From Paludibacteraceae bacterium (lineage in GTDB: Bacteria; Bacteroidota; Bacteroidia; Bacteroidales; Paludibacteraceae), in assembly GCA_045532735.1 (NCBI GenBank), contig JAZSGL010000091.1:29275-93274 (forward strand): a stretch of DNA of 64,000 bases. Reading direction: 5' to 3'. This document shows, in pieces, positions 1 through 64,000 of this stretch; within the stretch, counting starts at the first letter, position 1; each line of letters starts with the position of its first letter. The notes under the pieces were generated by a model that did no database searches, had not been told where the DNA came from, and saw only the letters and a program-made list of their open reading frames with translations. The position numbers and the translations under genes were made by a program.

Positions 1-1
1 A

Positions 2-484
2 AAAGGCACTTTCGAATTGCTAGGAAAGAAGTATAAGATTAATCCTCGTTGTGTGTATGAGGTGGATGATGAGGGCTTAGAGGTTCAAGGCGAGGATCTG
101 GTGCGTGTGGCACGAATGCTGCTGAATGTGTCCTACCTATGGGGTGGAAAGAATATGATGGGCTACGACTGCTCTGGCTTCACGCAGACCGTTTACAGTG
201 TGTTTGGCATCAACCTGCTTCGCAATGCGCGCGAACAGGTCACCCAAGGCGAAGTAGTGCCTTCCTTGGCTGAATCACGCCCTGGCGACTTGGTGTTCTT
301 CAACCATGCAGATGTCAATCCTGAGGCTACGCGCATCACGCATGTGGGTATGCTGATCAGTCCTACGAAGGTCATCCATTGTGCTGGCTATGTACATATC
401 AACGAGATCGACGAGATGGGTATCCGCCTCGCCAATGGCAAACGCACGCACCATCTCGCGCAGATCAAGCGATATGTGAAGTGA
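2..484 (+). CDS. NlpC/P60 (C40) cell-wall peptidase, 5'-partial (ORF open to window edge)
   Basis: The frame is open from base 2, and the track start at 17 is a TTG. Signature YLWGGKNMMGYDCSGF (catalytic Cys) and downstream ITHVGM (His). Confidence 0.8.
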   Translation, partial: KGTFELLGKKYKINPRCVYEVDDEGLEVQGEDLVRVARMLLNVSYLWGGKNMMGYDCSGFTQTVYSVFGINLLRNAREQVTQGEVVPSLAESRPGDLVFFNHADVNPEATRITHVGMLISPTKVIHCAGYVHINEIDEMGIRLANGKRTHHLAQIKRYVK

Positions 485-524
485 TGAATCATGAGGATGA
501 GTATCAAATTAATATACTAAGATC

Positions 525-704
525 ATGAAGAAGACATTACTACTATTAGCACTGGTGGCAATCTATACGAGTCTTTTTGTCAGCTGCGATACGATAAATA
601 TTGGCAATAGCGATTTTATTGGTGAATACGAAATGACTACCGAAGTCGTTACCGTTTATGGTGATGCAGAATTTGACGACAATCCTACAGTTACAAGAGA
701 TTAG
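525..704 (+). CDS. Possible 59-aa lipoprotein, just below the ORF-track cutoff
   Basis: ATG at 525 translates to MKKTLLLLALVAIYTSLFVSCDT..., a signal peptide plus lipobox Cys, with stop TAG at 702-704. It may be a gene remnant. Confidence 0.3.
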   Translation: MKKTLLLLALVAIYTSLFVSCDTINIGNSDFIGEYEMTTEVVTVYGDAEFDDNPTVTRD

Positions 705-708
705 TGAT

Positions 709-2265
709 ATGAAACAAATCTTTACACTTCTCCTTGCGCTTGCGGCAACCTCTGTCCTGTGGGCAGAAGGTGATAAGTTCGTAGTCGATGGTCTAGAGTA
801 TGAGATGTGGGAATACGATTCTTACACGATAGAGACGATTTCTCCAGTTCCCTATGCTTGGGAAGAATACACATTGCCTAATATGGTATTTGTGACCGGA
901 TCTAGGCGCGATATCTCGGTAGCAAATATTCCTGCTACAGTAATATATAATGGTGTAACGCATAATGTGATAGGCATCCGTCGCTATGCGTTTAGTGGGT
1001 GCTATAATCTCAGAGCGGTGACTATTCCAGAATCTGTGGTATCCATTTCCCCATCCGCTTTTAACAATTCTCTACTATATGAAGACGAACGGAATTGGCA
1101 TGATGATGTGTTGTATCTGGATAATTGTATCATCGATTGTAGAGATTCGCGTAAAATTGACCATGTAGCAAGAGGAAAAATACGACTGATTGCTTATGAC
1201 GCATTTACAGATTGTAAGGATTTCCGGCTCCTAGTTGTGAAGAATACCGACTTTCTTGCTAGTACAGATTGTTTTCCAGAGGAGGTAAATGAAGATATAT
1301 GCGAATTATCACCAGCCTATTACTCCCCCATAACTAGTATATTGCCAGCAGATACCGTCATCGATGGATTAATAATACAGGGAACTACACTAGTAGCAAC
1401 AACCAACAAGGCAACAATTACCTCGATTACAGTACCAGACTATATTGATACCATAGGCTACGGCGCCTTAGACTACTGCCGAGCGTTGGAATCAATAACT
1501 ATCCCCAGCAGCGTAAAATTTGTTGCCTACAATGCATTTGAAGGTTGTGATAACTTAAGATCTATCACAGTGGAAGATGGCAATAGCGTATATGATAGTC
1601 GCGATAATTGCAATGCAATCAATGAAACGAAGACCAACACCATGATGTTTGCTTGCAAAGTCACTACCATTCCCACTAGCATCACGAGTATAGGGGATTA
1701 CGCCTTTGCCAAGAAAGAATTACGAGAATATCTCATCCTTCCGGACCACATCACGAGCATAGGAAATGCTGCATTCGAAGGGTGTGAAAATTTGAGATTT
1801 GTGCAAATAGGTAGTGCTGTGGAATTTATAGGATATGATGCATTTAAAGATTGTATATCCCTTGAAGCAGTAGTGATCCCAGACAATGTGATGCAAATAG
1901 GAGAGAATGCATTTCTGAATACGGCTATCTTCAACAATGATTACAATTGGCAGAATGATGTGTTGTATATAGGTAATTGTGCGGTGGATTCTAAATGGAG
2001 GATTATGGGTAGTTGCTACATTAAACCAGGCACTAGATTGATTGCTGATTGGTTATTTCATTTTAGTAATATTACCACAATTTTACTTCCGTATAACATA
2101 ACGAACATTGGATATGCTGCTTTTCAGGAATGCGAACATCTGGAATCGATTTTTTATACAGGCACAATGGCCCAATGGGAAGAGATTAGTCTAGGCAAAG
2201 ATTGGAATAAGAATTGCCCCGCCCAAGTAGTGCACTGCTCCGATGGCAAAGTGAAAATACAATAG
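709..2265 (+). CDS. BspA-type leucine-rich-repeat surface protein
   Basis: An internal ATG at 709 gives the signal peptide MKQIFTLLLALAATSVLWA. There are repeated IP.SV..IG..AF..C..L units. The track start at 658 lies upstream of the signal peptide. Confidence 0.8.
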   Translation: MKQIFTLLLALAATSVLWAEGDKFVVDGLEYEMWEYDSYTIETISPVPYAWEEYTLPNMVFVTGSRRDISVANIPATVIYNGVTHNVIGIRRYAFSGCYNLRAVTIPESVVSISPSAFNNSLLYEDERNWHDDVLYLDNCIIDCRDSRKIDHVARGKIRLIAYDAFTDCKDFRLLVVKNTDFLASTDCFPEEVNEDICELSPAYYSPITSILPADTVIDGLIIQGTTLVATTNKATITSITVPDYIDTIGYGALDYCRALESITIPSSVKFVAYNAFEGCDNLRSITVEDGNSVYDSRDNCNAINETKTNTMMFACKVTTIPTSITSIGDYAFAKKELREYLILPDHITSIGNAAFEGCENLRFVQIGSAVEFIGYDAFKDCISLEAVVIPDNVMQIGENAFLNTAIFNNDYNWQNDVLYIGNCAVDSKWRIMGSCYIKPGTRLIADWLFHFSNITTILLPYNITNIGYAAFQECEHLESIFYTGTMAQWEEISLGKDWNKNCPAQVVHCSDGKVKIQ

Positions 2266-2386
2266 GGTGCTCCTGCCCCTCCCCTTACACTGAGCGGAAA
2301 GAGGTGTCTGGATCGGATTTTGCTGAGGATAGTATGTTTTACAGCATGTTTCGACTAAGAGTGTTGGTTTTTCAGAAAATAAATAG

Positions 2387-2394
2387 TAACTTTG
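2387..2394 (+). promoter_or_regulatory. Bacteroidetes -7 box (TAacTTTG) for PUL1
   Basis: Exact TAnnTTTG match about 130 nt upstream of the SusC start. Confidence 0.5.
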
Positions 2395-2521
2395 CGGGCG
2401 AAATGAATAAATGAACCCATCTAAAGATGGCGTCAAATAAGCGTCCTTTTGTTTGCTACTGCCTAGAGGCACAGACAAGGGGACGACCTAAAGAAGCTAA
2501 CAAACCAAAAAACACAATGTT

Positions 2522-5500
2522 ATGATGAAAAAACACACACAGAAGGGCCTTCGTGGTCTGCTCGTGACATTCACCGTCTGTGTAATGTCATTGGTTAGCG
2601 TCACAGCCATGGCAGCACCTGTATCGATTACAGGTAAAGTGGTGGATGCTAACGGAGAACCCCTAATTGGAGCAAGCGTGGTAGAATCAGGAACATCAAA
2701 TGGTAGTGTGACCGATTTTGATGGTATCTTTGTACTGTCCGTAGAAAAGGACGCTTTGTTGCTCGTTTCTTATGTAGGTTATCAATCGCAAGAAGTTCGC
2801 GCAGCTGCGGACATGGTGATCACGCTTCGCGAGGACCAAGAGCTACTAGAAGAAGTGGTGGTGATTGGTTATGGTACGCAGAAGCGCCGTGATGTGACTA
2901 CCTCTATCTCGTCGGTGGACACCGAGGACTTGGAGAAGCGTCCTATCACCTCCGCGGCTCAAGCTATGCAGGGTAAGGCTGCGGGTGTGACCGTAGTGAA
3001 GCCTAGTGGTCAGCCTGGTGCAGGCATGGTAGTTCGCGTGCGCGGTACAACCTCAATGAACGGTAGCAACGACCCACTCTATGTAGTGGATGGAGTGCCT
3101 ATGACCGATATTGACTTCCTTGCGCCTAACGACATCGAGACAATGCAAATCCTCAAGGACGCGTCTTCAGCGGCTATCTACGGTTCGCGTGCTGCCAATG
3201 GTGTGATCATGATCACCACCAAGGCCGGTGCTGCTAGCAAGGAGAAGATCAATGTGACCTTCTCGATGTACGGCGGTTGGACCCAAGTGGCAAAACGCAT
3301 GGAGAGTCTGAACTATGAGCAATACCGCGAGTACCTGAATGATTTGGGCTCGAATGTAGTGCTGCCAGACGGCTTGAAGGACGAGACCAATTGGTTTGAC
3401 GAGACCTATAAGACGGGTTCTACACAGAACTACCAACTCTCCGTCAGCGGCGGTACGGATCGCGTCAACTACTATATGTCGGGTGGTTATACCAATGAGC
3501 AAGGTATCGTGCCTACTACCAAGTACCAACGCTATAACTTCCGCACCTCATTGGATGTAGATGTTACCAAGTGGCTCAATATCGGCACCAATGTGGCATA
3601 TGGCTACAGCGAGAACCAAGGTACTATCTCTTCGGGTACGGGTGCTAACCGTGGTGGTCTGGTATTGTCTGTGATCAATACCCCAACCTATGCGCCTATC
3701 TATGACCCAGAGAATCCTGATTACTACTACACCAACTTCTATGGTGTGAGCAATATCACCCACCCATTGGAGAATATCGAGCGTTACAAGAACCAATATA
3801 GCAAGCAACACCGTTTGCTCGCTACTGGTAAGGGTATTGTTACGCTATACGATACCAAGAAATTTGACCGTGGTGACAACTTCAACCATTCGTTGAAATT
3901 CACTACCACCTTCACCGAGGACCTGAGAATGAACAACTCTACCTCTTTCCTCGACCCACACAAGACCTCATGGGGCCGCAACCAATATGGTGAGGGTAGC
4001 GATACACGCAGCACCGACCTCGTGACCGTATGGGATAATGTGCTGAACTATACTACTAGCATGAATGGTCATAACCTCGATCTGATGTTGGGTAGTTCTT
4101 ATACCCACTCTATGTGGACACAATCCTATATCGCAGGTAGCCACTATGCAGATGGTACGATTCAGACACTGAATGCAGCCAATAAGATTGACCCAGGAAC
4201 TACTGGCACCAGCGCCAGCGAGTGGGCAATCATGTCTGGTTTCGCACGCATCAGCTATAACTATGATTCTCGTTATCTGATTTCTGCTAACTTCCGTGCC
4301 GATGGTTCTTCTCGTTTGGCTCCTGGTCACCGCTGGGCATACTTCCCATCCGTCAGTGCAGCTTGGCGTATCTCTGGCGAGCCATGGATGCAAGATGTCG
4401 AGTGGATCGACGACCTCAAGATCCGTGGTGGTTGGGGACAAACCGGCAACCAAGGCGGTATCGGCGACTACGCATATCTCGAGCGCTATAGCATCAACCG
4501 TCAAAACTGGTGGGAGACTGGCAAGGAGCACGCTGTGCCTACCTATAGCCAATCATCACTCCGCAATACTGATCTCACATGGGAGCGCACCACACAAACC
4601 AATGTCGGTTTGGACTGGACCATGTTCAAGAACCGCTTGAGCGTGAACTTCGACTGGTACTATAAATATACCACCGATATGCTCATGTGGGTATCCTTGC
4701 CAGCCGGTTCGGCTGCGGTATCCTCTATCCAGCGTAACGAGGGCGAGATGAGCAATATGGGTGTGGAATTCACCATCACATCGCACAACTTCGTGAAGAA
4801 GAACTTCAAGTGGGATACCCAACTCAATATCTCGCACAACAAGAACCGCCTCGAGAAATTGGCTACTAGCCAAGTGTATTACGATGCTAAGGTCACCGAT
4901 ATCTTGGCCGACTACTGCGTGCGTAATACTCCTGGTATGCCTCTTGGTTCGTTCTATGGATACAAGACAGGTGGCGTAGATACAGAGACAGGTGAGCTCA
5001 TCTACCTCGATACCAATGATGATGGCGAGGTGACCGCTAACGACCGTACCTATATGGGTGATCCTAACCCAGACTTCACCTTCGGTATGACCAACACCTT
5101 CCAGTTCTATGGCGTGACGATAAGCTTCCTCTTGCAAGGCTCCTATGGCAACGATGTATTCAATGCTAGCCGTATCGAGACCGAGGGTATGTACGACGCT
5201 AAGAACCAATCCACCCGCGTACTCGATAGATGGCGTCGCCCAGGTATGGTGACCAGCATTCCTAAGGCAGGTTTCGATATGAAGGTCAGCGACTACTTCG
5301 TTGAGGATGGTAGCTATATCCGCCTCAAAGACCTCACCATCGGTTACGAGTTCTCAGGTAACTGGATGAAGAAGATTGGTATGACTCGTCTCCAACCTTA
5401 TTTCTCGGCTCAAAACCTCTTTACTTTGACCAAGTACCTAGGTATGGACCCAGAGGTGAACCAATATGGTAACTCAGGTACAGTGCAAGGTTTGGATTAT

Positions 5501-5554
5501 GGTACCTATCCACAGACCCGTAGTTTCGTCTTGGGTGTAAACATCGCATTTTAA
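2522..5554 (+). CDS. susC: SusC/RagA-family TonB-dependent outer-membrane transporter
   Basis: Signal peptide, then a CarboxypepD_reg-like N-terminus (ITGKVVDANGEPLIGASVVE), the plug motif VVVIGYGTQKRRDVTTSISSV, a 1010-aa barrel and a terminal F. No STN domain. Confidence 0.95.
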   Translation: MMKKHTQKGLRGLLVTFTVCVMSLVSVTAMAAPVSITGKVVDANGEPLIGASVVESGTSNGSVTDFDGIFVLSVEKDALLLVSYVGYQSQEVRAAADMVITLREDQELLEEVVVIGYGTQKRRDVTTSISSVDTEDLEKRPITSAAQAMQGKAAGVTVVKPSGQPGAGMVVRVRGTTSMNGSNDPLYVVDGVPMTDIDFLAPNDIETMQILKDASSAAIYGSRAANGVIMITTKAGAASKEKINVTFSMYGGWTQVAKRMESLNYEQYREYLNDLGSNVVLPDGLKDETNWFDETYKTGSTQNYQLSVSGGTDRVNYYMSGGYTNEQGIVPTTKYQRYNFRTSLDVDVTKWLNIGTNVAYGYSENQGTISSGTGANRGGLVLSVINTPTYAPIYDPENPDYYYTNFYGVSNITHPLENIERYKNQYSKQHRLLATGKGIVTLYDTKKFDRGDNFNHSLKFTTTFTEDLRMNNSTSFLDPHKTSWGRNQYGEGSDTRSTDLVTVWDNVLNYTTSMNGHNLDLMLGSSYTHSMWTQSYIAGSHYADGTIQTLNAANKIDPGTTGTSASEWAIMSGFARISYNYDSRYLISANFRADGSSRLAPGHRWAYFPSVSAAWRISGEPWMQDVEWIDDLKIRGGWGQTGNQGGIGDYAYLERYSINRQNWWETGKEHAVPTYSQSSLRNTDLTWERTTQTNVGLDWTMFKNRLSVNFDWYYKYTTDMLMWVSLPAGSAAVSSIQRNEGEMSNMGVEFTITSHNFVKKNFKWDTQLNISHNKNRLEKLATSQVYYDAKVTDILADYCVRNTPGMPLGSFYGYKTGGVDTETGELIYLDTNDDGEVTANDRTYMGDPNPDFTFGMTNTFQFYGVTISFLLQGSYGNDVFNASRIETEGMYDAKNQSTRVLDRWRRPGMVTSIPKAGFDMKVSDYFVEDGSYIRLKDLTIGYEFSGNWMKKIGMTRLQPYFSAQNLFTLTKYLGMDPEVNQYGNSGTVQGLDYGTYPQTRSFVLGVNIAF

Positions 5555-5582
5555 TGGTTGAACGAATATTAACAGAACGATT

Positions 5583-7085
5583 ATGAAAAAGTATATATAT
5601 ATAATAGGTGTAGCCTTGGGCGTTGCCCTTGTGTCTTGCGACTTGAATATGGCGCCGATTTCTGATCAATCGGAACTCAATTTGGGCGCATCTACCGAAG
5701 ATGATACAGTCCGTATCAAATTTAAAGATCGTGAAGCCATAATGGGCGTGTACGAGAACCTGTACAAGATTATGTATGATCGTCAAGAGCACTGGTATTT
5801 GGATTATCTGCTCTTCGGCGAAGCGCGTGCCGATAATGCATACGCTGGTACAACAGGCGCTGAGGTAGTTCCTGTAGAAACCAACGCATTGGATGCTTCT
5901 AACCCAGATATTGCCCGCGATTGGGATCGCTATTTGGAGGATATTGCGCAAGCTAATGTGGTCATCTCCAATATTGACCAAGTGCCAGATCCTACTTTCT
6001 CCCAAGCAGAGCGTGAGCAATGGAAAGCGGAGGCAAAGATCTTCCGTGGTATGATGCTATTCGACTTGGCTCACTGGTTTGGTAATATCCCATTGAACCT
6101 CTCAGAGGCTCCAGATATCACCGCTGACAACATCGAGGAGGTATATCCTATCTATTTCCCAATGCCTGTAACCCAAGACTCTGCTTACAAGCAAGTGATT
6201 AAGGATTTGACCGAAGCCATTCCTTATGCTCCTGCGCTCGATCCTAACGACAAACGCGTGCTGAGCAAGACTGTAGCATATGCATTGCTAGCCAAACTAT
6301 ATGCAGAGTTAGGCGAATGGGACAAGGTGATTGAGTATAGCGACATGGTGTTTGCGGACGGTATCGCTTTGGCTGACAACTATGCCGATCTCTGGAAATA
6401 CGATGAGACATCGAGGGAGACTATGCGCAACAATAAAGAGACTATCCTTGAGGCACAATATATAGCAGAAGGCAACTGGGTGACTTGGATGTTCGGTCGC
6501 AACTTGTCTAACTGGGAGGAGTCTTTCACATGGGCTAAGTGGATCACTCCTAGCCGCGACTTGATTCGCACTTTCGAGAAAGAGGGTGACACCGTGCGTT
6601 GCAACCAAACCATCGTATATTATGAGTGCGCATGGAGCAACTACTATCCAGCAGACAACTATCCATTTATGTACAAATGTCGTTCGGCATACAACAGCGT
6701 GATCAAACTGCGTGGTGCAGACATCTGGTTGCTCAAGGCTGAGGCATTGGCGCATAAGGGCGACTTGAGTGGTGCTGTATCATTGGTAAACACCATTCGT
6801 AAGCGTGCGAAATTGGCTGACCTGCCTGCATCTGCAATGGGTAGCCAAGAGGCTGTGCTGGATGCTATCTTGCACGAGCGCCGTCTGGAGTTGGCACTCG
6901 AGGGACATCGCCTCTTCGACCTCATCCGCTTTGGCAAACTGCTTGAAGTGATGAACGGTATTAACCTGCGCGACGAGGGTCGTCTGCCACAGGCTCGTCC
7001 ATTCGTGGAGGCACACAAACTCATGCCTATCCCACAAACCGCATTGGACAAGAACTCTAACCTCGTTCAAAATGATGGCTATTAA
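5583..7085 (+). CDS. susD: SusD/RagB-family glycan-binding lipoprotein
   Basis: Lipobox LVSCD, immediately downstream of SusC, 500 aa. The TPR-like SusD C-terminus (ERRLELALEGHRLFDLIR) is present. Confidence 0.9.
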   Translation: MKKYIYIIGVALGVALVSCDLNMAPISDQSELNLGASTEDDTVRIKFKDREAIMGVYENLYKIMYDRQEHWYLDYLLFGEARADNAYAGTTGAEVVPVETNALDASNPDIARDWDRYLEDIAQANVVISNIDQVPDPTFSQAEREQWKAEAKIFRGMMLFDLAHWFGNIPLNLSEAPDITADNIEEVYPIYFPMPVTQDSAYKQVIKDLTEAIPYAPALDPNDKRVLSKTVAYALLAKLYAELGEWDKVIEYSDMVFADGIALADNYADLWKYDETSRETMRNNKETILEAQYIAEGNWVTWMFGRNLSNWEESFTWAKWITPSRDLIRTFEKEGDTVRCNQTIVYYECAWSNYYPADNYPFMYKCRSAYNSVIKLRGADIWLLKAEALAHKGDLSGAVSLVNTIRKRAKLADLPASAMGSQEAVLDAILHERRLELALEGHRLFDLIRFGKLLEVMNGINLRDEGRLPQARPFVEAHKLMPIPQTALDKNSNLVQNDGY

Positions 7086-7112
7086 TATTAATCTGCAAAT
7101 AATCAATATATT

Positions 7113-8552
7113 ATGAAACGTATATTTCAAGTCCTATTCCTTGCGTTGATCGCAATAGGCTATACCGCTTGTCAGCCCGACTCCTTCCGTGAGGTGTATC
7201 CTGCGGGTGACCCTCAGTTGCAGGCAACGATGCTGACTCAGGAGGTGAATTTTGGTAGTGATAGCGTCACTTTCGAAGTGACTATTTCCGAGAAAGAGAC
7301 TCCACTTTCCACCCTGGCCATCAAGGTCATTGTGGGTATCAATGTCATTGCTAACGAAGAGGTTCGTACACCGGGTTTAGAGTATAAAAACACCTTCACC
7401 TATGCCGTACCATTTGGTCCTAACATGCCAGAGGGCGAGGCCGTGAAGGTATATCTCACCGCTACGAATGTGGAAGGAACCATCAAGAACGTGATTCTAG
7501 ACCAATGTGTGGGCCATCGTCCAGCTATTGAGACCATGTATGTGATGCCTCCTACCATCAACTACAAGCCACTAGGCAAAGGTAAACAAATGACATGGGA
7601 CGGCGAGAAGTTCGTGGCATATGACCTGGGATATCCTAAATCCATCGAATGTCTGTTGGCTGTCGTGGGTACCAAGTTCGGTCGCGTGGACTGGACAAAA
7701 CCTGTATTGGGTATGCTCAATGATAAGCTATCGTTGATCACCGAGGAGCAATTCAACGCCAATGAGGCTAGCTCTATCGTATTGGCGAATGACAATCTTG
7801 AGAGCATCGATACCATCACCTTCGATCCATTGACCTTCGAGTTATACTTCAGTGGTAAGGTGGCTCAACCAGTTTCTGCATTGGATGTGAATGCGGATTT
7901 GGCAGAGGTGGCAGGCAAGACCTATCGCCACTCCAAGATCTTCTTCGACCCTGCAATAGAAGTAACCATCAATGGTGTGGCTGATATAGCTACAGCTTAC
8001 AATTTAGACTATATGGAACTCAAGGAAGGCAATGTGGTGAAGTTCTTGGGCGAGAAAGGTATGTACGATGTATATTACATGACCGATCAAGACTATATCG
8101 TAGTAGAGCCATTGAGTGATGCTATTTATCCTAATGTAATGTGGATGACGGGTGTAGGCTTCGGTCAGCCAACTATAGCTCCTAAAATCAATACCAGTTG
8201 GGGCTTTGATAACCTTGGTCAATACATTGCATGCCGTACTGTGGCACCTAAGGTATATCAATTCACTGCATACCTCAAGAATGGTGTGAACGCCGACTTC
8301 GAGACCTACGGTTCGCTCAACTTCAAGTTCTTCCACCAGAAAGGTTGGGGTGGCGAAGAAAAAGGTGGCGACTATGAGCAAATTGGTTTGAATATCAAGG
8401 GTGTAGGTTCTGAGGGCTTGACCAAGGTGAATGGTGATACGGGTGCGGAAGCTGGTAACTGGATTGCTAATACCCAAGAGGAGTTTGAGGGTATCTACCG
8501 CATCACCCTTGACCAAAACAAGTATACCACTACTTACGAGAAAATTCGATAA
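7113..8552 (+). CDS. PUL-encoded surface lipoprotein (SusE/F-position, putative SGBP)
   Basis: Lipobox GYTACQ. It sits directly after SusD. No enzyme motif was recognised. Confidence 0.6.
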   Translation: MKRIFQVLFLALIAIGYTACQPDSFREVYPAGDPQLQATMLTQEVNFGSDSVTFEVTISEKETPLSTLAIKVIVGINVIANEEVRTPGLEYKNTFTYAVPFGPNMPEGEAVKVYLTATNVEGTIKNVILDQCVGHRPAIETMYVMPPTINYKPLGKGKQMTWDGEKFVAYDLGYPKSIECLLAVVGTKFGRVDWTKPVLGMLNDKLSLITEEQFNANEASSIVLANDNLESIDTITFDPLTFELYFSGKVAQPVSALDVNADLAEVAGKTYRHSKIFFDPAIEVTINGVADIATAYNLDYMELKEGNVVKFLGEKGMYDVYYMTDQDYIVVEPLSDAIYPNVMWMTGVGFGQPTIAPKINTSWGFDNLGQYIACRTVAPKVYQFTAYLKNGVNADFETYGSLNFKFFHQKGWGGEEKGGDYEQIGLNIKGVGSEGLTKVNGDTGAEAGNWIANTQEEFEGIYRITLDQNKYTTTYEKIR

Positions 8553-8564
8553 AACACTACAATA

Positions 8565-10067
8565 ATGAAGCAAGTGAATAATCTGTTATTTATAGGTATT
8601 GCGGCCGCATTGCTCGGCTGCAATACCCCCGTTGACAATCCTAATGACGATCCTACCACTGACCCTACTCCCGTGCGTGATGTGATGACCTATGTCACCA
8701 CCGCAGACGGTACGATGGGCTTCGTAGCAGTAGGCAAGGATTATATCGAAGGCCTCAATATGTCGCCAGAGCGTACACTGAAACTCAATCCTAAAGTTCG
8801 CTACCAAGAGTTTGAAGGTTTTGGTGCGGCTATCACAGGTGCTGCGGCCTTCAACCTCATGCAGATGCCAGCTGAGCGTCGTCAGAAGTTGCTCATAGAG
8901 ACCTTCTCGCACGACAAGGGTATGGGCTACGGCTATGTGCGCGTGCCTATCGGCGGTAGCGACTTCAACTCGCGCAGCAACTACGACTATACCTGCTGCG
9001 ATACCAAAGGTATCGAGAACTTTGCACTGACATCCGACGAAGTGGATTATATCATCCCTGTGCTGAAGGAAATCTTGGCCATCAACCCTGATCTGAAAGT
9101 AATGGGTACACCTTGGAGTTGCCCAATTTGGATGAAGGTGGACGATATCCATAGCAAAGCACCTTATACGGGTGCTAACAAATGGGTAGGTGGTTATCTC
9201 AATCCTGACTACTATCAAGATTATGCGATGTACTTCGTGAAGTGGATCAAGGCCTTTGAGGCAGAGGGTATCCGCATCACTAGCGTGACGCCACAAAACG
9301 AGCCACTCAACTGGGGTAACTCCATGTCCCTCTACATGCCTTGGGATCAGGAGCGCGACTTCATCAAGTTGGCTCTCGGCCCTGTGTTCAAACGCGAGGG
9401 TATCCAAGCTAAGATCATCTGCTTTGACCACAACTACAACTACGATGGCAAAAAGGACCAACTGCAATACCCTATCAAGATCTATGCGGATGCCGAGGCT
9501 AGCCAATATATCGATGGTGCGGCTTATCACAGCTATGGTGGTAGCCCAGTAGAATTGGATAATATCCACAAGCAGGCTCCCGACAAGAACCTCTACTTCA
9601 CCGAGCAATCCATCGGTACATGGAACTACCAGAGCTTTGGTCAATCGCTCATGTCTGAGATGAAGAACACCTGTATCGGTACCGTCACACGCTGGTGCAA
9701 GGCGGTCATCGTATGGAACTTCATGCTCGACGAGAAGGGCGGCCCTCACGGTGGTCCTGGAGCATGCGCTACTTGCTACGGTTCGGTGGACATCTCTTCC
9801 AAGGACTATACCACCCTCACCAAGCGTAGCCACTACTACGTGATTGGTCACCTGAGCAAGGCGCTCAAGCCGGGTTCTACCCGCATTGGTGTATCGGGCT
9901 ATATGCCTACTGGTCTGTCGGCCGTAGCATCGGAGAACCCTGATGGTACCTATGGTTTGGTACTCCTGAACGAGAATGCGCAAGGTATGTCCTTTATCAT
10001 CGAGCATGGTGGCAAGCACTTCGAGATCCAATTGCCTGCCGAGAGTGTCACCTCTTGTGTGTTGTAG
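8565..10067 (+). CDS. Glycoside hydrolase family 30 (beta-1,6-glucanase / glucosylceramidase-like)
   Basis: Lipobox LLGCN. EFEGFGAAITGAAA, acid/base motif TPQNEP and nucleophile motif YFTEQS are typical of GH30. Confidence 0.85.
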   Translation: MKQVNNLLFIGIAAALLGCNTPVDNPNDDPTTDPTPVRDVMTYVTTADGTMGFVAVGKDYIEGLNMSPERTLKLNPKVRYQEFEGFGAAITGAAAFNLMQMPAERRQKLLIETFSHDKGMGYGYVRVPIGGSDFNSRSNYDYTCCDTKGIENFALTSDEVDYIIPVLKEILAINPDLKVMGTPWSCPIWMKVDDIHSKAPYTGANKWVGGYLNPDYYQDYAMYFVKWIKAFEAEGIRITSVTPQNEPLNWGNSMSLYMPWDQERDFIKLALGPVFKREGIQAKIICFDHNYNYDGKKDQLQYPIKIYADAEASQYIDGAAYHSYGGSPVELDNIHKQAPDKNLYFTEQSIGTWNYQSFGQSLMSEMKNTCIGTVTRWCKAVIVWNFMLDEKGGPHGGPGACATCYGSVDISSKDYTTLTKRSHYYVIGHLSKALKPGSTRIGVSGYMPTGLSAVASENPDGTYGLVLLNENAQGMSFIIEHGGKHFEIQLPAESVTSCVL

Positions 10068-10083
10068 GATGTTGTAGAATGGT

Positions 10084-11142
10084 ATGAGAAAGTTTTTGCG
10101 AATATATCTGTTCTCAGCTTTTCTGTTGGCGTCTGGCATGCTACTAAGTGCGTGCCAGTCGGCAGCAGACCAGCGCGTATGCTTCTTCGGCTCGTCGGTA
10201 TGTCGCGGTGTGGGTGCTGATGCGCTCCATGGTTATGCGGCGCAAGTGACCGAAGCTTTGCCTGCTAGTTGGGAGAGCGTGAATATCTCCATCGATGGCA
10301 ACTGCACCTACGACCTCTTTGCTCGCTTTGACCGCGATATGACTCCCGTGGAGGCCAAGTATGTGGTCATCGGCATCAGTCTTGGCAACGAGGGTGTGCA
10401 CGAGCATGGCGCACGCGCCGTCTTGTCCTATCGCGAGAATATGCCTCGCCTGATTCGTATGCTGCAAGAGCAGGGGAGAACGGTCATAGTCACCAACAAC
10501 TATCCTCGCGCCGACTTCAACGAGGTGGACTATGAGGACCTATGTGCTGTGAACCTCGAAGTGCAACAATGGAATGTTCCTACCATCAATGTCTTTGGTA
10601 CGATAGACGATGGCGCAGGTCGCTGGGCAGAGCATATGTGGAATGGTTCGGACATCTATCATCCCAACCAAGTGGGACACGAGGCCATGGCTTCGGCTTT
10701 CCCGCTCACCATCTGGGAGGCACTGCAAGCCGGCAAACCATTGCCCGAGTATATCCCTACGCAGGGCGATGACAACGGTGTGGAGTGCCTGAGCTTCGTG
10801 CCAGAGGGACAAGTGCAGTCCTATACCCTGAGCTATATCAGCGCAGATACTACCTATACCGAAGTATATTCGGCAGCCCAGAAGAAATTATGGCTGTACG
10901 CCAACGGACAACAGGTATCTGTGACCGAAGGAATAGATAAGACAATCGGTACGATCACCATTCATGGCAGCAATATCCACCAACTCCTCTTCTACCGTGC
11001 GGCGATGACCCCTCGAGAGGTGCGCGCGCTGGCTCGTGGCCAGATGCTCCGCTCTAGTTTGGAGATATACTGTCCACTATTGGGTGGCGATGCGACCAAT
11101 TATGCACAAACAATGAATTGTGTGGCAATTCACAATAAATAA
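10084..11142 (+). CDS. SGNH/GDSL-type hydrolase lipoprotein with LamG-like C-terminal region
   Basis: Lipobox LLSACQ. Block I is FFGSSV, block III is SLGNEG and block V is DIYHPNQVGH. The C-terminus FYRAAMTPREVRAL resembles LamG-type ends. Confidence 0.7.
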   Translation: MRKFLRIYLFSAFLLASGMLLSACQSAADQRVCFFGSSVCRGVGADALHGYAAQVTEALPASWESVNISIDGNCTYDLFARFDRDMTPVEAKYVVIGISLGNEGVHEHGARAVLSYRENMPRLIRMLQEQGRTVIVTNNYPRADFNEVDYEDLCAVNLEVQQWNVPTINVFGTIDDGAGRWAEHMWNGSDIYHPNQVGHEAMASAFPLTIWEALQAGKPLPEYIPTQGDDNGVECLSFVPEGQVQSYTLSYISADTTYTEVYSAAQKKLWLYANGQQVSVTEGIDKTIGTITIHGSNIHQLLFYRAAMTPREVRALARGQMLRSSLEIYCPLLGGDATNYAQTMNCVAIHNK

Positions 11143-11174
11143 CCAAATTATTAACCAATTTAAATTAATGTATT

Positions 11175-12395
11175 ATGAAAAAGATTTTTTCTCTTTTCGT
11201 TGCTTTGACAGCTATGGTGGCTGTTAATGCGGCTGACTACTACCTCGTAGGTGGTTTTTGTGGATGGAATACAGGTAATGCTGTGAAATTCACTGAAGTA
11301 TCTGCTGGTAATTATGAGGTGATCATCGAGGATCTCTCTGGCGAAGGTAAAGTATTGGGTACTACAGACGGTTGGTTGCCTCAATACGGTGTTATTGGTG
11401 ACAACAATGTTGTAACCATCGGTGGTCCTGCTTGTGTTCTTACTGCTAAACACGCAGATTCTGATCCAGAGCCAGGTAACATCAAATTTGGAGATAAAGA
11501 TGGTTTTGGCTACAAGAACGCTAAATTGGCGTTGAAGGTAACAGGCGACCAAATAACCATCACTTTCGTTTCTGGTGATGAGTATGACCTCAGCGCAAAA
11601 CCAGATACCTATCAAATCGTAGGTGCGTTCACCAACAACTGGAACACCGCTGATGCTATCCAATTTGAGGAGGTTGATGGCGTTTTGACCGCTAATGTAC
11701 CTGACTTGAGCGGTACCTTCAAGATCATCAAGAACCGCGTTTGGGACGAGCAATGGGGTACCAACCGTGAGACTAACGCTGGTCTCGTAATGGGCGTTCC
11801 TTATGTAATGAGCGGAAAACTAGATGGTGCTGATCCTGGAAACTTGGCATTGGCTAACCCATTCGGTAGCTATACCAACGCTACTCTTACCCTTAAGAAA
11901 GAAGCTAATGGCGATATGGTATTGACACTCGTTTCTGGTACATTCCAATTGATGCAAGCTGATTGGCACCTCCCAGGTACAAAACTCGGATGGAACTGCG
12001 ATGCAGATCAACGCTTCGAGAAAATTGATGACAACACCTATGAGTTGTTGGCTGCTGAGTTTGGTGCAGATTTCAAGGTTGTTTATGGCAACTGGGCTGT
12101 AGAGTTTGGTGCTCCTAGCGAGGATGCAAAGTGGGAGATCAACAAAGAGTACACCTGCGCATTCAAGGGTGGTAATATCCATGCAGTAGATAATGCTGCT
12201 GTATTTACCGATTGCACCATCCGCCTTGTAGTGGATTATGAGAACGCAGTGGTTAAGATCACTATCTCTACTGAGACTACTGGTGTTGAGGATGTAGTGG
12301 CTCCTACCCAAATCACCAAGGTGATCGAGAATGGTCAAATGTACATCATTCGTGATGGCGTACGCTACAACGCATTGGGCGCAGTAGTGAAATAA
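11175..12395 (+). CDS. Secreted protein with three tandem CBM-like modules and a short C-terminal sorting-like tail
   Basis: Three related modules begin YYLVGGFCGWN, YQIVGAFTNNWN and WHLPGTKLGWN. The tail is VEDVVAPTQITKVIENGQMYIIRDGVRYNALGAVVK. Confidence 0.6.
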   Translation: MKKIFSLFVALTAMVAVNAADYYLVGGFCGWNTGNAVKFTEVSAGNYEVIIEDLSGEGKVLGTTDGWLPQYGVIGDNNVVTIGGPACVLTAKHADSDPEPGNIKFGDKDGFGYKNAKLALKVTGDQITITFVSGDEYDLSAKPDTYQIVGAFTNNWNTADAIQFEEVDGVLTANVPDLSGTFKIIKNRVWDEQWGTNRETNAGLVMGVPYVMSGKLDGADPGNLALANPFGSYTNATLTLKKEANGDMVLTLVSGTFQLMQADWHLPGTKLGWNCDADQRFEKIDDNTYELLAAEFGADFKVVYGNWAVEFGAPSEDAKWEINKEYTCAFKGGNIHAVDNAAVFTDCTIRLVVDYENAVVKITISTETTGVEDVVAPTQITKVIENGQMYIIRDGVRYNALGAVVK

Positions 12396-12413
12396 TCCAT
12401 CCCTATCTATAGT

Positions 12414-12438
12414 GTAGAGCGGCTGATTACCGCTCTAC
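12414..12438 (+). terminator. Weak hairpin between the CBM-like gene and GH3
   Basis: gtagagcgg / ccgctctac, a 9-bp stem with a 7-nt loop and a poor T tail. Confidence 0.35.
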
Positions 12439-12465
12439 ATTTCTAATATTTATCCATTAATTACT

Positions 12466-14715
12466 ATGAAGAAACTACTATCATTCTGTTTTGTCCTCTC
12501 TATGGTATGTTTGCCTATGATGGGACAAGTGTATTTGGACGCCAAGGCGCCCATCGAAGATCGTATCGAGGATGCACTCTCTCGCATGACCCTGCGAGAG
12601 AAGATTGCCGTTATCCACGCACAGTCTAAATTCTCCTCACCCGGCGTAGCACGCCTAGGTATCCCAGGCATCTGGTGCACCGACGGCCCTCACGGTATTC
12701 GCCCCGAAGTACTCTGGGACGAGTGGAACCAAGCCGGCTGGACCAACGACTCCTGTATCGCTTTCCCAGCCCTCACCTGCTTGGCAGCTACATGGAATAC
12801 CGACATGTCCTACCTCTATGGTGTGAGCATCGGTGAGGAGGCACGCTATCGTAATAAGGATGTGCTACTCGGCCCTGGCGTGAATATCTACCGTACGCCG
12901 CTCAATGGTCGCAACTTCGAGTATATGGGCGAAGACCCATGCTTGGCATCTAAGATGGTGGTACCATATGTGAAAGGCGTGCAGGAGCAAGGCGTGGCTA
13001 CATGTGTCAAGCACTATGCGCTCAACAACCAAGAGGTGGATCGTCACTGGGTCAATGTCAACCTCTCCGACCGTGCCCTCTACGAGATCTATCTGCCTGC
13101 TTTCCGCGCGGCGATGCAAGAGGGTGGCTCATGGTCTATCATGGGTGCGTATAACCTCTACAAGGGCCAATATGCTTGCCACAACACCATCCTGCTGCAA
13201 GACATCTTGCGCAAGGAATGGGGAAGCGATGCGGCTGTGATCTCCGACTGGGGTGGCGCAATGAACACCGAGCAAGCTATCACCAACGGACTTGACCTCG
13301 AGTTCGGTACCTGGACCGACGGCCTCTCCGACGGCGCATCTAGCGCATACGATATCTACCACTTGGCTTTGCCTTATCTGCGCAAGATTCAGAGTGGCGA
13401 AGTGGGTACTCAGGAATTGGATGAGAAGGTTCGCAATGTCTTGCGCCTCATCTTCCGCACATCAATGAATCCTAACAAGGCCTTTGGTGCGATGTGTTCC
13501 GAGGCACATAGTGCTGCGGCACGCAAGATTGCGGGCGAAGGTATGGTGCTATTGCGCAACGCGAATCAGACATTGCCTATTGAACTCAAGGAGCGTCCTA
13601 CTATCCTCGTCGTGGGCGAGAACGCCATCAAGATGATGACCGTAGGTGGTGGTTCATCTTCGCTCAAGGCTAAATATGAGATATCTCCATTGCAAGGTAT
13701 TCAGGAGCGTGCTAAGGGATTGGCTGAGGTGAAGTATGTGCGCGGATATGTGGGCGATGTAGGTGGCGAATATAATGGCGTAACTACGGGCCAATCATTG
13801 CAAGACGACCGCACCGTAGAGCAACTCACGGCAGAGGCATTAGAGGCAGCTAAAAGCGCCGATTATGTCATTTTTGTGGGCGGTATGAACAAGGCGCACA
13901 ACCAAGACTGCGAGGATGGCGACCGCTTGCATTACGAGTTGCCATATGGTCAAGACCAACTCATCTCTGCGTTGGCTGAGGTCAACGACAAGGTGGTATT
14001 CGTGTCCATCTCGGGTAACGCACATGGCATGCCATGGAGCGAGGAGGTAGGAGCTATCCTGCAAGCTTGGTATAGCGGTTCGGAGACGGGTCATGCCGTG
14101 GCTGATGTGCTGTTTGGCGATGTCAATCCTTCTGGAAAGTTGCCATACACTATCCAACCTACTTTAGCAGATTATCCTGCGCACCAATACGGCGAGATTG
14201 CCTACCCTGGTGTGGACAAACAGGTGTATTACAAGGAAGATATCTTCGTAGGCTATCGTTATGCAGATTTGTATGGTACCCGCCGTCCAATCAAGTATGT
14301 ATGCCAAGGCGAGCAATATACCATCAATCCTCCTAAGAGAAAAGCGCTGTACCCATTTGGTTTTGGCTTGAGTTATACCACCTTTGAGTATGGCAAGGCT
14401 ACTCTTAATGGCAATCAGATCACGGTAGCGGTCACCAATACGGGCAATCGTGCGGGTCAAGAGGTGGTGCAACTCTATGTGACCGACTCTAAGGCATCCG
14501 TTGTTCGTCCTAAGAAGGAGTTGAAGGGCTTCTGCAAGCTGGCATTAGAGCCAGGCGAGACCAAGGAGGTTAGCTTCACGATCACGCCAGATATGCTCTC
14601 CTATTTTGATGCAGATGCACATGAGTGGGTAGCCGAGGCAGGAGAATTCGTATTGCATATCGCTAGCAGCAGCGCGAATATCCATTCGTCGGTGAAATAT
14701 GTGTACGGCAAATAG
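12466..14715 (+). CDS. Glycoside hydrolase family 3 beta-glucosidase
   Basis: RLGIPGIWCTDGPHGIR, KHYALNNQE, the nucleophile motif VISDWGGA and a C-terminal FnIII-like domain. Confidence 0.95.
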   Translation: MKKLLSFCFVLSMVCLPMMGQVYLDAKAPIEDRIEDALSRMTLREKIAVIHAQSKFSSPGVARLGIPGIWCTDGPHGIRPEVLWDEWNQAGWTNDSCIAFPALTCLAATWNTDMSYLYGVSIGEEARYRNKDVLLGPGVNIYRTPLNGRNFEYMGEDPCLASKMVVPYVKGVQEQGVATCVKHYALNNQEVDRHWVNVNLSDRALYEIYLPAFRAAMQEGGSWSIMGAYNLYKGQYACHNTILLQDILRKEWGSDAAVISDWGGAMNTEQAITNGLDLEFGTWTDGLSDGASSAYDIYHLALPYLRKIQSGEVGTQELDEKVRNVLRLIFRTSMNPNKAFGAMCSEAHSAAARKIAGEGMVLLRNANQTLPIELKERPTILVVGENAIKMMTVGGGSSSLKAKYEISPLQGIQERAKGLAEVKYVRGYVGDVGGEYNGVTTGQSLQDDRTVEQLTAEALEAAKSADYVIFVGGMNKAHNQDCEDGDRLHYELPYGQDQLISALAEVNDKVVFVSISGNAHGMPWSEEVGAILQAWYSGSETGHAVADVLFGDVNPSGKLPYTIQPTLADYPAHQYGEIAYPGVDKQVYYKEDIFVGYRYADLYGTRRPIKYVCQGEQYTINPPKRKALYPFGFGLSYTTFEYGKATLNGNQITVAVTNTGNRAGQEVVQLYVTDSKASVVRPKKELKGFCKLALEPGETKEVSFTITPDMLSYFDADAHEWVAEAGEFVLHIASSSANIHSSVKYVYGK

Positions 14716-14748
14716 TTGAATACATCTTTACAAGCTACACTTTATATC

Positions 14749-14779
14749 AAAAAAATCGCTCCCAGTGGGCGATTTTTTT
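14749..14779. terminator. Rho-independent terminator closing PUL1
   Basis: aaaaaaatcgc / gcgattttttt stem with a 9-nt loop. The A-run and T-run make it bidirectional. Confidence 0.8.
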
Positions 14780-14800
14780 GTATATGTCGGAAAAAAGTAG

Positions 14801-14808
14801 TATTTTTG
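14801..14808 (+). promoter_or_regulatory. -7 box TAttTTTG
   Basis: Exact TAnnTTTG match 30 nt upstream of the ATG at 14838. Confidence 0.5.
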
Positions 14809-14837
14809 CTGCGAATTAATCCTAATACATCATTATC

Positions 14838-15695
14838 ATGAAGCAGATAATAGCTCTCATCTTTGCCTTTGTGGCAACAGCCAGCGCGTGGGCGTATGAC
14901 TTTCAATATAAGGAAATCTACTATACCTACACCAGCAAAACTCCTCCATACACACTTGAGATCAATAGTGCCAATCGATCCATCGAAAGTATGGCTATTC
15001 CCCAGCAATTGTTGGTAAATGGTACCAACTATTATGTTACAAGCATCGGAGAGGCAGCTTTCTCGCATTGCCACCATCTACAATCCATCACCATCCCTAC
15101 GAGCGTGGAGCGAATCGGCACATGGGCTTTTTATGGGTGTGAGCATCTAAAAGAAATCAAGTACCTCGGCACAAAAGAACAGTGGGAGGAAGTCGCATTA
15201 GATGAATTTTGGAACGAACGCACTCCTGCCATTGTGGTATGCACCGATGGCAATATAGACCCATCAGCAAGCGAGGATGAAACATCATCCTATAGCCTAG
15301 CAGATACTGATTTCTTGTTCGAAGAGGAGATAGATCTAGCGCCAATTCCTCTAGAAGCTCCAGTAGAGGAAGAAGAAGTAATCTTCATGGTTGTAGAGAC
15401 TATGCCTGAGTTTCCTGGTGGTCAACAAGCCCTCTTCAAGTATCTTGAGGAGGAGAAGAAGTACCCCCTGATCGCAAAAGAGAATGGCATCCAAGGTCGT
15501 GTGATCTGCCAATTTGTGGTAAACAAAGACGGTAGTATCGTAGATGTAATAGCCATTCGTTCTTCTGGTGAGCCATCATTGGACAAAGAAGCTATTCGCG
15601 TGATCAAGGCCATGCCCAAATGGAAACCGGGCATACAGCGTGGTAAACCCGTCCGCGTGAAATACACGGTGCCTGTGAATTTCCGTTTGCAATAG
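14838..15695 (+). CDS. Fusion of a BspA-type LRR module to a TonB C-terminal domain
   Basis: Cleavable signal peptide MKQIIALIFAFVATASAWA. The LRR end is homologous to the C-terminus of the 709-2265 protein (KEQWEEVALDEFWNERTPAIVVCTDGNI). An acidic linker is followed by TonB_C (MPEFPGGQQALFKYL...GKPVRVKYTVPVNFRL). Confidence 0.8.
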   Translation: MKQIIALIFAFVATASAWAYDFQYKEIYYTYTSKTPPYTLEINSANRSIESMAIPQQLLVNGTNYYVTSIGEAAFSHCHHLQSITIPTSVERIGTWAFYGCEHLKEIKYLGTKEQWEEVALDEFWNERTPAIVVCTDGNIDPSASEDETSSYSLADTDFLFEEEIDLAPIPLEAPVEEEEVIFMVVETMPEFPGGQQALFKYLEEEKKYPLIAKENGIQGRVICQFVVNKDGSIVDVIAIRSSGEPSLDKEAIRVIKAMPKWKPGIQRGKPVRVKYTVPVNFRLQ

Positions 15696-15744
15696 GTCTA
15701 TCCATAGGTGATATATCTGTTGGCACCATGCGTTGTTTCCTCCT

Positions 15745-15846
15745 CGTCGCGCCAGGATGTTCTTATCTCCCTTCGGTCGAACGATCGCTTCGCGTACGAT
15801 TGGCGCGAAAGTTGTTTAAGTTGTCGTTATTATCAATCATTCTAGT
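15745..15846 (+). repeat. Module R1, long-loop copy; 102-bp direct repeat of 21694-21795
   Basis: Manual alignment gives 102 bp with 1 mismatch. The hairpin stem is tcgcgcca (15747-15754) / tggcgcga (15801-15808), followed by aagttgtttaagttgtcgttattatcaat. Confidence 0.9.
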
Positions 15847-15865
15847 ATAATACAAAAATATCTTA

Positions 15866-15873
15866 TAATTTTG
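15866..15873 (+). promoter_or_regulatory. -7 box TAatTTTG
   Basis: Exact match 26 nt upstream of the ATG at 15899. Confidence 0.45.
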
Positions 15874-15898
15874 CAGTCAATTACAGCTTTCACCATCC

Positions 15899-17002
15899 AT
15901 GCAAGACATCACCTACACATACCATACCTCTCACGCTGACGTCACCATCCGTGGATTCATCGCTTCGCTGCTCTTGCAGGGCGATCAATGGGATATCCGC
16001 CAACTAGAAGCCGACATTCGCGACTACCATCACCAGCAATACGAGCGTATTCATCCCATCATTGCGCTGCGGCAGGAGCTGCAATGGTGGTACGACTTTG
16101 TGGATGACGAACTGCTCTATGATTTTCCCCTACGCGACGAACTAGCCAATGCCGGCCTCATCTATCTGCATGCTCAAGCTAATCAGCATATTACACCCTT
16201 GTCAGATGCCGATAAGCTGGCCACCGAGATGGAGATCTATATCGACGATACGCATTATTTCTACAAACTCGATGATGCACTTGCTCTATTTGAGCAGGGC
16301 AGTGGGGCAGCCCCCACGATGCTACTCAAGGGGTTCCCAGCGCAGCTGCTCACCTATGCCGCCTGCACGACCATGGATACCTATATCCGTCAGGACTATA
16401 TAGCAGATCCTGTGACATGGGTGGATAATATGATAGGTTGGCTACAGTCACCCGCAGCCATAACGGTGCAACATCTGCAGTTCGACCTGCCCGACGTCTA
16501 TTCGCTCTATGAGTCCTATGTGGCAGATGCCCGAGCAAGACGAGAGGCGGAAAACCGTAGGCGTTATGAGAGTGGCGAACCACAGAAGCGGTATTTTATG
16601 ACCCACTTGCTCCAGCAGACCCAAGAAGACTGCCAGGAGGCCCAGCAGGTTTTGTCTGTTATTCTCAACCCGATGCAATATGCTGCCCTGCTGCGATATA
16701 TGGCGCAGGTGCAACAGTATATCCGCGATCATACGCAAACCAAACGCAAAGTGCGTTCCGATAAGCTGAGCCAGTATTATACGATATTCTCCAACTATCC
16801 ACATCATATGATCACCCGTCGCTTGCACGAGGCGGCTATGCATCCCACCGAGCCCGCGGCCGCGCTGGCGAAAGTCGTAAAGCAACTGCAAGCTAAAAAG
16901 AGGCTAGGGGATATTCGCCCACACAGTCATTTCATAGCGGTGGTGAACAAGACATTTGGTACATCCATCAAGCTGGATAGTTTCTCTAAGCATTTTCGGT
17001 GA
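15899..17002 (+). CDS. Hypothetical protein (367 aa), no recognisable domain
   Basis: Long ORF with its own -7 box and a terminator. No signal peptide. Gln/Tyr/His-rich, with a basic C-terminal third. Confidence 0.6.
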   Translation: MQDITYTYHTSHADVTIRGFIASLLLQGDQWDIRQLEADIRDYHHQQYERIHPIIALRQELQWWYDFVDDELLYDFPLRDELANAGLIYLHAQANQHITPLSDADKLATEMEIYIDDTHYFYKLDDALALFEQGSGAAPTMLLKGFPAQLLTYAACTTMDTYIRQDYIADPVTWVDNMIGWLQSPAAITVQHLQFDLPDVYSLYESYVADARARREAENRRRYESGEPQKRYFMTHLLQQTQEDCQEAQQVLSVILNPMQYAALLRYMAQVQQYIRDHTQTKRKVRSDKLSQYYTIFSNYPHHMITRRLHEAAMHPTEPAAALAKVVKQLQAKKRLGDIRPHSHFIAVVNKTFGTSIKLDSFSKHFR

Positions 17003-17003
17003 T

Positions 17004-17028
17004 AAAGGCGGGATCATCCCCCGCCTTT
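17004..17028. terminator. Hairpin shared by the convergent genes 15899-17002 and 17014-17343
   Basis: aaaggcggg / cccgccttt, a 9-bp stem with a 7-nt loop. It overlaps the last codons of the minus-strand ORF. Confidence 0.7.
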
Positions 17029-17343
17029 CATATGTTTAGATATATAGTAACCACGGATGGATACCTTACCTCCTGGTTTGTCGCGTTGCGCTAGATACTC
17101 TTGCTCTAGCGCTAGCCACTCAGGCGAACCTTTGACTAACGCATTATACGCCTTTGAGGCGGCGGACAAGCGCAAAGTGCCTGCTTTCTCCGCAGGAGAC
17201 TGCGGATTCTTCTTGTAATCACGTGGATGATTCTTATGAGCGGTGTACTGTGTACCATAGCGCTCCATGAGCCACCAATCGGCTCCTCCAAAGAGTTTAC
17301 CTACTGCCTTTAGCAGCGGTGCTGATAATTTAATAATTGCCAT
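17014..17343 (-). CDS. Hypothetical small protein (109 aa)
   Basis: An internal ATG at 17343 (MAIIKLSAPLLKAVGKLFGG...) was chosen, because the upstream part of the 170-aa track ORF runs through repeat modules R6 and R2. Confidence 0.45.
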   Translation of the reverse strand: MAIIKLSAPLLKAVGKLFGGADWWLMERYGTQYTAHKNHPRDYKKNPQSPAEKAGTLRLSAASKAYNALVKGSPEWLALEQEYLAQRDKPGGKVSIRGYYISKHMKGGG

Positions 17344-17408
17344 CGTAATAATTTTTAAGGGACCTATATACTTGTAGACACTTGTTATTGTAATGATTAT
17401 TCTTTTGT

Positions 17409-17505
17409 CTTGCCCACCAATGTAGCTTGCTGCATTCATTTGGGCAGCAAAAGAAGTTTCCTTGAATTGACGATAATTGACATCCAAATTGATTTTAATT
17501 GTCGT
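17409..17505 (+). repeat. Module R6 (stem-loop plus ttgacgataattgaca words); second copy at 19596-19692
   Basis: Both copies have the outer stem tgccca...tgggca, then gaattgacgataattgaca..aattga..taattgtc. Both lie 5' of minus-strand genes. Confidence 0.7.
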
Positions 17506-17518
17506 AAAAATAAAAATC

Positions 17519-17546
17519 AGTGTCAACTCGTATATAGTTCCCGTAA
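17519..17546 (+). repeat. Module R2 (gtgtcaactcgtatatagttccc); other copies at about 17879, 32361 and 32579
   Basis: Four copies of a roughly 24-bp word AGTGTC..(C/G)TCGTATATAGTTCC with few mismatches, all intergenic. Confidence 0.7.
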
Positions 17547-17607
17547 TTTTTAATAATATTTTACAATTTTGTCTAATTTTTGGATAGCACTATCCCTTTC
17601 CCCGCCG

Positions 17608-17641
17608 TTTACGGGTTCTTGACGGGTTCATAACGGGTTGA
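17608..17641 (+). repeat. Three tandem 11-bp units containing ACGGGTT
   Basis: ACGGGTT occurs at 17611, 17622 and 17633, an exact 11-bp period. Confidence 0.8.
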
Positions 17642-17682
17642 TAAGCGCACATCACAATCACATCTAGGGCACTTCTATATCC

Positions 17683-17690
17683 TATCTTTG
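17683..17690 (+). promoter_or_regulatory. Orphan -7 box TAtcTTTG pointing into a hairpin-rich non-coding stretch
   Basis: Exact TAnnTTTG match with no ORF downstream. It is followed by hairpins at 17697-17714, 17728-17752 and 17802-17827. Confidence 0.35.
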
Positions 17691-17727
17691 TTTCACTCAC
17701 GGCGTACTTGCCGTGTCATTCCTTTAG

Positions 17728-17870
17728 CGCGAGATGTATTGTTTCTCGCGCTGATGTTGTTGATTTAAGTTGTTTGAGTTGTTGTAAATTATTTTTCCTT
17801 GTCGCGCCAGGAAGTTGATTGGCGCGAAAGTTGTTTAAGTTGTCGTTATTATAAATAATTCTAGTTGTTT
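17728..17870 (+). repeat. Two tandem R1-like units (short-loop form)
   Basis: The first hairpin is gcgcgaga/tctcgcgc (17728-17752) followed by GTTGTT-rich sequence. The second is tcgcgcca (17802-17809)/tggcgcga (17820-17827) followed by aagttgtttaagttgtcgttattataaat. Confidence 0.75.
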
Positions 17871-17915
17871 CGGTTGTAGTGTCAGCTCGTATATTGTGCC
17901 CTAAAAATTTAATCA

Positions 17916-17986
17916 GGAACTTCGGGAATTTCAGGAAAATTAGGAATTTCGAAATTCCTTAAATTCCCGAAATTCCTTAAATTCCT
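17916..17986. repeat. Eight 9-bp GGAAWTTYN units, four in each orientation, centred on the palindrome AGGAATTTCGAAATTCCT
   Basis: Left arm: ggaacttc, gggaatttc, aggaaaatt, aggaatttc. Right arm: gaaattcct, taaattccc, gaaattcct, taaattcct. The array abuts the stop of the DUF3987 gene. Confidence 0.85.
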
Positions 17987-19270
17987 TTATGCTAGACGCA
18001 ACGAATTCTTCTGATAAAAACCATGTGCAATATGCTGAATATCATTAGATTGTGTGTATTTTGTCAACCAATTATTCATCGTTTTTACGCTCACTCCAAG
18101 GACCTTCGCTTGCTCAATGGCGTCTTGCTTCGTAAAGTCCGTGGGAAGCATTTGGAAGAATTGCTTTTGCAACATATTTCCCCCTATCTCACCCATTGGA
18201 GTGGGCTTCAATTCGGGCATCATCTGGAATACCATCGCCGCGTGCATCAGCAGTTTGTGACCAATGAGGAGTATCGTCTGAAAATCCTCCTCCGAGCAAA
18301 CGACTCGTTCGGGCAGCGGCTTGGTCATATCTAGTCGTAATCCTGTGAGGATCATACCTATACGCTTCATGATCACGGGCATACGCTTGAGCGAGGCGTC
18401 AAACAGTCCGCCTAGCTCCTGGCTATAGGTGTCATACTCGCTGCGGAACATACGTTTGATGGTCTTGAGTTGGGCATCCGTGAAGTAGAAGTAGCACGCA
18501 TGTCCTGCCTCCTCCATCCATAGATAGCGGTCGCCAAGTTCGGTGGCAAGACGGTCGTAGAGGATTGCTTCGCGAGGGGTATTACCCTCCGTATCTGTGT
18601 CCCACACCTGGTCATCGAAGTCCATACGACTATTGACTACATAGCAGCCAAAGCGGGACATCAGTCCATTCTCGCGGTTGCGCAAGAGGGGAGCTACTTG
18701 GTTAGGCGTACCCGATAGGAGCATGGCGATACGCGGGTAGCGAATCTCGATAAACTCGTTGTTCTGGCGGCGAAGTTGGCTGACCGTTTCGTGCTCGAAT
18801 ATACAGCGAACGATGTCGCCAAACTGACCGTAAGCGGCTCTGAGTGTTTGGGTTAGGGTGTCCATCTCCGTTGCGAAGACGATGCCGCGACCGTCGTACT
18901 CGTCCATCATCTTCATCAGGGCAGAGGCCGACGAGTTGGCGGGGATATACACCTGTTTGCCGTTCTTTCCCTCAATGGCCTGCAGCAACAGCCGACCGTA
19001 GTTCATGATGCCTTTGCCCGAGGCAGCAGGGGCAACAATCATGGTCAGCAGTTCGGGGCAGTAGGTGTGATGAGGGCGCCCGTGGAGCATGCGCATGGCA
19101 GGTACAGCGTAGCCGCAATTGGTTAATACAGAGAGCAATAGCATGTCGCGTGTCTCACCTACGGGAGCCACGGAGATAGCTCTTTCAATAAAAGATGGTA
19201 GTTGATTAGGTTGTAGGTTTGGGGTGATGAGAAGGTCATCCTTCTCTGGAATTAATGTACTTTTTTCCAT
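17987..19270 (-). CDS. DUF3987-like P-loop protein with C-terminal HTH (mobile-element replication/primase-helicase-associated family)
   Basis: Walker A VAPAASGKG, Walker-B-like GIVFATEMD and a C-terminal HTH-like segment (DAIEQAKVLGVSVKTMNNWLTKY). The family call is from memory of DUF3987 proteins in Bacteroides mobile elements. Confidence 0.7.
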   Translation of the reverse strand: MEKSTLIPEKDDLLITPNLQPNQLPSFIERAISVAPVGETRDMLLLSVLTNCGYAVPAMRMLHGRPHHTYCPELLTMIVAPAASGKGIMNYGRLLLQAIEGKNGKQVYIPANSSASALMKMMDEYDGRGIVFATEMDTLTQTLRAAYGQFGDIVRCIFEHETVSQLRRQNNEFIEIRYPRIAMLLSGTPNQVAPLLRNRENGLMSRFGCYVVNSRMDFDDQVWDTDTEGNTPREAILYDRLATELGDRYLWMEEAGHACYFYFTDAQLKTIKRMFRSEYDTYSQELGGLFDASLKRMPVIMKRIGMILTGLRLDMTKPLPERVVCSEEDFQTILLIGHKLLMHAAMVFQMMPELKPTPMGEIGGNMLQKQFFQMLPTDFTKQDAIEQAKVLGVSVKTMNNWLTKYTQSNDIQHIAHGFYQKNSLRLA

Positions 19271-19374
19271 TGTGTAATGGGGTTTAGGGTTATTTAATTA
19301 TATAAGGTGTACCTCTTAATAGATACACTGGAGGATCTACAATTTTTGGATTGCAACACAATCAAAATCGACTG

Positions 19375-19382
19375 CAAAATTA
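19375..19382 (-). promoter_or_regulatory. -7 box (TAatTTTG on the minus strand) for the DUF3987 gene
   Basis: The plus strand reads caaaatta. It lies about 105 nt upstream of the ATG at 19270. Confidence 0.4.
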
Positions 19383-19478
19383 CTGCTAAAATTTCTTTTC
19401 GCAATGCTTGCCACGCATTATAGGATATCCATTTTTATAAGTCGTAGATAACCAATAATTTGCCCAACCATTAGGTAT

Positions 19479-19594
19479 CTTATAAATCGGATATAAATGC
19501 TTATAAATCGGATATGAGATTTGGCGGTGTAGGGTAGTGTAGGATGGTTTAGAGTGGTGTAGTATGGTGTAGTATGGTGTAGAGTGGTTTTGAG
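19479..19594 (+). repeat. Iteron-like arrays: 2 x 21-bp (cttataaatcggatat...) then 7 x 10-bp (TGGTGTAGNN)
   Basis: The 21-bp units start at 19479 and 19500. The 10-bp units are cggtgtaggg, tagtgtagga, tggtttagag, tggtgtagta, tggtgtagta, tggtgtagag and tggttttgag (19525-19594). Confidence 0.85.
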
Positions 19595-19785
19595 TTTGCC
19601 CATCAATGCAAGTTTTTGCATTCTTTTGGGCAAAAACAAAAGTTAATCTATGAATTGACGATAATTGACAACCTAATTGACAATAATTGTCTTTAAAAAT
19701 TAATTCTCGATTTTTATTTATTTTTGTAGCTCGGAACGAGCGTATTTTTGTTTCTCTAAAATAATTTTCTACAATTTTGGTTAAT

Positions 19786-19894
19786 TTTTGGATCTCTTCC
19801 ATCCCTTATTCCCTTAAAAAATCGCATGTTTTTCAGAAAAACCAACAAAATTTATAAATAAATTTGTTTGTTCCGAAAAATTGTATTACCTTTG
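19786..19894 (+). promoter_or_regulatory. Promoter/operator module P, copy A (drives abiEi)
   Basis: 109 bp, about nine-tenths identical to 21945-22053. It contains the palindromes tttttcagaaaaa and aacaaaatttat..ataaatttgtt (19844-19868) and ends in the -7 box TAccTTTG (19887-19894). Confidence 0.8.
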
Positions 19895-19938
19895 CTGCAG
19901 ATTTCCCAAATATGTAACAAAAATGGGAAAAATTACCA

Positions 19939-20544
19939 ATGAAAAATAGCGTTGCAAATACTATTAAACAACTGATTATCAGCAGAGGACGTGCTAAGTT
20001 TTGGTTTGTTGATGATTTTGTTGCTATCGGAAGTAATGACTCTGCTCGTAAGGCACTTCAGCAACTGACCAACGAGCAGATGTTGCTCCGTATTTGCCAT
20101 GGTGTTTATTATTATCCAAAGATAGATCGCGAACTGGGATTAGGTGTCTTAATGCCTTCTAAAGAGAGTACGGCTCTTGCAATAGCCAAACATGCAGGGC
20201 TGAAAATTGTTCCTACAGGAGCATTTGCGCTGAATGCGTTGGGGATAACCACTCAAATGCAAACTGTTGTTGCTTTCTTGACTAATGGTCGCGCACGTCA
20301 AATTGATTTGGGAAACGAAAGATACATCAAGTTTTTTCATTCATCCTCGCAACGACTTTTTGAATACAAATCCTATCGCATGATACTCATCATCCAAGCT
20401 ATGACCGAATTGGGCGAAAATGGCTTGACCGAGGATGTTCGATCAAAGCTGAAAGAACAAGTGTCGTTGGTATCAGAAAGGGATTTTATCCATGACATCA
20501 AACTGGCTCCTATATGGGCGCAAACAATACTCAAAGAACTATGA
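19939..20544 (+). CDS. AbiEi-family (DUF6088-like) type IV antitoxin / transcriptional regulator
   Basis: 201 aa. The pattern CHGVYYYPK...PTGAFALNALGITTQ is typical of AbiEi-like antitoxins. Its stop overlaps the start of the AbiEii gene (ATGA at 20541-20544). Confidence 0.7.
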   Translation: MKNSVANTIKQLIISRGRAKFWFVDDFVAIGSNDSARKALQQLTNEQMLLRICHGVYYYPKIDRELGLGVLMPSKESTALAIAKHAGLKIVPTGAFALNALGITTQMQTVVAFLTNGRARQIDLGNERYIKFFHSSSQRLFEYKSYRMILIIQAMTELGENGLTEDVRSKLKEQVSLVSERDFIHDIKLAPIWAQTILKEL

Positions 20545-21551
20545 TTTACACCGATTTGCAAACAGAGAGGATGCTTGCCGTCCTTGATCAAGTTAGTGCC
20601 CAAACAAACTCTACTCAACAGACCATAGAGAAAGACTGGTGGGTGACTCAGGTACTACGGGTGCTATTTTCTCTTCCCTACGCCGCGCATTTATCGTTCA
20701 AAGGCGGAACATCGCTTAGCAAAGCGTGGAATATCATTGAGCGTTTCTCCGAGGATGTGGATATCGCCATTAGTCGGGAGTTTCTTGGCTTCGTTGGCGA
20801 ACTGAGTCGCACACAAGTGAGCGATAAGTTGCGCCGTGCGGCATGCTCGTTTGTACGCGATAAGATGCAGAATGACCTTAGAAAGGGTCTGGTAGCATTG
20901 GGTATTGCACCTGAAAAGTTTAATGTGTATGTGAATATCACTTCGGTAAGTACAACTGATCCTGAGGTTATATACATTGATTATGAATCTGTTCTTCCTA
21001 ATTCGGAATATATTGCACATACCGTCAAAGTAGAGGTAGGTGGTCGTAGTATGGCGGAGCCTGTGCAGAGTGTATCTATTCAATCGCAGATAGATGCGGT
21101 CCTTTCACAAGCTATGATAGTGCAGCCTGCGTTTGATGTTAATGTGGTGATTCCAGAACGAACGTTCTTAGAGAAGGTGATGTTGCTGCATGAGGAGTTC
21201 GCAAAACCTACGACTGAAGTACGCACGGAGCGTATGAGTCGACATCTATATGACTTGCACCGCATGTTGCATACAGATATTGCACAGCGTGCTTTAAGCG
21301 ACGAAGCACTCTATCGGGCAATAGTAGAACATCGCCGCAAGTTTATTAATCTGCGTGATTTTGACTACGATACACTTTATCCTAAGCACCTATCCTTGGA
21401 GATTCCTACCAATGTGATAGATCTGTGGCGCAAGGATTACGAAACGATGCAGCGTACCATGATCTATGGTCATTCTGTTGCTTTTGACGAATTGCTCGCA
21501 GAGATTCGCCAACTTAATAGATGTATCAGCCAACTGCCTTATCAGAAGTGA
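20541..21551 (+). CDS. AbiEii/AbiGii-family nucleotidyltransferase toxin (DUF1814)
   Basis: NTase motif FKGGTSLSKAWNIIERFSEDVDIAI. The ATG at 20541 was chosen over the track start because of the ATGA overlap with abiEi. Confidence 0.85.
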   Translation: MIYTDLQTERMLAVLDQVSAQTNSTQQTIEKDWWVTQVLRVLFSLPYAAHLSFKGGTSLSKAWNIIERFSEDVDIAISREFLGFVGELSRTQVSDKLRRAACSFVRDKMQNDLRKGLVALGIAPEKFNVYVNITSVSTTDPEVIYIDYESVLPNSEYIAHTVKVEVGGRSMAEPVQSVSIQSQIDAVLSQAMIVQPAFDVNVVIPERTFLEKVMLLHEEFAKPTTEVRTERMSRHLYDLHRMLHTDIAQRALSDEALYRAIVEHRRKFINLRDFDYDTLYPKHLSLEIPTNVIDLWRKDYETMQRTMIYGHSVAFDELLAEIRQLNRCISQLPYQK

Positions 21552-21693
21552 TCTTATGGAATAGTTTAAGTGGTTTAACATTCTATCTCCCACTGATCTC
21601 ACTAATCTTCACGGATTACCATGATTAAAATTAGTGTCGATCCGTGCTATCCGTGGGAGTTATATTCCCGCGTTTTGTTAATATTAATCCCCC

Positions 21694-21795
21694 CGTCGCG
21701 CCAGGATGTTCTTATCTCCCTTCGGTCGAACGATCGCTTCGCGTACGATTGGCGCGAAAGTTGTTTAAGTTGTCGTTATTATCAATAATTCTAGT
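21694..21795 (+). repeat. Module R1, long-loop copy; direct repeat of 15745-15846
   Basis: 102 bp with 1 mismatch. The stem is 21696-21703 / 21750-21757. Confidence 0.9.
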
Positions 21796-21815
21796 TGTTT
21801 TTTAGTTGTAGTGTC

Positions 21816-21944
21816 TAAGATTCAGGCGCGAGCGACTGCGCAGTGCCGGTGGTAATTTATTTCGGAGAACACAGAAAAGTGCGGATCATAGCGTAAAAAA
21901 GATTTATTAGATTTCTGCGAGCCTGCGAGCAAGGAGATACATAA
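21816..21944 (+). repeat. Module R4 (about 130 nt); second copy at 32443-32578
   Basis: Shared blocks are taagattcag, ggtggtaatttatt.cggag, aaaagatt.at.agatttctgc and aggagata. Between these blocks the two copies carry hairpins of different sequence at the same position. Confidence 0.6.
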
Positions 21945-22053
21945 TTTTGGGATCTATTCCATTCCTGTTCCCTTAAAAAATCACATGTTTTTCAGAAAAA
22001 TTAACAAAATTTATAAATAAATTTGTTTGTTCCGAAAAATTATATTACCTTTG
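21945..22053 (+). promoter_or_regulatory. Promoter/operator module P, copy B (drives the leader of the 2684-aa gene)
   Basis: It has the same palindromes as copy A (22003-22027). The -7 box TAccTTTG lies at 22046-22053. Confidence 0.8.
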
Positions 22054-22161
22054 TCGCCTAATACACAAAGGATTAACTCGTATCTGATTAGATATAATAC
22101 CATGAAAGTCAAGACATTTTGCCTTGCTTATGTAAAATCTTTCGTTTCCGCCCTTGAAAAT

Positions 22162-22170
22162 GGGGGGGGG
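22162..22170 (+). repeat. Homopolymeric G9 tract in the leader
   Basis: The sequence reads t ggggggggg t. The tract lies inside a 54-codon upstream ORF (ATG at 22102, stop at 22264-22266). Confidence 0.95.
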
Positions 22171-22223
22171 TATTTGTCTTATAAATTTCCAGAACTCCGT
22201 TCTAATCAAGTATTTTCAACCTC

Positions 22224-22255
22224 GCAGAGCCTTTTTACAAAGGGTTCTGCTTTTT
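22224..22255 (+). terminator. Intrinsic-terminator-like hairpin inside the leader, 34 nt before the giant-gene ATG
   Basis: gcagagcctttt / aaagggttctgc, a 12-bp stem including two G-T pairs, with a 3-nt loop followed by ttttt. Confidence 0.65.
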
Positions 22256-22288
22256 GTATGTTGTGATAAAATTTAATACCAAATATTT

Positions 22289-25200
22289 ATGAAAAAATTT
22301 ACTCTATTTTTAGTTGCGATGACGATGAGTTTGTTATCGTTTGCGCAAACTCAGATGAGCGGTACTTACACTGTGGGTACGGGTGGCTCTTATGATTATA
22401 GCTCTATGGCAGATGCTGGTATGGCAATCAAGGATGCTGAGTTTACAGGTGATGTAACTTTGCTTATCTGTACAGACTTAACCGAAACCATCAACACGGG
22501 TATCGTAAATAAGTCCAATTACACATTGACAATTCGTCCTGACAAGGATGAAAATCGTACCATTACCTATACTACAGCAACGGACAATACAGGTCCTACT
22601 GGTGTTTTTGTGATAGGTGGTGATATGACCAAGACTCCTGGTTCTACCATCGGTTGGGCTTCTGTTCCTACAAAGAATGTAATCGTCGATGGTGCTGCCG
22701 AAGGCAAAACTACACCTCGATTGAAAATTACAAACAATAAATGGGGCACTAATGTTTTGCTATATGGTGATGTACAAGATGTGATTATTAGGAATTGTAT
22801 TCTTGTTGGTAGAAGTGGTTCTAGCACAGCATATTCGTTGGCGTTTCGTTCTGAAAACTATTCGAAAACATCTAAAAATATTGGTCCTAAAAACTGCGTA
22901 GCAGAAAATTGCATTATAGAATCTGCATCAACACAGTCTCAAGTAGTATATTGTCAAGGAAACCAAGCCAATTCATACGCAGGTTATCCTACTAACATTA
23001 CCATTCGAAACTGTAGCATAACATCACATCTTCGTGGCATATTTTTGTATGGTGTAAACAACTTTGATATGGAAGGCTGTGTGCTTAAAATGTTAGAAAC
23101 TACGGCAGGATATATGTGTCACGGAATTTTAGGTACTACAGTTAGAGGAACTATTAATGTAAGAGGTAATAAGTTTATCAAAAACTCTACAAAAAATACT
23201 AGTGCAGGAGAATATGGATTGCAAACTATTACAGCTTCTGGTGGAGCAACTGAATGGGTGATTGAAAATAACTATTTTGCTGGTTATGATGCGTTAGCTT
23301 CTGGAACTACGTCAAAGGAGTCTCGTTTGGTAGGTATTCGTTGCGGTGATTATTGTGTAGTTCGTCATAATACATTCCATATGCCAAAACTAACCTACGC
23401 TCCTGGTACTTCACTCGTAGGTACACACGCTGTAGCATTATTATGGTTAGCAGGTTCTCATAAATATCCTGTTCAAAACAACATCTTCGTTTGCGAAGAG
23501 ACCGCAGCTAATGTTAGTTTGATTCGAGGAGGTTTGAATGAAAATGTAACTGGTAATGTATTCTACCACAATGGCGGAAAGGCAGCTATTGTAGCCGCTG
23601 CTCCTTCTTGTATGACCTTTGCAGATTTAGAAACATCATATCCTACTCAAGCAGCTACTTCAAAATGGAAGAATGTTACTTTTACAGATGCAGCAAATGG
23701 TGATTTGTCTTTAGCAGGACTCTCTGACGGAGATTTTGATTTAGCAGTTGATCGTCTTGCTGATGTGCTCACAGATATTGAAGGGAAAACTCGTGGTGAG
23801 AAAACACATGCAGGTGCATATGAAGGAACTTTCCGAGAGCCATTACCTTCTTCTATCTCTTTGAATGCTTATCCAGTGCAAGATTATAGTGCAAGTATCG
23901 TTGGTACAATGAAACGTGCTATTCAAAACGGTGAGAACACCATCGTGTTAACTCACGAAGCAGATGGTACCCCTCATATCTATAATATCGCACATGCTGC
24001 AAAGACCGTTACCGAAATTTCTCAAGAGGGCGTGGTGGCTGTAGACACAGAAAACTTGGGAGATTATTTATCTATATCAGACATCGCTTTGACTGAAGAT
24101 GGTAAATTAATAGCTTCCAACTATATGCGTTGCGAACAAGGAACAACACCTGCTACTGGATACAAGGTCGGTGAGATTCGTTACTACATTTGGAGTGATA
24201 TTAATGGTGCACCTACTCGTTGGTTTACAACCAATAGAACAGCAAACTCGACATATGCAGATGTTAGTTATACATTTGCCATAAAAGGTACATCTACGAA
24301 TGCGCAAGTAATGTCAACTGCTGTACACAATAGCAATCGTGCTGCTCGTATTAACTTGCACACAGTGGTAGGCGGTGTAGAAACTGCATATCATCGTTTT
24401 GGTCTCCATACCACAGCCTCTGAGTATACCGAAGCAAAACAAGGTTTGAACTTCCAACTTACAGCAACTCCTTTAGATAATGTATGGACACTGGAGGGTG
24501 AGTTGACAGATGCAACTTCATTTGCGGTTCCTGCTACACTTGGAGCAGAGTACAATGGAACTGCTCTTAATGGAACAAACCTCGGACAGAAATATAATGG
24601 CGTAAGTTATTTGCCAAACTATAATGATCATCACCTCATGGTGGCTCCTTATGCCGATGGATCGGGTAAATTAGCCGGTGTAAAAGTATTGGGTATTACA
24701 TATGGTTTTGATAACGCTATTGCTATAGCAACAAATACAAATTTATTAAATACTATTGACGCTACCGCCGCAGCCGCTACTGCGTATGTAGATGGTGATG
24801 GTGACTTGACTATTTATCTCATTGCGGATGCCAAAGTTTATGCGTTTAGTCAAAAAGCCCCTATCGCTGACTTCTGTACCGTTACGGCTACAGCTGGCGA
24901 GGGTGGCTCAGTAGAAGGTAGTGGTACATACGAAGCTAACACAATAGTTACTCTTACCGCAACCCCTGCAGAGCACTATACTTTCAAAAATTGGACTGTT
25001 GCAGGTTCTGAAGTTTCAACCACCGCAACATATTCGTTTGAAGTGACTACTGATGTAGAGGTGACTGCCAACTTTAAAGAAGATGATAAATTCACTATCA
25101 ATGCACATGCAGATCATACTAGCAAGGGTTATGTAACTGGTGGTGGAGAAAATATCTATGTTGGTACTGAACTACTGCTCAAGGCTACAGCGAAGAGCGG

Positions 25201-28200
25201 TTACTATTTTACTCAATGGAATGATGGTAATACCAACAACCCACGCACCATTACTGTAACCGATGATGCAGAGTATATAGCAGAGTTTGCAGAGGCATAT
25301 CCACGCGTATATGCATATGGTCTTAATGTGGTAAATAATGGAGATGATACTTATACATTCTCATTTAAGCCAAATACTGATGCAATAAGCGGTAATTTGC
25401 TTCTATATAGTGAGGATGGAACAACTGTGGCAAAAACAGTAGCGATTACAACGCCAATTATTGCCAACACAGTAAATTCTATTACTCTCTCTAAGACCGA
25501 CTTGCCTGATCAGTCTGACATTCCTTGGGCTATAGAATTAAGCGGCAATGCTATTCCTGCATTTGCAGAGACATTCGCTGATAGTGACCTTCGTTTCGCA
25601 AGAGCTCATGCAGTTATAGATAATAGTCCAGAGTCTGAATATTTTGGACGAGTATATGTAGCAGACCGCCGCAAAACCAAATCAGACAGTAAAGTATATG
25701 TTTATAATCCAGACTTTACAGATTTTACGAACACAAACTTAGGATTGGCTACTGCTGGTTATTCTCGTCCTGCAGTTGGAGCGGATGGTACATTGTATTT
25801 AACAGGTTATACAGATGGCGCTGAAGCAGGTATCTTCGTTGTGGATCCTGCCGATTTGACCAAATGTACACAATTCTTTAATGGTACATACGATTCTGAT
25901 GGTTTGTATAAAAATAATGGTAAAGAAATAGGTAGTTCTACATCAGGTGTTGGCGTATATGGCGCAGGTAAAGATGCTGTACTATACACCATGATGGAAG
26001 ATGGAAGCAATGCCAATTTCGATTCAGGCAAACAACCTATTGTCAAGTATCAAATTGGTCAAGAGAATGGTACTGTGCTTAAGCAGTGGAGCGACGAGCC
26101 AACATGGTGGGTAAATTATCCTGCTAAGGCAGCAGATAAGAGCTACAACTTTGGTAACAATGATTTTGCCGCTACAGCGAAAGGAGTGTGGGTAAGTCAA
26201 AACAAGTCTAATCCTGCTGATCGTCCTGAAATAGCCTTTGTGGATAAAACAGGTACTATTCGGTTCATGCAAAATAGCAAGCCAAGTTTAGGCGGTGGTA
26301 TGACTGTTAATGCTGACAATACCGCATTATATATTGTAGAAGATAGCAAAATTTTGGAATATGCTATTACATGGAACGAAAATACACCATCTCTGACCCT
26401 GTCAAATACATATCCTATAAGTCTTCAATATATTTCTACATTATCCGTAGATTATGCAGGAAATCTTATTGCTTGCGCAGGTACAACTTATGGCACTACA
26501 GACAACAATGTTATGAAAGTGGTTCGTTTTACTCTCCCTACAGACAACAATACTACTATTGTGCCAGCGGCTAAAGCAAAATCACTCAAGTTAGGCAATC
26601 GATATACCGTGACTGTAGATATAAACGATGAGTCTATGGGTGAAGTGATTGGAGCGGGTTTGTATAAGGAAGGTGAAATAGCGACACTTGCTGCAGCTCC
26701 AGTAGCCAACCACCGCATCGTGAATTGGAAGAACGGAGAAGAAGTTCTCTCAACAGATTTGACATGTTCGTTTGAGGTTACTGAGGATGTTACAATCAAT
26801 GTAACTTTTGAAAAGATTCCACAATATACAGTCACTACTGTAGCATCTCCTGATGGTAAAGGAACGATCATAGGTGGTGGTACATATAATGAAGGTACAG
26901 AGGTAGAGTTGAAAGCTACAGCTCATACAGGTTACACATTTGTGAGATGGGAAGATGATGACACTGCAGAGGCTACTCGTACTATTACAGTTACTGGCCC
27001 AGTTACCTACACTGCAATTTTTGACAAAGTATCTCCACGCGCATGGGCGTATGATTTAAGGAAAGGTGAAGATGGCGAAAACTATACGTTCACCTTCAAG
27101 ACTACTAGCGCAGGTACAGCTACCTTAATCTTTAAAGATAAAGATGGTAACACATTAGACTTTGGCGCACACACCGCAACTGCTACTACCGCTGAAGAAA
27201 AAACAATTACGATTGCAAAATCCACCTTTGAAGATGCTACCAAAGATATTTACTGGTCAGTACAGATGGATGGTGCTGCAATTGAGAATATGGTGGAAGT
27301 TACCGATCCTGCTGCTGGAATTTACAACTTCTATGTCCCTCAAGGTATTGCTGTGGACAATAATACCAATTCTAACTATTTCGGACAAATATATGTTGCA
27401 CAAGCAACAAATGGTGCTAGTGATGGCGGATCCGAAATGGCTAAAAATCAGACAGTTGGTTTGTTTGTATATGATCAAAAACTAACATTGAAAAATACGA
27501 ACTATGAGGGTATTGCTCCTCAAAATGTAGCGTTCAATACAGGAAATCCTATTGGTAGTATAGATGCTATTCGTCAACAAATGCACCGTATAGCTGTAGA
27601 TCCTATTACTAGTGAAGTAGCCTTTGCTTATTACAAATCTGATGCTACCCCTGCTACGGCTATATATGCAATGAATCCTACCGAATTGCCAGGCAACGCG
27701 ACCAATTTGATAAATGGTGCTAGTATAACTAAAGCAAACTCATTGTGCTATGATGAAAAAGGTGCGTTATATGTAATGGATAATGCTAATACTGGTACTG
27801 TAGGAGGACAAATCTATAAGTGTACAAAGGATGGAGTTGAGCTATTTGCTAAACATCAAGCAGAATGCCAATGGGCTGTTTATGACAATGCAATGGCTTC
27901 CGACGGTCGTGGTGGTCTATGGATTGCGCAAAATCGTTACGGATACGATTATCCTATTCTTTCTCACGTAAACAAAGATGGAGTGGTAGATTTCGCTGTT
28001 AAAGAAAATCTAAATAGTTGGTTCCCTAATAATAATACAGGTTCTTCATATCGTGGACAATTGGCTTACAACCTGAGTGAGAATATCTTGGCATTTGCTG
28101 GTAATAAGATGGTTACCCTGTTTACCGTAGAATATGACGGAGATGCTAAACCAACCATCAACAAATTAATGTCAACACCTTTGCTAGGTGGTGGTAATAT

Positions 28201-30343
28201 TGATGGTGTGGCATTTGACTATGCAGGTGACTTGTATGTGGCTTCTGCAAGTGCTGAGCGCTTGTATAAGTTTGTAGTGCCTACCAACAACAACACTTGC
28301 ACCGTACCTGCTCCTGAGTCACAAGTAATCCAAAAGGAGACACGATACAAAGTGGAGGTTGTGGCTAATCCAGTAGAAGGTGGTTCGGTATCAGGTGGCG
28401 GCGAAGCTGTCGCAGGAGCTCAAGTGGCAGTAAGTGCAACCGCCAATACGGGCTATCGCTTTGTAAACTGGACTGAGGGTAGTGATGAGGTATCTACCGA
28501 TGCAAGTTTCTCTTATACCGTCCCTGCTGCTGATGTGACGCTTATCGCTAACTTTGAGTTAATAACTTATACCCTGATAACATCTACCAACGATGAGAAT
28601 AAGGGTACAGTTAGCGTAGATGGTGTATGCACTCATGGATCCACTGTAACACTCACCGCTACTCCAGAAGAAGGCTACAAACTCCTCTACTGGAGCGATC
28701 GTTCTACAGAGAACCCACGCACCATTACGATGACCAAGAATGAGGCTATTTCTGCATACTTCGTGAAGGAATATGACATGGAGCCTACCTTTAAAATTGA
28801 GAAAGTTTGGGAGAACACCCAAGTGCCTGGAAGTGCTGATGGTTACCAAGCAGTAGGTTGGGATGGTAAGATCTATATGCAAAACAAAACAGCAGGAAAG
28901 ATTAAGATATATAGCAATGGTACAGATGCTGCTGTAGATTATGCTACGTCTAATACTTCTGGTCAGCAAATCGCAGTGGATGAAGCTGGTAATTTGATTG
29001 TATTCAACGCGACATTCTACACAATAACACCTAATGCTATCATAATTTATCCAAAAGGTAGTACAACGGGCACAGCTATTTCCTTTACATTGCCTTATCC
29101 AGAGCGTTGCGACTTTATCTCTGCTTCTGGTGATATTTACAGCGCAGAAGGTGGATATGTGTATTTCTATTGCCAAAATAAGAATGCCGTTAATCGTGTG
29201 AAAATTACCAATGGAGCACTCGCTTCGGTAGATGCTATAGGTAACACAGAAAAACCAGCAACTAGTGTTAGTCATGTTATGGTGGATATTTTTGGCAACT
29301 TGGCTGCTCATTGTCGCTCAACTGCAGTTTACGCCATCAACTCTTATACAGGTGAAACGACTGCATTTACCACTACCCTTTCTGGTGTCAAACTGAGCAC
29401 ACTCGGTGGCTGCACATTTGAATTAGGTGGCAAAGAATTGTGGGCATATAATGTAGGTACTACAAACTATAATAGTGAGTGGAATTTGTACAACATGACC
29501 GATAAGGTATTTATGTCAAACGAAACACTCTATGCTAAAGATAAAGATAGCAGGAAAACTACAGGACCTGCTAACTGGCTCAATGTACAAGTAGTAGATG
29601 AGAATACTGCTTACATTTATCAATTCTGCCCAGAAGTAGCAGTAGCTGTTTGGAAAGTAAGTATTGAAACTGAAGTAAATGTCACTATCGACGAAGACGC
29701 TGATAATACTACTGCACTCGCTCCATACGAGGGTGAGACAGTTACAGCTACAGTCACTCGCAACTTCGGTGCGAATAAGATCTTGACTGTCACATTGCCA
29801 TTCGATATGAGCGCATCACAAATCAGCAATCACTTCGGTAATGCTACTGTATACGAGTTCTACAATGTGGTAGATGCAGGCGAAGAACTTCACTTGCAAT
29901 TCGCTCATACTAATTCTATCGAAGCAGGTAAGCCATATATTCTCCAAACTACAACTAGTGGGTATGATGCCGAGGATGGATTTACCATCGAAGATGTGAC
30001 CATCAATACTGAGCCTACTCATGTTAAGAGAGGAGATATCACGATGGTACCTGTATTAGATGGTGGTGGCACATTAAATCAACCAACCCAATACTATCTT
30101 TCTGACAATGCATTGTATTGTGCTGGTGACTACGAGCGACCATTGCCAGGTTTGCGTGCTTTCTTTACTTCGGCATCGTCAACTCCAATCCGCGCACGCG
30201 TGATATTCGATGACAACGGGGCAACATCTATCCCAACGGTGATCGCTCCTGAGACGAAAGCGCAAAAGATAATCCAGGATGGACGACTCTTTATCATCCG
30301 CGGTGAACACCAATACAACGCACAAGGTCAAATGATTGAATAA
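22289..30343 (+). CDS. Giant (2684 aa) secreted protein: beta-helix head, three pairs of InlB-B-repeat-like domains, Ig/propeller supermodules, C-terminal sorting-like tail
   Basis: The signal peptide is MKKFTLFLVAMTMSLLSFAQT. PbH1-like turns (NCILVGRS, NCIIESAS, IRNCSITSH, VRGNKFIKNS, IENNYFAG, VRHNTFHM, VQNNIFVCE) end in DIEGKTRGEKTHAGAYEG. The repeat pairs lie at 24875-25288, 26600-27028 and 28343-28768. The tail is KIIQDGRLFIIRGEHQYNAQGQMIE. Confidence 0.9.
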   Translation: MKKFTLFLVAMTMSLLSFAQTQMSGTYTVGTGGSYDYSSMADAGMAIKDAEFTGDVTLLICTDLTETINTGIVNKSNYTLTIRPDKDENRTITYTTATDNTGPTGVFVIGGDMTKTPGSTIGWASVPTKNVIVDGAAEGKTTPRLKITNNKWGTNVLLYGDVQDVIIRNCILVGRSGSSTAYSLAFRSENYSKTSKNIGPKNCVAENCIIESASTQSQVVYCQGNQANSYAGYPTNITIRNCSITSHLRGIFLYGVNNFDMEGCVLKMLETTAGYMCHGILGTTVRGTINVRGNKFIKNSTKNTSAGEYGLQTITASGGATEWVIENNYFAGYDALASGTTSKESRLVGIRCGDYCVVRHNTFHMPKLTYAPGTSLVGTHAVALLWLAGSHKYPVQNNIFVCEETAANVSLIRGGLNENVTGNVFYHNGGKAAIVAAAPSCMTFADLETSYPTQAATSKWKNVTFTDAANGDLSLAGLSDGDFDLAVDRLADVLTDIEGKTRGEKTHAGAYEGTFREPLPSSISLNAYPVQDYSASIVGTMKRAIQNGENTIVLTHEADGTPHIYNIAHAAKTVTEISQEGVVAVDTENLGDYLSISDIALTEDGKLIASNYMRCEQGTTPATGYKVGEIRYYIWSDINGAPTRWFTTNRTANSTYADVSYTFAIKGTSTNAQVMSTAVHNSNRAARINLHTVVGGVETAYHRFGLHTTASEYTEAKQGLNFQLTATPLDNVWTLEGELTDATSFAVPATLGAEYNGTALNGTNLGQKYNGVSYLPNYNDHHLMVAPYADGSGKLAGVKVLGITYGFDNAIAIATNTNLLNTIDATAAAATAYVDGDGDLTIYLIADAKVYAFSQKAPIADFCTVTATAGEGGSVEGSGTYEANTIVTLTATPAEHYTFKNWTVAGSEVSTTATYSFEVTTDVEVTANFKEDDKFTINAHADHTSKGYVTGGGENIYVGTELLLKATAKSGYYFTQWNDGNTNNPRTITVTDDAEYIAEFAEAYPRVYAYGLNVVNNGDDTYTFSFKPNTDAISGNLLLYSEDGTTVAKTVAITTPIIANTVNSITLSKTDLPDQSDIPWAIELSGNAIPAFAETFADSDLRFARAHAVIDNSPESEYFGRVYVADRRKTKSDSKVYVYNPDFTDFTNTNLGLATAGYSRPAVGADGTLYLTGYTDGAEAGIFVVDPADLTKCTQFFNGTYDSDGLYKNNGKEIGSSTSGVGVYGAGKDAVLYTMMEDGSNANFDSGKQPIVKYQIGQENGTVLKQWSDEPTWWVNYPAKAADKSYNFGNNDFAATAKGVWVSQNKSNPADRPEIAFVDKTGTIRFMQNSKPSLGGGMTVNADNTALYIVEDSKILEYAITWNENTPSLTLSNTYPISLQYISTLSVDYAGNLIACAGTTYGTTDNNVMKVVRFTLPTDNNTTIVPAAKAKSLKLGNRYTVTVDINDESMGEVIGAGLYKEGEIATLAAAPVANHRIVNWKNGEEVLSTDLTCSFEVTEDVTINVTFEKIPQYTVTTVASPDGKGTIIGGGTYNEGTEVELKATAHTGYTFVRWEDDDTAEATRTITVTGPVTYTAIFDKVSPRAWAYDLRKGEDGENYTFTFKTTSAGTATLIFKDKDGNTLDFGAHTATATTAEEKTITIAKSTFEDATKDIYWSVQMDGAAIENMVEVTDPAAGIYNFYVPQGIAVDNNTNSNYFGQIYVAQATNGASDGGSEMAKNQTVGLFVYDQKLTLKNTNYEGIAPQNVAFNTGNPIGSIDAIRQQMHRIAVDPITSEVAFAYYKSDATPATAIYAMNPTELPGNATNLINGASITKANSLCYDEKGALYVMDNANTGTVGGQIYKCTKDGVELFAKHQAECQWAVYDNAMASDGRGGLWIAQNRYGYDYPILSHVNKDGVVDFAVKENLNSWFPNNNTGSSYRGQLAYNLSENILAFAGNKMVTLFTVEYDGDAKPTINKLMSTPLLGGGNIDGVAFDYAGDLYVASASAERLYKFVVPTNNNTCTVPAPESQVIQKETRYKVEVVANPVEGGSVSGGGEAVAGAQVAVSATANTGYRFVNWTEGSDEVSTDASFSYTVPAADVTLIANFELITYTLITSTNDENKGTVSVDGVCTHGSTVTLTATPEEGYKLLYWSDRSTENPRTITMTKNEAISAYFVKEYDMEPTFKIEKVWENTQVPGSADGYQAVGWDGKIYMQNKTAGKIKIYSNGTDAAVDYATSNTSGQQIAVDEAGNLIVFNATFYTITPNAIIIYPKGSTTGTAISFTLPYPERCDFISASGDIYSAEGGYVYFYCQNKNAVNRVKITNGALASVDAIGNTEKPATSVSHVMVDIFGNLAAHCRSTAVYAINSYTGETTAFTTTLSGVKLSTLGGCTFELGGKELWAYNVGTTNYNSEWNLYNMTDKVFMSNETLYAKDKDSRKTTGPANWLNVQVVDENTAYIYQFCPEVAVAVWKVSIETEVNVTIDEDADNTTALAPYEGETVTATVTRNFGANKILTVTLPFDMSASQISNHFGNATVYEFYNVVDAGEELHLQFAHTNSIEAGKPYILQTTTSGYDAEDGFTIEDVTINTEPTHVKRGDITMVPVLDGGGTLNQPTQYYLSDNALYCAGDYERPLPGLRAFFTSASSTPIRARVIFDDNGATSIPTVIAPETKAQKIIQDGRLFIIRGEHQYNAQGQMIE

Positions 30344-30367
30344 CAACAGAATAATAAATTTATTAAA

Positions 30368-30493
30368 ATGAAAAAGATATATCAAACACCAAAGACTGAC
30401 TTTGTCCAAATGATTGGCCAAAGCGCCATTATGGTAGGTAGTAATGTGCTAGACATTCACGAAGGCACTGGTATACCAGGTCAAGTAGATTAA
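30368..30493 (+). CDS. Possible 41-aa ORF co-transcribed with the giant gene
   Basis: The peptide is MKKIYQTPKTDFVQMIGQSAIMVGSNVLDIHEGTGIPGQVD. It starts 24 nt after the giant-gene stop and lies upstream of the shared terminator. It is below the track cutoff. Confidence 0.4.
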   Translation: MKKIYQTPKTDFVQMIGQSAIMVGSNVLDIHEGTGIPGQVD

Positions 30494-30524
30494 TAGCGCC
30501 TACTACCTAACAGGTACAACAACA

Positions 30525-30565
30525 AAAGAAATCGTGTTTCCATGTGGAGCACGATTTCTTTTTTA
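30525..30565. terminator. Bidirectional Rho-independent terminator
   Basis: aaagaaatcgtg / cacgatttcttt, a 12-bp stem followed by a T run, between convergent genes. Confidence 0.8.
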
Positions 30566-30587
30566 TAAGCAAGCAACAAATCGCAAG

Positions 30588-32018
30588 TTATTGAATGTGA
30601 ATTTCAAACAAATCGTCTAAGACTACTTCTGATTGCACAAGACCTACGTATGCGTTTTGTCGTACACCATAAGTGGTAATTAGGGTAGGGAAGATGGCAT
30701 ATTTTGTGCCAGTTTCCGAAACAAAATCACTCATGCGTATGCGTAGTTTCATATCTTCCTCTTTAGTGATAGTATAAGGCGAGGTACTATACTTAACCTC
30801 ACACAAGTTAATCACTCTATCTGCACGCTCTATCAATAAATCAATTTGAGCTCCTTCGGTACTATCTTTGCTACGCCATGAGTAATATTCTGTAGCTATT
30901 CTATCAATACCCAAAACATGCTTAATCTGTTGGATATGCGCCATACATACGCGCTCAAATGCCAGCCCTAACCATGTATTCATCAATGGCGTTTGCAGAT
31001 TATGACTCCAATAATGCTCATCGTTGATAGGACGAGTGAGGAATGTATTATGGAAAATAGTAAAGAAATCTACCAACTGATAGAGCCCGTCTGTCTTTTT
31101 TACGCGTTTAGATTTCACGAAATAGTAGCGCACGAAATCACATTTGATAAGGTTCTGTAGATACTCAGAGAAATGTCCATTATCCTTTTTATTTAGCGCC
31201 GTTAAGATCTCATCTCTAGACATGCCTTTTCTATTGGAAGAAAGTACACGCACAATCTCTAAATATGGTTCTGGAGACTTAAAGAGCGAAGAAAACAATC
31301 GCTTATATTCGGTTTGTAAAGAAGCATTCTCAGAAAAATACAATCGATCAACCGCCTGTGTGATACTTTCGCCCTTCTTGAGCAAACTTAGATAATATGG
31401 TACTCCACCCATGATCATGTAGATTTGTAGGATAGATAATCTATCCCATTTTATCTGCATAGATTGAAGCATTTGTTCGGTTTCCCCAAGCGAGAAAGGA
31501 TGTAGATGTATCTCATGCGTAATGCGGTTGTGTAAACCACCATAGTTATCTACGATGTTCTTGGTCATCCAAGTGGTGGCGCTGCCGCAAACGATTAAGA
31601 GCACTTGCGAGTGCTTCTGCCCCCAGCTATTCCAAAAATGACTAAAAGCGTTGATAAATCCAGTACGAGGGGTGTCAAAACAAGGCAGTTCGTCAATGAA
31701 GATCACGCAGCGCTTATCTGTAGTCAATTGCTTTTCCAATAATTCACCTAGGGTGTAGAATGCTTCTAACCAACTACCAAATAACTCGCCTTGATAGCCT
31801 ATTTGGCGCATTGCAAGCACAAATGCAGACATCTGTTCCAAATGTGAACCACCTAAAATACCACTCACAGAAAAAGTGTATTGACGATTAAAAAATTCAT
31901 CAATCAAATAGGTTTTTCCGATTCGCCTACGACCATAAACTGCAATAAACTCTGGTTTGCCAGAATTGTAAAACTCTTGAAGTTGCATGATTTCATGCTT
32001 GCGGCCTATTAATTCCAT
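30588..32018 (-). CDS. AAA-type ATPase (archaeal-ATPase-like) with C-terminal PD-(D/E)xK-like motif
   Basis: Walker A YGRRRIGKT, Walker B VIFIDELP and C-terminal IDLLIERADRVINLCEVKYS (D...E.K). Confidence 0.85.
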   Translation of the reverse strand: MELIGRKHEIMQLQEFYNSGKPEFIAVYGRRRIGKTYLIDEFFNRQYTFSVSGILGGSHLEQMSAFVLAMRQIGYQGELFGSWLEAFYTLGELLEKQLTTDKRCVIFIDELPCFDTPRTGFINAFSHFWNSWGQKHSQVLLIVCGSATTWMTKNIVDNYGGLHNRITHEIHLHPFSLGETEQMLQSMQIKWDRLSILQIYMIMGGVPYYLSLLKKGESITQAVDRLYFSENASLQTEYKRLFSSLFKSPEPYLEIVRVLSSNRKGMSRDEILTALNKKDNGHFSEYLQNLIKCDFVRYYFVKSKRVKKTDGLYQLVDFFTIFHNTFLTRPINDEHYWSHNLQTPLMNTWLGLAFERVCMAHIQQIKHVLGIDRIATEYYSWRSKDSTEGAQIDLLIERADRVINLCEVKYSTSPYTITKEEDMKLRIRMSDFVSETGTKYAIFPTLITTYGVRQNAYVGLVQSEVVLDDLFEIHIQ

Positions 32019-32044
32019 AGAAGTTACATTTAAAAAATCCGCTG

Positions 32045-32052
32045 CAAAGTTA
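32045..32052 (-). promoter_or_regulatory. -7 box (TAacTTTG on the minus strand) for the ATPase gene
   Basis: The plus strand reads caaagtta. It lies 27 nt upstream of the ATG at 32018. Confidence 0.5.
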
Positions 32053-32076
32053 CATATTATTTTTTATACCACCAAA

Positions 32077-32180
32077 TGAAACCGGGCATTTTTTGAATAT
32101 TTTTATCAAATTCCGCCCACTTTCAGATTGAAACCGGGCATTTTTTGAACTTTTTTGTCAAATTCCGCCCACTTTCAAGG
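32077..32180 (+). repeat. Tandem duplication, 2 x 52 bp
   Basis: The unit tgaaaccgggcattttttgaa.atttt..tcaaattccgcccactttca occurs twice (32077-32128 and 32129-32180) with a few mismatches. Confidence 0.9.
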
Positions 32181-32261
32181 TCTAAACGTGGGTGACTTGT
32201 TCCCAATAATTTTGTTTAATTTTCTACAATTTTGTATAATTTTTGGATGCTACTTTCTCCT

Positions 32262-32345
32262 CTTGAGCGCCCAAGGAGTATTGATTTGGGCGCAAGTTGT
32301 CAATATTGTCGTCAAATAATACTCCTCGAGCGCGCAACAGTTGTT
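32262..32345 (+). repeat. Module R1, divergent copy with a compensated stem
   Basis: The stem is gcgcccaa (32267-32274) / ttgggcgc (32286-32293). The loop ggagtattgat resembles the loop ggaagttgat at 17810-17819. The stem is followed by aagttgtc... Confidence 0.7.
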
Positions 32346-32360
32346 GTTTTTTTAGTTGTA

Positions 32361-32610
32361 GTGTCTAGTCGTATATAGTTCCCTTAAAATTAGTGTCGAT
32401 CCGTGCCATCCGTGGGAGTTATATCTTCTGCGTTTAATTAGTTAAGATTCAGCGGACTCGCAAAGCGAGTGCTAGCGGTGGTAATTTATTGCGGAGCACG
32501 TAGAAAAAAGCGTAGGTTTAAGCGCAGATAGAAAAGATTAATAAGATTTCTGCCCCAACGGGGCTAGGAGATAATTAAGTGTCAACTCGTATATAGTTCC
32601 ATAAATTTAT
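32361..32610 (+). repeat. Mosaic block R2-R3-R4-R2
   Basis: R3 (aaaattagtgtcgatccgtgc.atccgtgggagttatat) also occurs at 21627-21670. R4 also occurs at 21816-21944. Confidence 0.65.
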
Positions 32611-32697
32611 GTTTCCGATTAGCCATATATTTGATAGATACATCTATCATTTTTACAAAAAAGTATTCGTTTTTTTGCAGTTGTGCATATTTTTTTG

Positions 32698-32705
32698 TAC
32701 CTTTG
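32698..32705 (+). promoter_or_regulatory. -7 box TAccTTTG for pgk
   Basis: Exact match about 107 nt upstream of the ATG at 32812. Confidence 0.55.
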
Positions 32706-32811
32706 TAGCCAAATGTGGGTACTGGGCTTTATATTTCACAAAAAACAACTCTACTCCACACTACTCAATACTACTCAACACTGACAATACTAACAACTAA
32801 ATTATACGATT

Positions 32812-34059
32812 ATGACAATTAATGATTACAAATTCGCTGGTAAGAAAGCGATTGTTCGCGTGGACTTTAATGTGCCATTGAACGAGAATGGACAAATCAC
32901 CGACGACACCCGTATCCGCGGTGCGTTGCCAACCCTCAAACACATCCTCGAAGAGGGTGGTGCGCTCATCATCATGAGCCACATGGGCAAACCAAAAGGC
33001 AAAGTGGTTGCTAAATATAGCTTGAAGCAAATCGTTGACGCTGTCAGCGCTGCACTCGGTACTCCTGTACAATTCGCAGAGGACTGCGCTAAGGCTGCTG
33101 ATAAGGCTGCTGCCCTCAAGGCTGGCGAGGTACTCCTTCTCGAGAACCTCCGCTACTATCCAGAAGAGGAAGGCAAGCCAGTAGGTATCGACAAAGAGGA
33201 TCCTGCATACGAGGAGGCTAAGAAGGCGATGAAAGCAAGCCAAAAAGAGTTCGCTAAGACTCTCGCAAGCTATGCTGACTGCTATGTAAACGACGCATTT
33301 GGTACTGCTCACCGCAAACACGCTTCTACCGCTGTAATCGCTGACTACTTCGAGGCTGACAACAAGATGCTCGGTTACCTCATGGAGAAAGAGGTACAAG
33401 CTGTAGATAATGTACTCAGCAACATCAAGCGTCCTTTCACCGCTATCATGGGTGGTTCTAAAGTTTCTACCAAGATCGGTATCATCGAGAACCTCATGGA
33501 CAAGGTGGACAACCTCATCCTCTGCGGTGGTATGACATATACTTTTGCTAAAGCTAACGGTGGCGAGGTAGGTAACTCTATCTGCGAGAACGACAAGCTT
33601 GAGCTCGCACTCGACATCATCGCACAAGCTAAGGCTAAGGGCGTGAACCTCGTATTGGCTACCGACTGCGTAGTAGCTGACGCTTTCTCTAACGACGCTA
33701 ACACACAAATCTGCTCTACAACTGCTATCCCAGAGGGTTGGGAAGGTGTGGATGCTGGTCCAGAGAGCCGCAAAGCATTTGCTGCTGCTATCGAGGGTGC
33801 TAAGACTATTCTCTGGAACGGTCCTGCAGGCGTATTCGAGTTCGACAACTTCGCTGCTGGTTCTAAAGCTATTGCTGAGGCCATCGCTACTGCTACTGAC
33901 AATGGTGCATACAGCTTGATCGGTGGTGGTGATAGCGTAGCATGTGTCAACAAGTTTGGCATGGCTGACCGCGTAAGTTATATCTCTACTGGTGGTGGTG
34001 CATTGCTCGAGGCTATCGAGGGTAAAGTACTCCCAGGCGTAGCAGCAATCAAGGGCTAA
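32812..34059 (+). CDS. pgk: Phosphoglycerate kinase
   Basis: [29 protein letters not shown] and STGGGALLE. Confidence 0.97.
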
Positions 34060-34068
34060 TAAAATAAC

Positions 34069-34250
34069 GACCGTTCACTTCGTTCTCTGTTAGAGGTCGG
34101 ACCGTTCACTATCGCTCACTGTTAGATCGCGACTAAGTCGCTGTTAGACTCCATCAATCTAATATCTAACAGCCCATAGGGCGGTCTAACAACAAAGTGG
34201 TCTCTCAGGCGCTCTGCGCCGGTCTAACAGTACCGCAGGTACGGTCTAAA
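34069..34250. repeat. Array of CTGTTAGA / TCTAACAG words, each paired with a short GC hairpin, in two opposed arms
   Basis: CTGTTAGA occurs at 34087, 34119 and 34141. TCTAACAG or close variants occur at 34165, 34185, 34201, 34223 and 34245. The hairpins include gcgac-taa-gtcgc, gccc-ata-gggc, ggcgc-tct-gcgcc and gtac-cgcag-gtac. Confidence 0.8.
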
Positions 34251-34263
34251 AAAGAATTTTTTT

Positions 34264-34662
34264 ATGGAAATTTCAGGTAAGATTATACAAGTATTGCCAG
34301 AGCAAGGCGGCGTAAGCAAGACCTCTGGCAAGGAGTGGAAGATGCAGAGCTATGTGCTCGAGACCCAAGAGCAATATCCTCGTAAGGTGCACTTCGAGCT
34401 GTTTGGCGAGGATCGTATCAAAGCTAATCCATGCCAATTAGACGATATCGTGACCGTAAGCTTCGACATCGAGAGCCGCGAGTTTAATGGTCGTTGGTAC
34501 ACCTCTATCCGCGCATGGAAGATCCAACAAGGTGTGGTAGAGGCAGCTGTGGCTGCACCTGCTCCTGCTGTAGCTCCTACAGCCGTAGCTGCTCCACAAG
34601 CCAATGTAGCCACATTTGATGCTGCGGCAGGCGTGGACGAAACAACCGATTTGCCATTCTAA
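34264..34662 (+). CDS. DUF3127-family protein (OB-fold-like) with Ala/Pro-rich tail
   Basis: MEISGKIIQVLPEQGGVSKTSGKEWKMQSYVLET...RWYTSIRAWKI matches my memory of DUF3127 proteins in Bacteroidetes. Confidence 0.75.
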   Translation: MEISGKIIQVLPEQGGVSKTSGKEWKMQSYVLETQEQYPRKVHFELFGEDRIKANPCQLDDIVTVSFDIESREFNGRWYTSIRAWKIQQGVVEAAVAAPAPAVAPTAVAAPQANVATFDAAAGVDETTDLPF

Positions 34663-34718
34663 TTGGCTATAGGACGGCGTACCGCCTATTGGCTATAGGA
34701 CGCCCTTCGGGCTATTGG
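34662..34718 (+). repeat. ATTGGCTATAGGACG x2 plus a partial copy, each followed by a GC hairpin
   Basis: The word occurs at 34662-34676 and 34688-34702. The hairpins are ggcg-tac-cgcc and gccc-ttc-gggc. The partial gctattgg abuts the ATG at 34721. Confidence 0.75.
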
Positions 34719-34720
34719 TA

Positions 34721-35704
34721 ATGAAAAAGATCATCGGATGGATAATAGGATTATGTCTTCTAGCGGGTGGCGCTACGGTATGCGCCATCCGTTGGCAGGC
34801 ATGGTTTGGTAATCCAGCCGAACCAGAGTGGACTGGAGATACAATTACTCATCAGTTCATCACTATGAATAATGATAGTGTGTTGCACGCTCTACAGCGC
34901 GACACACTGTCTTTCATTTTGTTGGGCGATATTCATAATTCGCTCACCAATACAGAATTGTCGCGTCTCGTGGAGCGTCATCCTAATATACAATTCTATG
35001 CACAACTAGGCGACTGGATGGAGCGCCCATACCTCTACTACGAGCAGATGATGTACCAATCGCTGCAAGGCACGGGCCTAGAAACCTTGCCCGTAGTGGC
35101 TGTTCCGGGCAATCACGAGCACCTAAAAGGGATAGTGAAGACCCTGCCCAATCATTGGCTGGAGATATTCCCTAATCCGCAGAATGGTCCTGCTAGATTC
35201 TTAGGCACGAGTTACTATGTGGATTTTCCACAGTTGCGACTCATTGCATTAAATACGGATGGATTAATGTGGATGTCCGACTATACGCAAGTGGGATTTT
35301 GGCTCAAGAAAACCTTGCGTGAGGCAGGAGATAAATTCACCATCGTCATGATGCACCATCCTGTATATAGCACAGCCGATGGCCGAAGCAACCCTCTGAT
35401 ATGGTTGGCCTTCCATGGAGCTATGCGCGAAGCAGATGTGGTGTTCTCCGGACACGATCACAACTATGCGCGTCGCATAGAGCATTATAAAGCCCGCTTC
35501 TGGAAGAAAGAAGAACCCACTGTGTTTATCGGTACCAATGCATCGGATAAAACCTATCCTGTAAAATCTAAGGTAGAATATGACGCATCCTTCTCAGGCG
35601 AACCTGTATATCAGTATATCACAGTCACACCTAGCACTTTGCATATTCGCACCTATAAGTTCGCATCATTCGAACTAATTGATGAGGTGAGGATAGAGCG
35701 TTGA
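34721..35704 (+). CDS. Calcineurin-like metallophosphoesterase
   Basis: GDIHN, GDWMERP, GNHE, MHHP and GHDHNY motifs in order, with an N-terminal TM/signal segment. The ATG at 34721 was chosen over the TTG at 34715. Confidence 0.8.
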   Translation: MKKIIGWIIGLCLLAGGATVCAIRWQAWFGNPAEPEWTGDTITHQFITMNNDSVLHALQRDTLSFILLGDIHNSLTNTELSRLVERHPNIQFYAQLGDWMERPYLYYEQMMYQSLQGTGLETLPVVAVPGNHEHLKGIVKTLPNHWLEIFPNPQNGPARFLGTSYYVDFPQLRLIALNTDGLMWMSDYTQVGFWLKKTLREAGDKFTIVMMHHPVYSTADGRSNPLIWLAFHGAMREADVVFSGHDHNYARRIEHYKARFWKKEEPTVFIGTNASDKTYPVKSKVEYDASFSGEPVYQYITVTPSTLHIRTYKFASFELIDEVRIER

Positions 35705-35798
35705 GTTTAGTGTTTAGAGGACGCGGCTTTTTTTAGTTATGAACTATGAGTGATAAGTGATGAAGTTATAGGAGATTGGATATTTGAAATTAGACAAT

Positions 35799-35828
35799 AA
35801 AAATGGAGAGTGAGGCACTCTCCATTTT
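35799..35828. terminator. Bidirectional terminator between convergent genes
   Basis: atggagagtg / cactctccat, a 10-bp stem with a 3-nt loop, flanked by A and T runs. Confidence 0.8.
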
Positions 35829-35846
35829 ATGTATATGTATTAGAAT

Positions 35847-37295
35847 TTATGCCGCTTTCTTGCTAGGTTTGAGCAGGCATATCATACCAAGAGCAGTCAA
35901 GGCCGCGTTGAGGATCAGGCGCTCGTGTGAGAACTGATAGCCATTGAACCACACTACGGAATTCACATCAATGATCCATGTGATCACAGGCGCTGCAATC
36001 ACAGCGATTGGAATCCAGCGGTCGCGTACTTGACGCTTGGTGAAGATACCAAAGCAGAACATACCGAGCAATGGGCCGTAGGTGTAGCTAGCTACCTTAT
36101 ACACCGTTTGAATCACCGAATCATCATTGAGTAGGTGAATCACATAGATACATGCCGCCATCAGAATAGCCATACCAACATGCACCCAAGTGCGGATCTT
36201 AGTGAGGTTGTCGGCCTTCTCCTTGTTGAGAATATCCACAGTGAATGAGGTGGTCAAGGCAGTCAATGCGCCACCTGCTGCAGAGTAGGCTGCGGCGATA
36301 AAACCAATGATAAACAATACACCTACAATCACAGGGAAGTAGTTACCTGTCGCTAAGAATGGGAAGACATCGTCACCCTTGAGGTTGGCTACCTCCGTCA
36401 CACCCGTTTGTGCGGCATAGGTATAGAGCAGATAACCCAAGAAGAGGAAGAGACCAATCACTACGATTTGCATCAGTGCACCTACGATGAGGTTCTTCTG
36501 ACTCTCGCGTGGGTTCTTGCACGATAGGGTACGCTGCATGAGGTCTTGGTCAAGACCTGTAGTGGCAATCACGAGGAAAACACCCGCTAGGAATTGCTTC
36601 CAGAAATAGGTACCCTCCTTAGGGTTGTCAAAGAAGAAGGTGCGAGTCATATCACTAGCTCCCCAACCTTCGATATTCACGCCTGCACGCAGCACAAAGT
36701 AGATACAGAGTGCTACAGACAGGATCAGACAGCAGGTCTTCAGCAGATCGGTCCAGATGAGCGACTTCACACCACCCTTGAAGGTGCAGAGATATACGAT
36801 GAGCACAGTGATGATAGCATTCACCCAGAATGGTACTGGCACGGCCAATTTGTCGAATACTAGCAACTGTAGCACTTCGCTCACTACGAACAAGCGCACA
36901 CTAGCGCCGAGCATCTTGCTCACGAAAAAGAGCCATGCTCCTGACTTATAGGTGCTCATACCAAAACGCTGTTGCAGGTATTGGTAGATAGAGGTGAGAT
37001 TGAGCTTATAGTACAGCGGAATCAGCACATAAGCGATAAGGAACTGACCTACTGTGAAGCCTAGCACCATCTGCATGTATGCCCAGCCCGAAGTGGCTAC
37101 CATACCTGGTACACTGACAAAGGTAACACCAGAGATAGCAGCGCCGATTGTGGACATAGCTACCAGCAGCCAGTTGCTGCTACGGTTGCCTGAGAAGAAA
37201 CCGGCATTGTCGGCCTTACGCCCCGCCAAGTAGGAAATGAAAAACAGCAATGCAAAATAGCATGCGATGACTAATAAGATTGTTAATGGATTCAT
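35847..37295 (-). CDS. Sodium:solute symporter family transporter
   Basis: 482 aa, polytopic and hydrophobic throughout. The N-terminal pattern is SSF-like (AGRKADNAGFFSGNRSSNW). Confidence 0.8.
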   Translation of the reverse strand: MNPLTILLVIACYFALLFFISYLAGRKADNAGFFSGNRSSNWLLVAMSTIGAAISGVTFVSVPGMVATSGWAYMQMVLGFTVGQFLIAYVLIPLYYKLNLTSIYQYLQQRFGMSTYKSGAWLFFVSKMLGASVRLFVVSEVLQLLVFDKLAVPVPFWVNAIITVLIVYLCTFKGGVKSLIWTDLLKTCCLILSVALCIYFVLRAGVNIEGWGASDMTRTFFFDNPKEGTYFWKQFLAGVFLVIATTGLDQDLMQRTLSCKNPRESQKNLIVGALMQIVVIGLFLFLGYLLYTYAAQTGVTEVANLKGDDVFPFLATGNYFPVIVGVLFIIGFIAAAYSAAGGALTALTTSFTVDILNKEKADNLTKIRTWVHVGMAILMAACIYVIHLLNDDSVIQTVYKVASYTYGPLLGMFCFGIFTKRQVRDRWIPIAVIAAPVITWIIDVNSVVWFNGYQFSHERLILNAALTALGMICLLKPSKKAA

Positions 37296-37307
37296 ATATT
37301 CTTTAGA

Positions 37308-37355
37308 AGTTAGATTTTGGACCGCTGCGCTGTTAGACCGCCTGCGGCTGTTAGA
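37308..37355 (-). repeat. Three TCTAACAG-type words (18-bp period) in the namZ-like/symporter intergenic gap
   Basis: The plus strand reads AGTTAGA at 37308, CTGTTAGA at 37330 and CTGTTAGA at 37348. On the minus strand the words are oriented toward the symporter start. Confidence 0.7.
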
Positions 37356-38540
37356 TTATTCTTCGTAGAGGAGATATGGACGGCGTTGGTCTTTGAACTT
37401 CGCCACATCCTCTTGCCAGCGAGCTGCGATCTCTTCTTCGCTCTTGCCCTGATTGATCATCTTGCGAACATAATCCACACCTACTAAATACTCAAAGAAA
37501 GGACGGAAGAAATAGTTGTCCATATTCAGATGCTTGTATGCATCTAGTAGATAGCGCAGTGAGAAGCCCACCTTGCGTGCTTCCTCTTCGCTCATACCGC
37601 TTAGGTCCACGCCGTCGCAGATGCGGCCTTTCTGGGTGGATTGGTTAGGCGTGAAGGTGATAGCAGGTCCATATACGCTGGCCTCGGTACGAGGTGCATT
37701 GAAGTTAGGGTGACCATAGCAGAGGAATGGTTTGTCGGTGCCACGGCCCAATGATACAGGCGTTGCCTCAAACAGACATACCGCTGGATAGAGGTAGATA
37801 GATAGCATATTGCGCAGGTTTGGCGATGGCGCTACAGGCAGACGATAGAGGGTCTGATGGGTGTAGTGCTTACATGGGATGACCGTGAGATCCACTTGGA
37901 GGGAATCATAGAGCCAATACTCGCCGTTGATCATCAACGCTAGCTCGCCCAAGGTCATACCATGTACTACGGGTATTGGCAATGCGCCTACACCTGATTT
38001 GTGCTTCATATCTAGTATAGGACCATCCACATACCACCCATTAGGGTTAGGACGGTCGAAGACGATGAACTGCTTGCCATCATGTGCGCAAGCGTCCATC
38101 AGGCGGAACATCGTGATATAGTAAGTGTAGAAGCGGAGTCCTACATCTTGGATGTCAGTGATAAGGATGTCAAAAGTGGCCATGGCCTCCTTAGAGGGGC
38201 GATAGCTCTTTCCATCGTAGAGCGAGAGAATAGGTATGCCCGTCTTCTCATCCACGCTGCTAGCCACATGCTCGCCTTCACGAGCAGTGCCGCGGAAACC
38301 ATGCTCTGGGGAGAAGATGGCGGTAACCTCTACGCCATGCTTGAGCAAGAGGTCTAGGGTATGAATAGTGTCTTTGCCTTGGATCACGATACCCGTATGG
38401 TTGCTCAGTAGCGCTACGCGCTTACCCTTGAGCAGGGGGAGGTATTGTTTGGTTTGCTCTGCGCCTAATACTACACGCTCGGCATAAATGGTAGTCAAGG
38501 CTGCGCAAAGAAAAGCAAGAATAGTGATAATCTTCTTCAT
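37356..38540 (-). CDS. DUF1343 / NamZ-type exo-beta-N-acetylmuramidase (GH171-like)
   Basis: The hallmarks are LLSNHTGIV, FSPEHGFRG and DIQDVGLRFYTYY. The signal peptide MKKIITILAFLCAALTTIYA starts at the ATG at 38540. Confidence 0.85.
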   Translation of the reverse strand: MKKIITILAFLCAALTTIYAERVVLGAEQTKQYLPLLKGKRVALLSNHTGIVIQGKDTIHTLDLLLKHGVEVTAIFSPEHGFRGTAREGEHVASSVDEKTGIPILSLYDGKSYRPSKEAMATFDILITDIQDVGLRFYTYYITMFRLMDACAHDGKQFIVFDRPNPNGWYVDGPILDMKHKSGVGALPIPVVHGMTLGELALMINGEYWLYDSLQVDLTVIPCKHYTHQTLYRLPVAPSPNLRNMLSIYLYPAVCLFEATPVSLGRGTDKPFLCYGHPNFNAPRTEASVYGPAITFTPNQSTQKGRICDGVDLSGMSEEEARKVGFSLRYLLDAYKHLNMDNYFFRPFFEYLVGVDYVRKMINQGKSEEEIAARWQEDVAKFKDQRRPYLLYEE

Positions 38541-38570
38541 AGATTGTATTTTATATTGTATATAGCGGTA

Positions 38571-38578
38571 CAAAGGTA
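38571..38578 (-). promoter_or_regulatory. -7 box (TAccTTTG on the minus strand) internal to PUL2
   Basis: The plus strand reads caaaggta. It lies 31 nt upstream of the ATG at 38540. Confidence 0.5.
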
Positions 38579-38615
38579 CTACTTTTTTCAGAAATATGCA
38601 AATTATTACGGATGA

Positions 38616-39500
38616 CTATTCTAGGTCCTTAACCAGGCGAACTGCATTTCCGCCGGTTCGGTTGTCATAACCAATACCTGCGCCATCGCACATAAAGAGG
38701 AAATAACTAGCAAATTGAGGACCATAGGCAGCATGTGGTGACGAAGTCCAATACAGACCACCTAGTTGCATGTATGCGAGCATGGTACCTAAGCGGAATC
38801 CAGCACAGGGCAAGAAGACAGCTCCTGCATTTTGCATCATCGCCCATTCTGCAGCAGTGAATGATTGGTATTCCTCGAATGCCACAGAACTATATTCCTT
38901 GTCGCTATAGCCACTTTTGAAAGTGATTCCCTCGGGGGATTGCCAATTATCGGGTAGCAGAATCAAACCGTGTGATCCAGCTACAGAGCCTACGCCAATA
39001 AGCTGGGAGGCATTCTTGCGTTTAGCTCGTAGATACTCCCATTCGGCAGAAGTGAGCGTACGCCATGTATTGCCATCATCGATGGCGGTTCCCCAATCCA
39101 CAAAATTACCATTGAAAAGACTATTATCTTCGGATAGGGTCACGCCCCAAGCGGTAGAAGGATCGGTGTCGGTGCTCCATGCAAAGAGGTCGATGGTGTC
39201 AGCAAAAGCCTGATTCACCATATTACGAGTACCTATATACGCATATTGCTGAGCGGCAAACAGCCATGTGGAAGATGAGGGAATGTATTGTAGGTTGCCA
39301 GGAGCAAAGGCCACAGTCTTATTGCTAGCAACCGAGAAAACACCAATGGCCTCAGGCGCATCGGTGGAGAAAGTGATACTATCAATCTCTGAAATATGAA
39401 ATTCAATCGCTTCGTTATTGCGCCAAATAGTAAGGATATCCTGAGATGTAGCGGTCAATAAGGAAAATAAAAAACAAAAAGAGAGTGATATTTTTTTCAT
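38616..39500 (-). CDS. Secreted FISUMP/DUF1566-like (lectin-fold) protein
   Basis: Signal peptide present. The motifs WRTLTSAEWEYL, FLPCAGFR, GGLYWTSS and GNAVRLVKD match the Fibrobacter-paralogous/DUF1566 pattern. Confidence 0.6.
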   Translation of the reverse strand: MKKISLSFCFLFSLLTATSQDILTIWRNNEAIEFHISEIDSITFSTDAPEAIGVFSVASNKTVAFAPGNLQYIPSSSTWLFAAQQYAYIGTRNMVNQAFADTIDLFAWSTDTDPSTAWGVTLSEDNSLFNGNFVDWGTAIDDGNTWRTLTSAEWEYLRAKRKNASQLIGVGSVAGSHGLILLPDNWQSPEGITFKSGYSDKEYSSVAFEEYQSFTAAEWAMMQNAGAVFLPCAGFRLGTMLAYMQLGGLYWTSSPHAAYGPQFASYFLFMCDGAGIGYDNRTGGNAVRLVKDLE

Positions 39501-39566
39501 GATAGTTAATGTAGTGTAATATAGAGGCTGCCGTATGACAGCCTCTATATTTATTGTAGAAATGAA

Positions 39567-41303
39567 TTACTTAGCTTTAGGGAACTCAATAAGTGCGAAA
39601 CCACCCTTGGTAGCAGCGGTGAAGACTACGAGTTTGCCATCCACCTCAGCTGCGTTACATTGAGCAGCGCAAGCACCAACGGTCTTGTTAGCATCTGGCT
39701 CAGTAGGATCGAGTGAGTAGTGGTAGGTAGGCTCCCAGAAGATCTCCTCATCGTACAACATTTCAGACCACTTGATAAGCGCAGCCTTGGTGTCCACACC
39801 ATCGGTGATATCTTGCAAGAACAAACCAGGACCTGCACCAATACGCTTACCGTTGTTGTAAGGAGTAGAGAATACGAGGTAGCGACCACGGTTGAACATG
39901 ATCACATGAGGATCTACACCACTGCGTGGGTTCAAACCGCTCTCGGTAGCATCCAACTCGATATCCTCCATGAGGGATACACCATTAGCATCCATGAGGC
40001 GGATAACAGCCATATAGTGGCTCTTGAATACATATTGACCTGCCTCTGGAGTCTCGTTGATATAGCCATAGTATGGGAATGGAACATCGAGAATGATCTC
40101 AGTAGGATTAGAGAACTGATTGAAGTTGGTGATTTGTACACGGTAAACCTTCTCAGCAGAACCCTCTTGGCCGCAGAAGAATGCATAACCATTACCAGAT
40201 TGATCAATATTAACAGAAATATTATCTCCCAAACGAGCAGGAGCACCAATAGTGTCACCCTCCTCGGTTACGCCAAGTACGCCATCCCATGACCAAACCT
40301 CAGGAGCGGCATTAGCATCCGCATAGTGATAAACCTTGAGAGGAGCATCAGCATTAAGTGTAGTAGTGAGGTTACAGATATAGATGTGACCGTGGTTCAA
40401 GCTACCAGAGCTTACTACGTGTGTACCACCTTCGATACCAGTAGTGTTGAGAGCAATCTTGTTGCCTGCGTTGTCAGCCAAAAGGTCAGATACCTTGTAC
40501 AGGTGTGGGAACGCAGAACCATCGTCGTTGCGAGATACTACGAGTACGTGCTCGCCGTCGAAGTCAGTACCACGAGTATTCTCAGCTGCAAACTCAGCTG
40601 GAGCATTGCCCGTAGCTACAGAGAAATCGTGAACTACTGCTGCAGCGATATCTGCACCTGGGGTAGGAGCAGCCGCAAAAGTGATATCGAATACAGTCTT
40701 ACGACCCATGAATTCGATCTCCAATTGACCTGGGTTAGCAGCAGAGAGTTTGTCGTCTTGCATAGCGGTGAACTTATAAGAAGCGCGTGCAGGGATTACA
40801 GAGATCTTGCTAAACACAGCCTCTGCCTCCTCTGGCATACCGAGCGCTACAGCACCATCAAAAATCAATGCTTTAACCTCCTCACCAGTGGTGCCTTTTT
40901 TCATGTACAAAGCATCCAACATAGGATCAGATGTTGGGTCAAGAAGATTGATGATAACGGTGTACTCTTGCTCTTTGGTTCCATTGATGACCTTAATGGT
41001 TTGTACCAATTGTTTGCCGTCCTCAGAAGCACCTAATGTGAAATCATAGGTGTCTTTCTCTAATTTAGCACCCAAAGAAAGTTTTGCGGTAAATTGAATA
41101 GCTTCGATATTAGTCTCAGCTGCTACATCATTAAATGTAACTGTGTAGGTGGTATTGTCCACTTCACCAGCATATGTGGTGTTCTTGATGGAGATGGTCT
41201 TGATCAAAGCCTCTACTGTGTCTTCTGGTGTTGGCTTTGGTTTACAACCTACGAATAGTACGCTCAACATGGCGATACTAAGGAAAAAAAGATTCTTTTT
41301 CAT
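39567..41303 (-). CDS. PUL-encoded surface lipoprotein (Ig-like N-terminal domains, beta-rich C-terminus)
   Basis: Lipobox LFVGCKPKP. It occupies the SGBP position after SusD. No catalytic motif was recognised. Confidence 0.6.
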   Translation of the reverse strand: MKKNLFFLSIAMLSVLFVGCKPKPTPEDTVEALIKTISIKNTTYAGEVDNTTYTVTFNDVAAETNIEAIQFTAKLSLGAKLEKDTYDFTLGASEDGKQLVQTIKVINGTKEQEYTVIINLLDPTSDPMLDALYMKKGTTGEEVKALIFDGAVALGMPEEAEAVFSKISVIPARASYKFTAMQDDKLSAANPGQLEIEFMGRKTVFDITFAAAPTPGADIAAAVVHDFSVATGNAPAEFAAENTRGTDFDGEHVLVVSRNDDGSAFPHLYKVSDLLADNAGNKIALNTTGIEGGTHVVSSGSLNHGHIYICNLTTTLNADAPLKVYHYADANAAPEVWSWDGVLGVTEEGDTIGAPARLGDNISVNIDQSGNGYAFFCGQEGSAEKVYRVQITNFNQFSNPTEIILDVPFPYYGYINETPEAGQYVFKSHYMAVIRLMDANGVSLMEDIELDATESGLNPRSGVDPHVIMFNRGRYLVFSTPYNNGKRIGAGPGLFLQDITDGVDTKAALIKWSEMLYDEEIFWEPTYHYSLDPTEPDANKTVGACAAQCNAAEVDGKLVVFTAATKGGFALIEFPKAK

Positions 41304-41348
41304 GATTGTGAATTGATTAGTATTGTTTATAAAGTTGATGATTATACA

Positions 41349-43118
41349 TTACCATCCCCACTCTGTATTTTGTGAGAGTGTATATCCTTTGGTCTTATAT
41401 AGTGTGATTTGGCCAGAAGGAATAGGGTTGATATAGTTGCGCTTGATAGGACGCTCGCGTTGACCTAAGGTATTGCGCAAGATATATCCTTCAGTAGCGT
41501 TAGGGTCTTCCAGTACTACCTCTGTACCTCTCTTAGGGAAATCGCTCAAGCGGATATATGCACCATAGCGGATATCAGGGTTACAACCATTCCATAGGTA
41601 ATCGAGTTTGCACCAACGCTTGAGGTCGTTGAGGCGGAAGCCTTCCATGCAGAGCTCTATGCGACGCTCACGGCGGATCTCCCATAACATAGCATCGGTA
41701 ATACCGCCATCGGCATTTTGCTCGATTTGCATGCGTTTAGGATCATCAAATACCACTCCATTGATAGCAGGTTGGCCACCTACTATTTGCAATGCAGGCA
41801 AGTTGACATCCTCGCGTGCGCGAATCTTATTGATTGATTTGTCCAGATCAGCCTGTGTAAATGCTTCACCAGCGAGCAAGTGCAATTCGTATGCTGCCTC
41901 GGCGTAGTTGAGCAATACCTCTGCATAACGCACACATGGTGCATCGGTGGTATTCTTCTCTCTAGCCCAAGTAGGTTCTGGTTTGTCCACCTTGCTGTCG
42001 TCCATAAACTTGCTCCAAGAATAGCCCGAAAGTGAGTAGTTGAATGGCTGATTGTCCTCGCCCTTGATATAATATTTAGGACGAATACATTGTGCTAGAC
42101 GAGCATCACGATTAGCAAAAAAGTCATTTGCAGTTGGTGCAACCCAATTAGCATCTTTGCAATATACAGGCAGACCATCGCTAGCCACGAATGCCTCGGC
42201 GAGTGAGCGGCTCAATCCCGCTTGTGCCTCGGTATAGGAATAAGCGAGGGTAGAGTGGGCTAGTACACCATCCACATAGTGGCGATGCATAATAATCTCA
42301 AGATTGCTACCTAGATCTTCGCTAGTAAAGAGAGCCTTGTAGGAAGGCGTGATTGAATATTTATTAGACTTCATCACGATTTCTGCAGCTGCTTTAGCCA
42401 TCGTCAAGCATTTTTTAGCCAATTCGGTATCGATATTGTGATACTTGAGGAAAGTACCCTCGCGCAACATAAGGCGAGATGCCATAGCAGCAACCACATA
42501 GCGGTTGACTTGCAAAGCACCATCATTCTCGCGTACGCTATCCATAGCATATTGGAAGTCTGCCATGATGCATGAGTCCACATACGCGCGTGGGTCGCGA
42601 TCCTTATACAGGTAGTCCATGTCCTCTTTGCTAGAGCTGAGCTTAGGAACGCGGTCATACCAAGGTACATCACCATAGCGGAAGACTAGGTTGCTATAGT
42701 AGCAAGCACGGAAGAAGCGTGCTACGCCACGCCAGTGGTTCTTAGCCGCAGGAGTAGCATCAATGCGATCAATGCTAGCTAGGGCATAATTGGCTTTGCG
42801 GATATTAGAAAAACTCCATGATCCGTCTGACTCTGGTACAACCTCAGGGGTAAGATTCTTTTGTTCTTGATCAGAGGCAAAATCATCGTTGGATGTTTGT
42901 CCCATTAGGAACGAACCATGTGATGCTCCTGAACCATATCCAGAGAAGATGGAGGTGTAGAAACCATACATATAGGTGCGAGCTTGATCCTCGTTTTGCC
43001 AATACTCCTCATCGGTGAAATCATCGTAAGGAGGTTGGTTGAGGAAACTGTCGCAACTGGTCATCGTAAAGGCCAATACTACAGCCCAAACGGATAGAAA
43101 AATATATTTTGTTTTCAT
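41349..43118 (-). CDS. susD: SusD/RagB-family lipoprotein
   Basis: MKTKYIFLSVWAVVLAFTMTSCDSF from the ATG at 43118 (43124 is also possible). The SusD-like C-terminus RERRIELCMEGFRLNDLKRW is present. Confidence 0.9.
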   Translation of the reverse strand: MKTKYIFLSVWAVVLAFTMTSCDSFLNQPPYDDFTDEEYWQNEDQARTYMYGFYTSIFSGYGSGASHGSFLMGQTSNDDFASDQEQKNLTPEVVPESDGSWSFSNIRKANYALASIDRIDATPAAKNHWRGVARFFRACYYSNLVFRYGDVPWYDRVPKLSSSKEDMDYLYKDRDPRAYVDSCIMADFQYAMDSVRENDGALQVNRYVVAAMASRLMLREGTFLKYHNIDTELAKKCLTMAKAAAEIVMKSNKYSITPSYKALFTSEDLGSNLEIIMHRHYVDGVLAHSTLAYSYTEAQAGLSRSLAEAFVASDGLPVYCKDANWVAPTANDFFANRDARLAQCIRPKYYIKGEDNQPFNYSLSGYSWSKFMDDSKVDKPEPTWAREKNTTDAPCVRYAEVLLNYAEAAYELHLLAGEAFTQADLDKSINKIRAREDVNLPALQIVGGQPAINGVVFDDPKRMQIEQNADGGITDAMLWEIRRERRIELCMEGFRLNDLKRWCKLDYLWNGCNPDIRYGAYIRLSDFPKRGTEVVLEDPNATEGYILRNTLGQRERPIKRNYINPIPSGQITLYKTKGYTLSQNTEWGW

Positions 43119-43156
43119 ATTCATACTATTACAAAGTTTCAACATTTCTGAGTTCA

Positions 43157-46100
43157 TTACAATGAGATTTGCAAACCGCAACTGAGTTGGCGGGTAAATG
43201 GATAGATACGACCGAATCCCATTGCACCACCATCACCTGCAGACGTAGCAGTTTCTGGGTCGATTGGCAAATCACCGAGGTGGTCTATCTCGCACACATT
43301 TTCAGCGCTGAAATATACGCGGAACTTATTAAAGTGCATTTTCTTGAGCACCTTGCTAGGTAAGCTATAACCAATGGTGATATTCTTCAATCGAAGATAA
43401 CTCATATCCAATAGATAGCGTGTTTGGCAAAGGAAGTTGAAGCCAGCAGCAGAATATTGTCCAGGTTGGTTGGTCTCTGTCAAGCGAGGATAATATGCGT
43501 CGGTGTTTTCAGGAGTCCAATAGTCGGTTTGGTGAGCATAGTATGTACCCTCAGAGAAGTTCCACCCAGGAATCATCATGGTACCAGTAGCCCAATATTG
43601 GCGTGAACCTACACCTTGGAAGAAGATGTTGAGGTCAACACCATACCACTCTGCACCGATCTTGAAGTTGTACTCATAGCGTGGAGTAGCGTTACCGATA
43701 CGGCTCCAGTCACCATGTTTGTCCACGGTCTTGTCGCCCCATGTGATCTCGCCATTGCCGTCTAGGTCTTTGTACTTCACGTCGCCAGGACCATACTTGT
43801 AGTCATAGCCATTACTCTTCTCGAAATATTCTTGCGAAGCAATGCCATCTACTAATGTTCCATCTGCGTTGAAATCACTCTCTTGGAAGAGACGGTCGGT
43901 AGTAAAGCCCCAGATCTCACCATAGATCTTACCCTCGTAGTTGCTACCATCGATGACAGATGAAGTCTTGCGTGGGTGCTTGGTAACGATGGTGATAGCA
44001 TCTGCTAGATTAGCAGAGATATTCAGGCGAAGTCCATTAGCAAAACGGTGGTGGTAGTCAATACCGAGTTCCCATCCGTTGGTGGTCAATTGTGCCGCAT
44101 TCTCGTAAGGAGCAGTAGCACCGAATGTGCTAGGCACTTCGCTACCACCTACTACCATGCCGTCGTTGATACGGCGATATATATCAAAACTTACGCCTAA
44201 GTCGTCGTTGAAGAAGCGTGTGTCAATACCACCATTGATGGTCTTGATGGTTTCCCAGGTAAATCCTTCTGCCAATGCAGTAGGAAGACCGAATGTAAGT
44301 TTGTTGGTTTCGCCTACAATCCAGCCGCTGTTGGATGAAGCCATAATAGCGCGGAAACGGTTGTCACCAATATCTTGGTTACCGATCGAACCATAAGAAG
44401 CACGCAATTTGAGGAAGCTCCAATATGGATTAAGAGCCTCCCAGAAGTTTTCCTCACTAGCTACCCATCCGAGTGAACCTGAAGGGAAGAAACCCCATTG
44501 TTGGTCGGTTGGGAAACGTGAAGAACCGTCGAAGCGTCCGTTCAACTCAATCAAGTAGCGGTTTTTGTAAGAATAGTTAGCACGTGCGAAGAAGCCCATA
44601 ATAGCCCAAGAAGTGTGGCTGCCATAGATAAACTTATCGCCGATAGAGAGGGAGATCTCAGGTTTGTTTTGATCCAACAAATCACGAATCTCTGCATTGA
44701 AATAATCCACCTCTTTGTACTCAATATTCATACCAGCAAAAGCGCTGAATGAATGTGCGTCGTTCCAGGTGTGTTTATAGCGAAGTACGGCGTTACCTGC
44801 GTGGTAGTTGCGGTTGTATTGGTATTTGTCCACCTTGTTGCGTCCGCTGGCTGCCCAGTTGTCCACGAGTGCCATACCACCACCACTCCAGAAATCCCAA
44901 CCACCGACAGTACCACCGCGTTGGGTGATATGTTGGTTGTCGAGGTTGTAAGTGTAGTCAATATCCAATGTCAAGTCAGGAGTACCCAACACGAAGGTTG
45001 CGCCTACAGAGAAACGCATATAGTCTTTGACATCTGTATCCATACTAGCTGCCGCAGTCTCAGTCACAGAGTTGCGGAATGGATGACCTTCGTAAGTACC
45101 ATATGGCATGATAGATGGCCAACGATATAGATAATAGAGTGCATCATAAGATGAGGTACCAAAATTAAATGGAGTCTCCAAGTTGGTGCGTGTATAGAGC
45201 GCTTTGCTACGTACCTTGAGCCAAGGTTTGATCTCGGTATCGGTAGAATAGTTAACTGAGAAACGGTTATATGAGTCAGGATTTACCTTTACTACACCAC
45301 CTTGTCCCATATAGCTGAGTCCCATATAGTAGTTGGTCTTGCCAGCAGTACCCGAGAAACTCATGTTGTGTTGTTGGCTGAATGAGAAATCTTTTACATA
45401 CTCATTAGCTGCATTCCAACTGCGATAGAAGTGAGGGATACCCGATTTGAGTACGAAGTCACGACCTTCTACCATCTCAGGACCTAGATCTACATTGCCA
45501 AACATTTGATCCCATTCGCGCATCATATCAATATCATCAGCATCCCATACCAAGCCGCATGCGTTTTGGAAAATGGTTGTACCTGGTGAACGACGATTGC
45601 GGGCATCCAATGCCATCTCTGCACCGATATACGATTTAGCGATCTCAGGCAAGGCAGTAGGAGTAGCCCATGAGAAGTTATTAGAATAGGTAACATTGAA
45701 TTTAGCATCTGTACCAGAACCAGATTTGGTGGTGATAAGAATCACACCAAATGCAGCGCGTGTACCATAGATACTAGAAGATGCAGCATCTTTCAATACA
45801 GAGATCTCCTTGATATCATCTGCGTTGATCATAGAGATGTCACTAATCTCTACTCCGTCCACGAGGATCAGAGGTTGGCTACCACCTTCGTTGAGCAATG
45901 TACCGACAGCACCACGAATACGGAATTTAGGTGTATCGCCCAAGCGGCCAGATGAGTTGGTAACAGTAAGACCAGCAACGGCACCTTGCATACCCGTACC
46001 GATGTTGGCAATAGGACGACCTTCGAGTTGGTCTTCTACGCTAATAGAACCTACTGCTCCTGTGAGGTTAGCTTTGCGTTGTGTGTCATAACCAACCACC

Positions 46101-46402
46101 ACAACCTCTTCCAATACACGAGTATCTTCGCGTAATACAACATTGATAGTAGAACGATTGTTGATACTCTCAGTGGCAGTAGCATAACCAATGTATGAGA
46201 ACTGCAATTGTGCATCGTTAGGAATATCAATGCTGTAGAAACCATCAAAGTCGGTGATTGTACCATTAGATGTGCCAGTCTGCACTACACTTACACCAAT
46301 CAATGGTTCGCCTTGAGCATCCGTTACTTGACCTGTAACGATAGCTGCATTGGCTACCAATACAGTAGCCAATGCGATGAATAGAAATGCTAATCGTTTC
46401 AT
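43157..46402 (-). CDS. susC: SusC/RagA-family TonB-dependent transporter
   Basis: VTGQVTDAQGEPLIGVSVVQ and VVVVGYDTQRKANLTGAVGSISV. No STN domain. The start codon overlaps the stop of the upstream giant gene (ATGA at 46399-46402). Confidence 0.95.
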   Translation of the reverse strand: MKRLAFLFIALATVLVANAAIVTGQVTDAQGEPLIGVSVVQTGTSNGTITDFDGFYSIDIPNDAQLQFSYIGYATATESINNRSTINVVLREDTRVLEEVVVVGYDTQRKANLTGAVGSISVEDQLEGRPIANIGTGMQGAVAGLTVTNSSGRLGDTPKFRIRGAVGTLLNEGGSQPLILVDGVEISDISMINADDIKEISVLKDAASSSIYGTRAAFGVILITTKSGSGTDAKFNVTYSNNFSWATPTALPEIAKSYIGAEMALDARNRRSPGTTIFQNACGLVWDADDIDMMREWDQMFGNVDLGPEMVEGRDFVLKSGIPHFYRSWNAANEYVKDFSFSQQHNMSFSGTAGKTNYYMGLSYMGQGGVVKVNPDSYNRFSVNYSTDTEIKPWLKVRSKALYTRTNLETPFNFGTSSYDALYYLYRWPSIMPYGTYEGHPFRNSVTETAAASMDTDVKDYMRFSVGATFVLGTPDLTLDIDYTYNLDNQHITQRGGTVGGWDFWSGGGMALVDNWAASGRNKVDKYQYNRNYHAGNAVLRYKHTWNDAHSFSAFAGMNIEYKEVDYFNAEIRDLLDQNKPEISLSIGDKFIYGSHTSWAIMGFFARANYSYKNRYLIELNGRFDGSSRFPTDQQWGFFPSGSLGWVASEENFWEALNPYWSFLKLRASYGSIGNQDIGDNRFRAIMASSNSGWIVGETNKLTFGLPTALAEGFTWETIKTINGGIDTRFFNDDLGVSFDIYRRINDGMVVGGSEVPSTFGATAPYENAAQLTTNGWELGIDYHHRFANGLRLNISANLADAITIVTKHPRKTSSVIDGSNYEGKIYGEIWGFTTDRLFQESDFNADGTLVDGIASQEYFEKSNGYDYKYGPGDVKYKDLDGNGEITWGDKTVDKHGDWSRIGNATPRYEYNFKIGAEWYGVDLNIFFQGVGSRQYWATGTMMIPGWNFSEGTYYAHQTDYWTPENTDAYYPRLTETNQPGQYSAAGFNFLCQTRYLLDMSYLRLKNITIGYSLPSKVLKKMHFNKFRVYFSAENVCEIDHLGDLPIDPETATSAGDGGAMGFGRIYPFTRQLSCGLQISL

Positions 46403-49400
46403 TTTATTACTTTGTTTCCGTTAATAATATACATACCTTGTGGCAAGTTGCTATCATCCTCGCCCAAATATTGGCCTGTGATAGTATAGATACCACTCTT
46501 GATGATTGCCTGGTTAGCATCCACATTTTCTAGACCTGTGGCAATGATAGTCAATTGATCATCGTCAGGAGCAGATACTGCGCATGTGTATTCAGTAGAA
46601 GGCAATGCCCAAGCACTTACGCTACCTGCGCCCGAAGCGTAGATATTACCTGCCACATCAAATACGATATTCCAGCATGATTGTGCGAAGCTGGTCTCAA
46701 TGCGACCTGCGGCCTCTAGTGAAGGAATGCCTTGTGCATCGTATTTCACATCCCAGATGAGAATGCCACCTGTGATAGCAGTAGCCATCTTGGTCATATC
46801 TTGGTTGAATCCAAGTGCACCACGGGTACGACCACCTAGCGCACCTGCTGAATTATAATCCACCTTACCCTCTTTGTTGATGTGAATCAAAGCAGGGATT
46901 TCTGCGTTGTCAGCAGAACGGTCTTGGCTGATCCACCAACCATACTCATCAGGTTGGATGAAACTGTTACCATTTTGTTGGAGGAAGTCAGCGTTGTCAA
47001 ATACGAGTTTGCTTGGTGCTTGTTCCCATGGTGTTGCGAGCTCGCCAATATTGTATTGATACAATCCCATAGGGTGAACGAGTCCAGGCATGTTGATATC
47101 CTCGTCAAAGGTGTAGATGACGCGGTCTTTGCCAGTGCCTTCTACCCAGATGTGGCTGATAGAACCGTGGATATCCTTACCATCCGCTGCGGTATAGATA
47201 CCATTTTCAGCAGGAGTACCGCCGAAGATAGGATTTAGTACGCTGGTGTTAGCAGGATCCATGATGTATGCGTTGTTAGGATATACATCTGCCCACTCTG
47301 AGATATACAACATATGGTCAGGACCTACAGTCACGCGGCATGGAGCGCTGACAGCGGCGCACCATTTGTCAGAAGTTACCTTCTCGATCATATCCATAGT
47401 AGCGTCGTAGATATAGATAGCTTTGTTCTCTAGCACCTTGTCACCACTAGACTCGGCCACATAGAGTTGTCCAAAGTATGGTGAGTTGTAATCATTGTCA
47501 ATAGCAAGACCCTTAGATGCCATCATCTTATCAGGCAAGTTGTCGATTGCGCAGAATGCTTCGCCCTCTCCTGGCAATGGTAAACTGGTGGCTTTGAGTG
47601 CCCAGTTGTAGGTGCCTTGTGGCAAGCCTGAGAGATTCACTTCAATGCGGTGTGCACCTTGTGTACGGTTCTCCTCTTGGTTGAGAGGACGGGTAGCTAC
47701 TACTTGTTTTGCTTCGTCTAGGAGTTGCAGTTCTAATCCAGCAGCAGGTGCATTGAGGACATAGGTGAGGATAACCTTGTTGTCAGACAAGGTAGCAGAT
47801 GACATGCTAGATGTATATGCATTCAATCCCTCTTTGCGTACGCCGGTTTGTACGCCTGGATCTTCTTCCTCTTCTTCACCCGAAACGCGTGGATAAGACT
47901 CGCGGTTGAGAGGTACGCGTGTGGTATAGGTGTTGTTGGTCTTTGGCAATGAGTACACCATCAATCGCTCGTTGGTGTTGGATACGATATAGAGGTTACC
48001 AGCAGCGTCGAAGTCCATACCCATGGTTACTACTTCGTTTTCGCTCCATTTGATGATATATTTCTCGGTCAATGTAGGTTTGCCAGTAGCATCGTATTCT
48101 ACTTCCCAAATCTTCACGGTACCATATTCAGTACCCAATGCTACAAGCGAGCCGTCCGCATTGACAGCCATACCACCTTGTTGAACAGCATCCACACCAT
48201 TGTTGGAGATATTGAAGTCCACTTCACCCTTAGCGTTCACGTGGATCAAACCAGGCTTAGCGTAACTTGAGTTATAACGGTATTGACTCATAAAGAAACC
48301 GCCGTGTTGGTCGTATGCCAACTGGCCACTACCGTTCTCCATGAATACATTGGTCATATCCTTATAGATGGTAGCAGTAGGCACTTGCTTCCATGGCAAG
48401 CTATCGAGTTCACCAATATTGTATTGCATGATATTACTATATACAGTACCCATGGAGTTATCGCGGTCATAGGTATAGAGCACTTCGTCTTTGCCTAAAC
48501 CAGTTACATAGCAGTCCATAATAGGGTTGGTAACAACTTTTGAACCAGACTTCAATTGGCCAGTTGATTTGCTGCGTTTACCACCAAAGAGAGTGATGAA
48601 GTTGCCTTCAGGCTTAGCAGCCTCCATGATATAGATACCAGCAGAAGTATATGATGAGCTAGGTACGAATACATCGCCGTTAGGAGCTACAGCAGGACGG
48701 GTAAGTGCCCATTGGTAGTTGGTACCGGTGTTGTTAGCACCCCATTCTACATTACCATGCCAAGCATTAGCACCTTGGTTGGTGATATCTTGGAAGTCGC
48801 TACTGAGGACATAGACGCCCATGCTAGAGTTACGGAAGGATTCAGCTGTACCGTATTCGCATTGTCCAGCCACAGAGTTAGTCACGTAAACGCGACCGAA
48901 ATAAGGGCTAGCAGGTGTTTTGTCAACAGCTACACCGCGAGGAGCGTAGAATTGGAATATCTCATCATCGTTGCTCACCTTCACAGGGAAAGCTACAGGG
49001 CGTGCAGTAGCAGTAATGCTGTAGTGATCAAATGCTGTCTTACCGAATGGGTTAGCTACTTTGTTCGCACCTTTCTTGAGCGCACCAACAGATTTTGTAT
49101 CCACAATTTCGTTGTTCTTCTCAATAGAAATAGTGACATCGGTAGCATCCTCGTTGAGACGGAAGATGAAGTTCTTACCATCATAGTCCACCTCACCTGC
49201 ATAGATATTTGCTACAGCAGAAGAGAGTGTTTGGTAGTGTTGCATTACTCCATCAGCCATGGTGATAATGTGCATGGTATAACCATCTACCCAAGCCATA
49301 GTATGTACTTGTGGTGCATCGGTTGCGGTAGTTCCAGGATAAGGATCACTGGCAACCTTGGCATTAGCAACACCCTCGGTCACATCATACAATTGGAATT

Positions 49401-51525
49401 GGATGCCATTGTTTGTTGGCTGAGCCATATATGCGTGATCAGCATAGCGCAAGAAGGAAGCACCTTGCTTAGTACAAACATCTCCTGTAGGAGAGAAAGT
49501 AAGTTGCTTATTGGTCAAATCCTCTTTTGCAGTAGAGGTTGCTACTTTTGCTTTGTTAGCGTCCTCATCGTATGTAATCGTATAGAGGGTAGTACCTTCG
49601 CCGAGGTAGTATTTACTCTCCCAGCGTGCTGCGCTAACTGCAAATGAATTACCTTTGACACCCAAAACAGAGAATAGTTTGGTAGGGTTTTGCATATTTT
49701 CATCCCACACATAGAAAGTACCTTGGTCTTTCACTTTAGCTACGAGGTAGTCATCCGCAGTGAATCCCATGTCGCAAAGTTCGACACCAGTAGGAAGTGG
49801 TAACGGAGTGGTAACGGTAAAGTCAAGAGAGTTTTGGGTGATCTTTCCATTTGCCAAAATATAGATGTATCCGTTACGATATAGCGCGCGCGTGATATTA
49901 TTAGGTGTAGTCTTTACTTCGTTGACCAATTCGAATTCATATTTGTCCAATGCAGCAGCATCGTTATCGGCTTGTGGATAATCCTCTACATGCATACGAA
50001 CATTCTTTAGGCGCACTTTGACACCAGCAATTTCTTCTGCAGCAACAGTGATTTCTTGAGAATAGGTGCTATATTTATCTTTCGTAACAACCAATTTGTA
50101 TGTACCAGGGGTAAGGTCATAGAAGGCAAAAATACCATTGTACCAATCATCGGTAGTTTTTTCGGCAATTTTCTTTGTGCCTTGATAGAGTTCTACCTTA
50201 GCGCCGTTCAAAGGCAACCATTGGTCGTCGGAATTCTGTACATATACGAATTTAGGTTCGCCCAATACATCCACGAGTTCGTTGCTCGATTTCACCCAAC
50301 CGCTAATGGTAGCAGTTTGTGGCAATTTCACATCAAACCACTTGTGGAAGTGGTGGAACATACGCAAAGCTTCGAGTTTGCAATAATCATCGTTCATCAA
50401 ACGGTGTGTCTCTGGAGCATAGTCGTGGAAACTACCTTCGCTAAGGAATCCAGGAACAGTAAGTGGACGAAGAACTCCCAATCCCATATCATCACCATAG
50501 AAAGTGAAGTCGCCGCGCAGCAATGGTTTAGGACTGGTCCAAACGGTGAGTTCGTTCAAGATTTGTAAATTACCGCTACTTTCAGCCATCTTATCGCTGA
50601 GTGGCACAGTAGGTTGGTCGTTGTATCCATGATAGAGCATCAATAGATAGTTGGTTCGTCCGTTCAATGCATTAGAGTGGATAGATAGGAAGTGATCCAC
50701 ATCGTTTGCGTTGGCTTCTTCTGCAATAGCGCTGAGATCACGGTCGTCACCATTGCGCAATTCTTCTTTCTCTTGCGCTGTAGCGCCAGGGTAATATTCT
50801 AAATCACGAATACCAGAGTTGTTGGTGTGGCGTGACATGATAACAGTAGCGCCTGCTTTCTTGAGCATCTCTTCGAGTGCTAAAGCTTTTGAGAGGTTGG
50901 ATTTGCTCTCCCAATAACCTGCAGGGTTGCTCCATGTTTCAGGTACAGGAACGGTCCAGCAACTACGGTCGTTAGCATCATAACCACCGTGACCAGCATT
51001 TAGATAGATCTTGATACCATTGAAGTTGGAGCGTGCAGATGTAGCATATTTGCGTGCTGCTAAGCGGATTGCTTGGCGTTGTTTCTCGCTAGCAATACGA
51101 GCTTCTTCTTTTTGAATGAAGTCTTGCTTTTCTACTTCGTTAAGATCGCGAGTTACTTTACCATCAATGGATCGTGAGATGTAACGAATATAGTCAATCT
51201 CATCGTGATCTTTGTAAAACTCTTGCATACCCGATACATGGTTGTTGTCCAACCATTTAGGAGCATTCATTCGTCCCATAGAGCGGACATTTTGGCCGTT
51301 GATATCGCACACGAATGTGCCATAACGAGCGGTGACATAGACAAGGTGCTTGCCGTCAGGCGAAACACTAGCCCAGAAATAACTAGCATCGTCTCCATTA
51401 GGAGCCAATACATAACTGCTTTCTCCGTCAGTTACCAACATCTTCTGATCTTGGATACTCACAGTCGGTTGCGCTACTAGCAGAGTAGTGAGCAGCAAAC
51501 TGAAAAATAAAGTAAGTTTACGCAT
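46399..51525 (-). CDS. Giant (1708 aa) secreted protein: PD40-like N-terminus, Amidase_3 domain, CarboxypepD_reg-like domain, two Ig/propeller supermodules, T9SS-type C-terminal domain
   Basis: The signal peptide is MRKLTLFFSLLLTTLLVAQ, followed by SPDGKHLVY. The amidase motifs are listed in the next feature. TPGTYKLVVTKDKYS marks the CarboxypepD_reg-like domain. The supermodules lie at 47908-49212 and 46567-47826. The tail is LPQGMYIINGNKVIK. Confidence 0.9.
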   Translation of the reverse strand: MRKLTLFFSLLLTTLLVAQPTVSIQDQKMLVTDGESSYVLAPNGDDASYFWASVSPDGKHLVYVTARYGTFVCDINGQNVRSMGRMNAPKWLDNNHVSGMQEFYKDHDEIDYIRYISRSIDGKVTRDLNEVEKQDFIQKEEARIASEKQRQAIRLAARKYATSARSNFNGIKIYLNAGHGGYDANDRSCWTVPVPETWSNPAGYWESKSNLSKALALEEMLKKAGATVIMSRHTNNSGIRDLEYYPGATAQEKEELRNGDDRDLSAIAEEANANDVDHFLSIHSNALNGRTNYLLMLYHGYNDQPTVPLSDKMAESSGNLQILNELTVWTSPKPLLRGDFTFYGDDMGLGVLRPLTVPGFLSEGSFHDYAPETHRLMNDDYCKLEALRMFHHFHKWFDVKLPQTATISGWVKSSNELVDVLGEPKFVYVQNSDDQWLPLNGAKVELYQGTKKIAEKTTDDWYNGIFAFYDLTPGTYKLVVTKDKYSTYSQEITVAAEEIAGVKVRLKNVRMHVEDYPQADNDAAALDKYEFELVNEVKTTPNNITRALYRNGYIYILANGKITQNSLDFTVTTPLPLPTGVELCDMGFTADDYLVAKVKDQGTFYVWDENMQNPTKLFSVLGVKGNSFAVSAARWESKYYLGEGTTLYTITYDEDANKAKVATSTAKEDLTNKQLTFSPTGDVCTKQGASFLRYADHAYMAQPTNNGIQFQLYDVTEGVANAKVASDPYPGTTATDAPQVHTMAWVDGYTMHIITMADGVMQHYQTLSSAVANIYAGEVDYDGKNFIFRLNEDATDVTISIEKNNEIVDTKSVGALKKGANKVANPFGKTAFDHYSITATARPVAFPVKVSNDDEIFQFYAPRGVAVDKTPASPYFGRVYVTNSVAGQCEYGTAESFRNSSMGVYVLSSDFQDITNQGANAWHGNVEWGANNTGTNYQWALTRPAVAPNGDVFVPSSSYTSAGIYIMEAAKPEGNFITLFGGKRSKSTGQLKSGSKVVTNPIMDCYVTGLGKDEVLYTYDRDNSMGTVYSNIMQYNIGELDSLPWKQVPTATIYKDMTNVFMENGSGQLAYDQHGGFFMSQYRYNSSYAKPGLIHVNAKGEVDFNISNNGVDAVQQGGMAVNADGSLVALGTEYGTVKIWEVEYDATGKPTLTEKYIIKWSENEVVTMGMDFDAAGNLYIVSNTNERLMVYSLPKTNNTYTTRVPLNRESYPRVSGEEEEEDPGVQTGVRKEGLNAYTSSMSSATLSDNKVILTYVLNAPAAGLELQLLDEAKQVVATRPLNQEENRTQGAHRIEVNLSGLPQGTYNWALKATSLPLPGEGEAFCAIDNLPDKMMASKGLAIDNDYNSPYFGQLYVAESSGDKVLENKAIYIYDATMDMIEKVTSDKWCAAVSAPCRVTVGPDHMLYISEWADVYPNNAYIMDPANTSVLNPIFGGTPAENGIYTAADGKDIHGSISHIWVEGTGKDRVIYTFDEDINMPGLVHPMGLYQYNIGELATPWEQAPSKLVFDNADFLQQNGNSFIQPDEYGWWISQDRSADNAEIPALIHINKEGKVDYNSAGALGGRTRGALGFNQDMTKMATAITGGILIWDVKYDAQGIPSLEAAGRIETSFAQSCWNIVFDVAGNIYASGAGSVSAWALPSTEYTCAVSAPDDDQLTIIATGLENVDANQAIIKSGIYTITGQYLGEDDSNLPQGMYIINGNKVIK
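50386..51015 (-). other. N-acetylmuramoyl-L-alanine amidase (Amidase_3) domain within the 1708-aa protein
   Basis: It spans aa 171-380: IKIYLNAGHGGYD (His), YWESKSNL (Glu), FLSIHSNAL (His) and FLSEGSFHD. This is the canonical Zn-ligand order. Confidence 0.8.
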
Positions 51526-51541
51526 GGATTAAATATTTAAG

Positions 51542-53467
51542 TTAATTGATTATATTGCCTAGTAAGTTGTATGTTTTGTCACCTCGCTTGATGTACACAT
51601 TACCATTCTCTACCCATTTAACAGAGTTCTCAGTTCCTACAATGATATCCTCTACTGCATTCTCTAAGGAAATAGTAACTCGTTGTGTTACGCTCCATGT
51701 ATCTCCAGCATTAGGGATTCGTGTTTTTACTCGCCAGTAGTAATCACCTAGAGGTAGATATTGTAGGTTGATTCGCAGTTTGGTTTCAAATGAAGTGTCA
51801 GTAACCTCTTGTGCGAAGATGATCTGTTGCATGTCGGGATCTTTAGCAAATTGAATGATATAACTATCAGCTCCCTCTACCGCCTTCCAACGGAAAGTAA
51901 ATGGAAGTTTTCGGATTATTCCGTCATCTGGATAAAGTCCAGTAGTTGCTATTGGTTGACGGAGTGGCTCGTTTAGTATACGCAGTGCATATTCATTGTT
52001 ATATTTGTCTAAGACACTGACAGCTATCTGGTGTGTAGAAGCAGAAACTTCAGTTGGTAATTCAAAGGTAGATGTGTAGGAAACTCCCACCAACATATCT
52101 CCGCGTGAATACACATTAGGCAAGTGGATAGAGTCATTAGGTACTGCGTAAATAGCAAAATGTAGGTCATTGTCTGAATGAGTCCACGATAATGTTTGAT
52201 TATTGATGGTAAGATTTTCTACCATTGTGCGTTCCTTAGCAGGTTTCCAGTTGATAGCAGGTGGTAAGGAGATGTGATGAAACTCAGCGGTTTCCTTGGT
52301 AAGGTTGACGCGCAATTTGCTACTATTGGTCCATGCTCTTGTGTTGTAGAATATAGCACCAGGTGCACCATCTTTCACTGTGCGATTGTACACTAGCTGA
52401 TTACGAATCTCGGTAGCGCTAAAAGTACCGTCTTCGTATTTATATAACGCCATACTAGAGTAGAAATGCTTGCCAAAACGATTGCAAATATCGCCCCACC
52501 ATTTGCTAAGTTTTTTGTAGTCTTGTCCGCCCCCAATCTTCCAATAGAGTTGTGGAGAGAGGTAATCTACGGTACCTTCCTCTAGCCAAGCAACAGGGTC
52601 ACAGTAGATTTCGGCGTACATGTTTCCTCCGGTGATGTTGTAAGGAAGAGTAATGCCTCTCTTGGATGCAACACTACTATCTGTGGTCCAAATACCAAAA
52701 GGAGAAACACCAAAAGTGACCCATGGTTTGACAGATTGAATGGTGTCATATACTGCTTTGATCATCTTATTGACATTTTGGCGTCGCCAATCGCCCACAT
52801 TCATATCAGCTGGTTTGTATTTAGCTACACTAGCAGCATCTTGATTGGTGGTACCCCCATATGGATAAAAATAATCGTCCATAAGAATACCATCCACATC
52901 GTAATTATTGATGATGTCGCCTACAACCTCTTTGATTCTTTGTAGCACTTCTGGTTGTGCAGGGTCAAGGTAGATGTCATTTTTGTAGTAGAGCAACCAC
53001 TCAGGATGCGTATGTTTGTAATTGAGTTTAGTGGTATCATCGGTGCCAGTCCAATCATATCCGCCACGCTTGCCATAGCGGTAAGGATTGATCCAACCAT
53101 GACAGGTTAAACCTCGTTTGTGACACTCTTCAATACAAAATTGGAGTGGATCCCATCCTGGGTCTACTCCACGCCCATTGTTCAAATAGCTTGACCATGG
53201 TTCATAACTTGATTTGTATAAAGCATCACATGCAGGACGGATATGTAGTAGTACTGTGTTCATTCGGAAGTCTACGCACTTATCCAATAGTCCGATTAGT
53301 TCTTTTTGTTGCGCTTCCTTGCCCTTAGTTGTGGATACTGGCCAATCTATGTTAGCCACTGCGGTTAACCATGTAGCACGCATTTCACGCTTTGGATAAA
53401 CGGCGGATTCTCCAAAGCCCCACATAGCAGTGAGCATAAAAACTAAAAATAGAGTTACTTTTCTCAT
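51542..53467 (-). CDS. Glycosyl-hydrolase-like family 10 (GHL10/DUF187) protein with C-terminal Ig-like region and sorting-like tail
   Basis: REMRATWLTAVANIDWP and HGWINPYRY are typical of GHL10. The tail is VEDIIVGTENSVKWVENGNVYIKRGDKTYNLLGNIIN. Confidence 0.75.
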   Translation of the reverse strand: MRKVTLFLVFMLTAMWGFGESAVYPKREMRATWLTAVANIDWPVSTTKGKEAQQKELIGLLDKCVDFRMNTVLLHIRPACDALYKSSYEPWSSYLNNGRGVDPGWDPLQFCIEECHKRGLTCHGWINPYRYGKRGGYDWTGTDDTTKLNYKHTHPEWLLYYKNDIYLDPAQPEVLQRIKEVVGDIINNYDVDGILMDDYFYPYGGTTNQDAASVAKYKPADMNVGDWRRQNVNKMIKAVYDTIQSVKPWVTFGVSPFGIWTTDSSVASKRGITLPYNITGGNMYAEIYCDPVAWLEEGTVDYLSPQLYWKIGGGQDYKKLSKWWGDICNRFGKHFYSSMALYKYEDGTFSATEIRNQLVYNRTVKDGAPGAIFYNTRAWTNSSKLRVNLTKETAEFHHISLPPAINWKPAKERTMVENLTINNQTLSWTHSDNDLHFAIYAVPNDSIHLPNVYSRGDMLVGVSYTSTFELPTEVSASTHQIAVSVLDKYNNEYALRILNEPLRQPIATTGLYPDDGIIRKLPFTFRWKAVEGADSYIIQFAKDPDMQQIIFAQEVTDTSFETKLRINLQYLPLGDYYWRVKTRIPNAGDTWSVTQRVTISLENAVEDIIVGTENSVKWVENGNVYIKRGDKTYNLLGNIIN

Positions 53468-53495
53468 GATTTATTGATTTTTGCAAAATTCGGCA

Positions 53496-53503
53496 CAAAG
53501 TTA
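53496..53503 (-). promoter_or_regulatory. -7 box (TAacTTTG on the minus strand) for the PUL2 operon
   Basis: The plus strand reads caaagtta. It lies 29 nt upstream of the ATG at 53467. Confidence 0.5.
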
Positions 53504-53638
53504 TATATTTTTTTTCAAATATGCAAACGATTTCTAGTATTATTTTTTTTTTCAATTACTTTAGTAATATTTTGTATTAAGATTGCCAAAAAAGGGTTAT
53601 TTTTAGCATATGAATTTGCATAATTCAAAAAAAATATC

Positions 53639-53646
53639 TACCTTTG
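53639..53646 (+). promoter_or_regulatory. -7 box TAccTTTG for the GH20 gene
   Basis: Exact match about 60 nt upstream of the ATG at 53707. Confidence 0.5.
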
Positions 53647-53706
53647 TCGAGAAAATTGTTCTTTCGTAGAGCAGTATATTTTATAAGAACTTTTCAATTT
53701 AATGTT

Positions 53707-55917
53707 ATGAAAACTTTCTTTCGCTTATTTACAATCGCGGCTTTAATGGCAATGGTGTCATGTACCAAACAAATTCCTATGTCTATCCATTGGGAGATGG
53801 GTAAAAATGATGTCAAGCCAGGCATTTGTGAGCTTTATTACACGATTACTAATCTCTCTGATCAACCGATCACCAATGAAGGATGGACTTTGTACTTCAA
53901 TTACATGTCACTACACCCTATTTACACAGAGGGTGATCAGATTTTGCAAACAGAATTGCAAGCGAGTTATCATAGCATTACGCCAACTGCAGATTTTTTG
54001 CCATTGATGCCAGATAGTAGCCGTACTTTTAAGCTTCTATTCAAGGGTAATGTTATTCGTCAGACATCGCGCCCAGAGGGCTTTTTCTTGGTAAAAAATA
54101 AGAACGGAAAAGAGATTGGTAAGCCCATTTCGATTCCATGTACCTATGCGCCTTTTACACGCCCGGAGCAGATGAAGCGTGGTATCGTGACATGGGAAAA
54201 GACGCCTTATGCAGAAGGAGCATATGTGTTTGATTATGTGCAACATATATTAGATGCTCCTACTAATAAAAATGTGCAACCTCTTTTGCCGCAGCCAAAG
54301 CAGATTCAGTATACAGAAGGTACTTGCGAAGTGGCTAATGCAGAGGTAATTACTCGTACAGACGCGAATATGGTTAGCGAGGGATATCACATGGTTATCG
54401 CACCTACTACTATTACTATCGAGGCAAGTGATGAGGCGGGTATTTTTTATGCTCAACAGACTATCAAGCAATGGGGCGAGGTGATACCTTGTGGTGAGGT
54501 GACTGACTATCCAGATCTTCATCATCGCGGCATTATGTTGGATGTGGTGCGCAACTATTATCCAGTGGATTCTATTTTCCGCATATTGGACATCATGGCA
54601 TACCACAAACTGAATGTACTGCACTTTCACTTGACCGATGATGAGGCATGGCGTTTGGAGATTCCAGGTTTGCCACAACTGACCGATATTGGTTCTAAGC
54701 GAGGCTATACCACAGATGAAAGCGAATGCCTACTGCCAATGTACTGCGGCGGTTGGGACCCCGATGCACCAACCACAGCCAATGGTTATATTACACGCGA
54801 GAAGTATATCGAATTGCTTAAGTACGCTGGCGAGCGTCATATCCGTGTGATTCCTGAAATCGATATGCCTGGGCATATGCGTGCTGCCAAGAAAGCCATG
54901 GGTAAGCTATTGACAGACAGTGCGTTTGATGCACGCGTATATAAGTCTGCACAAAACTATACCGACAATGTGATTGATGTGAGCAAGCCTTATGCGGTGG
55001 AGTTTATCGATCATGTGGTGACGGAGATTGTTAAGATGCACGAGGAGGCAGGTCATCCGCTGACGATCTTCAATATCGGAGGTGATGAAGTACCAAAGGG
55101 TGCGCTGACGAAAGAGGAACATCAAGCGTTTATTGATGCCGTTTTGGAGATACTGAAGCGCTACAACCTGCAACCAATGGGTTGGGAAGAGATTGATCAT
55201 TTCTGCCAGCCAGAGAGTGGTGCTATCTGCTATGCTTGGCTCAACAGTGAGAGCAAACCGATGCAATTGGCAGAGGCTGGTTATCAAGTAGTTATCGCAA
55301 CTGCTAGTCATCTGTATTTTGACTTTGCGTATTGCAACCACCACGAGGAGAAAGGACTCAGTTGGGGCGGATATACCGACGAATACCGTTCGTTTGACTG
55401 GCAGCCCGCTCAACACCCCAATATCATCGGTATGAATGCCCAACTATGGGGCGAGGTTATCCGCTCGTTTAGTCAAGTAGAATGGCAGATATATCCAAAG
55501 ATCTATGGTTTGGCAGAGCGTGCATGGAATAACCGCAGTGCACTCACCTTGGGTGATTATAATCAATTAGTATATAATGTGTTTGTTCCACAATTGGCAA
55601 TTAGCGGTCGCAATTTCCATATTCAACAGCCAGGTATCAGGTTGGTAAAGACAAAGAACGAACAATTGCAGTTAGATAAGAGTCATGTTCTCCTTGAAAT
55701 GAATAAGGTTATGACTGGTGGAGAACTCCTATATTGTCTTGATGATGGACCTTGGAGGGTATATAATACTATTGTTGCCATCCCTGCTGAAACTCAAATC
55801 GTGAAGGCAAAGGTGCGTTACTTAGGTAAAGAGAGTAACACTACTTGGCTGTGGCTCAATGCCAATCATGAGGTGGATAGTCAGGCAGTAGAGAGGAATA
55901 CGGGCGCAACTTTCTGA
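53707..55917 (+). CDS. Glycoside hydrolase family 20 beta-N-acetylhexosaminidase
   Basis: Lipobox MAMVSCTK from the ATG at 53707. HRGIMLDVVRNYY, LHFHLTDDEAWRLEIPGLP and catalytic FNIGGDEV are present. Confidence 0.9.
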   Translation: MKTFFRLFTIAALMAMVSCTKQIPMSIHWEMGKNDVKPGICELYYTITNLSDQPITNEGWTLYFNYMSLHPIYTEGDQILQTELQASYHSITPTADFLPLMPDSSRTFKLLFKGNVIRQTSRPEGFFLVKNKNGKEIGKPISIPCTYAPFTRPEQMKRGIVTWEKTPYAEGAYVFDYVQHILDAPTNKNVQPLLPQPKQIQYTEGTCEVANAEVITRTDANMVSEGYHMVIAPTTITIEASDEAGIFYAQQTIKQWGEVIPCGEVTDYPDLHHRGIMLDVVRNYYPVDSIFRILDIMAYHKLNVLHFHLTDDEAWRLEIPGLPQLTDIGSKRGYTTDESECLLPMYCGGWDPDAPTTANGYITREKYIELLKYAGERHIRVIPEIDMPGHMRAAKKAMGKLLTDSAFDARVYKSAQNYTDNVIDVSKPYAVEFIDHVVTEIVKMHEEAGHPLTIFNIGGDEVPKGALTKEEHQAFIDAVLEILKRYNLQPMGWEEIDHFCQPESGAICYAWLNSESKPMQLAEAGYQVVIATASHLYFDFAYCNHHEEKGLSWGGYTDEYRSFDWQPAQHPNIIGMNAQLWGEVIRSFSQVEWQIYPKIYGLAERAWNNRSALTLGDYNQLVYNVFVPQLAISGRNFHIQQPGIRLVKTKNEQLQLDKSHVLLEMNKVMTGGELLYCLDDGPWRVYNTIVAIPAETQIVKAKVRYLGKESNTTWLWLNANHEVDSQAVERNTGATF

Positions 55918-55961
55918 TAGAATAAAAACGCGTTTCCCTTGCAAATGTGCAAAATTTTCTG

Positions 55962-55969
55962 TACCTTTG
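55962..55969 (+). promoter_or_regulatory. -7 box TAccTTTG
   Basis: Exact match 23 nt upstream of the ATG at 55992. Confidence 0.5.
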
Positions 55970-55991
55970 CACGCTAAAACGAAAATAATAT

Positions 55992-57917
55992 ATGGCACAA
56001 GACGAAATTCTACAAACAAGCAACTACAACGACGATAATATCGTTCATCTTGATGATCGCGAGCATATTCGCCGTCGTCCTGGTATGTATATCGGTAAAC
56101 TGGGTGATGGTAAACATGATGACGACGGTATCTATGTTTTGATCAAGGAGACGATAGACAACTCCATCGATGAGTTTCGTATGAACGAAGGTAAGGTGGT
56201 GGAGGTGAGTGTGCGTCCATATACCGATGAAGAAGGATATACAGGTGAGATAGTGCGAGTACGCGACTATGGTCGTGGTATTCCTTTGGGTAAGATGGTA
56301 GAGGCTGTATCGCTGCTGAATACGGGTGGTAAGTATGACACTAAGGCCTTCAAGAAATCCGTTGGTTTGAATGGTGTGGGTACAAAGGCTGTGAATGCAT
56401 TGAGTTGGAAGTTTGTGGTGCAGAGTTTCCGCGATGGCAAAACGCGCCGTGCCGAGTTTAAGCAAGGCCATTTGGTGGCTGATACCGATGTGCAAGACTA
56501 CACAGGTAGCGAGAAGCGAGGTACAATGATCGAGTTTGTACCAGATAACAGCAAGGGATTATTTGAGAACTATCATTTTAGGGATGAATTCATAGAAACG
56601 ATGATGCGCAATTATGCGTATCTGAATACGGGCTTGACATTGGTGTATAACGGCCAAAAGTACACCTCTAAAAATGGATTATTTGATCTCCTAACTGATA
56701 ATATGACCGTCGAACCACTATATCCAATCATTCATTTACAGGGTGAGGATATAGAGATTGCGTTGACCCATACCAATCAGAGTGGAGAGGAATATTATTC
56801 GTTTGTTAATGGTCAGCATACCGTGCAAGGCGGTACGCACCAAGTGGCATATCGCGAAGCGATTGCCCGCACGATCAAAGAGTTTTTCAATAAGAACCAA
56901 GAGTATAGCGACATCCGTAATGGTGTAGTAGGTGCAATCGCTATCAACGTGTCTGAGCCAGTGTTTGAGAGTCAAACCAAAGTGAAGTTGGGCTCAAAAG
57001 ACATGTCGCCAGAAGGTGGATTGTCGGTGAATAAGTTCGTTGGTGACTTTATCAAGCAACAGCTAGATAACTACCTGCACAAGAATCAAGATGTGGTAGA
57101 GACGATGTTGCAAAAGATTCAAGAGTCGGAGAAGGAGCGTAAAGCCATAGCTGGTGTGACCAAGGCTGCGCGTGAGCGTGCGAAGAAGAACCTCTTGAAT
57201 AATCCGAAGTTGCGCGATTGTCAAGTGCACTTTAATGATGCCAAGCCAACTAAGTCATCCAAAGATGCGGATGATGATTTGCGTCAAGAGAGTAGTATCT
57301 TTATCACCGAGGGTCTTTCTGCATCAGGTAGTATCACGAAGAGTCGTGATGTACGCACACAAGCCGTATTCTCACTGCGCGGTAAACCGCTGAATACCTT
57401 TGGATTGAGCAAATCGGTAGTGTATGAGAATGAAGAGTTTAATTGTCTGCAATCGGCATTGAATATAGAGGATGGATTGGATGAATTGCGCTATAATAAG
57501 GTGATTATAGCTACCGATGCCGATGTGGATGGTATGCACATTAGATTACTGATGTTAACATTCTTCTTGCAATTCTTCCCTGATTTGGTTAAGAAAGGTC
57601 ACGTCTATATCCTTCAAACACCACTTTTCCGCGTAAAGAATAAAAAGGAGACACGTTATTGCTATTCTGAGGAGGAACGTCTAAAGGCAATAGAGGATCT
57701 CAAACCAAATCCTGAGATCACCCGATTCAAAGGTTTGGGTGAGATTAGTCCAGATGAGTTTAAGGGTTTTATTGGCAAGGAGATACGATTGGATCAAGTT
57801 ACGTTACGCAAAGAGGATGCAGTGAAGGATTTGCTGAATTTCTATATGGGTAAGAACACCACCGAGCGTCAGAACTTTATTATTAATAACCTAGTCGTAG
57901 AAGAAGATGTGGAGTAG
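55992..57917 (+). CDS. parE: Type IIA topoisomerase B subunit, most likely topoisomerase IV subunit B
   Basis: [22 protein letters not shown], a GHKL ATPase and the Toprim motifs ([26 protein letters not shown]). The N-terminal pattern matches my recollection of Bacteroidetes ParE rather than GyrB. Confidence 0.7.
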
Positions 57918-58341
57918 TATTCTACCATTGATATTATTTGTCCTTCTCGGTATTGTTATCCTTGTTATCTTTGAACTACGAGCGAGGAAAGCCGCCGATA
58001 GCGAGCAAGGCGAGCGTCCTATAGCCAATAGCGAAGCGTCCGACAGTCGTAATGAAGACGACGGCTGCTGTGGCGAGCACTTGGTTTGCGAGAGAGAAAC
58101 ACTTCTTCAAACCAATGCTGAAATCATCTACTACGATGATGAGGAGTTGGACGCACTAGCAGGTATAGATGCAACTAACTACACCCAAGAGCAATATCAA
58201 ATGATTCGTGAAGTGTTTGAAACACTTAAAGCGAGTGATGTTCCAGGTTGGGTACGCAGTATTCAACTGCGTAATATTCAATTGCCGCTAGACATACGCG
58301 AAGAGGCGTTGCTCATCGTGGTCGAACGACGAAAAGCATAA
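57907..58341 (+). CDS. Small membrane-anchored hypothetical protein
   Basis: N-terminal TM segment [18 protein letters not shown]. It overlaps the parE stop by 11 nt and the convergent CPBP gene by 64 nt. Confidence 0.45.
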
Positions 58342-59192
58342 ATTCCAATAATTGTCATTACCATGCTGACGATGCCCAACCATAGGGTATCGCTTGTGCC
58401 TATAGCATCCACTTTCTCCATATCCCAATCAGCACGTTGCGCTACGAAATATAAGATTACTGCCATAGCATTGTTGGTGAAGTGCATCAAGATGGGTACC
58501 CATAGACTGCCCGTCCATACCAACATATAGCCAAACAATGCCCCCATCAGCATACGAGGCACAAAACCATAAAACTGCATGTGGATAGCAGAGAAGAGTA
58601 TCGCAGTACACCATATTGCTAAATGAGGTGCTTTAGCAGTGGGAGAGTCTGAAACTTTGGAACCTTGAAATAGTCTTTGCAGTACCCCTCTAAATGTCAA
58701 CTCTTCGGCCACTGCTGGCAGTAGTGCCATCAGCGAGATGTTGATAATCAGTCCATTGAAGGTAGTTGTGTTCATAAACTGCTCAGTCAAATGTTTGGCT
58801 GTTTCTTCTTGTGTTTTCATCCATACTTCCAGTGGTTCAAGGAATGCGGGAAGTGTCATTAGTTCGTTGATATATGCGAGCAGATTAATTGCTGGCAATG
58901 CCATAAGCATTAGTAATACTGCAGATCCAGAAACTTTGAAACTCTGAAATTTATCGACCTTCAGCCATTTCATGGGCTCTTGAGACCATAGGTATGCCAT
59001 ACATAGTGGTGGTAGTAAGAACATTGCTGCGGATTGGGCGAACTGTATCCACTTAAGTGCGTTGACGGATAGTGGTTGTTCAAACAAGAATATAATTCCC
59101 GCAGCGAACATACTAAATAGTAATGTACATCCTAACCATTGGAGTGTTTTTATCATCACATGTGAATGTTCATATTTTCCTTGAAGTGTCAT
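58278..59192 (-). CDS. CPBP-family intramembrane glutamic endopeptidase (CAAX protease-like)
   Basis: EELTFRG, FSAIH and HFTNN motifs in order. The start is uncertain: ATG at 59192, ATG at 59156, or the track GTG at 59243. Confidence 0.8.
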   Translation of the reverse strand: MTLQGKYEHSHVMIKTLQWLGCTLLFSMFAAGIIFLFEQPLSVNALKWIQFAQSAAMFLLPPLCMAYLWSQEPMKWLKVDKFQSFKVSGSAVLLMLMALPAINLLAYINELMTLPAFLEPLEVWMKTQEETAKHLTEQFMNTTTFNGLIINISLMALLPAVAEELTFRGVLQRLFQGSKVSDSPTAKAPHLAIWCTAILFSAIHMQFYGFVPRMLMGALFGYMLVWTGSLWVPILMHFTNNAMAVILYFVAQRADWDMEKVDAIGTSDTLWLGIVSMVMTIIGIYAFRRSTTMSNASSRMSSGN

Positions 59193-59259
59193 ATAATAAT
59201 AGATAATAAATTGTGGTAAAAAAAAGAGCAGTCGTGAACGCACGAGTTGCTCCTATTTG

Positions 59260-59333
59260 TCGGGATGACAAGATTTGAACTTGCGACCTCCGGTCCCCCA
59301 GACCGTTGCGCTACCGGGCTGCGCCACATCCCG
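59260..59333 (-). tRNA. tRNA-Pro (anticodon GGG)
   Basis: A 74-nt cloverleaf was folded by hand. The acceptor stem is CGGGATG/CATCCCG plus discriminator A. The D stem is GCGC/GCGC and the anticodon loop is CTGGGGG. The T arm is GCAAG-TTCAAAT-CTTGT. CCA is not encoded. Confidence 0.9.
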
Positions 59334-59336
59334 CAG

Positions 59337-59370
59337 AAAAAGTTCAAAGCCGTAGTAGGCCTTGAACTTT
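59337..59370 (-). terminator. Hairpin after rpsP, immediately before tRNA-Pro
   Basis: agttcaaagcc / ggccttgaact, an 11-bp stem with one G-U position on the minus-strand RNA, followed by a T run. Confidence 0.6.
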
Positions 59371-59381
59371 CCTCTTTTTAA

Positions 59382-59927
59382 TTACTCAGCAGCTTCAGTA
59401 GCCTCTGCCTCAGCGGCAGCAGCCTCTTGAGCAGCCTCTACGGCAGCAGCAGCGAGTGCATCAGCAGCCTCTTGGCGCTTCTTTGCTACCTCAGCAGCTT
59501 TAGCCTTGTTGGTCTCTACCTCTTGGGCGAGCAATGCTTTTGCAGCTGCAGCTTTCTTGTCTGCCTCTGCTTGGCTGATCTTACCATTCTTAGCACCCTT
59601 TTGTGCTTTCCAAGCGTCGAAACGCTTTTGAGCCTCCTCAGCAGAGAATGCACCCTTAGCAACGCCACCGTTCAAGTGCTTCATGAGCATAACGCCCTCG
59701 CCAGAGAGGATGTTGCGAACAGTGTCAGTAGGTTGTGCACCAACATTTACCCAGTACAAAGCGCGATCAAACTTGAGATCTACTTTAGCAGTGTTGTTGT
59801 TTGGGTTGTAAGAGCCAATGCGCTCAATGTACTTGCCATCACGTGGCGAACGGCTGTCTGCTACTACGATGTGGTAGTAAGCATAGTCTTTGTGACCGTG
59901 ACGAGCCAAACGAATTTTTGTTGCCAT
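59382..59927 (-). CDS. rpsP: 30S ribosomal protein S16 with Ala/Glu-rich C-terminal extension
   Basis: [42 protein letters not shown]. Confidence 0.95.
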
Positions 59928-60013
59928 TTGTTTTTGTTATTTGTGGACTACAACTGCTCGAGTTGCATGTCCGGGTTAATATTAATGGTATGCTTTTTAC
60001 GCGAAAAAGCGTG

Positions 60014-60021
60014 CAAAGGTA
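60014..60021 (-). promoter_or_regulatory. -7 box (TAccTTTG on the minus strand) for rpsP
   Basis: The plus strand reads caaaggta. It lies about 87 nt upstream of the ATG at 59927. Confidence 0.5.
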
Positions 60022-60067
60022 CTGCTTTTTTTTTATATCTGCAAATAATTTGCAAAAATAGTGCATT

Positions 60068-61762
60068 TTATTGTTTTTCAACCAACACAAAATCAATTAG
60101 TTTTCGTTCAATATCCACCTTAGTTACCCTTACTCGTACAGGATCAGATAGTGTATATGTTTTTCCGCTACGAGCAGCTATTAAGCAATAGTTCTCCTCG
60201 TCGAATTGCATATAATCATTGCGTTCGATGGTGCGAATAGGCACCAGTCCTTCCGTCATAGTTTCAGTGAGTTGTACAAAGAGTCCGAACTCGGTTACAC
60301 CGCTGATGATGGCATCAAACTCCTCACCGAGGTGGTTGTTGATCCATCGGGCATGCATCTCTTTGATAGAATCACGCTCCGCCATCTGAGCTGCTAATTC
60401 ACATTCCGAGCAGTGTACGCATGCTTCTTCTAGTTCCTCTCGCTCGTGGCGGCAGAGGGCCTTGGATTGTAGCAAGTAGCGTGACACTAGTCGGTGTACC
60501 ATCATATCGGGATAACGACGGATAGGCGAAGTGAAGTGGGTGTAGTAGGGAAATGCTAGGCCGTAGTGCCCGATGTTGTCGGTGGAATAAACCGCTTTAG
60601 CCATTGCACGGATAGTGAGAGTCTCTACCAATGATTGGCATGCTCTGCCCTGGCAGTCGTCAAGCAACGCGTTGATGTGCTTGTGGGTTGTTTTGCTGTT
60701 GGACGAGGTCTTAAGCTGCAGACCAAAGCGCTTGATAAAGGTGCTGAGTCGGCCTATTTTCTCTGGGTCAGGGTTGTCGTGTACGCGGTACACGAAAGGC
60801 TTGGATGGCTCTTTGGTTTCGCCCTCTTTATCTTTCTTTTTCTTGCCAATCTCTGCTGCTACGATGCGGTTGGCGAGAAGCATGAATTCTTCAATCAAGT
60901 GATTGGTGTCAAGCGAGTTGTGAAAGAATATATCGGTAGGTTCGCCCTGGTTGTCAAGGCGGAAGTGCACCTCTGGTGACTCAAAGTTGATTGCCCCTTG
61001 GCGGAAGCGATTGGCACGCAGTTGCTTAGCCAATGTATCCAATACATGTAAGGCCTCCGATAAGTGTTTGTCGTTGGATCCAGGGAATAAAGAGGCAGTA
61101 TTCTCCAAGATGTCTTGCGCTTGTCGATAGGTTAGGCGGAAGTCTGAGCAGATAACTGTTCTGCATATCTTGTGGCGTATCACTTTGGCGTTGGGGTCCA
61201 TCTCTACCACCACCGACATGCAAAGTTTATCTTCATTAGGGCGAAGACTGCACAGCTCGTTGCTCAATCGCTCGGGCAACATAGGGATTACTCGGTCCAC
61301 GAGATAGATACTTGTGCCTCGCTGGTAAGCCTCGTCATCTAATGCTGTTCGTTCTTGTACATAGTGCGTAACATCCGCAATGTGGATGCCTATCTGATAA
61401 TTGCCTGTGTCAAGGATCTGAAATGACAACGCGTCATCAAAATCCTTTGCCTCGTCGGGGTCAATGGTGAAGGTGAGTATATCTCGCATGTCACGACGAC
61501 GCAGAATCTCCGTAGAGATAGCGTCTTGTGGTAATCTCTGTACATCCTCCATCACTTCATCGGAGAAACTAGCGGGAAGGGTGTATTCGGGGTCTTTATT
61601 TTCGATAAGGTTGTGCGACCTCTTTGAGGGATGTTGATTCATGTTTTTGCGTTGTGTCGCTTTTTCTCGTCGAAGTCTTTTAGCTATAAGATCTTTTGTT
61701 TTCATTATATGGTTACTCATTGTCAATTCGTGTTTTTCTGTACAAAAACTATGCAAAACCAT
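60068..61762 (-). CDS. RNB-domain exoribonuclease (RNase II/R family) with C-terminal S1 domain, short N-terminus
   Basis: FTIDPDEAKDFDDALS, the RNB core and an S1-like end (FDAIISGVTEFGLFVQL). The start is uncertain, with internal ATGs at 61720 and 61705. Confidence 0.85.
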   Translation of the reverse strand: MVLHSFCTEKHELTMSNHIMKTKDLIAKRLRREKATQRKNMNQHPSKRSHNLIENKDPEYTLPASFSDEVMEDVQRLPQDAISTEILRRRDMRDILTFTIDPDEAKDFDDALSFQILDTGNYQIGIHIADVTHYVQERTALDDEAYQRGTSIYLVDRVIPMLPERLSNELCSLRPNEDKLCMSVVVEMDPNAKVIRHKICRTVICSDFRLTYRQAQDILENTASLFPGSNDKHLSEALHVLDTLAKQLRANRFRQGAINFESPEVHFRLDNQGEPTDIFFHNSLDTNHLIEEFMLLANRIVAAEIGKKKKDKEGETKEPSKPFVYRVHDNPDPEKIGRLSTFIKRFGLQLKTSSNSKTTHKHINALLDDCQGRACQSLVETLTIRAMAKAVYSTDNIGHYGLAFPYYTHFTSPIRRYPDMMVHRLVSRYLLQSKALCRHEREELEEACVHCSECELAAQMAERDSIKEMHARWINNHLGEEFDAIISGVTEFGLFVQLTETMTEGLVPIRTIERNDYMQFDEENYCLIAARSGKTYTLSDPVRVRVTKVDIERKLIDFVLVEKQ

Positions 61763-61844
61763 GCATTTTTATGTTTTATGGCATAACATTGTGAAAACCT
61801 GCCAACTTTTTTGCTGAAAATTTGCGTGTTTGCAATATTTATTG

Positions 61845-61852
61845 TACCTTTG
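61845..61852 (+). promoter_or_regulatory. -7 box TAccTTTG for pyrE
   Basis: Exact match about 53 nt upstream of the ATG at 61905. Confidence 0.5.
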
Positions 61853-61904
61853 TCCAGATTTTTAGTACTTTAGGTGGTTTATTTTTTATAAAATTTCTGA
61901 CAGT

Positions 61905-62537
61905 ATGAGCGTACTACAGAATATGACAGCGATCAAGATGTTGCAGTTGAAGGCGTTTAAGTTTCAACTTAATAACCCTTTCAAGTGGGCCAATGGATGG
62001 GCGTCTCCTGTTTATTGCGATGATCGAAAAATATTGTCTTATCCCAAAATTCGCGATTTTGTGCGTATTGAATTAGCGCGCACCATCGCGGAGATGTATC
62101 CTGATGCAGATGTGATTGCGGGCGTGGCGACGAATGCGATTGCGCATGGTGTGTTGGTGGCTGAGCAATTAGGACTTCCGTTTGTATATGTGCATCCTAC
62201 GCCTAAAGATCATGGTTTGGAGAATCAGATAGAGGGGGAATTACGCCCTAGACAGAGTGTGGTGATTGTAGAGAACCAAGTGAATGTGGGCAGCAATTGT
62301 TTGAAGGTGGCAAAAGCATTGAAAGATAGCAGTTGCAAGGTGCTAGGGGTAGTAACAATTTTTGATTATGCATTCACCAGTACTTACAAGAAGTTTGAAA
62401 AAGAAGGTATTGATCTAATCGCATTGACCAATCTGGAGACTGTTTTGCACCATGCGGAGAATATGAACATGATTGATAGCGAGGATAGTAAAGCTATACA
62501 CGCGTGGCAACGGAAACCATCTAAATGGACAAAATAG
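61905..62537 (+). CDS. pyrE: Orotate phosphoribosyltransferase
   Basis: FKWANGWASPVYCDDRK and the PRPP-binding loop VVIVENQVNVGSN. Confidence 0.9.
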   Translation: MSVLQNMTAIKMLQLKAFKFQLNNPFKWANGWASPVYCDDRKILSYPKIRDFVRIELARTIAEMYPDADVIAGVATNAIAHGVLVAEQLGLPFVYVHPTPKDHGLENQIEGELRPRQSVVIVENQVNVGSNCLKVAKALKDSSCKVLGVVTIFDYAFTSTYKKFEKEGIDLIALTNLETVLHHAENMNMIDSEDSKAIHAWQRKPSKWTK

Positions 62538-62540
62538 ACT

Positions 62541-62969
62541 ATGGCTGATATTAAATATGAAAGTAAGATAGGGCAGATAGTGGCCAATGATGCTGCTGTG
62601 TATGCTGTGTTGAGTAACTTGGAGAATATCAATCGTTTTCGAGATGCGATACCTCAAGACAAGATACAAGAATTAGAGATATCATCTGATCGTATCCGCT
62701 TTAAGGTAGAAGGATTGGGACAGAAGATCGCGGTTGTGATTTTGGAAAAAGAGGAATATAAGACAATTAAGTTTGGAGCGGAGAATTTACCTATACCTTT
62801 TAATGTGTGGATACAACTCAAGCAAGTGGCCGAAATGGACACTCGCATTCGCATCACAGTCAAAACAGATATGCCTGCGATGTTTAAGATGATGTTTGAC
62901 AAGAAAATACAGCAAGGTCTTGATCAGGCTATAGATATGTTATGTCAGATTCCTTATAATAACATTTAA
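62541..62969 (+). CDS. Small conserved protein, possibly SRPBCC-fold
   Basis: 142 aa, tightly linked to pyrE. The fold call is a weak recollection only. Confidence 0.35.
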   Translation: MADIKYESKIGQIVANDAAVYAVLSNLENINRFRDAIPQDKIQELEISSDRIRFKVEGLGQKIAVVILEKEEYKTIKFGAENLPIPFNVWIQLKQVAEMDTRIRITVKTDMPAMFKMMFDKKIQQGLDQAIDMLCQIPYNNI

Positions 62970-62973
62970 GACT

Positions 62974-63654
62974 ATGAGTAAAATTAAACGAAAACTTCGT
63001 ATTCATCGTGAAGGCAGAAATATAATTGTCGGTTTGACATTCTTGATCTTTGCAATCAATGTACCTATTTATATGTATGTGGCGCATTGGGTATTTGCGA
63101 TTGTATTACTATTATCTGCTGCATTGCTCGTGTTTGTGACTTATTTCTTTCGAAATCCAGTTCGTATCTTGGAGGTGGATGATCCTAATTTTTTGATTTC
63201 TCCTGCAGATGGACGCGTTGTGGTGGTGGAGCCAACGATGGAAAACGAGTATTTTCACGAAAAGCGTTTGCAGGTGAGTATTTTTATGTCTCCATTTAAT
63301 GTGCATGCGAATTGGTATCCTATTGAAGGTACAATATTAGTGTCGGAGCACCAAAAAGGAAGTCATAAGGGAGCTTGGTTGCCCAAATCAAGTACAGAAA
63401 ATGAACGCTCTTTAGTAGTCATCGAAACTCCTAATAAGGCGCAGTTAGCTGTTCGTCAGATTGCTGGTGCAATGGCACGCCGTATTGTGACTTATGCCAA
63501 GGCTGGCAAACATTCTCATCGTAACGAGCATTTAGGTTTTATCAAGTTTGGTTCGCGTGTTGACATGTATTTGCCACTTGATACAGATATTTTTGTAACG
63601 GTGGGCGAACATGTCAAAGGAAATGAAACTATTATAGGCAGATTAAATTCGTAA
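62974..63654 (+). CDS. psd: Phosphatidylserine decarboxylase proenzyme
   Basis: N-terminal TM segments, VHANWYPIEG and the self-cleavage region GFIKFGSRVD. Confidence 0.9.
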   Translation: MSKIKRKLRIHREGRNIIVGLTFLIFAINVPIYMYVAHWVFAIVLLLSAALLVFVTYFFRNPVRILEVDDPNFLISPADGRVVVVEPTMENEYFHEKRLQVSIFMSPFNVHANWYPIEGTILVSEHQKGSHKGAWLPKSSTENERSLVVIETPNKAQLAVRQIAGAMARRIVTYAKAGKHSHRNEHLGFIKFGSRVDMYLPLDTDIFVTVGEHVKGNETIIGRLNS

Positions 63655-63673
63655 ACTAAAACTATAACTCACA

Positions 63674-64000
63674 ATGAATAAGTTTGAATCTCTTTTCGCA
63701 GAATATCCTTGCGTTCTTACTGACGAATCAGTAAAGGCATCAGTGGCTGAAATTTTAGCCAAGCATTTCAATGAAAATAACAATATTGAAGTATGGAAGC
63801 AATGTTTGCATTCTATTGATCTTACTACATTGAATGGCGATGATACCACGGAAAAAGTCGAAACAATGGCGCAACATGTCAATGAGTTTGAAGATAATTT
63901 TCCTGGAGTGCCAAATGTAGCTGCTATGTGTGTATACCCTGCTCTGGTGCAGACGGCTGCAGATACGCTGACCGAGCCAATCGGTATTGCTGCGGTAGCT
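63674..64000 (+). CDS. Deoxyribose-phosphate aldolase-like protein, 3'-partial
   Basis: The ATG at 63674 opens a frame that runs to the window end. IDLTTLNGDDT and AAMCVYPALV resemble long-form DeoC. Confidence 0.55.
   Translation, partial: MNKFESLFAEYPCVLTDESVKASVAEILAKHFNENNNIEVWKQCLHSIDLTTLNGDDTTEKVETMAQHVNEFEDNFPGVPNVAAMCVYPALVQTAADTLTEPIGIAAVA

Follow-up and report, generated by a model that had tools for sequence, protein, structure and literature searches.

REP, REPIN and BIME sequences are repetitive extragenic palindromes that carry a GTAG tag and depend on RAYT transposases for their mobility (Bertels & Rainey, 2011; PMC3116915). In REPINs, the hairpins commonly show compensatory changes (PMC3116915). 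The CGTC-tagged palindromic repeats, which include RPE-4 and RPE-6 of Rickettsia and dRS3 of Neisseria, have no dedicated transposase (Di Nocera et al., 2013; PMC3733652). In the CGTC-type REPs (CGTC-1 to CGTC-4), the stem is 8–9 bp with A-T at the first two pairs, the loop is 4–5 nt, the tag CGTC or TGTC abuts the stem, and a CCA tail is present (PMC3733652). They are mostly arranged as head-to-head dimers, often heterodimers; intragenic copies occur, and the class is reported in Bacteroidetes (PMC3733652). The RPEs of Rickettsia are in-frame palindromic repeats in unrelated housekeeping genes (Ogata et al., 2000; reviewed in PMC10969869).

The hairpin described here is located in a 64,000-nt stretch of DNA (the window; C11:29275-93274) from a 1.95-Mb MAG of a Paludibacteraceae bacterium. 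The MAG consists of 108 contigs and is 83% complete, and thus the copy counts and the replichore assignment are approximate. The hairpin probably belongs to a family of short interspersed DNA repeats that is specific to a lineage of uncultured ruminant-gut Paludibacteraceae, and its copies would act as single-stranded DNA hairpins or cruciforms. The family behaves like a selfish DNA element of the REP/RPE type rather than like a structured RNA.

The family is classed with the REP/REPIN/RPE-type repeats, and it fails the defining features of each known class, since it has no GTAG or RAYT, a loop of 10–11 nt, no abutting tag, and neither terminal inverted repeats nor target-site duplications. 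It shares with REP/REPIN/BIME sequences the short, GC-rich, dispersed and mainly intergenic hairpins, the frequent head-to-head doublets, the compensated stems, the lineage-specific copy bursts and the presumed action as single-stranded DNA. Unlike those sequences, no GTAG abuts the palindrome and no RAYT/Y1 gene is present in the genome. REPs lack the conserved loop and the TTGTC word array found here, the copies number in the tens rather than in the hundreds, and a quarter of them are intragenic. The 8-bp stem, the head-to-head heterodimers, the copies in coding regions and the failure to find a dedicated transposase are common to the CGTC-type repeats. TGTC and CGTC are also present, here within the tail words. 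However, the loop is longer than in the CGTC type, the stem is GC-rich, no CCA tail is present, and TGTC is located 4 nt beyond the stem and is repeated. As with the RPEs, copies are found in frame in unrelated conserved genes, where the host ORF is kept and peptide segments are added at permissive sites. In contrast, the sequence and the host phylum are unrelated to those of the RPEs, which are about 100–150 bp and mostly intragenic, whereas the present family is mostly intergenic.

Integron attC sites have R''-L''/L'-R' core sites (RYYYAAC...GTTRRRY) and extrahelical bases, and form arrays beside intI/attI. The present family resembles them in the conservation of structure over sequence, the variable loop size, the series of copies in the same orientation and the replication-strand asymmetry. 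It differs from them in that R/L core motifs, extrahelical bases and a nearby integrase or attI are missing, and the copies are mostly solitary and do not mark cassette boundaries. Unlike MITEs, single units have no terminal inverted repeats (inverted tails are formed in doublets only) and no target-site duplication.

Copies in the window and in the genome

The copies in the window are listed in Table 1. All four hairpin copies given in the preliminary description are exact in position and in sequence. The three compensatory differences that it reported between TCGCGCCA and GCGCCCAA are also exact; at positions 1, 5 and 7 of the 8-mer, T-A is replaced by G-C, G-C by C-G, and C-G by A-T, respectively. 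The related hairpin noticed just upstream, at 17728-17790, is present as AGCGCGAGA/TCTCGCGCT followed by the three GTTGTT words, and words of the AAGTTGT type follow every copy, as had been described. A 46-nt loop around the TCGCGCCA stem, reported at 15747-15808 and 21696-21757 as a loop insertion, was found at both places; it is not a variant loop, and contains a separate nested module of 36 nt.

Table 1. Copies of the hairpin repeat in the window, with arms, loops, tails, covariance-model scores and DNA folds
Copy	Position	Strand	Repeat	5' arm	3' arm	Loop	Tail	Covariance model	DNA fold
Long-loop copy	15737..15846	+	D1	15747-15754 TCGCGCCA	15801-15808 TGGCGCGA	GGATGTT + nested 36-nt module 15762-15797 (CTTATCTCCCTTCGGTCGAACGATCGCTTCGCGTAC) + GAT	15809-15831	38.1 bits	
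Type B copy	17717..17790	+		17728-17736 AGCGCGAGA	17746-17754 TCTCGCGCT	TGTATTGTT	long, three GTTGTT words	22.7 bits, E=7.5e-4	z=-5.7
Short-loop copy	17792..17864	+	D2	17802-17809 TCGCGCCA	17820-17827 TGGCGCGA	GGAAGTTGAT	AAGTTGTTTAAGTTGTCGTTATT, running on to ...ATTCTAG	74.5 bits, E=1.3e-18	-10.5 kcal/mol, z=-4.1
Second long-loop copy	21686..21795	+	D1	21696-21703	21750-21757	nested module 21711-21746	21758-21780	37.6 bits	
Divergent copy	32257..32316	+		32267-32274 GCGCCCAA	32286-32293 TTGGGCGC	GGAGTATTGAT	AAGTTGTCAATATTGTCGTCAAA	69.8 bits, E=2.8e-17	z=-4.0
Decayed type B copy	32320..32360	+						14.2 bits, E=0.2 (weak match)	

The short-loop copy has the 5' flank TTTTTCCTTG, and its orthologue in the relative G007 has an identical stem. 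The type B copy is located immediately upstream and also has an orthologue in G007; comparable type B copies are present on C2, C25, C29, C37, C46, C87 and C104 and at C11:119049. The two long-loop copies are near-identical duplicates (15742-15846 against 21691-21795, 98% identity over 105 nt). Within this genome the TCGCGCCA stem is confined to three window copies, and thus these copies are probably local duplicates. The stem variant of the divergent copy recurs on C31 and C86 and on metagenome contigs. The decayed type B copy retains the 5' flank, GAGCGCGCAAC and GTTGTTG words, and its hairpin interior is gone. At the orthologous position of G007, an intact hairpin is present (GAGCGCGCAA-tgtgttgtt-TTGCGCGC-AACAGTTGTTGG). 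The decayed copy would fit a deletion between direct GCGCGCAA repeats created by the palindrome.

Copies were found on many contigs by BLAST and motif searches of the genome. In a structural scan for perfect stems of 7 bp or more, with a GC content of 60% or higher and two [G/A]TTGT words behind the stem, 47 sites were detected in the genome, against one in the reversed-genome control. The covariance model R1 also gave 47 matches genome-wide, six of them in the window, all within the island described below. The collection of genomic copies and homologues that the preliminary description had proposed, together with the covariance model, yielded about 47 copies in the genome and more in relatives and metagenomes.

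The repeat unit is about 60–110 nt. In the consensus, a ccTTGA flank is followed by an 8-bp stem ([G/C/T]CG[C/G/A]NNNA), a loop of 10–11 nt (GGnnnTTGAT), the complementary arm and the tail. In the GC-rich stem, positions 1 and 4–7 are free to vary while complementarity is kept, and one A-T pair closes the loop. The tail consists of two or three direct TTGTC(GT)/GTTGTT words. The type A tail is AAgTTGTCnnnnATTGTCGT, frequently joined by one more TTGTCGT word (the third) some 20 nt beyond, and the type B tail is AATGTTGTTGGATTAAGTTGTTTAAGTTGTTG. The 5' flank ccTTGA and the 3' flank AAGTTGTC are found in all copies. At least 13 stem variants are present. The commonest is GCGCGGCA, and the others include CCGCTCGA, GCGCCCAA, TCGCGCCA, CCGCGGCA, GCGCTCGA, GCGCCCCA, GCGCCCGA, GCGGGGCA and GCGACCAA.

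Complementarity of the stem

As the first structural scan demanded pairing, the genome was rescanned with a search anchored on the loop and the tail alone. A perfect 8-bp stem was found in 32 of the 35 true copies, and each of the three imperfect stems has one mismatch (T.G, G.A and C.A). Mismatches are scarce and show no enrichment in G.T. Covariation was tested with an alignment of 34 copies (A3), in which the 8-bp helix gives 272 cells, against 500 shuffles. Paired cells amount to 99.3% of the 272, against 72.2 ± 2.0% in the shuffled alignments. Double-sided changes were observed in 61 cells, against 22.5 ± 2.9, and none of the 500 shuffles gave a value as high. By these double-sided changes five of the eight pairs covary, and in none of the pairs is variation confined to one side. 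Shuffling lowers the covariation score from 0.584 to 0.113, and in the slid-helix controls the pairing is 22–45%. The only one-sided (wobble) change among the 272 cells is a single U-G.

An independent metagenome scan was performed with the pattern GTTGATTNNNGCGCAAGTTGTC, in which the 5' arm was left free. The scan returned 28 contigs, on which 27 of the 29 copies have a perfectly complementary 5' arm, and seven variable triplets were observed. The shuffle test and the metagenome set both support the maintenance of pairing, and the central claim of the earlier work, that pairing is kept and sequence is not, is therefore solid. Pairing rather than sequence is conserved in the stem, and the statistics are strong. 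A palindromic operator for a dimeric DNA-binding protein was considered and rejected, because complementarity is preserved between half-sites that vary in sequence.

The preliminary description went further and took the covariation as an argument that the structure itself is selected, either as an RNA element or as a DNA cruciform or recombination site. The pairing stands, and the evidence favours DNA; the covariation, however, need not mean selection. Templated correction of a quasi-palindrome could yield the same pattern. In addition, compensatory change is already documented in REPIN hairpins, and thus covariation alone is no proof of RNA.

Insertion sites and turnover among relatives

About 72% of the 47 copies are intergenic, and crude ORF calls assign about 89% of the genome to coding sequence. 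The copies show no preferred orientation relative to the pair of nearest genes (13 copies lie on the strand of both, 18 on the strand opposite to both), nor does their orientation depend on how the coding strands are balanced within 10 kb (p=0.61). At six loci (C2, C7, C12, C31, C40 and C86), copies form head-to-head doublets, tails outward, and every doublet combines two different stems.

About 13 of the 47 covariance-model matches are intragenic. The ORFs stay open through the element, and both orientations occur. The hosts with in-frame copies are MutY, an MtaB-like radical SAM enzyme, EPSP synthase (a doublet), a GT2 glycosyltransferase, three DUF5675 paralogues (doublets), a DUF3987-like protein and an ORF on C106. 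Pfam domains span the inserts, and thus the host ORFs read as single genes; the inserts are absent from the orthologues. In the MtaB/MiaB-like host, the Radical_SAM domain covers 224 residues against a profile of 166 positions, and in MutY the NUDIX_4 domain spans the insert. The junction between ...LRALDxLxx and DYRVRISS... is uninterrupted in MtaB of G011, G004 and G003, whereas MtaB of this genome has about 55 additional residues at that junction, including the element in reversed orientation. Insertion into MutY, MtaB and EPSP synthase extends the RPE-like phenomenon beyond obligate intracellular bacteria. Neither the repeat family nor its in-frame spread into housekeeping genes has apparently been described before, although phenomena of this general kind are known.

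The number of stop-free frames per element core is 3.3, against 2.5 for shuffles and 2.8 for random genomic 58-mers. As this enrichment is only modest, the intragenic copies are best read as survivors of selection, not as products of design. A conserved peptide module (a coding repeat) was also considered and was rejected, since the stem variants alter the residues, the frames and orientations differ, and stop-free frames are barely enriched.

The covariance model R1 detected 10–87 copies in 12 of about 37 species of the same genus and none in the remainder, and in 24 other genera of the order one marginal match only (E=9.9e-4). Exact-pattern matches among GTDB representatives are labelled 'MAG: Paludibacteraceae bacterium' and come from yak and sheep guts, with two exceptions, a 2.7-kb contig in an Alloprevotella bin and one unclassified Bacteroidales MAG. 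No match to the commonest variant was found in the viral contigs of IMG/VR. An origin from a phage or plasmid was rejected on the basis of this result and of the metagenome matches, which are short chromosome-like contigs.

Turnover was surveyed by comparing 15 filled loci and their flanks with eight relatives, followed by junction alignments. The copies in MtaB, on C86 and at C11:119049 are present in this genome only. The C7 doublet is shared with G047 and its site is empty in six relatives; it is present or absent as one unit. The copy at C81:72136 is common to this genome, G007 and G013, and the C102 copies are common to this genome, G007 and G047. The MutY copy is shared with G007 and missing in the other relatives compared; the same loop carries other short repeats in G012 and G033, and almost nothing in G011. 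At the orthologous C53 locus, the stem is GCGCGGCA in this genome and in G013, and GCGCCCCA/TGGGGCGC in G047. Either the stem underwent a double compensatory flip in situ, or another copy replaced it. Units are thus gained, lost or replaced between closely related species. G012 has no copies although it is a close relative (MutY 90% and PGK 97% identical), which is not easily reconciled with simple vertical inheritance.

Between filled and empty alleles, the whole spacer or loop patch is replaced, often by a different micro-repeat family. Neither a target-site duplication nor a clean insertion junction was found at five filled/empty comparisons, and a possible TTAG duplication at the MtaB site was rejected, as it has no support at other loci. 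Because whole patches are replaced, the apparent mobility could instead be recombinational exchange of patches. Several companion micro-repeat families are documented alongside the hairpin family in ruminant-gut Paludibacteraceae.

The repeat units themselves host smaller nested modules. The 36-nt module (CTTATCTC..TCGAACGATCGCTTCGCGTAC) was found in copies with four different stems. One G047 copy has it in the loop, whereas the orthologue of that copy here has a short loop. In reverse orientation, the module also separates the 3' arm from the tail, both in G047 and in C40 and C102 copies of this genome. The loops of the C9 and C53 copies are filled by another module (GCGGGGTCCCCGAAAAAGC..GGGGTGC), and the loops at these sites are short in G013 and G047. 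By itself, this second module is also found as an in-frame indel of 48 nt that distinguishes this genome from G007.

Copies accumulate in the spacers between genes and in islands prone to recombination, of which 15.7–32.4 kb of the window is one. The six window copies share one orientation and are located at the gene-block junctions of this mosaic island, in the order TonB; two ORFs; DUF3987 and AbiE; a giant gene and an ATPase; PGK. The hairpin repeats thus mark the junctions of the island. A block of 5.9 kb is bracketed by the near-identical 105-nt copies. In G007, the AbiE–giant gene–ATPase block is missing, and DUF3987 is joined to PGK via one element, which suggests that recombination at or near the repeats helped to assemble the island. 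Junction modules bearing the element were probably used in this recombination. The same-orientation pattern at block junctions was also observed on C81 and C50. The DUF3987 gene, which is primase-helicase-like, adjoins the window pair both here and in G007, and DUF3987 is also present on the copy-rich island contigs C31, C40 and C86.

Nature of the element and mode of spread

The strand that runs from the hairpin to the tail tends to be C-rich, according to the local GC skew, which was computed after removal of the element and 150 nt on each side. The mean skew per contig is -0.056 in this genome, where 15–16 of 20 contigs are negative (Wilcoxon p=0.0007–0.004 for windows of 5–20 kb). In the two best-assembled relatives, 13 of 20 clusters (G036, p=0.058) and 12 of 17 clusters (G033, p=0.21) are negative, and 40 of the 57 pooled clusters are negative. 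The orientation bias is real but partial (about 70%), with weak replication in the relatives, and the six copies of the window run opposite to it. Folding of the hairpin is as good on one strand as on the other (z from -3.3 to -6.6).

The structure is most probably conserved as DNA. DNA is favoured by the strand neutrality, the doublets, the turnover, the strict Watson–Crick pairing, the interior deletion at 32320-32360 and the correlation with GC skew. If the element acts as a single-stranded DNA hairpin or a cruciform, the stem would stay perfectly Watson–Crick. The element may be spread in a replication-linked manner by an enzyme that recognises the structure, and/or complementarity may be kept by template-switch correction, in which one arm is copied from the other. 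The loop and the tail words would be the sequence-specific recognition parts, and the stem would be purely structural.

A mobilising gene was searched for. PF01797 (Y1/RAYT) is absent from this 83%-complete MAG and from all the element-bearing genomes sampled. A RAYT/IS200 mobiliser was rejected, because within the genus PF01797 matches occur only in element-free species. An all-vs-all comparison of 141 neighbouring ORFs gave no recurrent neighbour gene, save one triplicated DUF5675 island. A close orthologue of DUF3987 is missing from three of the 12 element-bearing genomes and present in the element-free G012; DUF3987 was rejected as a phyletic partner, as its distribution matches only in part. 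A parent element of the MITE kind was not found, either as a recurrent neighbour gene or as an element-rich replicon in the viral and metagenome scans, with the limit that insertion sequences are often missing from MAGs.

Four other explanations were weighed against a DNA repeat. A functional structured RNA, as a cis-regulatory leader, a 3' element or a small RNA whose loop is bound by a protein or an RNA and on which selection acts at the RNA level, is unlikely. The conserved loop, the freely covarying stem and the conserved single-stranded tail are typical of RNA families, the hairpin is thermodynamically strong, and promoter-like modules are located directly upstream of some copies (for example, repeat D5 before 32257). 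However, no RNA family was matched by Rfam 15, which at gathering thresholds gave a tRNA match only in the window, and at E<=1 gave only spurious miRNA matches on a neighbouring AT-rich palindrome. The lack of orientation bias relative to the neighbour genes, the occurrence of ORF-internal copies in both orientations, the single U-G in 272 cells and the gain and loss between sister species at otherwise conserved loci also argue against RNA. Head-to-head doublets would be senseless for a strand-specific RNA, and the tracking of GC skew by the orientation is a property of DNA. Intrinsic terminators or insulators duplicated around the genome are extremely improbable. The sequence after the stem is AAG, not a U-run, and on the other strand it is TCAAGG; the family has no U-run, and ORF-internal copies would terminate essential genes (MutY, MtaB and EPSP synthase). 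Although a simple, permissive terminator scan flagged 17802-17827, where the tail AAGTTGTTTA is T-rich, it flagged this copy only. About eight copies follow a same-strand gene at a distance of up to 150 nt, and thus only a minority have the position and orientation of a terminator.

A further explanation is a structure-specific recombination site of the attC kind, in which a recombinase would read the folded strand and sites in the same orientation would bound exchangeable cassettes. The conserved structure with free sequence, the co-oriented copies at block junctions (in the window and on C81 and C50), the 105-nt copies around the 5.9-kb block, the single element joining DUF3987 to PGK in G007 where the intervening block is missing, and the partial replication-strand bias are consistent with such a site. 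It is nevertheless improbable, as no recombinase was found among the island genes of the window, and RYYYAAC...GTTRRRY is absent, the flanks being ccTTGA (5') and AAGTTGTC (3'). The stem is just 8 bp without conserved extrahelical bases, the copies are mostly solitary in ordinary spacers or housekeeping genes and form no arrays, the doublets are head-to-head, and the intervening blocks are large and multi-gene with promoters of their own. There is very little likelihood that the hairpin is an origin-like or iteron-like site for DUF3987/VirE-like replication proteins of small integrated islands, with the chromosomal copies as decayed or dispersed derivatives. The GC-rich covarying stem, the conserved loop and the direct repeats have a resemblance, and only a resemblance, to Rep-type origins (rolling-circle and CRESS-type). 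Copies cluster beside DUF3987 in the window and at the G007 orthologue, and on the three small DUF3987/DUF5675 island contigs C31, C40 and C86. Most copies, however, are far from any DUF3987-type gene, the phyletic distribution of DUF3987 described above does not follow that of the element, and an element-rich small replicon was found in neither the viral nor the metagenome scans.

Within the reading of the family as a DNA repeat, a broader and rather doubtful possibility is a RAYT-independent mobile DNA system of gut Bacteroidota that is specified by structure. Such a system would be recognised by its shape together with the loop and the words, and would spread with a replication-strand bias by an enzyme or by template switching. 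Its units would serve as landing pads for modules of 30–50 nt and, together with other micro-repeats, would remodel in frame the same permissive loops of essential proteins. If this is true, a free-living lineage of the gut would have its own equivalent of the Rickettsia RPE, based on a new mechanism. With no RAYT and a partial replication-strand bias, the spread of transposase-less palindromes (the CGTC class) is testable in about 70 related genomes, among which the copies are all-or-none in distribution.

The strong covariation in a repeat that is likely to act at the DNA level is a caution for RNA-motif pipelines in which covariation is taken as proof of functional RNA. Against the DNA reading, functional RNAs are classically recognised by just this combination of conserved loop and covarying stem. 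The hairpin repeats probably cause contig breaks and inflated protein lengths in the annotation of MAGs.

The mosaic island in a related genome

The island region of the window (15700-32600) was compared with the corresponding locus of the relative G007 (L033:1-5300). In G007, a 376-aa gene is followed by a 133-aa gene, type B and type A hairpin elements, the DUF3987 gene, 706 nt and then PGK. The 138-aa gene, abiEi/abiEii, the giant gene and the ATPase are absent from this G007 locus. Both borders of the extra block of the window (21625-21883 and 32350-32512) carry duplicated D12, D13 and TAGTTGTAGTGTCTA modules.

Three paralogous small islands are located on other contigs of this genome (C31, C40 and C86). 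Each contains the C-terminus of a DUF3987/VirE-like helicase, ~100-aa proteins and a DUF5675 gene, and a hairpin doublet lies in frame within each DUF5675 gene. The C40 island additionally encodes a DnaQ-like exonuclease-BRCT protein, and its 775-aa DUF3987-like protein contains a copy of the hairpin element. The three islands may be integrated mobile elements.

A close relative with no copies

The relative G012 is 90% identical to this genome in MutY and 97% in PGK. No copy of the hairpin element was found in G012 (whole genome; L035, L021, L060, L067); species more distant than G012 have 20-87 copies. The zero count could be due to loss of all copies, to the element having spread horizontally or to an assembly effect.

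Modules within and beside the hairpin element

The module CTTATCTC..TCGAACGAT.. (30-36 nt) acts as an independent nested insert. Some hairpin copies hold it in their loop; in others it stands in reverse orientation, separating the 3' arm from the tail. Orthologous hairpin copies occur with or without it. A second nested module, GCGGGGTCCCC..GGGGTGC (~40-48 nt), behaves in the same way and is also found alone within an ORF.

The AT-rich D5 module (TTTAATTTTCTAnnATTTTG...) recurs adjoining hairpin elements, and resembles the Bacteroidota -33/-7 promoter. In the MutY insert (C87:~1060-1110), TGGTGTAG / GAGTAGAA word arrays are present alongside the hairpin element. These arrays resemble the window array at 19525-19594, upstream of the DUF3987 gene.

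Locations of islands, repeats and the tRNA gene
Feature	Location	Strand	Remark
Small islands	C31:1-3500; C40:1-9100; C86:1-4900
CTTATCTC..TCGAACGAT module	window 15762-15797, 21711-21746; C40:~6600; C102; C12:3247; C37:4921; C106:32208; G047 (L068)
D5	window 32207-32257, 17544-17594, 19752-19802; C12, C46, C104
GAGGCGA(T) repeats	C50:36628-38157 (MtaB), C106, C87 (MutY); relatives G012, G013 (L002, L003, L021)
Third-family / GACACCCGACACC-type sites	MtaB residues ~114-160 (C50); G033 MutY (L019); C86-orthologous spacers of G007/G033 (L063, L064)
tRNA gene	window 59260-59333	(-)	sole window match at Rfam gathering level

Other micro-repeats at the same sites

A second micro-repeat family consists of tandem heptamers or octamers, GAGGCGA(T); several unrelated proteins contain EEARG/RREARG peptides that result from reading these repeats in frame. 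The permissive loops holding the hairpin element are the same loops that are filled by these repeats in different species. A third family is of the type CCTGTAGCGAAGCGTCC / GAGGACGCTTCGCTACAGGACGCC (peptide SLEDASLQDA). At the same hot spots, GACACCCGACACC-type repeats are inserted too, in frame or in spacers.

Follow-up and report, generated by a model that had tools for sequence, protein, structure and literature searches.

Ribosome-mediated suppression of an intrinsic terminator is known from the pyrBI and pyrE (rph-pyrE) attenuators of Escherichia coli, and a natural case of an upstream frameshift acting via such an attenuator is rph-1 of strain K-12, by which pyrE expression is lowered. 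In Helicobacter pylori, a variable G-repeat in the leader of tlpB sets the expression of the downstream gene, the C/U-rich sRNA RepG acting on translation. Surface variation in gut Bacteroidales is achieved mainly by DNA inversion. The pyrE attenuator is located downstream of rph (PMC3203608). Poly-G tracts are found in ON/OFF genes of Campylobacter jejuni (PMC11955535) and upstream of uspA1 of Moraxella catarrhalis, where the length of a G(n) tract alters the mRNA level, in a graded manner and via transcription, and where an extra A beside the tract shifts which lengths are 'high' (PMC7302503). The tlpB G-repeat with RepG and the invertible promoters by which gut Bacteroidales phase-vary their surface structures are cited in PMC7366714 (as references 109 and 65, respectively). 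Bacteroides transcriptomes contain many 5′-derived and intergenic sRNAs as well as long 5′ UTRs with sORFs (PMC7366714).

The leader studied here lies ahead of a giant gene, presumably for a secreted protein, in a gut member of the Paludibacteraceae, within a window of 64,000 nt (the whole stretch of DNA that was analyzed), and comparison with relatives indicates that it is a conserved cassette. The relatives amount to 22 loci, which represent 13 distinct versions and come from metagenomes and MAGs of animal guts, each locus being from a separate sample and represented by its assembled consensus only; among the sources are ERZ27297655, ERZ28633765, ERZ28633434, ERZ28633311, ERZ28633595, ERZ28613887 and MAG projects on buffalo and ruminants. 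In all 23 loci (13 versions), the order is AUG, 60 nt, tract zone, 54 nt and hairpin, and the promoter block is also part of the conserved cassette. Despite heavy sequence divergence, indels between the AUG and the hairpin stem are confined to the tract zone in the 23 loci, and the 60-nt and 54-nt spacings are exact in spite of near-saturating substitution. The case for more than chance is based on this conservation across relatives and not on the window alone. Many versions were retrieved by a search with the peptide of the upstream open reading frame (uORF), which favors in-frame variants; since the ORF of +1 variants falls below the gene-calling length, these were missed by that search. A scan of the JGI metagenomes with the invariant signal-peptide DNA gave no match, and a scan with the hairpin pattern gave 22 matches, of which 19 were due to chance and three were real.

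The orientation of the cassette is identical in the 23 loci, and in each of them it lies directly upstream of a co-oriented gene with a signal-peptide-like beginning (MKK...). The distance between hairpin and giant gene is about 35 nt in relatives, and one locus has about 90 nt and a different gene. In L043, the cassette precedes a different secreted-protein gene; since it is present before two different genes of this kind, it appears to be portable, or modular. Three homologous giant genes (L001, L007 and L009) have plain leaders devoid of the cassette. In the window, the giant gene (22289-30343, + strand) encodes 2684 aa, with a signal-peptide-like N-terminus (a visual judgment of MKKFTLFLVAMTMSLLSFAQ) and six InlB B-repeat (Flg_new_2) domains; the protein is therefore presumably secreted or exposed at the surface. 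A search of NCBIfam revealed no T9SS sorting domain in it.

A promoter block (21975-22053, + strand) hardly varies among eight relatives, including those with unrelated DNA further upstream, and includes an imperfect palindrome (21988-22039). At its end lies a candidate −7 box, TACCTTTG (22046-22053), that matches the consensus. The sequence-only reading had taken it for the only TAnnTTTG box upstream of the giant gene, which was not borne out, as the + strand carries two more upstream, at 21942-21949 and 22018-22025. The TTTG (22022-22025) of the TAAATTTG box at 22018-22025 is 20 nt upstream of the 22046 box, at the place expected for the −33 TTTG element of Bacteroides promoters, and is thus a candidate −33 element. 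Since the 22046 box is conserved in all close relatives and has this TTTG at the expected position, it is the best promoter candidate, its function being deduced from the consensus. Transcription would start a few nt after the box, leaving a predicted 5′ untranslated stretch (22054-22101) that is A-rich before the AUG (AGATATAATACC); the distance from box to AUG ranges from 29 to 61 nt among 11 aligned versions. Two other arrangements were considered and rejected. The nearest candidate for an internal promoter, TATTTTCA (22212-22219), does not end with the TG that the consensus has, is missing from L012 and L018 and was regarded as unsupported. As for an invertible promoter, the flanking inverted repeats are unconvincing (the best pair around the cassette has 15 nt, is 87% AT and overlaps the giant ATG) and a single orientation was found in the 23 loci.

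The uORF announced by the sequence-only reading was read directly from the sequence: it has 54 codons (MKVKTFCLAYVKSFVSALENGGGYLSYKFPELRSNQVFSTSQSLFTKGSAFCML), begins with ATG at 22102, passes through the hairpin and ends with TGA at 22264-22266, 22 nt before the giant ATG (+ strand). Its start is exactly 60 nt before the tract zone in the 13 versions, and its context, CCATGA, is kept in all of them except L011, which has GUG (CCGTGA). In 11 of the 13 versions, the frame is open to at most 9 nt before the hairpin or beyond it: the stop is located 40-64 nt past the hairpin start in seven versions and 3-9 nt before the hairpin in four (L002, L034, L012/L013 and L043), and in L017 it overlaps the giant ATG as ATGA. 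The two versions with an early stop, 42-43 nt before the hairpin, are both n+1 forms (L011 with G10 and L025 with A+G9), and L025 in its in-frame state would likewise stop 3-9 nt before the hairpin. A frame open from ATG to hairpin is expected in about 10% of shuffled sequences per version, and the rough joint probability of its presence in the independent versions is about 1e-3. Within the first 60 nt of 11 versions, stops number 0, 25 and 7 in frames 0, 1 and 2, respectively. Codons 2-10 (22105-22131, + strand) constitute a hypervariable segment that exists in five unrelated sequence versions (those of the window, L006, L002, L025 and L043), all of 27 nt and all free of stops in the uORF frame; the frame is also open in the 54-nt segment, of which at least three versions are unrelated. 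The peptide itself shows no trace of purifying selection: substitutions are distributed over the three codon positions as 14/14/14 and 13/18/16, i.e. without third-position bias, and the ratios of synonymous to nonsynonymous changes are 6:48 and 2:44. Translation of the uORF may be of importance, whereas its product is not.

The run of nine G (22162-22170, + strand), read as GGG GGG GGG within the uORF, is present as initially described, and no other site of the leader varies in length. The 64 kb have no other G run of at least seven on either strand; a G9 is not significant on its own, as about 0.1 G9 is expected in 64 kb (an estimate from base composition) and shuffles for G7 are also non-significant. 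An uninterrupted run is kept at this one position in all 13 versions, in leaders of about 33-36% G+C. The suggestion that the tract is length-polymorphic was corroborated among relatives, which carry G6 (three samples), G7, G8 (several), G9 (several), G10 (two versions) or G11, and the window (G9) differs from the G6 lineage at one of 138 flanking positions. The tract zone is 12, 14, 15, 16 or 18 nt long and has 15 nt in 7 of the 13 versions. Among the 15-nt zones, that of L021 (A5-T-G8) looks like the outcome of a compensating gain of A and loss of G, and in L043 (G10) both flanking bases are absorbed into the run. These lengths are not assembly noise, since G6 was recovered from three independent samples and G8 from two. 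Within a lineage, the length is the same across samples (G6 in three, G9 in six or more), so that switching may be slow or one state may be selected.

The frames predicted from the window for a gain and for a loss of one G proved right. An extra G gives GTA TTT GTC TTA TAA, whose stop (22182-22184, + strand; the candidate OFF-frame stop) is 42 nt before the hairpin, and with one G fewer a frame stays open past the hairpin. The predicted +1 product, ...GGGVFVL*, occurs naturally (P0018/L011, G10), and the equivalent TAG is realized in L025 (A+G9). This frame has a stop 30-42 nt before the hairpin in each of the ten versions that were frame-tested. In a leader of the window type, two of the three frames reach the hairpin, and the observed frame is therefore weak evidence there.

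The surroundings of the run are also conserved. A pyrimidine-rich block, AAAATCTTTCGTTTCCGCCCTTGAAAAT (22134-22161, + strand), lies just 5′ of it in all versions, and a near-invariant TATTTGT box (22171-22177, + strand) follows it, with one-base variants in L018 (TGTTTGT) and in L012 and L025 (TATTTTT). Pairing of CCGCCC with GGGGGG gives a fold no better than that of shuffles (z = −0.6 to +0.5). Together with G22170, the box is complementary to CAAATAT at 22280-22286, a pairing that is possible at most since it shows no covariation. The conservation of 22134-22177 exceeds what a uORF with an irrelevant product would need, which points to an additional or alternative role at the RNA or DNA level.

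The hairpin (22224-22250) followed by T5 (22251-22255), on the + strand and within the uORF, agrees with its first description. It has 12 bp including two G-U pairs, a 3-nt loop and a folding energy of −16.4 kcal/mol (z = −4.7), and, as in an intrinsic terminator, the stable stem-loop is directly followed by a T-run. Hairpin and T-run are conserved in every version, with stems of 11-12 bp, energies of −13 to −18.1 kcal/mol in six versions, for which z lies between about −4.4 and −5.0 except in L003 (−2.7), and runs of T4-T7 that are separated from the stem by a single A in two versions. The hairpin always begins 54 nt downstream of the tract zone. Its 3′ arm, AAGGGTTCTG, never varies; substitutions of the 5′ arm inside the stem preserve the base pairs (AG to GA in L018, A to G in L011), the outermost pair alone is lost in L003, L011 and L017, and no two-sided compensatory change was found among the versions. 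RNAalifold on 11 versions detected no conserved helix in competition with either arm of the terminator, and no conserved RNA structure was found beyond the terminator. Two further stems of the window were discarded: AUGAAAG/CUUUCGU pairs in a different register in L043 and is unpaired in L002, and AGAAC/GUUCU (22201-22213) is not kept in L006 or L002. Downstream of the hairpin, the spacer and translation-initiation region TTAATACCAAATATTT (22256-22288, + strand, 33 nt up to the giant ATG) is conserved wherever the cassette precedes the giant gene; it contains no TAnnTTTG box, and no conserved promoter box was found between hairpin and gene. As the sequence-only reading had proposed, read-through of the terminator is therefore the simplest route to expression of the giant gene.

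Taken as a whole, this leader looks like a mutational on/off switch. The reading that we favor, with a probability of roughly 45%, is that translation of the uORF into the terminator permits read-through, as in pyrBI and pyrE, and that slippage in the G-run sets the frame. A promoter of the Bacteroidota type (TTTG, 20 nt, TACCTTTG) would start an RNA whose first reading frame (AUG at 22102) would be translated into an irrelevant peptide. A ribosome trailing the polymerase into, or up to, the terminator (22224-22255) would block the hairpin and allow read-through into the giant gene. The G-run, 60 nt into the uORF, would be a slippage-prone tract whose length determines the frame. In the frame reached by the gain of one G, the run would be followed by a stop at a distance of 12 nt in the window and of 12-24 nt across the versions, and the ribosome would leave 30-42 nt before the hairpin (42 in the window), so that the terminator could form and turn the giant gene OFF; a ribosome in the remaining frame or frames would get as far as the hairpin, and the gene would be ON. 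In the versions whose stop is 3-9 nt before the hairpin, the terminating ribosome would still have to block the 5′ arm. The outcome would be a heritable and reversible phase-variable switch for a giant surface protein. Four elements of this reading are inferred: that the uORF is translated, that transcription terminates at the hairpin, that the ribosome brings about antitermination and that the switching rate is high.

The conservation around the run could also mean that the effect of the G-run is exerted by the RNA or the DNA itself, independently of translation, the open frame being incidental. Such an action could take several forms: (i) the length of the run could tune pairing with a C/U-rich partner, which would be either a trans-acting sRNA or the internal CCGCCC at 22149-22154, (ii) the UAUUUG box could mask the initiation region of the giant gene (22280-22286), or (iii) the tract could affect transcription directly, like the G(n) tract upstream of uspA1 in M. 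catarrhalis. The 45 nt round the run (22134-22177) are indeed conserved as nucleotides and show no codon-position pattern, RNAalifold pairs CC.CCCU with the G-run and GUAUUUG (22170-22176) with CAAAUAU (22280-22286), L001, which is devoid of the G-run, also differs in the sequence of the initiation region, and there are precedents in the uspA1 tract (PMC7302503) and in the tlpB G-repeat with RepG. However, the fold of the G-run hairpin is no better than shuffles, the long-range helix has no covariation and loses one pair in L012, and no C-rich partner was found within the 64-kb window. Nor does an action of this kind account for the exact −60 position of an AUG whose frame is open in five unrelated sequence versions, or for the early stops being those of precisely the two n+1 forms; we consider it rather unlikely. 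Another possibility is a separate RNA gene of about 195 nt, running from the promoter to the hairpin as its terminator and encoding a trans-acting, possibly dual-function sRNA; the giant gene would then be expressed by leak-through or from an unrecognized promoter. Such a gene would be in keeping with the presence of a promoter block and a strong terminator, both conserved, within the cassette itself, with the somewhat better fold of 22060-22260 than of shuffles (z = −2.8), with the modularity of a cassette that precedes a different gene in L043, and with the wealth of 5′-derived and intergenic sRNAs in Bacteroides transcriptomes (PMC7366714). It fits poorly with a cassette that was never found by itself but, in all 23 loci, directly upstream of a co-oriented gene with a signal-peptide-like beginning, that has no conserved structure besides the terminator, that matches no Rfam family (whole window at the gathering threshold, and 21500-22400 at E values up to 10) and that leaves neither room nor box for a promoter after the hairpin. 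A separate sRNA gene is thus unlikely, even if one RNA could serve both as an attenuated leader and as an sRNA. A poxvirus Rfam match on the hairpin was dismissed as meaningless.

Two other explanations were weighed. According to one of them, the leader has no dedicated function: it would be a conserved 5′ UTR with a G-run hotspot and a leaky hairpin, and the frame pattern would result from chance and ascertainment. Taken separately in one window, the G9 and the ORF are each unremarkable, the peptide-based search skews the sample toward in-frame forms, and tract length is stable within lineages. By contrast, a G-run of at least six at the same place in 13 of 13 versions of about 33-36% G+C is difficult to reconcile with neutral decay, which would interrupt it, as are exact 60-nt and 54-nt spacings that survive near-saturating substitution and an open frame in independent versions, for which the joint probability was estimated above; absence of function therefore seems improbable. 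According to the other, the uORF is a gene for a functional small protein in which a poly-glycine stretch varies. Gene callers predicted the uORF in several assemblies, its start context is good, and zone lengths of 12, 15 and 18 nt correspond to whole glycine codons added or removed. The sequence-only reading had kept a small-protein gene as an alternative, which the lack of third-position bias and of purifying selection disfavors. Furthermore, the L002, L034, L012 and L043 types lack the C-terminal third, L003 has its middle part in a different reading frame, the peptide has no match in Pfam, and neither longer nor distant homologues were found among 5.8 billion proteins: the profile search, which also discarded the uORF as a fragment of a larger gene, retrieved only nine small ORF products. 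A functional small protein is consequently very improbable.

The translation-dependent switch, if real, would have several consequences. In our literature searches, we found no report of phase variation by simple sequence repeats (SSRs) in Bacteroidota, nor any of a repeat acting via translation-dependent antitermination, and the cassette may therefore be the first of each kind; a repeat located in a throw-away uORF before a terminator was not found described either. For gut Bacteroidales, a slippage switch would be a second and cheaper route to surface variation. It would silence an 8-kb gene at the transcriptional level without producing a truncated protein, by means of a throw-away upstream frame before a terminator. 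Bacteroidota are devoid of Shine-Dalgarno-led initiation, and we know of no demonstration of transcription-translation coupling in this phylum; the cassette would indirectly point to an influence of translating ribosomes on termination there. Lastly, further cassettes could be searched for with a simple pattern made of the two fixed spacings (60 and 54 nt), the G-run and the hairpin.

Compared with known systems, the leader resembles pyrBI and pyrE in that an upstream frame crosses, or ends a few nt before, a hairpin located just ahead of the regulated gene, which a closely following ribosome would, as proposed here, block. However, pyrBI and pyrE encode biosynthetic enzymes of another phylum and sense UTP by polymerase pausing without any hypermutable repeat, whereas the variable input would here be the length of a DNA tract and the target a giant surface protein. 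The trp, his and leu attenuators likewise have a short leader ORF followed by a terminator and the regulated gene, but their ORF ends before the terminator, whereas the present one overlaps it; the run encodes Gly or Arg-Gly, unlinked to the downstream secreted protein with repeat domains, and the 11 versions have no conserved alternative antiterminator helix (RNAalifold). Like the tlpB leader, the cassette has a variable G-repeat ahead of a downstream gene, but tlpB needs a C/U-rich sRNA partner and does not have the frame conservation that is a feature here. The presumed purpose, surface phase variation, is that of the invertible promoters of Bacteroidales, from which the cassette differs by its lack of convincing flanking inverted repeats and its single orientation in 23 loci. 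As in uspA1, a large adhesin gene, a poly-G tract lies upstream of the gene concerned, and the extra A beside the uspA1 tract recalls the A5-T-G8 version; the uspA1 effect is graded, with neither uORF nor terminator described, whereas the mechanism here would depend on the frame. With the poly-G contingency loci of Campylobacter, Neisseria, Haemophilus and Helicobacter, it shares a homopolymer of G6-11 that is length-polymorphic among close relatives, a length that determines frame and premature stops, and a putative surface protein as target. It differs from them by the location of the tract in a uORF with an irrelevant product, instead of in a structural gene or a promoter spacer, and by an effect that would be exerted via a terminator. 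We tentatively class the cassette, with a little less assurance than we grant the mechanism itself, as a contingency locus acting through a leader-peptide attenuator, in which poly-G slippage would set the position where the ribosome stops: well before the terminator for OFF, at or beyond it for ON, and, in some versions, at a uORF stop overlapping the giant AUG, for ON with translational coupling.

The sequence-only reading described a leader upstream of the giant ORF (2684 aa, 22289-30343, + strand), and all the elements that it listed are present at the stated positions: the candidate promoter box TACCTTTG (22046-22053), a uORF of 54 codons (ATG at 22102, TGA at 22264-22266), a G9 homopolymer inside this uORF (22162-22170), a hairpin of 12 bp including two G-U pairs and with a 3-nt loop (22224-22250), a T5 run directly 3′ of the hairpin (22251-22255) and the giant ORF starting at 22289. 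The box at 22046 had been considered as the sole TAnnTTTG box, which is wrong since the + strand has two more, at 21942 and 22018. It remains the best promoter candidate because this box and about 80 nt 5′ of it are nearly invariant in relatives that have unrelated DNA further upstream, and because the 22018 box supplies a TTTG 20 nt upstream, at the expected position of the -33 element. In Bacteroides promoters, this element is expected at such a spacing (about 20 nt) from the box. Conservation is higher over the 80 nt that end with the TACCTTTG box (21975-22053) than in the 5′ UTR downstream, and these 80 nt include an imperfect palindrome (21988-22039, centre TTTATAAA) that could be a regulator-binding site. 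No Rfam family matches the leader region, the window's only Rfam match at the gathering threshold being a tRNA gene (59260-59333, - strand).

Related loci, from animal-gut metagenomes and MAGs, were collected by five routes: (i) a genome scan with the giant-protein N-terminus as query (three Paludibacteraceae MAG loci), (ii) a protein search with the same N-terminus, giving fragments whose contigs were retrieved, (iii) the exact uORF peptide, found on two contigs, (iv) a profile of four uORF translations, which yielded only nine small ORF products among 5.8 billion proteins and whose contigs were retrieved, and (v) a JGI scan by hairpin pattern (three further loci). In total, 23 loci carry the leader, in 13 distinct versions. 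Peptide-based retrieval is biased to in-frame forms and misses most forms with one extra G (n+1 forms), since their ORF is too short for gene calling. Judging from its distribution, the leader is an accessory and portable cassette that is not tied to one gene, since three loci (L001, L007 and L009) have homologous giant genes with plain leaders devoid of the cassette, and since L043 (reverse strand, about nt 1-330) carries an AUG, 60 nt, G10, the hairpin and then about 90 nt before a different gene, which begins MKKLFTFLLALMA and whose start, too, resembles a signal peptide.

The giant protein carries six InlB-B-repeat (Flg_new_2) domains and a signal-peptide-like N-terminus; no T9SS sorting domain was recognised in it by NCBIfam. 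The signal-peptide coding DNA TTTTAGTTGCGATGACGATGAGTT (22310-22333) is identical among giant genes that are only 75% identical over the N-terminal 400 residues, and L025 and L034 diverge immediately 3′ of it. Upstream of the leader, a variable island (17987-21551) combines a DUF6088/AbiEii toxin-antitoxin-like pair with a DUF3987 gene (- strand). This island is found in the window, L003-L005, L014-L016 and L018-L020; L017 keeps DUF3987 without the AbiE pair, L021-L023 have a SusD-like gene at this position and L002 has unrelated DNA 5′ of the leader. The spacer upstream of the cassette bears inverted arms of 34 nt with 71% complementarity in the window (21584-21662), tandem units like CATACCCGA in L002 (2300-2400) and units like CCTCGCC in L003 (1747-1800), these spacers being otherwise unrelated to one another. 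Elsewhere in the window, two ORFs of about 500 aa overlap on opposite strands (8565-10067, +; 8586-10139, -).

The comparison of the versions revealed a fixed anatomy. The start codon (GTG in one version, ATG in the rest) is exactly 60 nt upstream of the tract zone (the G-run with its flanking bases), which is itself exactly 54 nt from the hairpin start in every version. The 3′ arm of the hairpin, AAGGGTTCTG, does not vary, substitutions inside the stem on the 5′ side (AG to GA in L018, A to G in L011) leave it paired, L003, L011 and L017 lose no more than the outermost pair, and a T-run follows in all versions. Hairpin energies range from -13 to -18 kcal/mol; five versions have z-scores of about -4.4 to -5.0, and L003 has one of -2.7. 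Between these anchors, the sequence is heavily divergent. Codons 2-10 of the uORF (22105-22131), bounded by the invariant flanks CCATGA and GCAAAATCTTT, show an extreme turnover at fixed length, with five mutually unrelated sequences of exactly 27 nt each. From the AUG to the hairpin stem, the tract zone is the sole site of indels: AAAAT-G6-T (12 nt), T/AAAAT-G8 or A-G7-T (14 nt), AAAAT-G9-T, AAAAT/C-A-G8-T, AAAAA-T-G8-T or AAAAC-G10 (15 nt), G10 or A-G9 (16 nt) and AAAAT-C-G11-T (18 nt). The G6 and G8 lengths are real since they were recovered from three independent samples and from two samples, respectively; the flanks of the G6 lineage differ from those of the window at one of 138 positions.

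Read from the AUG, no version has a stop in the 20 codons 5′ of the run, these 60 nt containing 0, 25 and 7 stops in frames 0, 1 and 2 (11 versions counted). In 11 of the 13 versions, the AUG frame stays open through the hairpin or to 9 nt or less from it. About 10% of composition-preserving shuffles extend as far per version, giving a rough joint chance of about 1e-3 over three to five only approximately independent versions. The two closed-frame versions, L011 (G10) and L025 (A+G9), are exactly the n+1 forms. With one more G, a stop always enters the frame 12-24 nt beyond the run, leaving 30-42 nt to the hairpin. The early stop predicted for a +1 slip in the window is borne out (TAA at 22182-22184, 12 nt after the run and 42 nt before the hairpin), and the predicted product, ...GGGVFVL*, matches the natural end of L011. 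The window frame alone is weak evidence because two of three frames reach the hairpin there; for the L002 and L006 types, the observed frame is the sole one of the three to do so. In L017 (2501-2692), the uORF stop overlaps the giant-gene start as ATGA, owing to a T7 run after the hairpin, which suggests a possible translational coupling; the P0012 and P0014 peptides have the same type of end (...LKLISNIL).

The peptide itself is not conserved, which argues against the alternative of a small-protein gene: variable sites are evenly spread over codon positions (14/14/14 and 13/18/16), nonsynonymous changes outnumber synonymous ones (synonymous to nonsynonymous, 6:48 and 2:44), the C-terminal third is absent from four versions and the middle is read in another frame in L003. 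Such a frame, kept open without conservation of its product, is what one would expect from a regulatory uORF, whose presumed translation would matter but not the peptide.

No promoter box occurs in the 33 nt that separate the T-run from the giant ATG. Transcripts of the giant gene would therefore most simply start at the conserved promoter and would have to cross the predicted terminator. We tentatively propose (probability of about 0.45) a translation-dependent antiterminator: translation of the uORF into the terminator would allow read-through, and the slippage-prone G-run would set the frame, making the leader a phase-variable gate for the giant surface protein. Within lineages, tract length is constant across samples, so that switching may be slow. 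A serious rival, although an unlikely one, is an RNA-level role of the G-run, as the 45 nt around it are conserved at the nucleotide level beyond the need of a uORF whose product is irrelevant. RNAalifold proposes pairing of CC.CCCU with the run, which is no better than in shuffles, and of GUAUUUG (22170-22176) with CAAAUAU (22280-22286) in the giant-gene initiation region, which is without covariation. Both of the latter sites are near-invariant, CAAAUAU sits 3-9 nt before the giant AUG, and L001, devoid of G-run, has a different sequence there too. Precedents for such a role are tlpB/RepG of H. pylori and the G(n) tract of M. catarrhalis uspA1 (PMC7302503). The other alternative put forward, an independent sRNA (about 195 nt), seems slightly less probable still; it could coexist with attenuation, because an attenuated leader can itself be a stable RNA.

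Full-text literature searches turned up no case in which a uORF containing a repeat is linked to a terminator, and no account of phase variation by simple repeats in Bacteroidota. The component principles, contingency repeat and ribosome-blocked attenuation, are already known; if the proposal is true, the novelty would lie in their being combined and in the phylum. In the pyrBI and pyrE attenuators of E. coli, a closely following ribosome blocks hairpin formation, and the rph-1 frameshift, which lowers pyrE expression, illustrates the effect of an upstream frameshift at such an attenuator. The pyrE attenuator is located downstream of rph (PMC3203608). The translation-dependent antiterminator is favoured here because the uORF likewise extends into the terminator, as in pyrBI and pyrE.

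What the first reader, a model, noticed from the sequence alone, without database searches (positions are those of the whole stretch)
21945..22053. Same 109-bp promoter/operator module drives both the abiEi-abiEii pair and the giant-gene leader
The segments 19786-19894 and 21945-22053 are about nine-tenths identical by manual alignment. Both end in TAccTTTG. Both contain two dyads: tttttcagaaaaa, and aacaaaatttat..ataaatttgtt (19844-19868 and 22003-22027). The second dyad overlaps the expected -33 region.

AbiEi antitoxins are known to autorepress their operon by binding inverted repeats in the promoter. If AbiEi binds this dyad, the 2684-aa surface protein would be under control of a toxin-antitoxin regulator. 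That would link an abortive-infection module to cell-surface remodelling.
Basis: partly seen in the sequence, partly recalled or inferred. Interest (0 to 1): 0.62.

Follow-up and report, generated by a model that had tools for sequence, protein, structure and literature searches.

The report
Reused promoter module, not AbiEi operator
The same ~100-bp promoter really does sit in front of both the AbiE toxin-antitoxin pair and the giant surface-protein gene, but comparison with related genomes indicates it is an interchangeable promoter cassette in a recombination-prone island, and that the antitoxin's likely binding site lies just outside it and is missing from the giant gene.

Summary
Window 19782-19894 and 21942-22053 are 92% identical over 113 columns. 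Both end in a consensus Bacteroidetes promoter: TTTG, 20 nt, TAccTTTG.

- Near-identical abiEi genes (about 90% aa) in at least three other genomic contexts lack the module. Each has a different promoter.
- Homologues of the giant gene (92-96% aa) also have other promoters.
- In the window's own lineage the module heads four cargos: two abiEi alleles only 47% identical, the giant-gene leader, and a PDC-S27-like ATPase. Homology always breaks right after the -7 box.
- The dyads inside the module are no better than chance for this A/T-rich sequence (8-11% of shuffles).
- What travels with abiEi is an inverted repeat at or just after the -7 box: TTTCCCA-N15-TGGGAAA at 19902-19930. The second allele type has TGTCCCC-N15-GGGGACA. 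This repeat occurs once in the window and is absent from the giant-gene leader.

The module is a lineage-restricted, low-copy portable promoter inside a mosaic of repeated intergenic modules. Co-regulation of the surface protein by AbiEi is unlikely.

A side finding is that the giant-gene leader carries a length-variable poly-G tract and a terminator hairpin.

The parts
19794..19894 (+). Promoter module P, copy A, heading abiEi-abiEii.
   Evidence: 92% identical to copy B. Boundaries come from the seven-copy alignment A3.
21953..22053 (+). Promoter module P, copy B, heading the leader and the giant gene.
   Evidence: An orthologous copy lies in L002 at 1919-2020.
19863..19894 (+). Core promoter of copy A: -33 TTTG (19863-19866), 20-nt spacer, -7 TACCTTTG (19887-19894).
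   Evidence: Pattern scan gives 11 hits against 0.8 expected, with the same spacing as the pgk promoter at 32674-32705. The same 21-mer, then 6 nt, then TACCTTTG is a tRNA-Ser promoter in unrelated contigs.
22022..22053 (+). Core promoter of copy B: -33 TTTG, 20-nt spacer, -7 TACCTTTG.
19902..19930 (+). TTTCCCA-N15-TGGGAAA inverted repeat in the abiEi 5' UTR. It is the candidate AbiEi operator, or alternatively a 5'-UTR hairpin, and lies outside module P.
   Evidence: It is conserved with the gene in four promoter contexts and in homologues at 61-69% aa identity, with one compensatory C-G to T-A change. It occurs only once in the window.
19939..20544 (+). abiEi, a DUF6088-type antitoxin and putative repressor.
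   Evidence: Pfam DUF6088 4e-40. PADLOC AbiEi 5e-50. The AlphaFold2 model (pLDDT 91.8) matches 6Y8Q and 1ZEL best.
20514..21551 (+). abiEii, a DUF1814 nucleotidyltransferase toxin. It overlaps abiEi by 31 nt.
   Evidence: Pfam AbiEii 6e-35. PADLOC 7e-98.
19727..19793 (+). Module X: a terminator-like hairpin followed by TTCTACAATTTTGGTTAATTTTTGGAT. It is a separate, abundant repeat abutting copy A.
   Evidence: Copies also lie at 17544-17594 and 32207-32257. Metagenome depth is up to about 10-20x the flanks in three of the four metagenomes, with no excess in the fourth.
21847..21952 (+). Z-type flank abutting copy B. The same flank precedes the module in L008.
22054..22288 (+). Leader of the giant gene. 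It holds a small ORF (22103-22266), a poly-G tract G9 (22162-22170), and a terminator hairpin (22224-22250) followed by a T-run (22251-22255).
   Evidence: It is conserved in L002, L039 and L043. Poly-G length varies. There is no Rfam match.
22289..30343 (+). Giant 2684-aa protein with InlB B-repeat (Flg_new_2) domains.
   Evidence: Pfam Flg_new_2 5.6e-69.

Best explanation
Module P is a portable promoter of about 100 bp: a sigma-ABfr-type core (-33 TTTG, -7 TAccTTTG) plus about 70 bp of A/T-rich upstream sequence. It belongs to an uncultured Paludibacteraceae lineage found in bovine and other gut metagenomes.

It is one of several repeated intergenic modules that tile a low-GC accessory and defence island lying between a tonB-like gene and pgk. 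In this lineage recombination has placed P in front of several unrelated transcription units, always joined right after the -7 box. The two copies flanking abiE are the footprint of that cassette shuffling.

AbiEi most likely autoregulates through a different element, an inverted repeat with a 15-nt spacer at or just downstream of the -7 box. That repeat is inherited with each abiEi allele and is absent from the giant-gene leader. The giant gene therefore shares a promoter with abiE but not, by this evidence, its repressor.

Shown: the sequence identity, the promoter consensus, the cargo diversity, the absence of P from other abiE and giant-gene loci, and the co-inheritance of the repeat with its type-specific arms.

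Inferred: promoter activity, recombination as the cause of the duplication, and the repeat being the operator.

Cargo diversity:
- Seven P copies have sharp boundaries and four cargos: abiEi type 1, abiEi type 2, the giant-gene leader and a PDC-S27-like ATPase.
- The two abiEi types are 47% identical.

Absence of P elsewhere:
- abiEi type 1 at about 90% aa sits in three other contexts with unrelated promoters. Homology starts at the -7 box.
- Giant-gene homologues at 92-96% aa have other promoters but keep the leader.
- P is low-copy, at about 0.4-4x the depth of the adjoining abiEi sequence (mostly about 1-2.5x), while the neighbouring modules X, B and R1/Z reach several-fold to about 20-fold the flanking depth.
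- Scans of species-representative genomes, metagenomes and viral contigs found P only in L002, L008 and L012.

The inverted repeat:
- It is TTTCCCA-N15-TGGGAAA for type 1 and TGTCCCC-N15-GGGGACA for type 2, at the same position.
- It shows one compensatory change, and 93% of cells are paired.
- It occurs once in the window.
- Known AbiEi proteins bind inverted repeats overlapping the promoter or transcription start and do not cross-bind non-cognate sites (PMC7319586).
- The window protein has the AbiEi fold.
Against: - No transcription start or binding data exist. The RNA runs are assembled contigs and do not resolve 5' ends.
- All P copies come from close relatives. The conservation of the 70 bp upstream of -33 could still reflect a binding site for some regulator, conceivably even AbiEi at low affinity.
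- The searches of genome and metagenome collections used exact 21-23-mers, so diverged P copies would be missed.
- The copy number of P in the source genome outside this window is unknown.
- The repeat alone is only marginally unusual (28 of 500 shuffles). Its covariation rests on one compensatory change among six distinct sequences. It could act as an RNA hairpin rather than an operator.
Confidence: 0.72

Rival explanations
1. AbiEi binds the dyads inside P, notably the one over -33. It thereby represses both its own operon and the giant surface-protein gene.
For: The dyads exist, and one overlaps -33. AbiEi-family antitoxins autorepress through inverted repeats in their promoters (PMC7319586). 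The protein has the AbiEi fold.
Against: The dyads are no better than chance. P is absent from the other abiEi type 1 loci. It is shared by a 47%-identical allele and by an ATPase gene. A gene-linked, type-specific inverted repeat exists outside P. The right arm of the dyad is part of a generic -33 region that also occurs in a tRNA promoter.
Confidence: 0.06
2. P is the shared operator and promoter for another regulator, island-encoded or global, so that P-headed units (AbiE, the PDC-S27-like ATPase and the giant protein) form one small regulon.
For: The whole ~100 bp, not only the 32-bp core, is at least 90% conserved in seven copies with sharp 5' and 3' borders. An imperfect 52-bp palindrome spans 19829-19880. 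Two of the P-headed cargos are a defence system (AbiE) or a candidate one (PDC-S27-like ATPase).
Against: All copies are recent relatives, so their conservation carries little weight. The variable positions do not preserve the palindrome. No candidate regulator was identified, because the island ORFs at 15899-17002 and 17014-17346 have no family matches.
Confidence: 0.15
3. P is an ordinary high-copy dispersed repeat, such as a MITE or REP-like element, that merely happens to lie upstream of genes.
For: The surrounding intergenic DNA is full of repeats. Some of them are several-fold to about 20-fold over-represented in gut metagenomes.
Against: P itself lies at about 0.4-4x the depth of the adjoining abiEi sequence, mostly 1-2.5x. 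It has no terminal inverted repeats or target duplications. It always has the same orientation and always ends in a -7 box aimed at a gene. It is very rare in the collections scanned.
Confidence: 0.04

Closest known systems
Bacteroidetes primary-sigma (sigma-ABfr) promoters: -33 TTTG and -7 TAnnTTTG
   Same: Both P copies carry TTTG-N20-TACCTTTG. This is the same spacing as the window's pgk promoter and other promoters. The consensus is as described in PMC7366714.
   Different: Here the promoter is embedded in a ~100-bp block copied nearly verbatim in front of unrelated genes. No transcription start has been mapped.
AbiEi and Rv2827c autoregulatory operators (23-bp inverted repeats in PabiE and Prv2827c)
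   Same: The partner protein has the AbiEi fold, and the gene is followed by an overlapping abiEii. A gene-linked inverted repeat sits at the transcription-start region. That is where IR1-IR2 of PabiE and IR3-IR4 of Prv2827c lie, the pairs described as overlapping the transcription start (PMC7319586).
   Different: The candidate site is 7-8-bp arms with a 15-nt spacer, in a DUF6088-type protein that has never been studied. Binding is untested.
Integron-style platform, in which a resident promoter is followed by exchangeable cassettes
   Same: One promoter is followed by different cargo in different strains, with junctions at a fixed point right after the -7 box.
   Different: No integrase or attC-like site was identified. 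The fixed junction may simply reflect selection for functional promoter-gene fusions plus the shared 8-bp -7 box.
Variable defence islands with conserved flanks
   Same: AbiE and PDC-S27 candidate defence genes sit in a low-GC segment between housekeeping genes, and the content differs between strains.
   Different: The island also holds a giant surface protein. It is stitched together by a set of short repeated intergenic modules.

Membership tests
Bacteroidetes sigma-ABfr promoter | -7 box TAnnTTTG. | tested here: met
   TACCTTTG at 19887-19894 and 22046-22053.
Bacteroidetes sigma-ABfr promoter | -33 TTTG about 19-21 nt upstream of the -7 box. | tested here: met
   TTTG at 19863-19866 and 22022-22025 with a 20-nt spacer. 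The pattern is 13-fold enriched in the window.
Bacteroidetes sigma-ABfr promoter | Transcripts start a few nt downstream of the -7 box. | tested here: inconclusive
   Metatranscriptome contigs cover abiE and the leader but give no 5' ends.
AbiEi autoregulatory operator | Inverted repeat co-inherited with the abiEi gene. | tested here: not met
   The P dyads are absent from abiEi type 1 loci L015-L038. By contrast the repeat at 19902-19930 does meet this feature.
AbiEi autoregulatory operator | Site specificity follows the antitoxin type, because non-cognate sites are not bound. | tested here: not met
   The same P serves alleles 47% identical. The arms of the UTR repeat differ by allele type.
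AbiEi autoregulatory operator | Direct binding and repression by AbiEi. | not testable with these tools
   This needs EMSA or footprinting and reporter assays.
AbiE type IV toxin-antitoxin pair | Two-domain AbiEi antitoxin (winged HTH plus C-terminal domain) followed by a DUF1814 nucleotidyltransferase in one operon. | tested here: met
   PADLOC AbiEi 5e-50 and AbiEii 7e-98. Pfam DUF6088 and AbiEii. Foldseek top hits are 6Y8Q and 1ZEL. The genes overlap by 31 nt.
High-copy dispersed repeat (MITE or REP-like) | Many copies per genome. | tested here: not met
   Depth of P is about 0.4-4x that of the adjoining abiEi sequence, mostly 1-2.5x, while module X reaches up to about 10-20x in three of the four metagenomes. 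There are two copies in the window.
Invertible (phase-variable) promoter | Flanking inverted repeats and both orientations present in a population. | tested here: not met
   One search lists only A/T-rich or imperfect inverted pairs spanning P (9-10 bp exact, or 30 nt at 73% around copy A), not a clear flanking pair. Only one strand-switch joint appeared in the runs laid, between 19752 and 21618, and it does not bracket either P copy.

The most novel reading that the evidence does not exclude
Transcription units in this lineage (abiE alleles, a PDC-S27-like ATPase and a giant surface-protein gene) behave as cassettes. They are exchanged precisely at the -7 box or transcription start behind resident promoter modules such as P. 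This would be an integron-like, promoter-anchored cassette system in Bacteroidales that uses an unrecognised recombination mechanism and the repeated intergenic modules (X, B, R1, Y, Z) as its sites.
Probability: 0.1. Interest if true: 0.65.

Novelty: new member of a known kind. Interest (0 to 1): 0.3.

Why it matters
The evidence argues against that link.

What remains is useful in smaller ways.
- It gives a concrete, testable operator prediction for the unstudied DUF6088 branch of AbiEi antitoxins: type-specific arms, a 15-nt spacer, placed at the transcription start.
- It is a clear example of promoter and cargo modularity in a rumen Bacteroidales defence island.
- It warns that a shared promoter block is not evidence of shared repression.

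Tried and rejected
- Exact look-up of the window's AbiEi found nothing on record.
- A sequence search of AbiEi against the PDB found nothing. The fold search was needed instead.
- Rfam gave no match for the module, the UTR or the leader. It returned only sub-threshold miRNA-like hits on the palindrome at 17906-17983.
- The Ignavibacteria hits L001 and L003 to the 23-mer core are chance matches. They share no flanking similarity and have no abiE.
- Most hits to the 21-mer in metagenomes are unrelated, or are the tRNA-Ser promoter.
- Viral contigs hold neither P nor X.
- RNA runs could not give transcription starts.
- A bidirectional or invertible promoter was considered and rejected. The minus strand has no -7 box and P has no clear flanking inverted repeats.
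- The ORF at 19386-19802 on the minus strand, which overlaps the 5' edge of P, was considered and treated as unlikely to be a gene. It has no family match and runs through repeated modules.

Full report
**Observation**

The two segments are a genuine repeat. A blastn self-comparison pairs 19782-19894 with 21942-22053 at 92.0% identity over 113 columns. MAFFT shows one block with a 39-nt identical core. That core occurs exactly twice in the window and in none of 100 shuffles.

Both copies end in TACCTTTG, with TTTG 20 nt upstream. The strict Bacteroidetes promoter pattern TTTG-N18-21-TAnnTTTG occurs 11 times in the window against 0.8 expected. Almost every hit lies just upstream of a gene: the tonB-like gene, pgk, the PDC-S27 ATPase and others, as well as both copies. 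The consensus itself is the published sigma-ABfr motif (PMC7366714). Calling the module a promoter is therefore well founded, although no transcription start has been mapped.

The two dyads exist, but they are not statistically remarkable. The best palindrome in either copy is matched or beaten in 8-11% of dinucleotide-preserving shuffles.

**Genes**

- 19939-20544 is a DUF6088 protein (Pfam 4e-40). It matches PADLOC AbiEi at 5e-50.
- Its AlphaFold2 model has pLDDT 91.8. The best PDB matches are S. agalactiae AbiEi (6Y8Q) and Rv2827c (1ZEL).
- 20514-21551 is AbiEii (Pfam 6e-35, PADLOC 7e-98).
- 22289-30343 is a 2684-aa protein with InlB B-repeats.

**Context**

The segment from about 15.7 to 32.8 kb lies between a tonB-like gene and pgk. 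It has lower GC than its surroundings.

Its intergenic DNA is a mosaic of other repeats:
- 15745-15846 matches 21694-21795 at 99%.
- 17817-17883 matches 21747-21815.
- 17410-17510 matches 19596-19698.
- 17544-85, 19760-93 and 32207-48 match one another.
- 21625-65 matches 32384-424.

Runs holding this DNA are bovine and other gut metagenomes. Contigs from four of them were laid on the region. The X module reaches up to about 10-20 times the depth of its flanks in three of the four metagenomes and shows no excess in the fourth. The B and R1/Z modules reach several-fold to tens of times the flanking depth. P itself lies at about 0.4-4 times the depth of the adjoining abiEi sequence, mostly 1-2.5 times. 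P is therefore low-copy and embedded among abundant repeats.

**Relatives that carry the module**

The genome scan found one true homologue, L002, a Paludibacteraceae MAG. It has the same layout: P, abiEi, abiEii, P, leader, giant gene. The contig breaks inside the first P. The metagenome scan added L008 and L012.

Seven copies align with sharp borders:
- The 5' edge follows TAATTTTTGGATC, which is the end of either module X or the Z-type flank.
- The 3' edge is immediately after TACCTTTG.
- Beyond that point the sequences differ according to cargo. The cargos are abiEi type 1 (window, L012), abiEi type 2 (L002, L008; 47% identical to type 1), the giant-gene leader (window, L002), and in L012 a PDC-S27-like ATPase (PADLOC 2e-38).

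**Relatives that lack the module**

abiEi proteins 89-90% identical to the window's were traced to three other genomic settings:
- beside SusD/SusC, at the end of a VapE/Fic element;
- downstream of corA;
- downstream of another very large gene.

None has P. Each has its own promoter ending in a generic TAC(C/T)TTTG. Similarity to the window begins at that box and continues through the 5' UTR.

The same holds for the giant gene. Homologues at 92% (L039) and 96% (L043) keep the leader but have unrelated promoters, and the 77% homologues (L040-42) have neither P nor the leader.

A loose end in run X12 shows the abiEi type 1 UTR behind the promoter that L059 and L060 use for abiEi type 2. Promoters and cargos are thus shuffled at the -7 box.

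The P core (the 21-mer, then 6 nt, then TACCTTTG) is also the promoter of tRNA-Ser(UGA) in unrelated contigs. The right arm is therefore simply an extended -33 region.

**What travels with abiEi**

In all type 1 loci the UTR holds TTTCCCA-N15-TGGGAAA, at window 19902-19930. Homologues at 61-69% aa identity (L044, L045, L046) keep TTCCCA-N15-TGGGAA at the same place, 5-13 nt after their -7 box. L046 carries a compensatory C-G to T-A change. On six distinct sequences 93% of cells are paired, against 38-67% when the partner column is slid by 1-3 positions.

Type 2 genes have TGTCCCC-N15-GGGGACA overlapping the end of the -7 box (L059, L060). The P-driven type 2 copies keep it with one mismatch.

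The spacing and position are the same in both types, while the arms are specific to each type. This is what an operator co-evolving with its repressor should look like. It matches the position of the known AbiEi and Rv2827c sites, which do not cross-react (PMC7319586). An RNA-hairpin role is not excluded.

The type 1 motif occurs once in the window and is absent from the leader.

**Conclusion**

P is a portable promoter that recombination has placed in front of several cargos in one lineage. The two copies bracketing abiE are best read as the footprint of cassette insertion or exchange. Sharing P does not put the giant gene under AbiEi control. A regulator that binds the upstream 70 bp of P cannot be excluded.

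**Side finding**

The 235-nt leader is conserved with the giant gene. It contains:
- a poly-G tract that is G9 here, G8 in L039 and in some metagenome and metatranscriptome contigs, and A+G7 in L002;
- a small ORF whose part upstream of the poly-G tract is conserved, including a 3-nt indel;
- a strong terminator hairpin at 22224-22250 followed by a T-run.

RNAalifold also finds an outer helix with a G-C to C-G swap. There is no Rfam match. In my own reading of the sequence, two of the three frames downstream of the poly-G tract run through the terminator. Phase-variable attenuation is a reasonable hypothesis but is untested.

Noticed in passing
window 22054-22288 (poly-G 22162-22170; hairpin 22224-22250): The giant-gene leader has a length-variable poly-G tract (G7 to G9 among relatives and metagenome contigs). 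The tract lies inside a small ORF (22103-22266), upstream of a strong terminator hairpin, with no other promoter before the ATG. This could be phase-variable attenuation or an undescribed cis-regulatory RNA. There is no Rfam match.
   Followed up: partly
window 19902-19930; L059 about 2513-2541; L044, L045, L046 upstream regions: DUF6088-type abiEi genes carry an inverted repeat with a 15-nt spacer at or just after the -7 box. The arms differ between the two allele types (TTTCCCA/TGGGAAA and TGTCCCC/GGGGACA). This is a candidate operator for an unstudied AbiEi branch.
   Followed up: yes
window 15745-15846, 17817-17883, 21694-21815; 17410-17510, 19596-19698; 17544-94, 19752-802, 32207-57; 21625-65, 32384-424; 21847-83, 32476-512: The island's intergenic DNA is a mosaic of short repeated modules. 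Several are several-fold to tens of times over-represented in gut metagenomes. Module B holds three direct AATTGAC repeats.
   Followed up: partly
window 30588-32018 (-); L012 1-1092 (-): An ATPase matches the PADLOC candidate defence family PDC-S27 (3e-187). A different PDC-S27-like ATPase replaces the giant gene behind module P in contig L012.
   Followed up: partly
window 19527-19590; also 15890-15950 and 32740-32790 (opposite strand): Degenerate tandem repeats of roughly 10 nt (ggtgtag / tagtatggtg) lie next to the DUF3987 gene. Similar tracts lie at the island edges. They could be iterons or att-like sites of an integrated element.
   Followed up: no
window 17915-17986: A 72-nt near-palindrome (about 80% self-complementary) lies just downstream of the DUF3987 gene. 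It gave only sub-threshold miRNA-like Rfam hits.
   Followed up: no
window 32077-32177: Two tandem 49-nt repeats (94% identical, 52-nt period) sit directly upstream of the ATPase promoter at 32076-32045 (-).
   Followed up: no
window 20514-21551 compared with L002 708-1748: abiE alleles are mosaic between strains. abiEi and the 5' part of abiEii are diverged, while a central stretch and the 3' end of abiEii are nearly identical. This indicates recombination within the operon.
   Followed up: partly

Follow-up and report, generated by a model that had tools for sequence, protein, structure and literature searches.

The window and its two giant secreted proteins

The window, a stretch of 64,000 nucleotides from a Paludibacteraceae bacterium, contains two genes encoding very large proteins, referred to here as G1 and G2. 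An initial annotation, made from the sequence alone, had placed them at 22289-30343 and 46399-51525; we found both ORFs as claimed and add that G2 lies on the reverse strand. Judged from its sequence, each protein starts with a signal peptide. In G1, this is followed by a beta-helix head, a mid domain, two successive units each made of two B-repeats and one module, two further B-repeats with a propeller-like domain, and a recurrent C-terminal domain. In G2, the order is an N-terminal domain of 170 aa, an Amidase_3 domain, a CarboxypepD_reg domain, a mid domain, two modules and a short C-terminal tag. The features of the two proteins are:

22289..30343, + strand, G1, 2684-aa secreted giant protein (ORF list, local-HMM domain map)
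22289..23830, + strand, G1 head, signal peptide and right-handed parallel beta-helix, aa 1-514 (AF2, Foldseek)
23849..24859, + strand, G1 mid domain, aa 521-857 (midL profile)
24872..25297, + strand, G1 pair of InlB-type B-repeats (Flg_new_2), ahead of module 1 (Pfam PF18998)
25295..26596, + strand, G1 module copy 1, aa 1003-1436, Ig-like at about aa 1001-1100 and propeller from about aa 1101
26600..27031, + strand, G1 pair of InlB-type B-repeats, ahead of module 2 (Pfam)
27029..28339, + strand, G1 module copy 2, aa 1581-2017, Ig-like at about aa 1581-1678 and propeller from about aa 1679
28343..28774, + strand, G1 pair of InlB-type B-repeats, ahead of the propeller-like domain (Pfam)
28769..29548, + strand, G1 propeller-like domain, about aa 2161-2420 (independent module profile)
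29546..30340, + strand, G1 recurrent C-terminal domain, aa 2420-2684, last residues KIIQDGRLFIIRGEHQYNAQGQMIE
46399..51525, - strand, G2, 1708-aa secreted protein (ORF list, Pfam, local HMMs)
50332..51015, - strand, G2 Amidase_3 catalytic domain, predicted, aa 171-398 (PF01520)
49981..50325, - strand, G2 CarboxypepD_reg-like beta-sandwich, aa 401-515 (PF13620, 35.9 bits, cut-off 32.3)
49216..49980, - strand, G2 mid domain, aa 516-770 (midL profile)
47893..49218, - strand, G2 module copy a, aa 770-1211, Ig-like at about aa 772-856 and then a six-bladed propeller (the modelled copy)
46543..47832, - strand, G2 module copy b, aa 1232-1661 (BLASTP, alignment, profile)
46402..46542, - strand, G2 short C-terminal tag (alignment to the T9SS CTDs of orthologues)

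The only Pfam matches in G1 are six to Flg_new_2 (PF18998, 228 bits over 6 stretches). A pair of these B-repeats precedes each module in G1, and G2 has none. An exact-sequence look-up of G1 on other contigs returned none on record. The recurrent C-terminal domain of G1, for which a Pfam scan gave no match, is found in 36 of 143 representatives of the module family, and the propeller-like domain in 13 of them; the latter is remote kin of the module propeller (i-E 5e-6 over G1 2098-2365, using the independent module profile described below).

The mid domain, missed in the initial annotation, is a fifth domain common to G1 and G2. The midL profile, built from the long-class mid domains of proteins outside the window, matches G1 539-849 (E 3.2e-21) and G2 514-768 (E 1.6e-35), and it is only through this profile that the two are linked, profiles dominated by close G2 orthologues giving no match to the mid domain of G1. 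We found no Pfam relative of the mid domain, and no PDB relative by profile search of PDB sequences.

Four genuine copies of one module

According to the initial annotation, G1 and G2 share a long module in four copies with ordered motifs. The four segments do translate to the motifs quoted and, when aligned pairwise and by profile as it had proposed, they are collinear over about 370-470 columns with 24-27% identity, two of the six pairs aligning as split segments. BLASTP between copies gave E values from 1e-13 to 1e-32 (two-protein database). Using an independent profile, built from 30 distant standalone homologues and including no window sequence, all four copies were matched almost full-length, at G2 765-1204 (i-E 4e-84), G2 1237-1648 (3e-51), G1 1005-1397 (2e-31) and G1 1579-2034 (2.5e-41), and the top score of the same profile on 100 shuffles of G1 and G2 was 4.3 bits. 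The profile envelopes (G1 1003-1436 and 1581-2017; G2 770-1211 and 1232-1661) lie within a few residues of the boundaries first assigned. The remaining ORFs of the window were also searched and contain no module.

Clustering at 45% identity puts every one of the four window copies in a different subfamily, and each of these subfamilies has orthologues in other proteins. Given this split and an identity of only 24-27% between copies, recent tandem duplication of the modules can be ruled out. The four segments are genuine copies of an unnamed and widespread cassette made of an Ig-like domain and a propeller.

Fold of the module

Each copy is a two-domain cassette, in which an Ig-like beta-sandwich, probably of FlgD type (the first 85-100 residues or so), is followed by a divergent six-bladed NHL-type propeller of about 340 residues. 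The AF2 model of G2 copy a (pLDDT 94.7, pTM 0.94) has a beta-sandwich of about six strands and then, after residue 90, 23 strands arranged as six blades. Among PDB entries, Foldseek ranked 3hrp first for this model, followed by the NHL domains of Thin, TRIM71, TRIM2/3 and Brat, the filamin-NHL structure of Lin41 and teneurin chains; TM scores by target were 0.64-0.69 for NHL-domain chains, compared with about 0.5 for seven-bladed WD40 proteins. A seven-bladed YncE/WD40 propeller is ruled out by the six blades of the model and by the absence of YncE from the top 50 Foldseek matches.

Profile searches of PDB sequences point the same way. The family profile (A3) matched Pizza7H (2.6e-21), Pizza6 (about 1e-20), PknD (3.5e-8) and the NHL domains of TRIM2/3 (4e-6 to 2e-5), and the profile of the four copies (A1) matched Pizza6 at 8.5e-10; the matches to NHL propellers fall chiefly on blades 6 and 1. 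The family profile also matched the FlgD structures 7eh9 and 7bhq (E 5e-4 to 8e-4) and, together with the AF2 model, this supports the Ig-like start that had been proposed for the module. The motifs first noticed are mainly signatures of blades 1 (YFGrvYV), 3 (GKDxVLYT), 4 (LIHVNxxGxVDF) and 6 (DxAGNLY), to which are added the Ig start and the closing strand (LPxxNNT).

No Pfam or NCBIfam model covers any window copy at threshold, in agreement with the initial annotation, which had recognised no named family. For NHL (PF01436), where the cut-off is 20 bits, G1 copy 2 has the best window score with 13.5 bits and the other three copies have no match; three family relatives pass this cut-off (P0013, 26.1 bits; P0031, 23.3; P0036, 32.4). 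For FlgD_ig (PF13860), G2 aa 1247-1313 in copy b reaches 25.2 bits against a cut-off of 27 and isolated copies 14-15 bits, and the relative P0031 lies above the cut-off with 27.1 bits. The initial annotation had allowed that the module might resolve into well-known domains of known function, such as a standard NHL or YncE propeller. This applies only by half because the module, an NHL-type propeller with an Ig domain and not a new fold, has a propeller that is divergent and without known function. Both folds have been described before; neither the family nor its use has a name.

Family size and partner domains

Counted in clusters at 50% identity, the module family numbers 1,282 at E<=1e-30, and a looser limit of E<=1e-10 raises this to 5,603. 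Among the 143 representatives that we mapped, 51 contain a single module, 67 two, 22 three and 3 four, the copies within a multi-module protein (2-4 each) being diverged; an amidase is present in 35 of these proteins and a beta-helix head in 8. A standalone architecture, consisting of a signal peptide, the module and a sorting tag, also exists, as an example in Bacteroides nordii, where the homologue (UAK42470.1) is labelled "hypothetical protein" by NCBI. In Bacteroidales, the partner domains of the module are Amidase_3 with CarboxypepD_reg, the beta-helix head, GHL10 and mid, so that the survey of accompanying heads called for in the initial annotation yields a small set. The same annotation had described one scaffold carrying two different heads. 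The heads do differ, a beta-helix in G1 and an amidase in G2, but the copies belong to four subfamilies and the B-repeats occur only in G1; across the family (local-HMM map of the 143 representatives) the cassette is shuffled among a few partner domains and is no single, fixed scaffold.

Using hhalign, we compared the profile of the module with those of DUF4623 (encoded near G2) and of three other domains of the giants (mid, head of G1, N-terminal domain of G2); probabilities were at most 3% and indicate no relation. For this reason, DUF4623 was rejected as a hidden copy of the module.

Heads and export signals of G1 and G2

The head of G2 is a predicted peptidoglycan amidase, as first proposed, with a match to Amidase_3 (PF01520) over aa 173-381 of 45 bits against a cut-off of 27, and its orthologue in Bacteroides nordii is named N-acetylmuramoyl-L-alanine amidase by NCBI. 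The right-handed beta-helix proposed for the head of G1 is supported by an AF2 model (pLDDT 90.7) and by Foldseek matches to GH87, chondroitinase B, the PfbA adhesin, fucoidan lyase and phage tailspike depolymerases (E 2.5e-4 to 1e-3 for GH87, chondroitinase B, PfbA and the tailspikes). This head, with its pectate-lyase-like fold, has invariant Asn residues at a spacing of about 30-36 residues, and searches of PDB sequences with the single sequence or a profile found no relative. In about 10 loci of Paludibacter type, the gene that directly follows the amidase-module gene encodes such a head, and in one locus (L045) the head is fused to a module.

The T9SS CTD model PF18962 does not match G1 or G2, even when the C-termini are scanned alone; it does match the orthologues L044 and L078 and many standalone modules. 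The short tag of G2 (...GMYIINGNKVIK) aligns with the last strands of the T9SS CTDs of orthologues, among which C-terminal tags are interchangeable. This short tag and the tag K.I..GQL.IIR.G..YNA.G are candidate T9SS export signals. From these sequence features, both G1 and G2 are probably exported by T9SS.

Genomic context of the module

G2 lies within a cluster of genes in the order GH20, GHL10, amidase-module, SusC, SusD, DUF4623, NamZ and transporter:

53644..55917, + strand, GH20 beta-N-acetylhexosaminidase, divergent to the G2 locus (PF00728, 7.8e-80)
51542..53467, - strand, GHL10 gene, directly upstream of G2 (PF02638, 2e-61)
43157..46402, - strand, SusC, with a 4-nt overlap with the stop of G2 (Pfam)
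41349..43181, - strand, SusD (Pfam)
39567..41303, - strand, DUF4623 (Pfam)
within 35847..46402, - strand, 294-aa ORF downstream of G2, listed between DUF4623 and NamZ
37356..38573, - strand, NamZ exo-muramidase (Pfam)
35847..37295, - strand, SSF transporter (Pfam)

With adjacent SusC and SusD genes flanked by GHL10, NamZ and GH20, this locus qualifies as a PUL, and the gene order downstream of G2 is kept in related genomes and in two independent loci, L084 and L088, in which the module proteins belong to other subfamilies. More generally, module genes of Bacteroidales are sited within or beside a conserved SusC/SusD locus of this kind, with GHL10, DUF4623, NamZ and GH20. G1 lies outside the PUL, with pgk and other genes between. 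We surveyed 79 genome loci, seeded with motifs of the G2 copy-a subfamily (closer set A4), so that the counts are biased to amidase loci: Amidase_3 was found in the same or an adjoining ORF in 76, GHL10 in 54, SusC in 49, SusD and DUF4623 in 44 each, GH20 in 24 and NamZ in 22. Outside the Bacteroidota, one of five standalone homologues lies near Amidase_3 and GHL10 (L082) and the neighbours of the other four include neither.

A GHL10 protein, Cwp19, is a peptidoglycan lytic transglycosylase (PMC6016235) and the substrate of NamZ is peptide-free glycan strands made by an amidase (bioRxiv 10.1101/2021.12.02.470905). Our literature search on a peptidoglycan PUL, on DUF4623 and on NHL-type surface glycan-binding proteins found nothing specific.

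Proposed function and alternatives

On balance, we consider it somewhat probable that the cassette is a non-catalytic targeting or binding unit on exported cell-wall-degrading proteins, the candidate ligand being suggested by the neighbouring genes only. The gene cluster itself appears to harvest peptidoglycan from other bacteria, in gut Bacteroidales. According to this proposal, G1 and G2 would be exported by means of their signal peptides and of C-terminal tags that correspond to the T9SS sorting domains of orthologues, and probably kept at the cell surface, where the propellers would hold the catalytic heads on insoluble bacterial wall material (murein sacculi or denuded glycan strands). 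Having more than one copy, each diverged from the others, may provide multivalent binding or mixed specificity, and the Ig domain and B-repeats may act as spacers. The G2 amidase would remove the stem peptides from glycan strands, which GHL10 would cleave; the oligosaccharides would be imported by SusCD and trimmed by NamZ and GH20, with the sugars taken up by the SSF transporter. In G1, a polysaccharide-active or adhesive beta-helix head would be brought to the same kind of target.

It could also be, as a considerably more tentative extension, that the cassette is the founder of a new, CBM-like family of propellers binding peptidoglycan or glycan strands, and that it marks a T9SS-dependent peptidoglycan-harvesting system (amidase-module, GHL10, SusCD, DUF4623, NamZ and GH20) of gut and environmental Bacteroidales, in which diverged copies would be specific for different wall chemotypes, whether of prey or of dead bacteria.

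The architecture of G1 could also suggest a passive spacer or stalk, which would extend the heads from the outer membrane or through the capsule and have no ligand of its own: the cassette alternates there with classic spacers, the InlB B-repeats, related proteins carry anything from 1 to 4 copies of it, and FlgD-type Ig domains are common linkers. We consider this unlikely: a propeller of some 340 aa would be an expensive and unusual spacer, and the module also occurs by itself in secreted proteins that have nothing to hold apart. In addition, each of the four copies comes from a subfamily of its own that is conserved separately, which suggests a functional constraint proper to each copy. The build of G1, with its PfbA-like head, Listeria-type B-repeats and great length, is also what a surface adhesin might look like, G1 lies outside the PUL, and most non-Bacteroidota contexts have no link to cell-wall genes; the cassette would then be an adhesin for other cells or the host, unrelated to peptidoglycan, and its link to amidase loci incidental. 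The association with Amidase_3, GHL10 and SusCD recurs, however, in several module subfamilies and genera, and the beta-helix head repeatedly adjoins an amidase gene, which makes a purely adhesive role distinctly unlikely.

There is, at last, the question of whether the propeller has catalytic activity of its own, for instance as a lactonase of SGL/YvrE type or as a cell-wall-sugar lyase, in which case the giants would be multi-enzyme proteins. Many six-bladed propellers are hydrolases or lyases, and the relatives P0024, P0050 and P0065 are annotated as "sugar lactone lactonase YvrE" by some sources; G2 copy a has a weak SGL score (PF08450, 17.1 bits) but this is far under the cut-off of 26.3. 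Moreover, almost no polar residue is invariant in the family or in the four copies: only Q310, R312, D402 and N406 are conserved family-wide at >=90%, with R312 replaced by Lys in G1 copy 1, and no conserved acidic or His cluster was found in alignments A1, A2 and A3. The nearest structures by Foldseek are ligand-binding NHL domains and not enzymes. An identity as an SGL/SMP-30/YvrE lactonase was rejected on the sub-threshold score and the lack of such a cluster, and a catalytic propeller of any kind appears quite unlikely.

If it is true that the cassette targets enzymes to murein, it would represent a large unannotated family of more than 1,200 clusters at 50% identity, whose members are "hypothetical protein" even in a cultured Bacteroides nordii, and it would mark a conserved locus that may enable Bacteroidales of the gut to use foreign bacterial walls as food, with relevance for the turnover of bacterial necromass in the gut, the release of immunologically active muropeptides and inter-bacterial antagonism. 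A profile of the cassette could allow annotation pipelines to parse many "giant hypothetical" proteins of Bacteroidales into a few domains.

Comparison with known systems

Like the NHL propellers (PF01436; the PknD sensor 1rwi, the Pizza designs, TRIM71/Lin41, TRIM2/3, Brat, Thin and teneurin), the module has six four-stranded blades, each with the signature A.D..G.hYh, and Lin41 also has an Ig-type (filamin) domain directly ahead of its NHL propeller. By contrast, the module is only 12-15% identical to these propellers, is longer (about 340 aa against about 270), has blades 1-4 expanded by long insertions, and is found in the context of secreted bacterial cell-wall-degrading proteins. When the module is taken as a whole, Foldseek places 3hrp first (E 5.8e-10 across 477 aligned columns), a structural genomics entry also from the Bacteroidales (Bacteroides thetaiotaomicron NP_812590.1); its TM score is, however, only 0.42-0.45, sequence similarity to it is not detectable, since the profile searches of PDB sequences do not return it, and, as its function is unknown, no function can be transferred to the module. 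The N-terminal 85-100 aa or so are a beta-sandwich like the FlgD Ig-like domain (PF13860), whereas the window copies score below threshold, have no flagellar connection and carry this domain fused to a propeller.

The role that we propose, a repeated non-catalytic unit targeting an amidase or glycanase to an insoluble polymer, is the one played in the PULs of Bacteroidota, whose SusC/SusD architecture the G2 locus shares, by non-catalytic binding modules and by surface glycan-binding proteins, and in Gram-positive autolysins by the cell-wall-binding repeats (SH3b, LysM, CWB). The module differs from these in its fold and in that its binding is putative, and its export is probably by T9SS and not by a lipoprotein anchor or Gram-positive wall attachment.

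Module copies and other domains of G1 and G2

Two giant proteins of the window, G1 and G2, each carry two copies of a cassette of about 430 aa, here called the module. The features considered are:

22289-30343, +, G1 ORF, 2684 aa
23849-24859, +, G1 'mid' domain
28769-29548, +, G1 propeller-like domain (aa ~2161-2420)
29546-30340, +, G1 recurrent C-terminal domain (last ~265 aa)
~30260-30340, +, G1 C-terminal tag
35847-55917, polysaccharide utilization locus (PUL), GH20 through SSF transporter
46399-51525, -, G2 ORF, 1708 aa
46402-46542, -, G2 C-terminal tag
49216-49980, -, G2 'mid' domain

Translation of the four segments named in the initial annotation yields the motifs that it quoted, and the claim that these are shared copies is borne out by pairwise BLASTP (alignment A1), which is collinear over ~370-470 columns with 24-27% identity and E values from 1e-13 to 1e-32, two of the six copy pairs aligning as split segments. 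A window-independent profile, made from 30 distant standalone homologues only, matched G2 765-1204 (i-E 4e-84), G2 1237-1648 (3e-51), G1 1005-1397 (2e-31) and G1 1579-2034 (2.5e-41), all near full length; as a control, 100 shuffles of G1 and G2 reached 4.3 bits at most. The module coordinates first proposed were correct to within a few residues, and the module is absent from all other ORFs searched across the 64-kb window. At 45% identity, the window copies fall into four separate subfamilies, each with orthologues elsewhere, which makes them ancient paralogues instead of recent repeats.

The 'mid' domain, which lies outside the module, is a fifth domain common to G1 and G2, missed by the initial annotation: a profile drawn exclusively from 'mid' domains of the long class, in amidase proteins outside the window, matched G2 514-768 (E 1.6e-35) and G1 539-849 (E 3.2e-21). 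Two classes of this domain exist, long (~350 aa) and short (~255 aa); it has no relative in Pfam or among PDB sequences (weak WD40-like hints only), and is found upstream of the first module, directly in G2 and with two B-repeats between them in G1. A pair of InlB-type B-repeats precedes each module and the propeller-like domain of G1, with a period of 580 aa; these repeats are absent from G2. The propeller-like domain is remotely related to the module (i-E 5e-6) and is sometimes present as two copies in one representative of the family, and the recurrent C-terminal domain of G1 has no Pfam match.

Both heads proposed earlier were recovered, the peptidoglycan amidase of G2 with Amidase_3 at 45 bits versus a cut-off of 27 and the right-handed beta-helix of G1 as an AlphaFold2 model with a pLDDT of 90.7. 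The G1 head has no sequence relative in Pfam or PDB; it matches structurally, with E values of 2.5e-4 to 1e-3, GH87 alpha-1,3-glucanase, chondroitinase B, the adhesin PfbA, fucoidan lyase and phage tailspike depolymerases, and the head could be either catalytic or adhesive.

Fold of the module

Pfam and NCBIfam gave no match above threshold over the module; below threshold there were only weak signals, from FlgD_ig in its first part and from the propeller families SGL, WD40 and NHL further along. The AlphaFold2 model of G2 copy a (aa 770-1211), calculated with an input alignment of 45 sequences, has a pLDDT of 94.7 and a pTM of 0.94 and comprises a beta-sandwich (residues 1-85) followed by 23 strands assigned to six blades. 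The motifs of the initial annotation lie mostly on four of these blades: blade 1 carries YFGRVYV, blade 3 GKDxVLYT, blade 4 LIHVNxxGxVDF and blade 6 DxAGNLY, and LPxxNNT forms the closing strand. The best Foldseek match in the PDB was 3hrp, a B. thetaiotaomicron protein of unknown function, followed by the NHL domains of Thin, TRIM71, TRIM2/3 and Brat, Lin41 filamin-NHL and teneurin chains; the NHL-domain chains gave a TM by target of 0.64-0.69 at 12-15% sequence identity. Searched against PDB sequences, the profile of the wider family matched PknD-derived Pizza propellers (E 2.6e-21), PknD (3.5e-8), TRIM2 NHL (4e-6) and the FlgD Ig domain (5e-4), and relatives of the module exceed the Pfam thresholds for NHL and FlgD_ig. 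Taken together, the model, the structural and profile matches and the Pfam matches of relatives therefore resolve the module into an Ig-like domain, probably of FlgD type, joined to a divergent, insertion-rich NHL-type six-bladed propeller. Identities as an SGL lactonase and as a seven-bladed YncE or WD40 propeller were rejected. That the module had not been recognised as a named family holds for the family, which has no name, and not for its folds, which are already known.

Family size and architectures

Scanned in full with HMMER, 1.84 billion representative proteins yielded 1,282 clusters matching the family profile at E<=1e-30; relaxing the cut-off to E<=1e-10 gave 5,603. At NCBI, a standalone homologue from Bacteroides nordii is named "hypothetical protein" and a 1220-aa amidase orthologue just "N-acetylmuramoyl-L-alanine amidase". 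The best 143 representatives, mapped with local HMMs, contain one (51), two (67), three (22) or four (3) modules per protein. Partners are the G1-type C-terminal domain (36/143), Amidase_3 with CarboxypepD_reg (35/143), the 'mid' domain (32/143), the G1-type propeller-like domain (13/143) and the beta-helix head (8/143); amidase-mid-GHL10-module fusions number 2/143. Standalone forms have a signal peptide in front of the module and, behind it, a T9SS CTD (Bacteroidota) or PEP-CTERM (other phyla). The representatives P0159 and P0166 are single polypeptides of 2212-2496 aa (amidase-CarboxypepD_reg-mid-GHL10-module), uniting two enzymes encoded by separate neighbouring genes in the window.

Genomic context

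G2 occupies the second position in a conserved locus with the order GH20 (divergent), GHL10, G2, SusC, SusD, DUF4623, a 294-aa ORF without Pfam match, the exo-muramidase NamZ and SSF transporter, an enzyme set that points to peptidoglycan as the substrate. The SusC start and the G2 stop overlap by 4 nt (46399-46402), an arrangement suggesting that the secreted amidase and the transporter are co-transcribed and translationally coupled. One related locus (L002) is 97% identical to the window over the module. Amidase_3 was found in the module ORF or an adjoining ORF at 76 of 79 related loci, GHL10 at 54, SusC at 49, SusD and DUF4623 at 44 each and NamZ at 22, counts that are biased because the set was seeded with copy-a-type motifs. 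Members of other module subfamilies, P0026 (L084) and P0073 (L088), lie in SusC-SusD-DUF4623-amidase-module-GHL10 arrangements. Outside Bacteroidota, Amidase_3 and GHL10 are near one of five standalone homologues and not near the other four, a weak link to cell-wall genes. Our literature search found no paper describing such a locus, DUF4623 or the module.

In its usual form the G2 orthologue is ~1225 aa long, with a single module and the canonical T9SS CTD. Orthologues with two modules are found in the window's clade and in Prevotellaceae, and L049 has one with three. Many loci have an adjoining separate gene with one to three modules, and the closest relatives of G2 copy b (aa 1232-1661) are the last modules of such genes, which suggests, without proving it, that G2 arose by gene fusion. 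In a relative with 64-72% identity (L001, 2099-5891), gene calling splits G2 into two ORFs with a 20-nt overlap, one for an amidase of 622 aa and the other for a mid+module protein of 647 aa, which may reflect either a true fission of the gene or a frameshift in the assembly.

G1 lies ~5 kb from the nearest PUL gene and ~16 kb from G2. Despite this position, its parts are tied to the same system as the amidase-module locus, since homologues of its head are found directly downstream of the amidase-module gene in ~10 Paludibacter-type loci and, in L045, a G1-type head belongs to a single fused protein along with a module and a T9SS CTD. Just upstream of G1 are a DUF3987 gene (17987-19270, -) and a DUF6088/AbiEii type IV toxin-antitoxin pair (19939-21551, +); the stretch 17987-21551 beside this giant gene may be a mobile or defence islet. 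Two contigs recorded as Mycobacteriaceae and Acidaminococcaceae (L018 and L021) carry a Bacteroidales-type PUL at 68-70% identity and are probably mis-binned MAG contigs; L020 is recorded as Muribaculaceae, a Bacteroidales family.

Proposed export and function

Three C-terminal tags, interchangeable with one another, are found at the ends of G2 orthologues (L025, L040, L044, L078): the canonical T9SS CTD (PF18962), a short ~45-aa form as in G2 ('...GIYTITGQYLG....LPQGMYIINGNKVIK'), or, as in G1, 'K.I..GQL.IIR.G..YNA.G..', which terminates 49 of the 143 family representatives. The second and third tags may act as sorting signals that have gone unrecognised.

We propose that G1 and G2 would be exported, each through its signal peptide together with a C-terminal tag that corresponds to the T9SS CTD of the orthologues, and that the propellers would keep both heads, amidase and beta-helix, attached to insoluble cell-wall material near SusCD, the diverged copies providing multivalency or mixed specificity. 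The amidase would remove stem peptides and GHL10 would cleave glycan strands, the GHL10 protein Cwp19 being a peptidoglycan lytic transglycosylase (PMC6016235); SusCD would take in the products, and NamZ and GH20 would trim them. NamZ enzymes act on the peptide-free glycan strands left by an amidase (bioRxiv 10.1101/2021.12.02.470905).

We infer a non-catalytic role in targeting or binding for the propellers because few polar residues are conserved, with Q310, R312, D402 and N406 alone kept family-wide at >=90% (R312 is replaced by Lys in G1 copy 1), and because the structures that match most closely are NHL domains that bind ligands. Alternatively, the propeller may itself be catalytic, although both observations argue against this, or the module could be a passive stalk or an adhesin unrelated to murein.

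Comparison with known systems

The module family is large and unannotated, and it marks an apparently uncharacterised peptidoglycan-harvesting locus. What is new is this large unnamed family, whose members serve as a cassette shuffled among secreted proteins that degrade cell walls; its component folds are known. By fold and presumed mode of working, the module belongs with the NHL-type six-bladed propellers that have a preceding Ig domain, and its domain order is that of Lin41 filamin-NHL. It differs in that classical NHL domains are ~70 residues smaller than its propeller and in that the window copies miss the Pfam thresholds for NHL and FlgD_ig.
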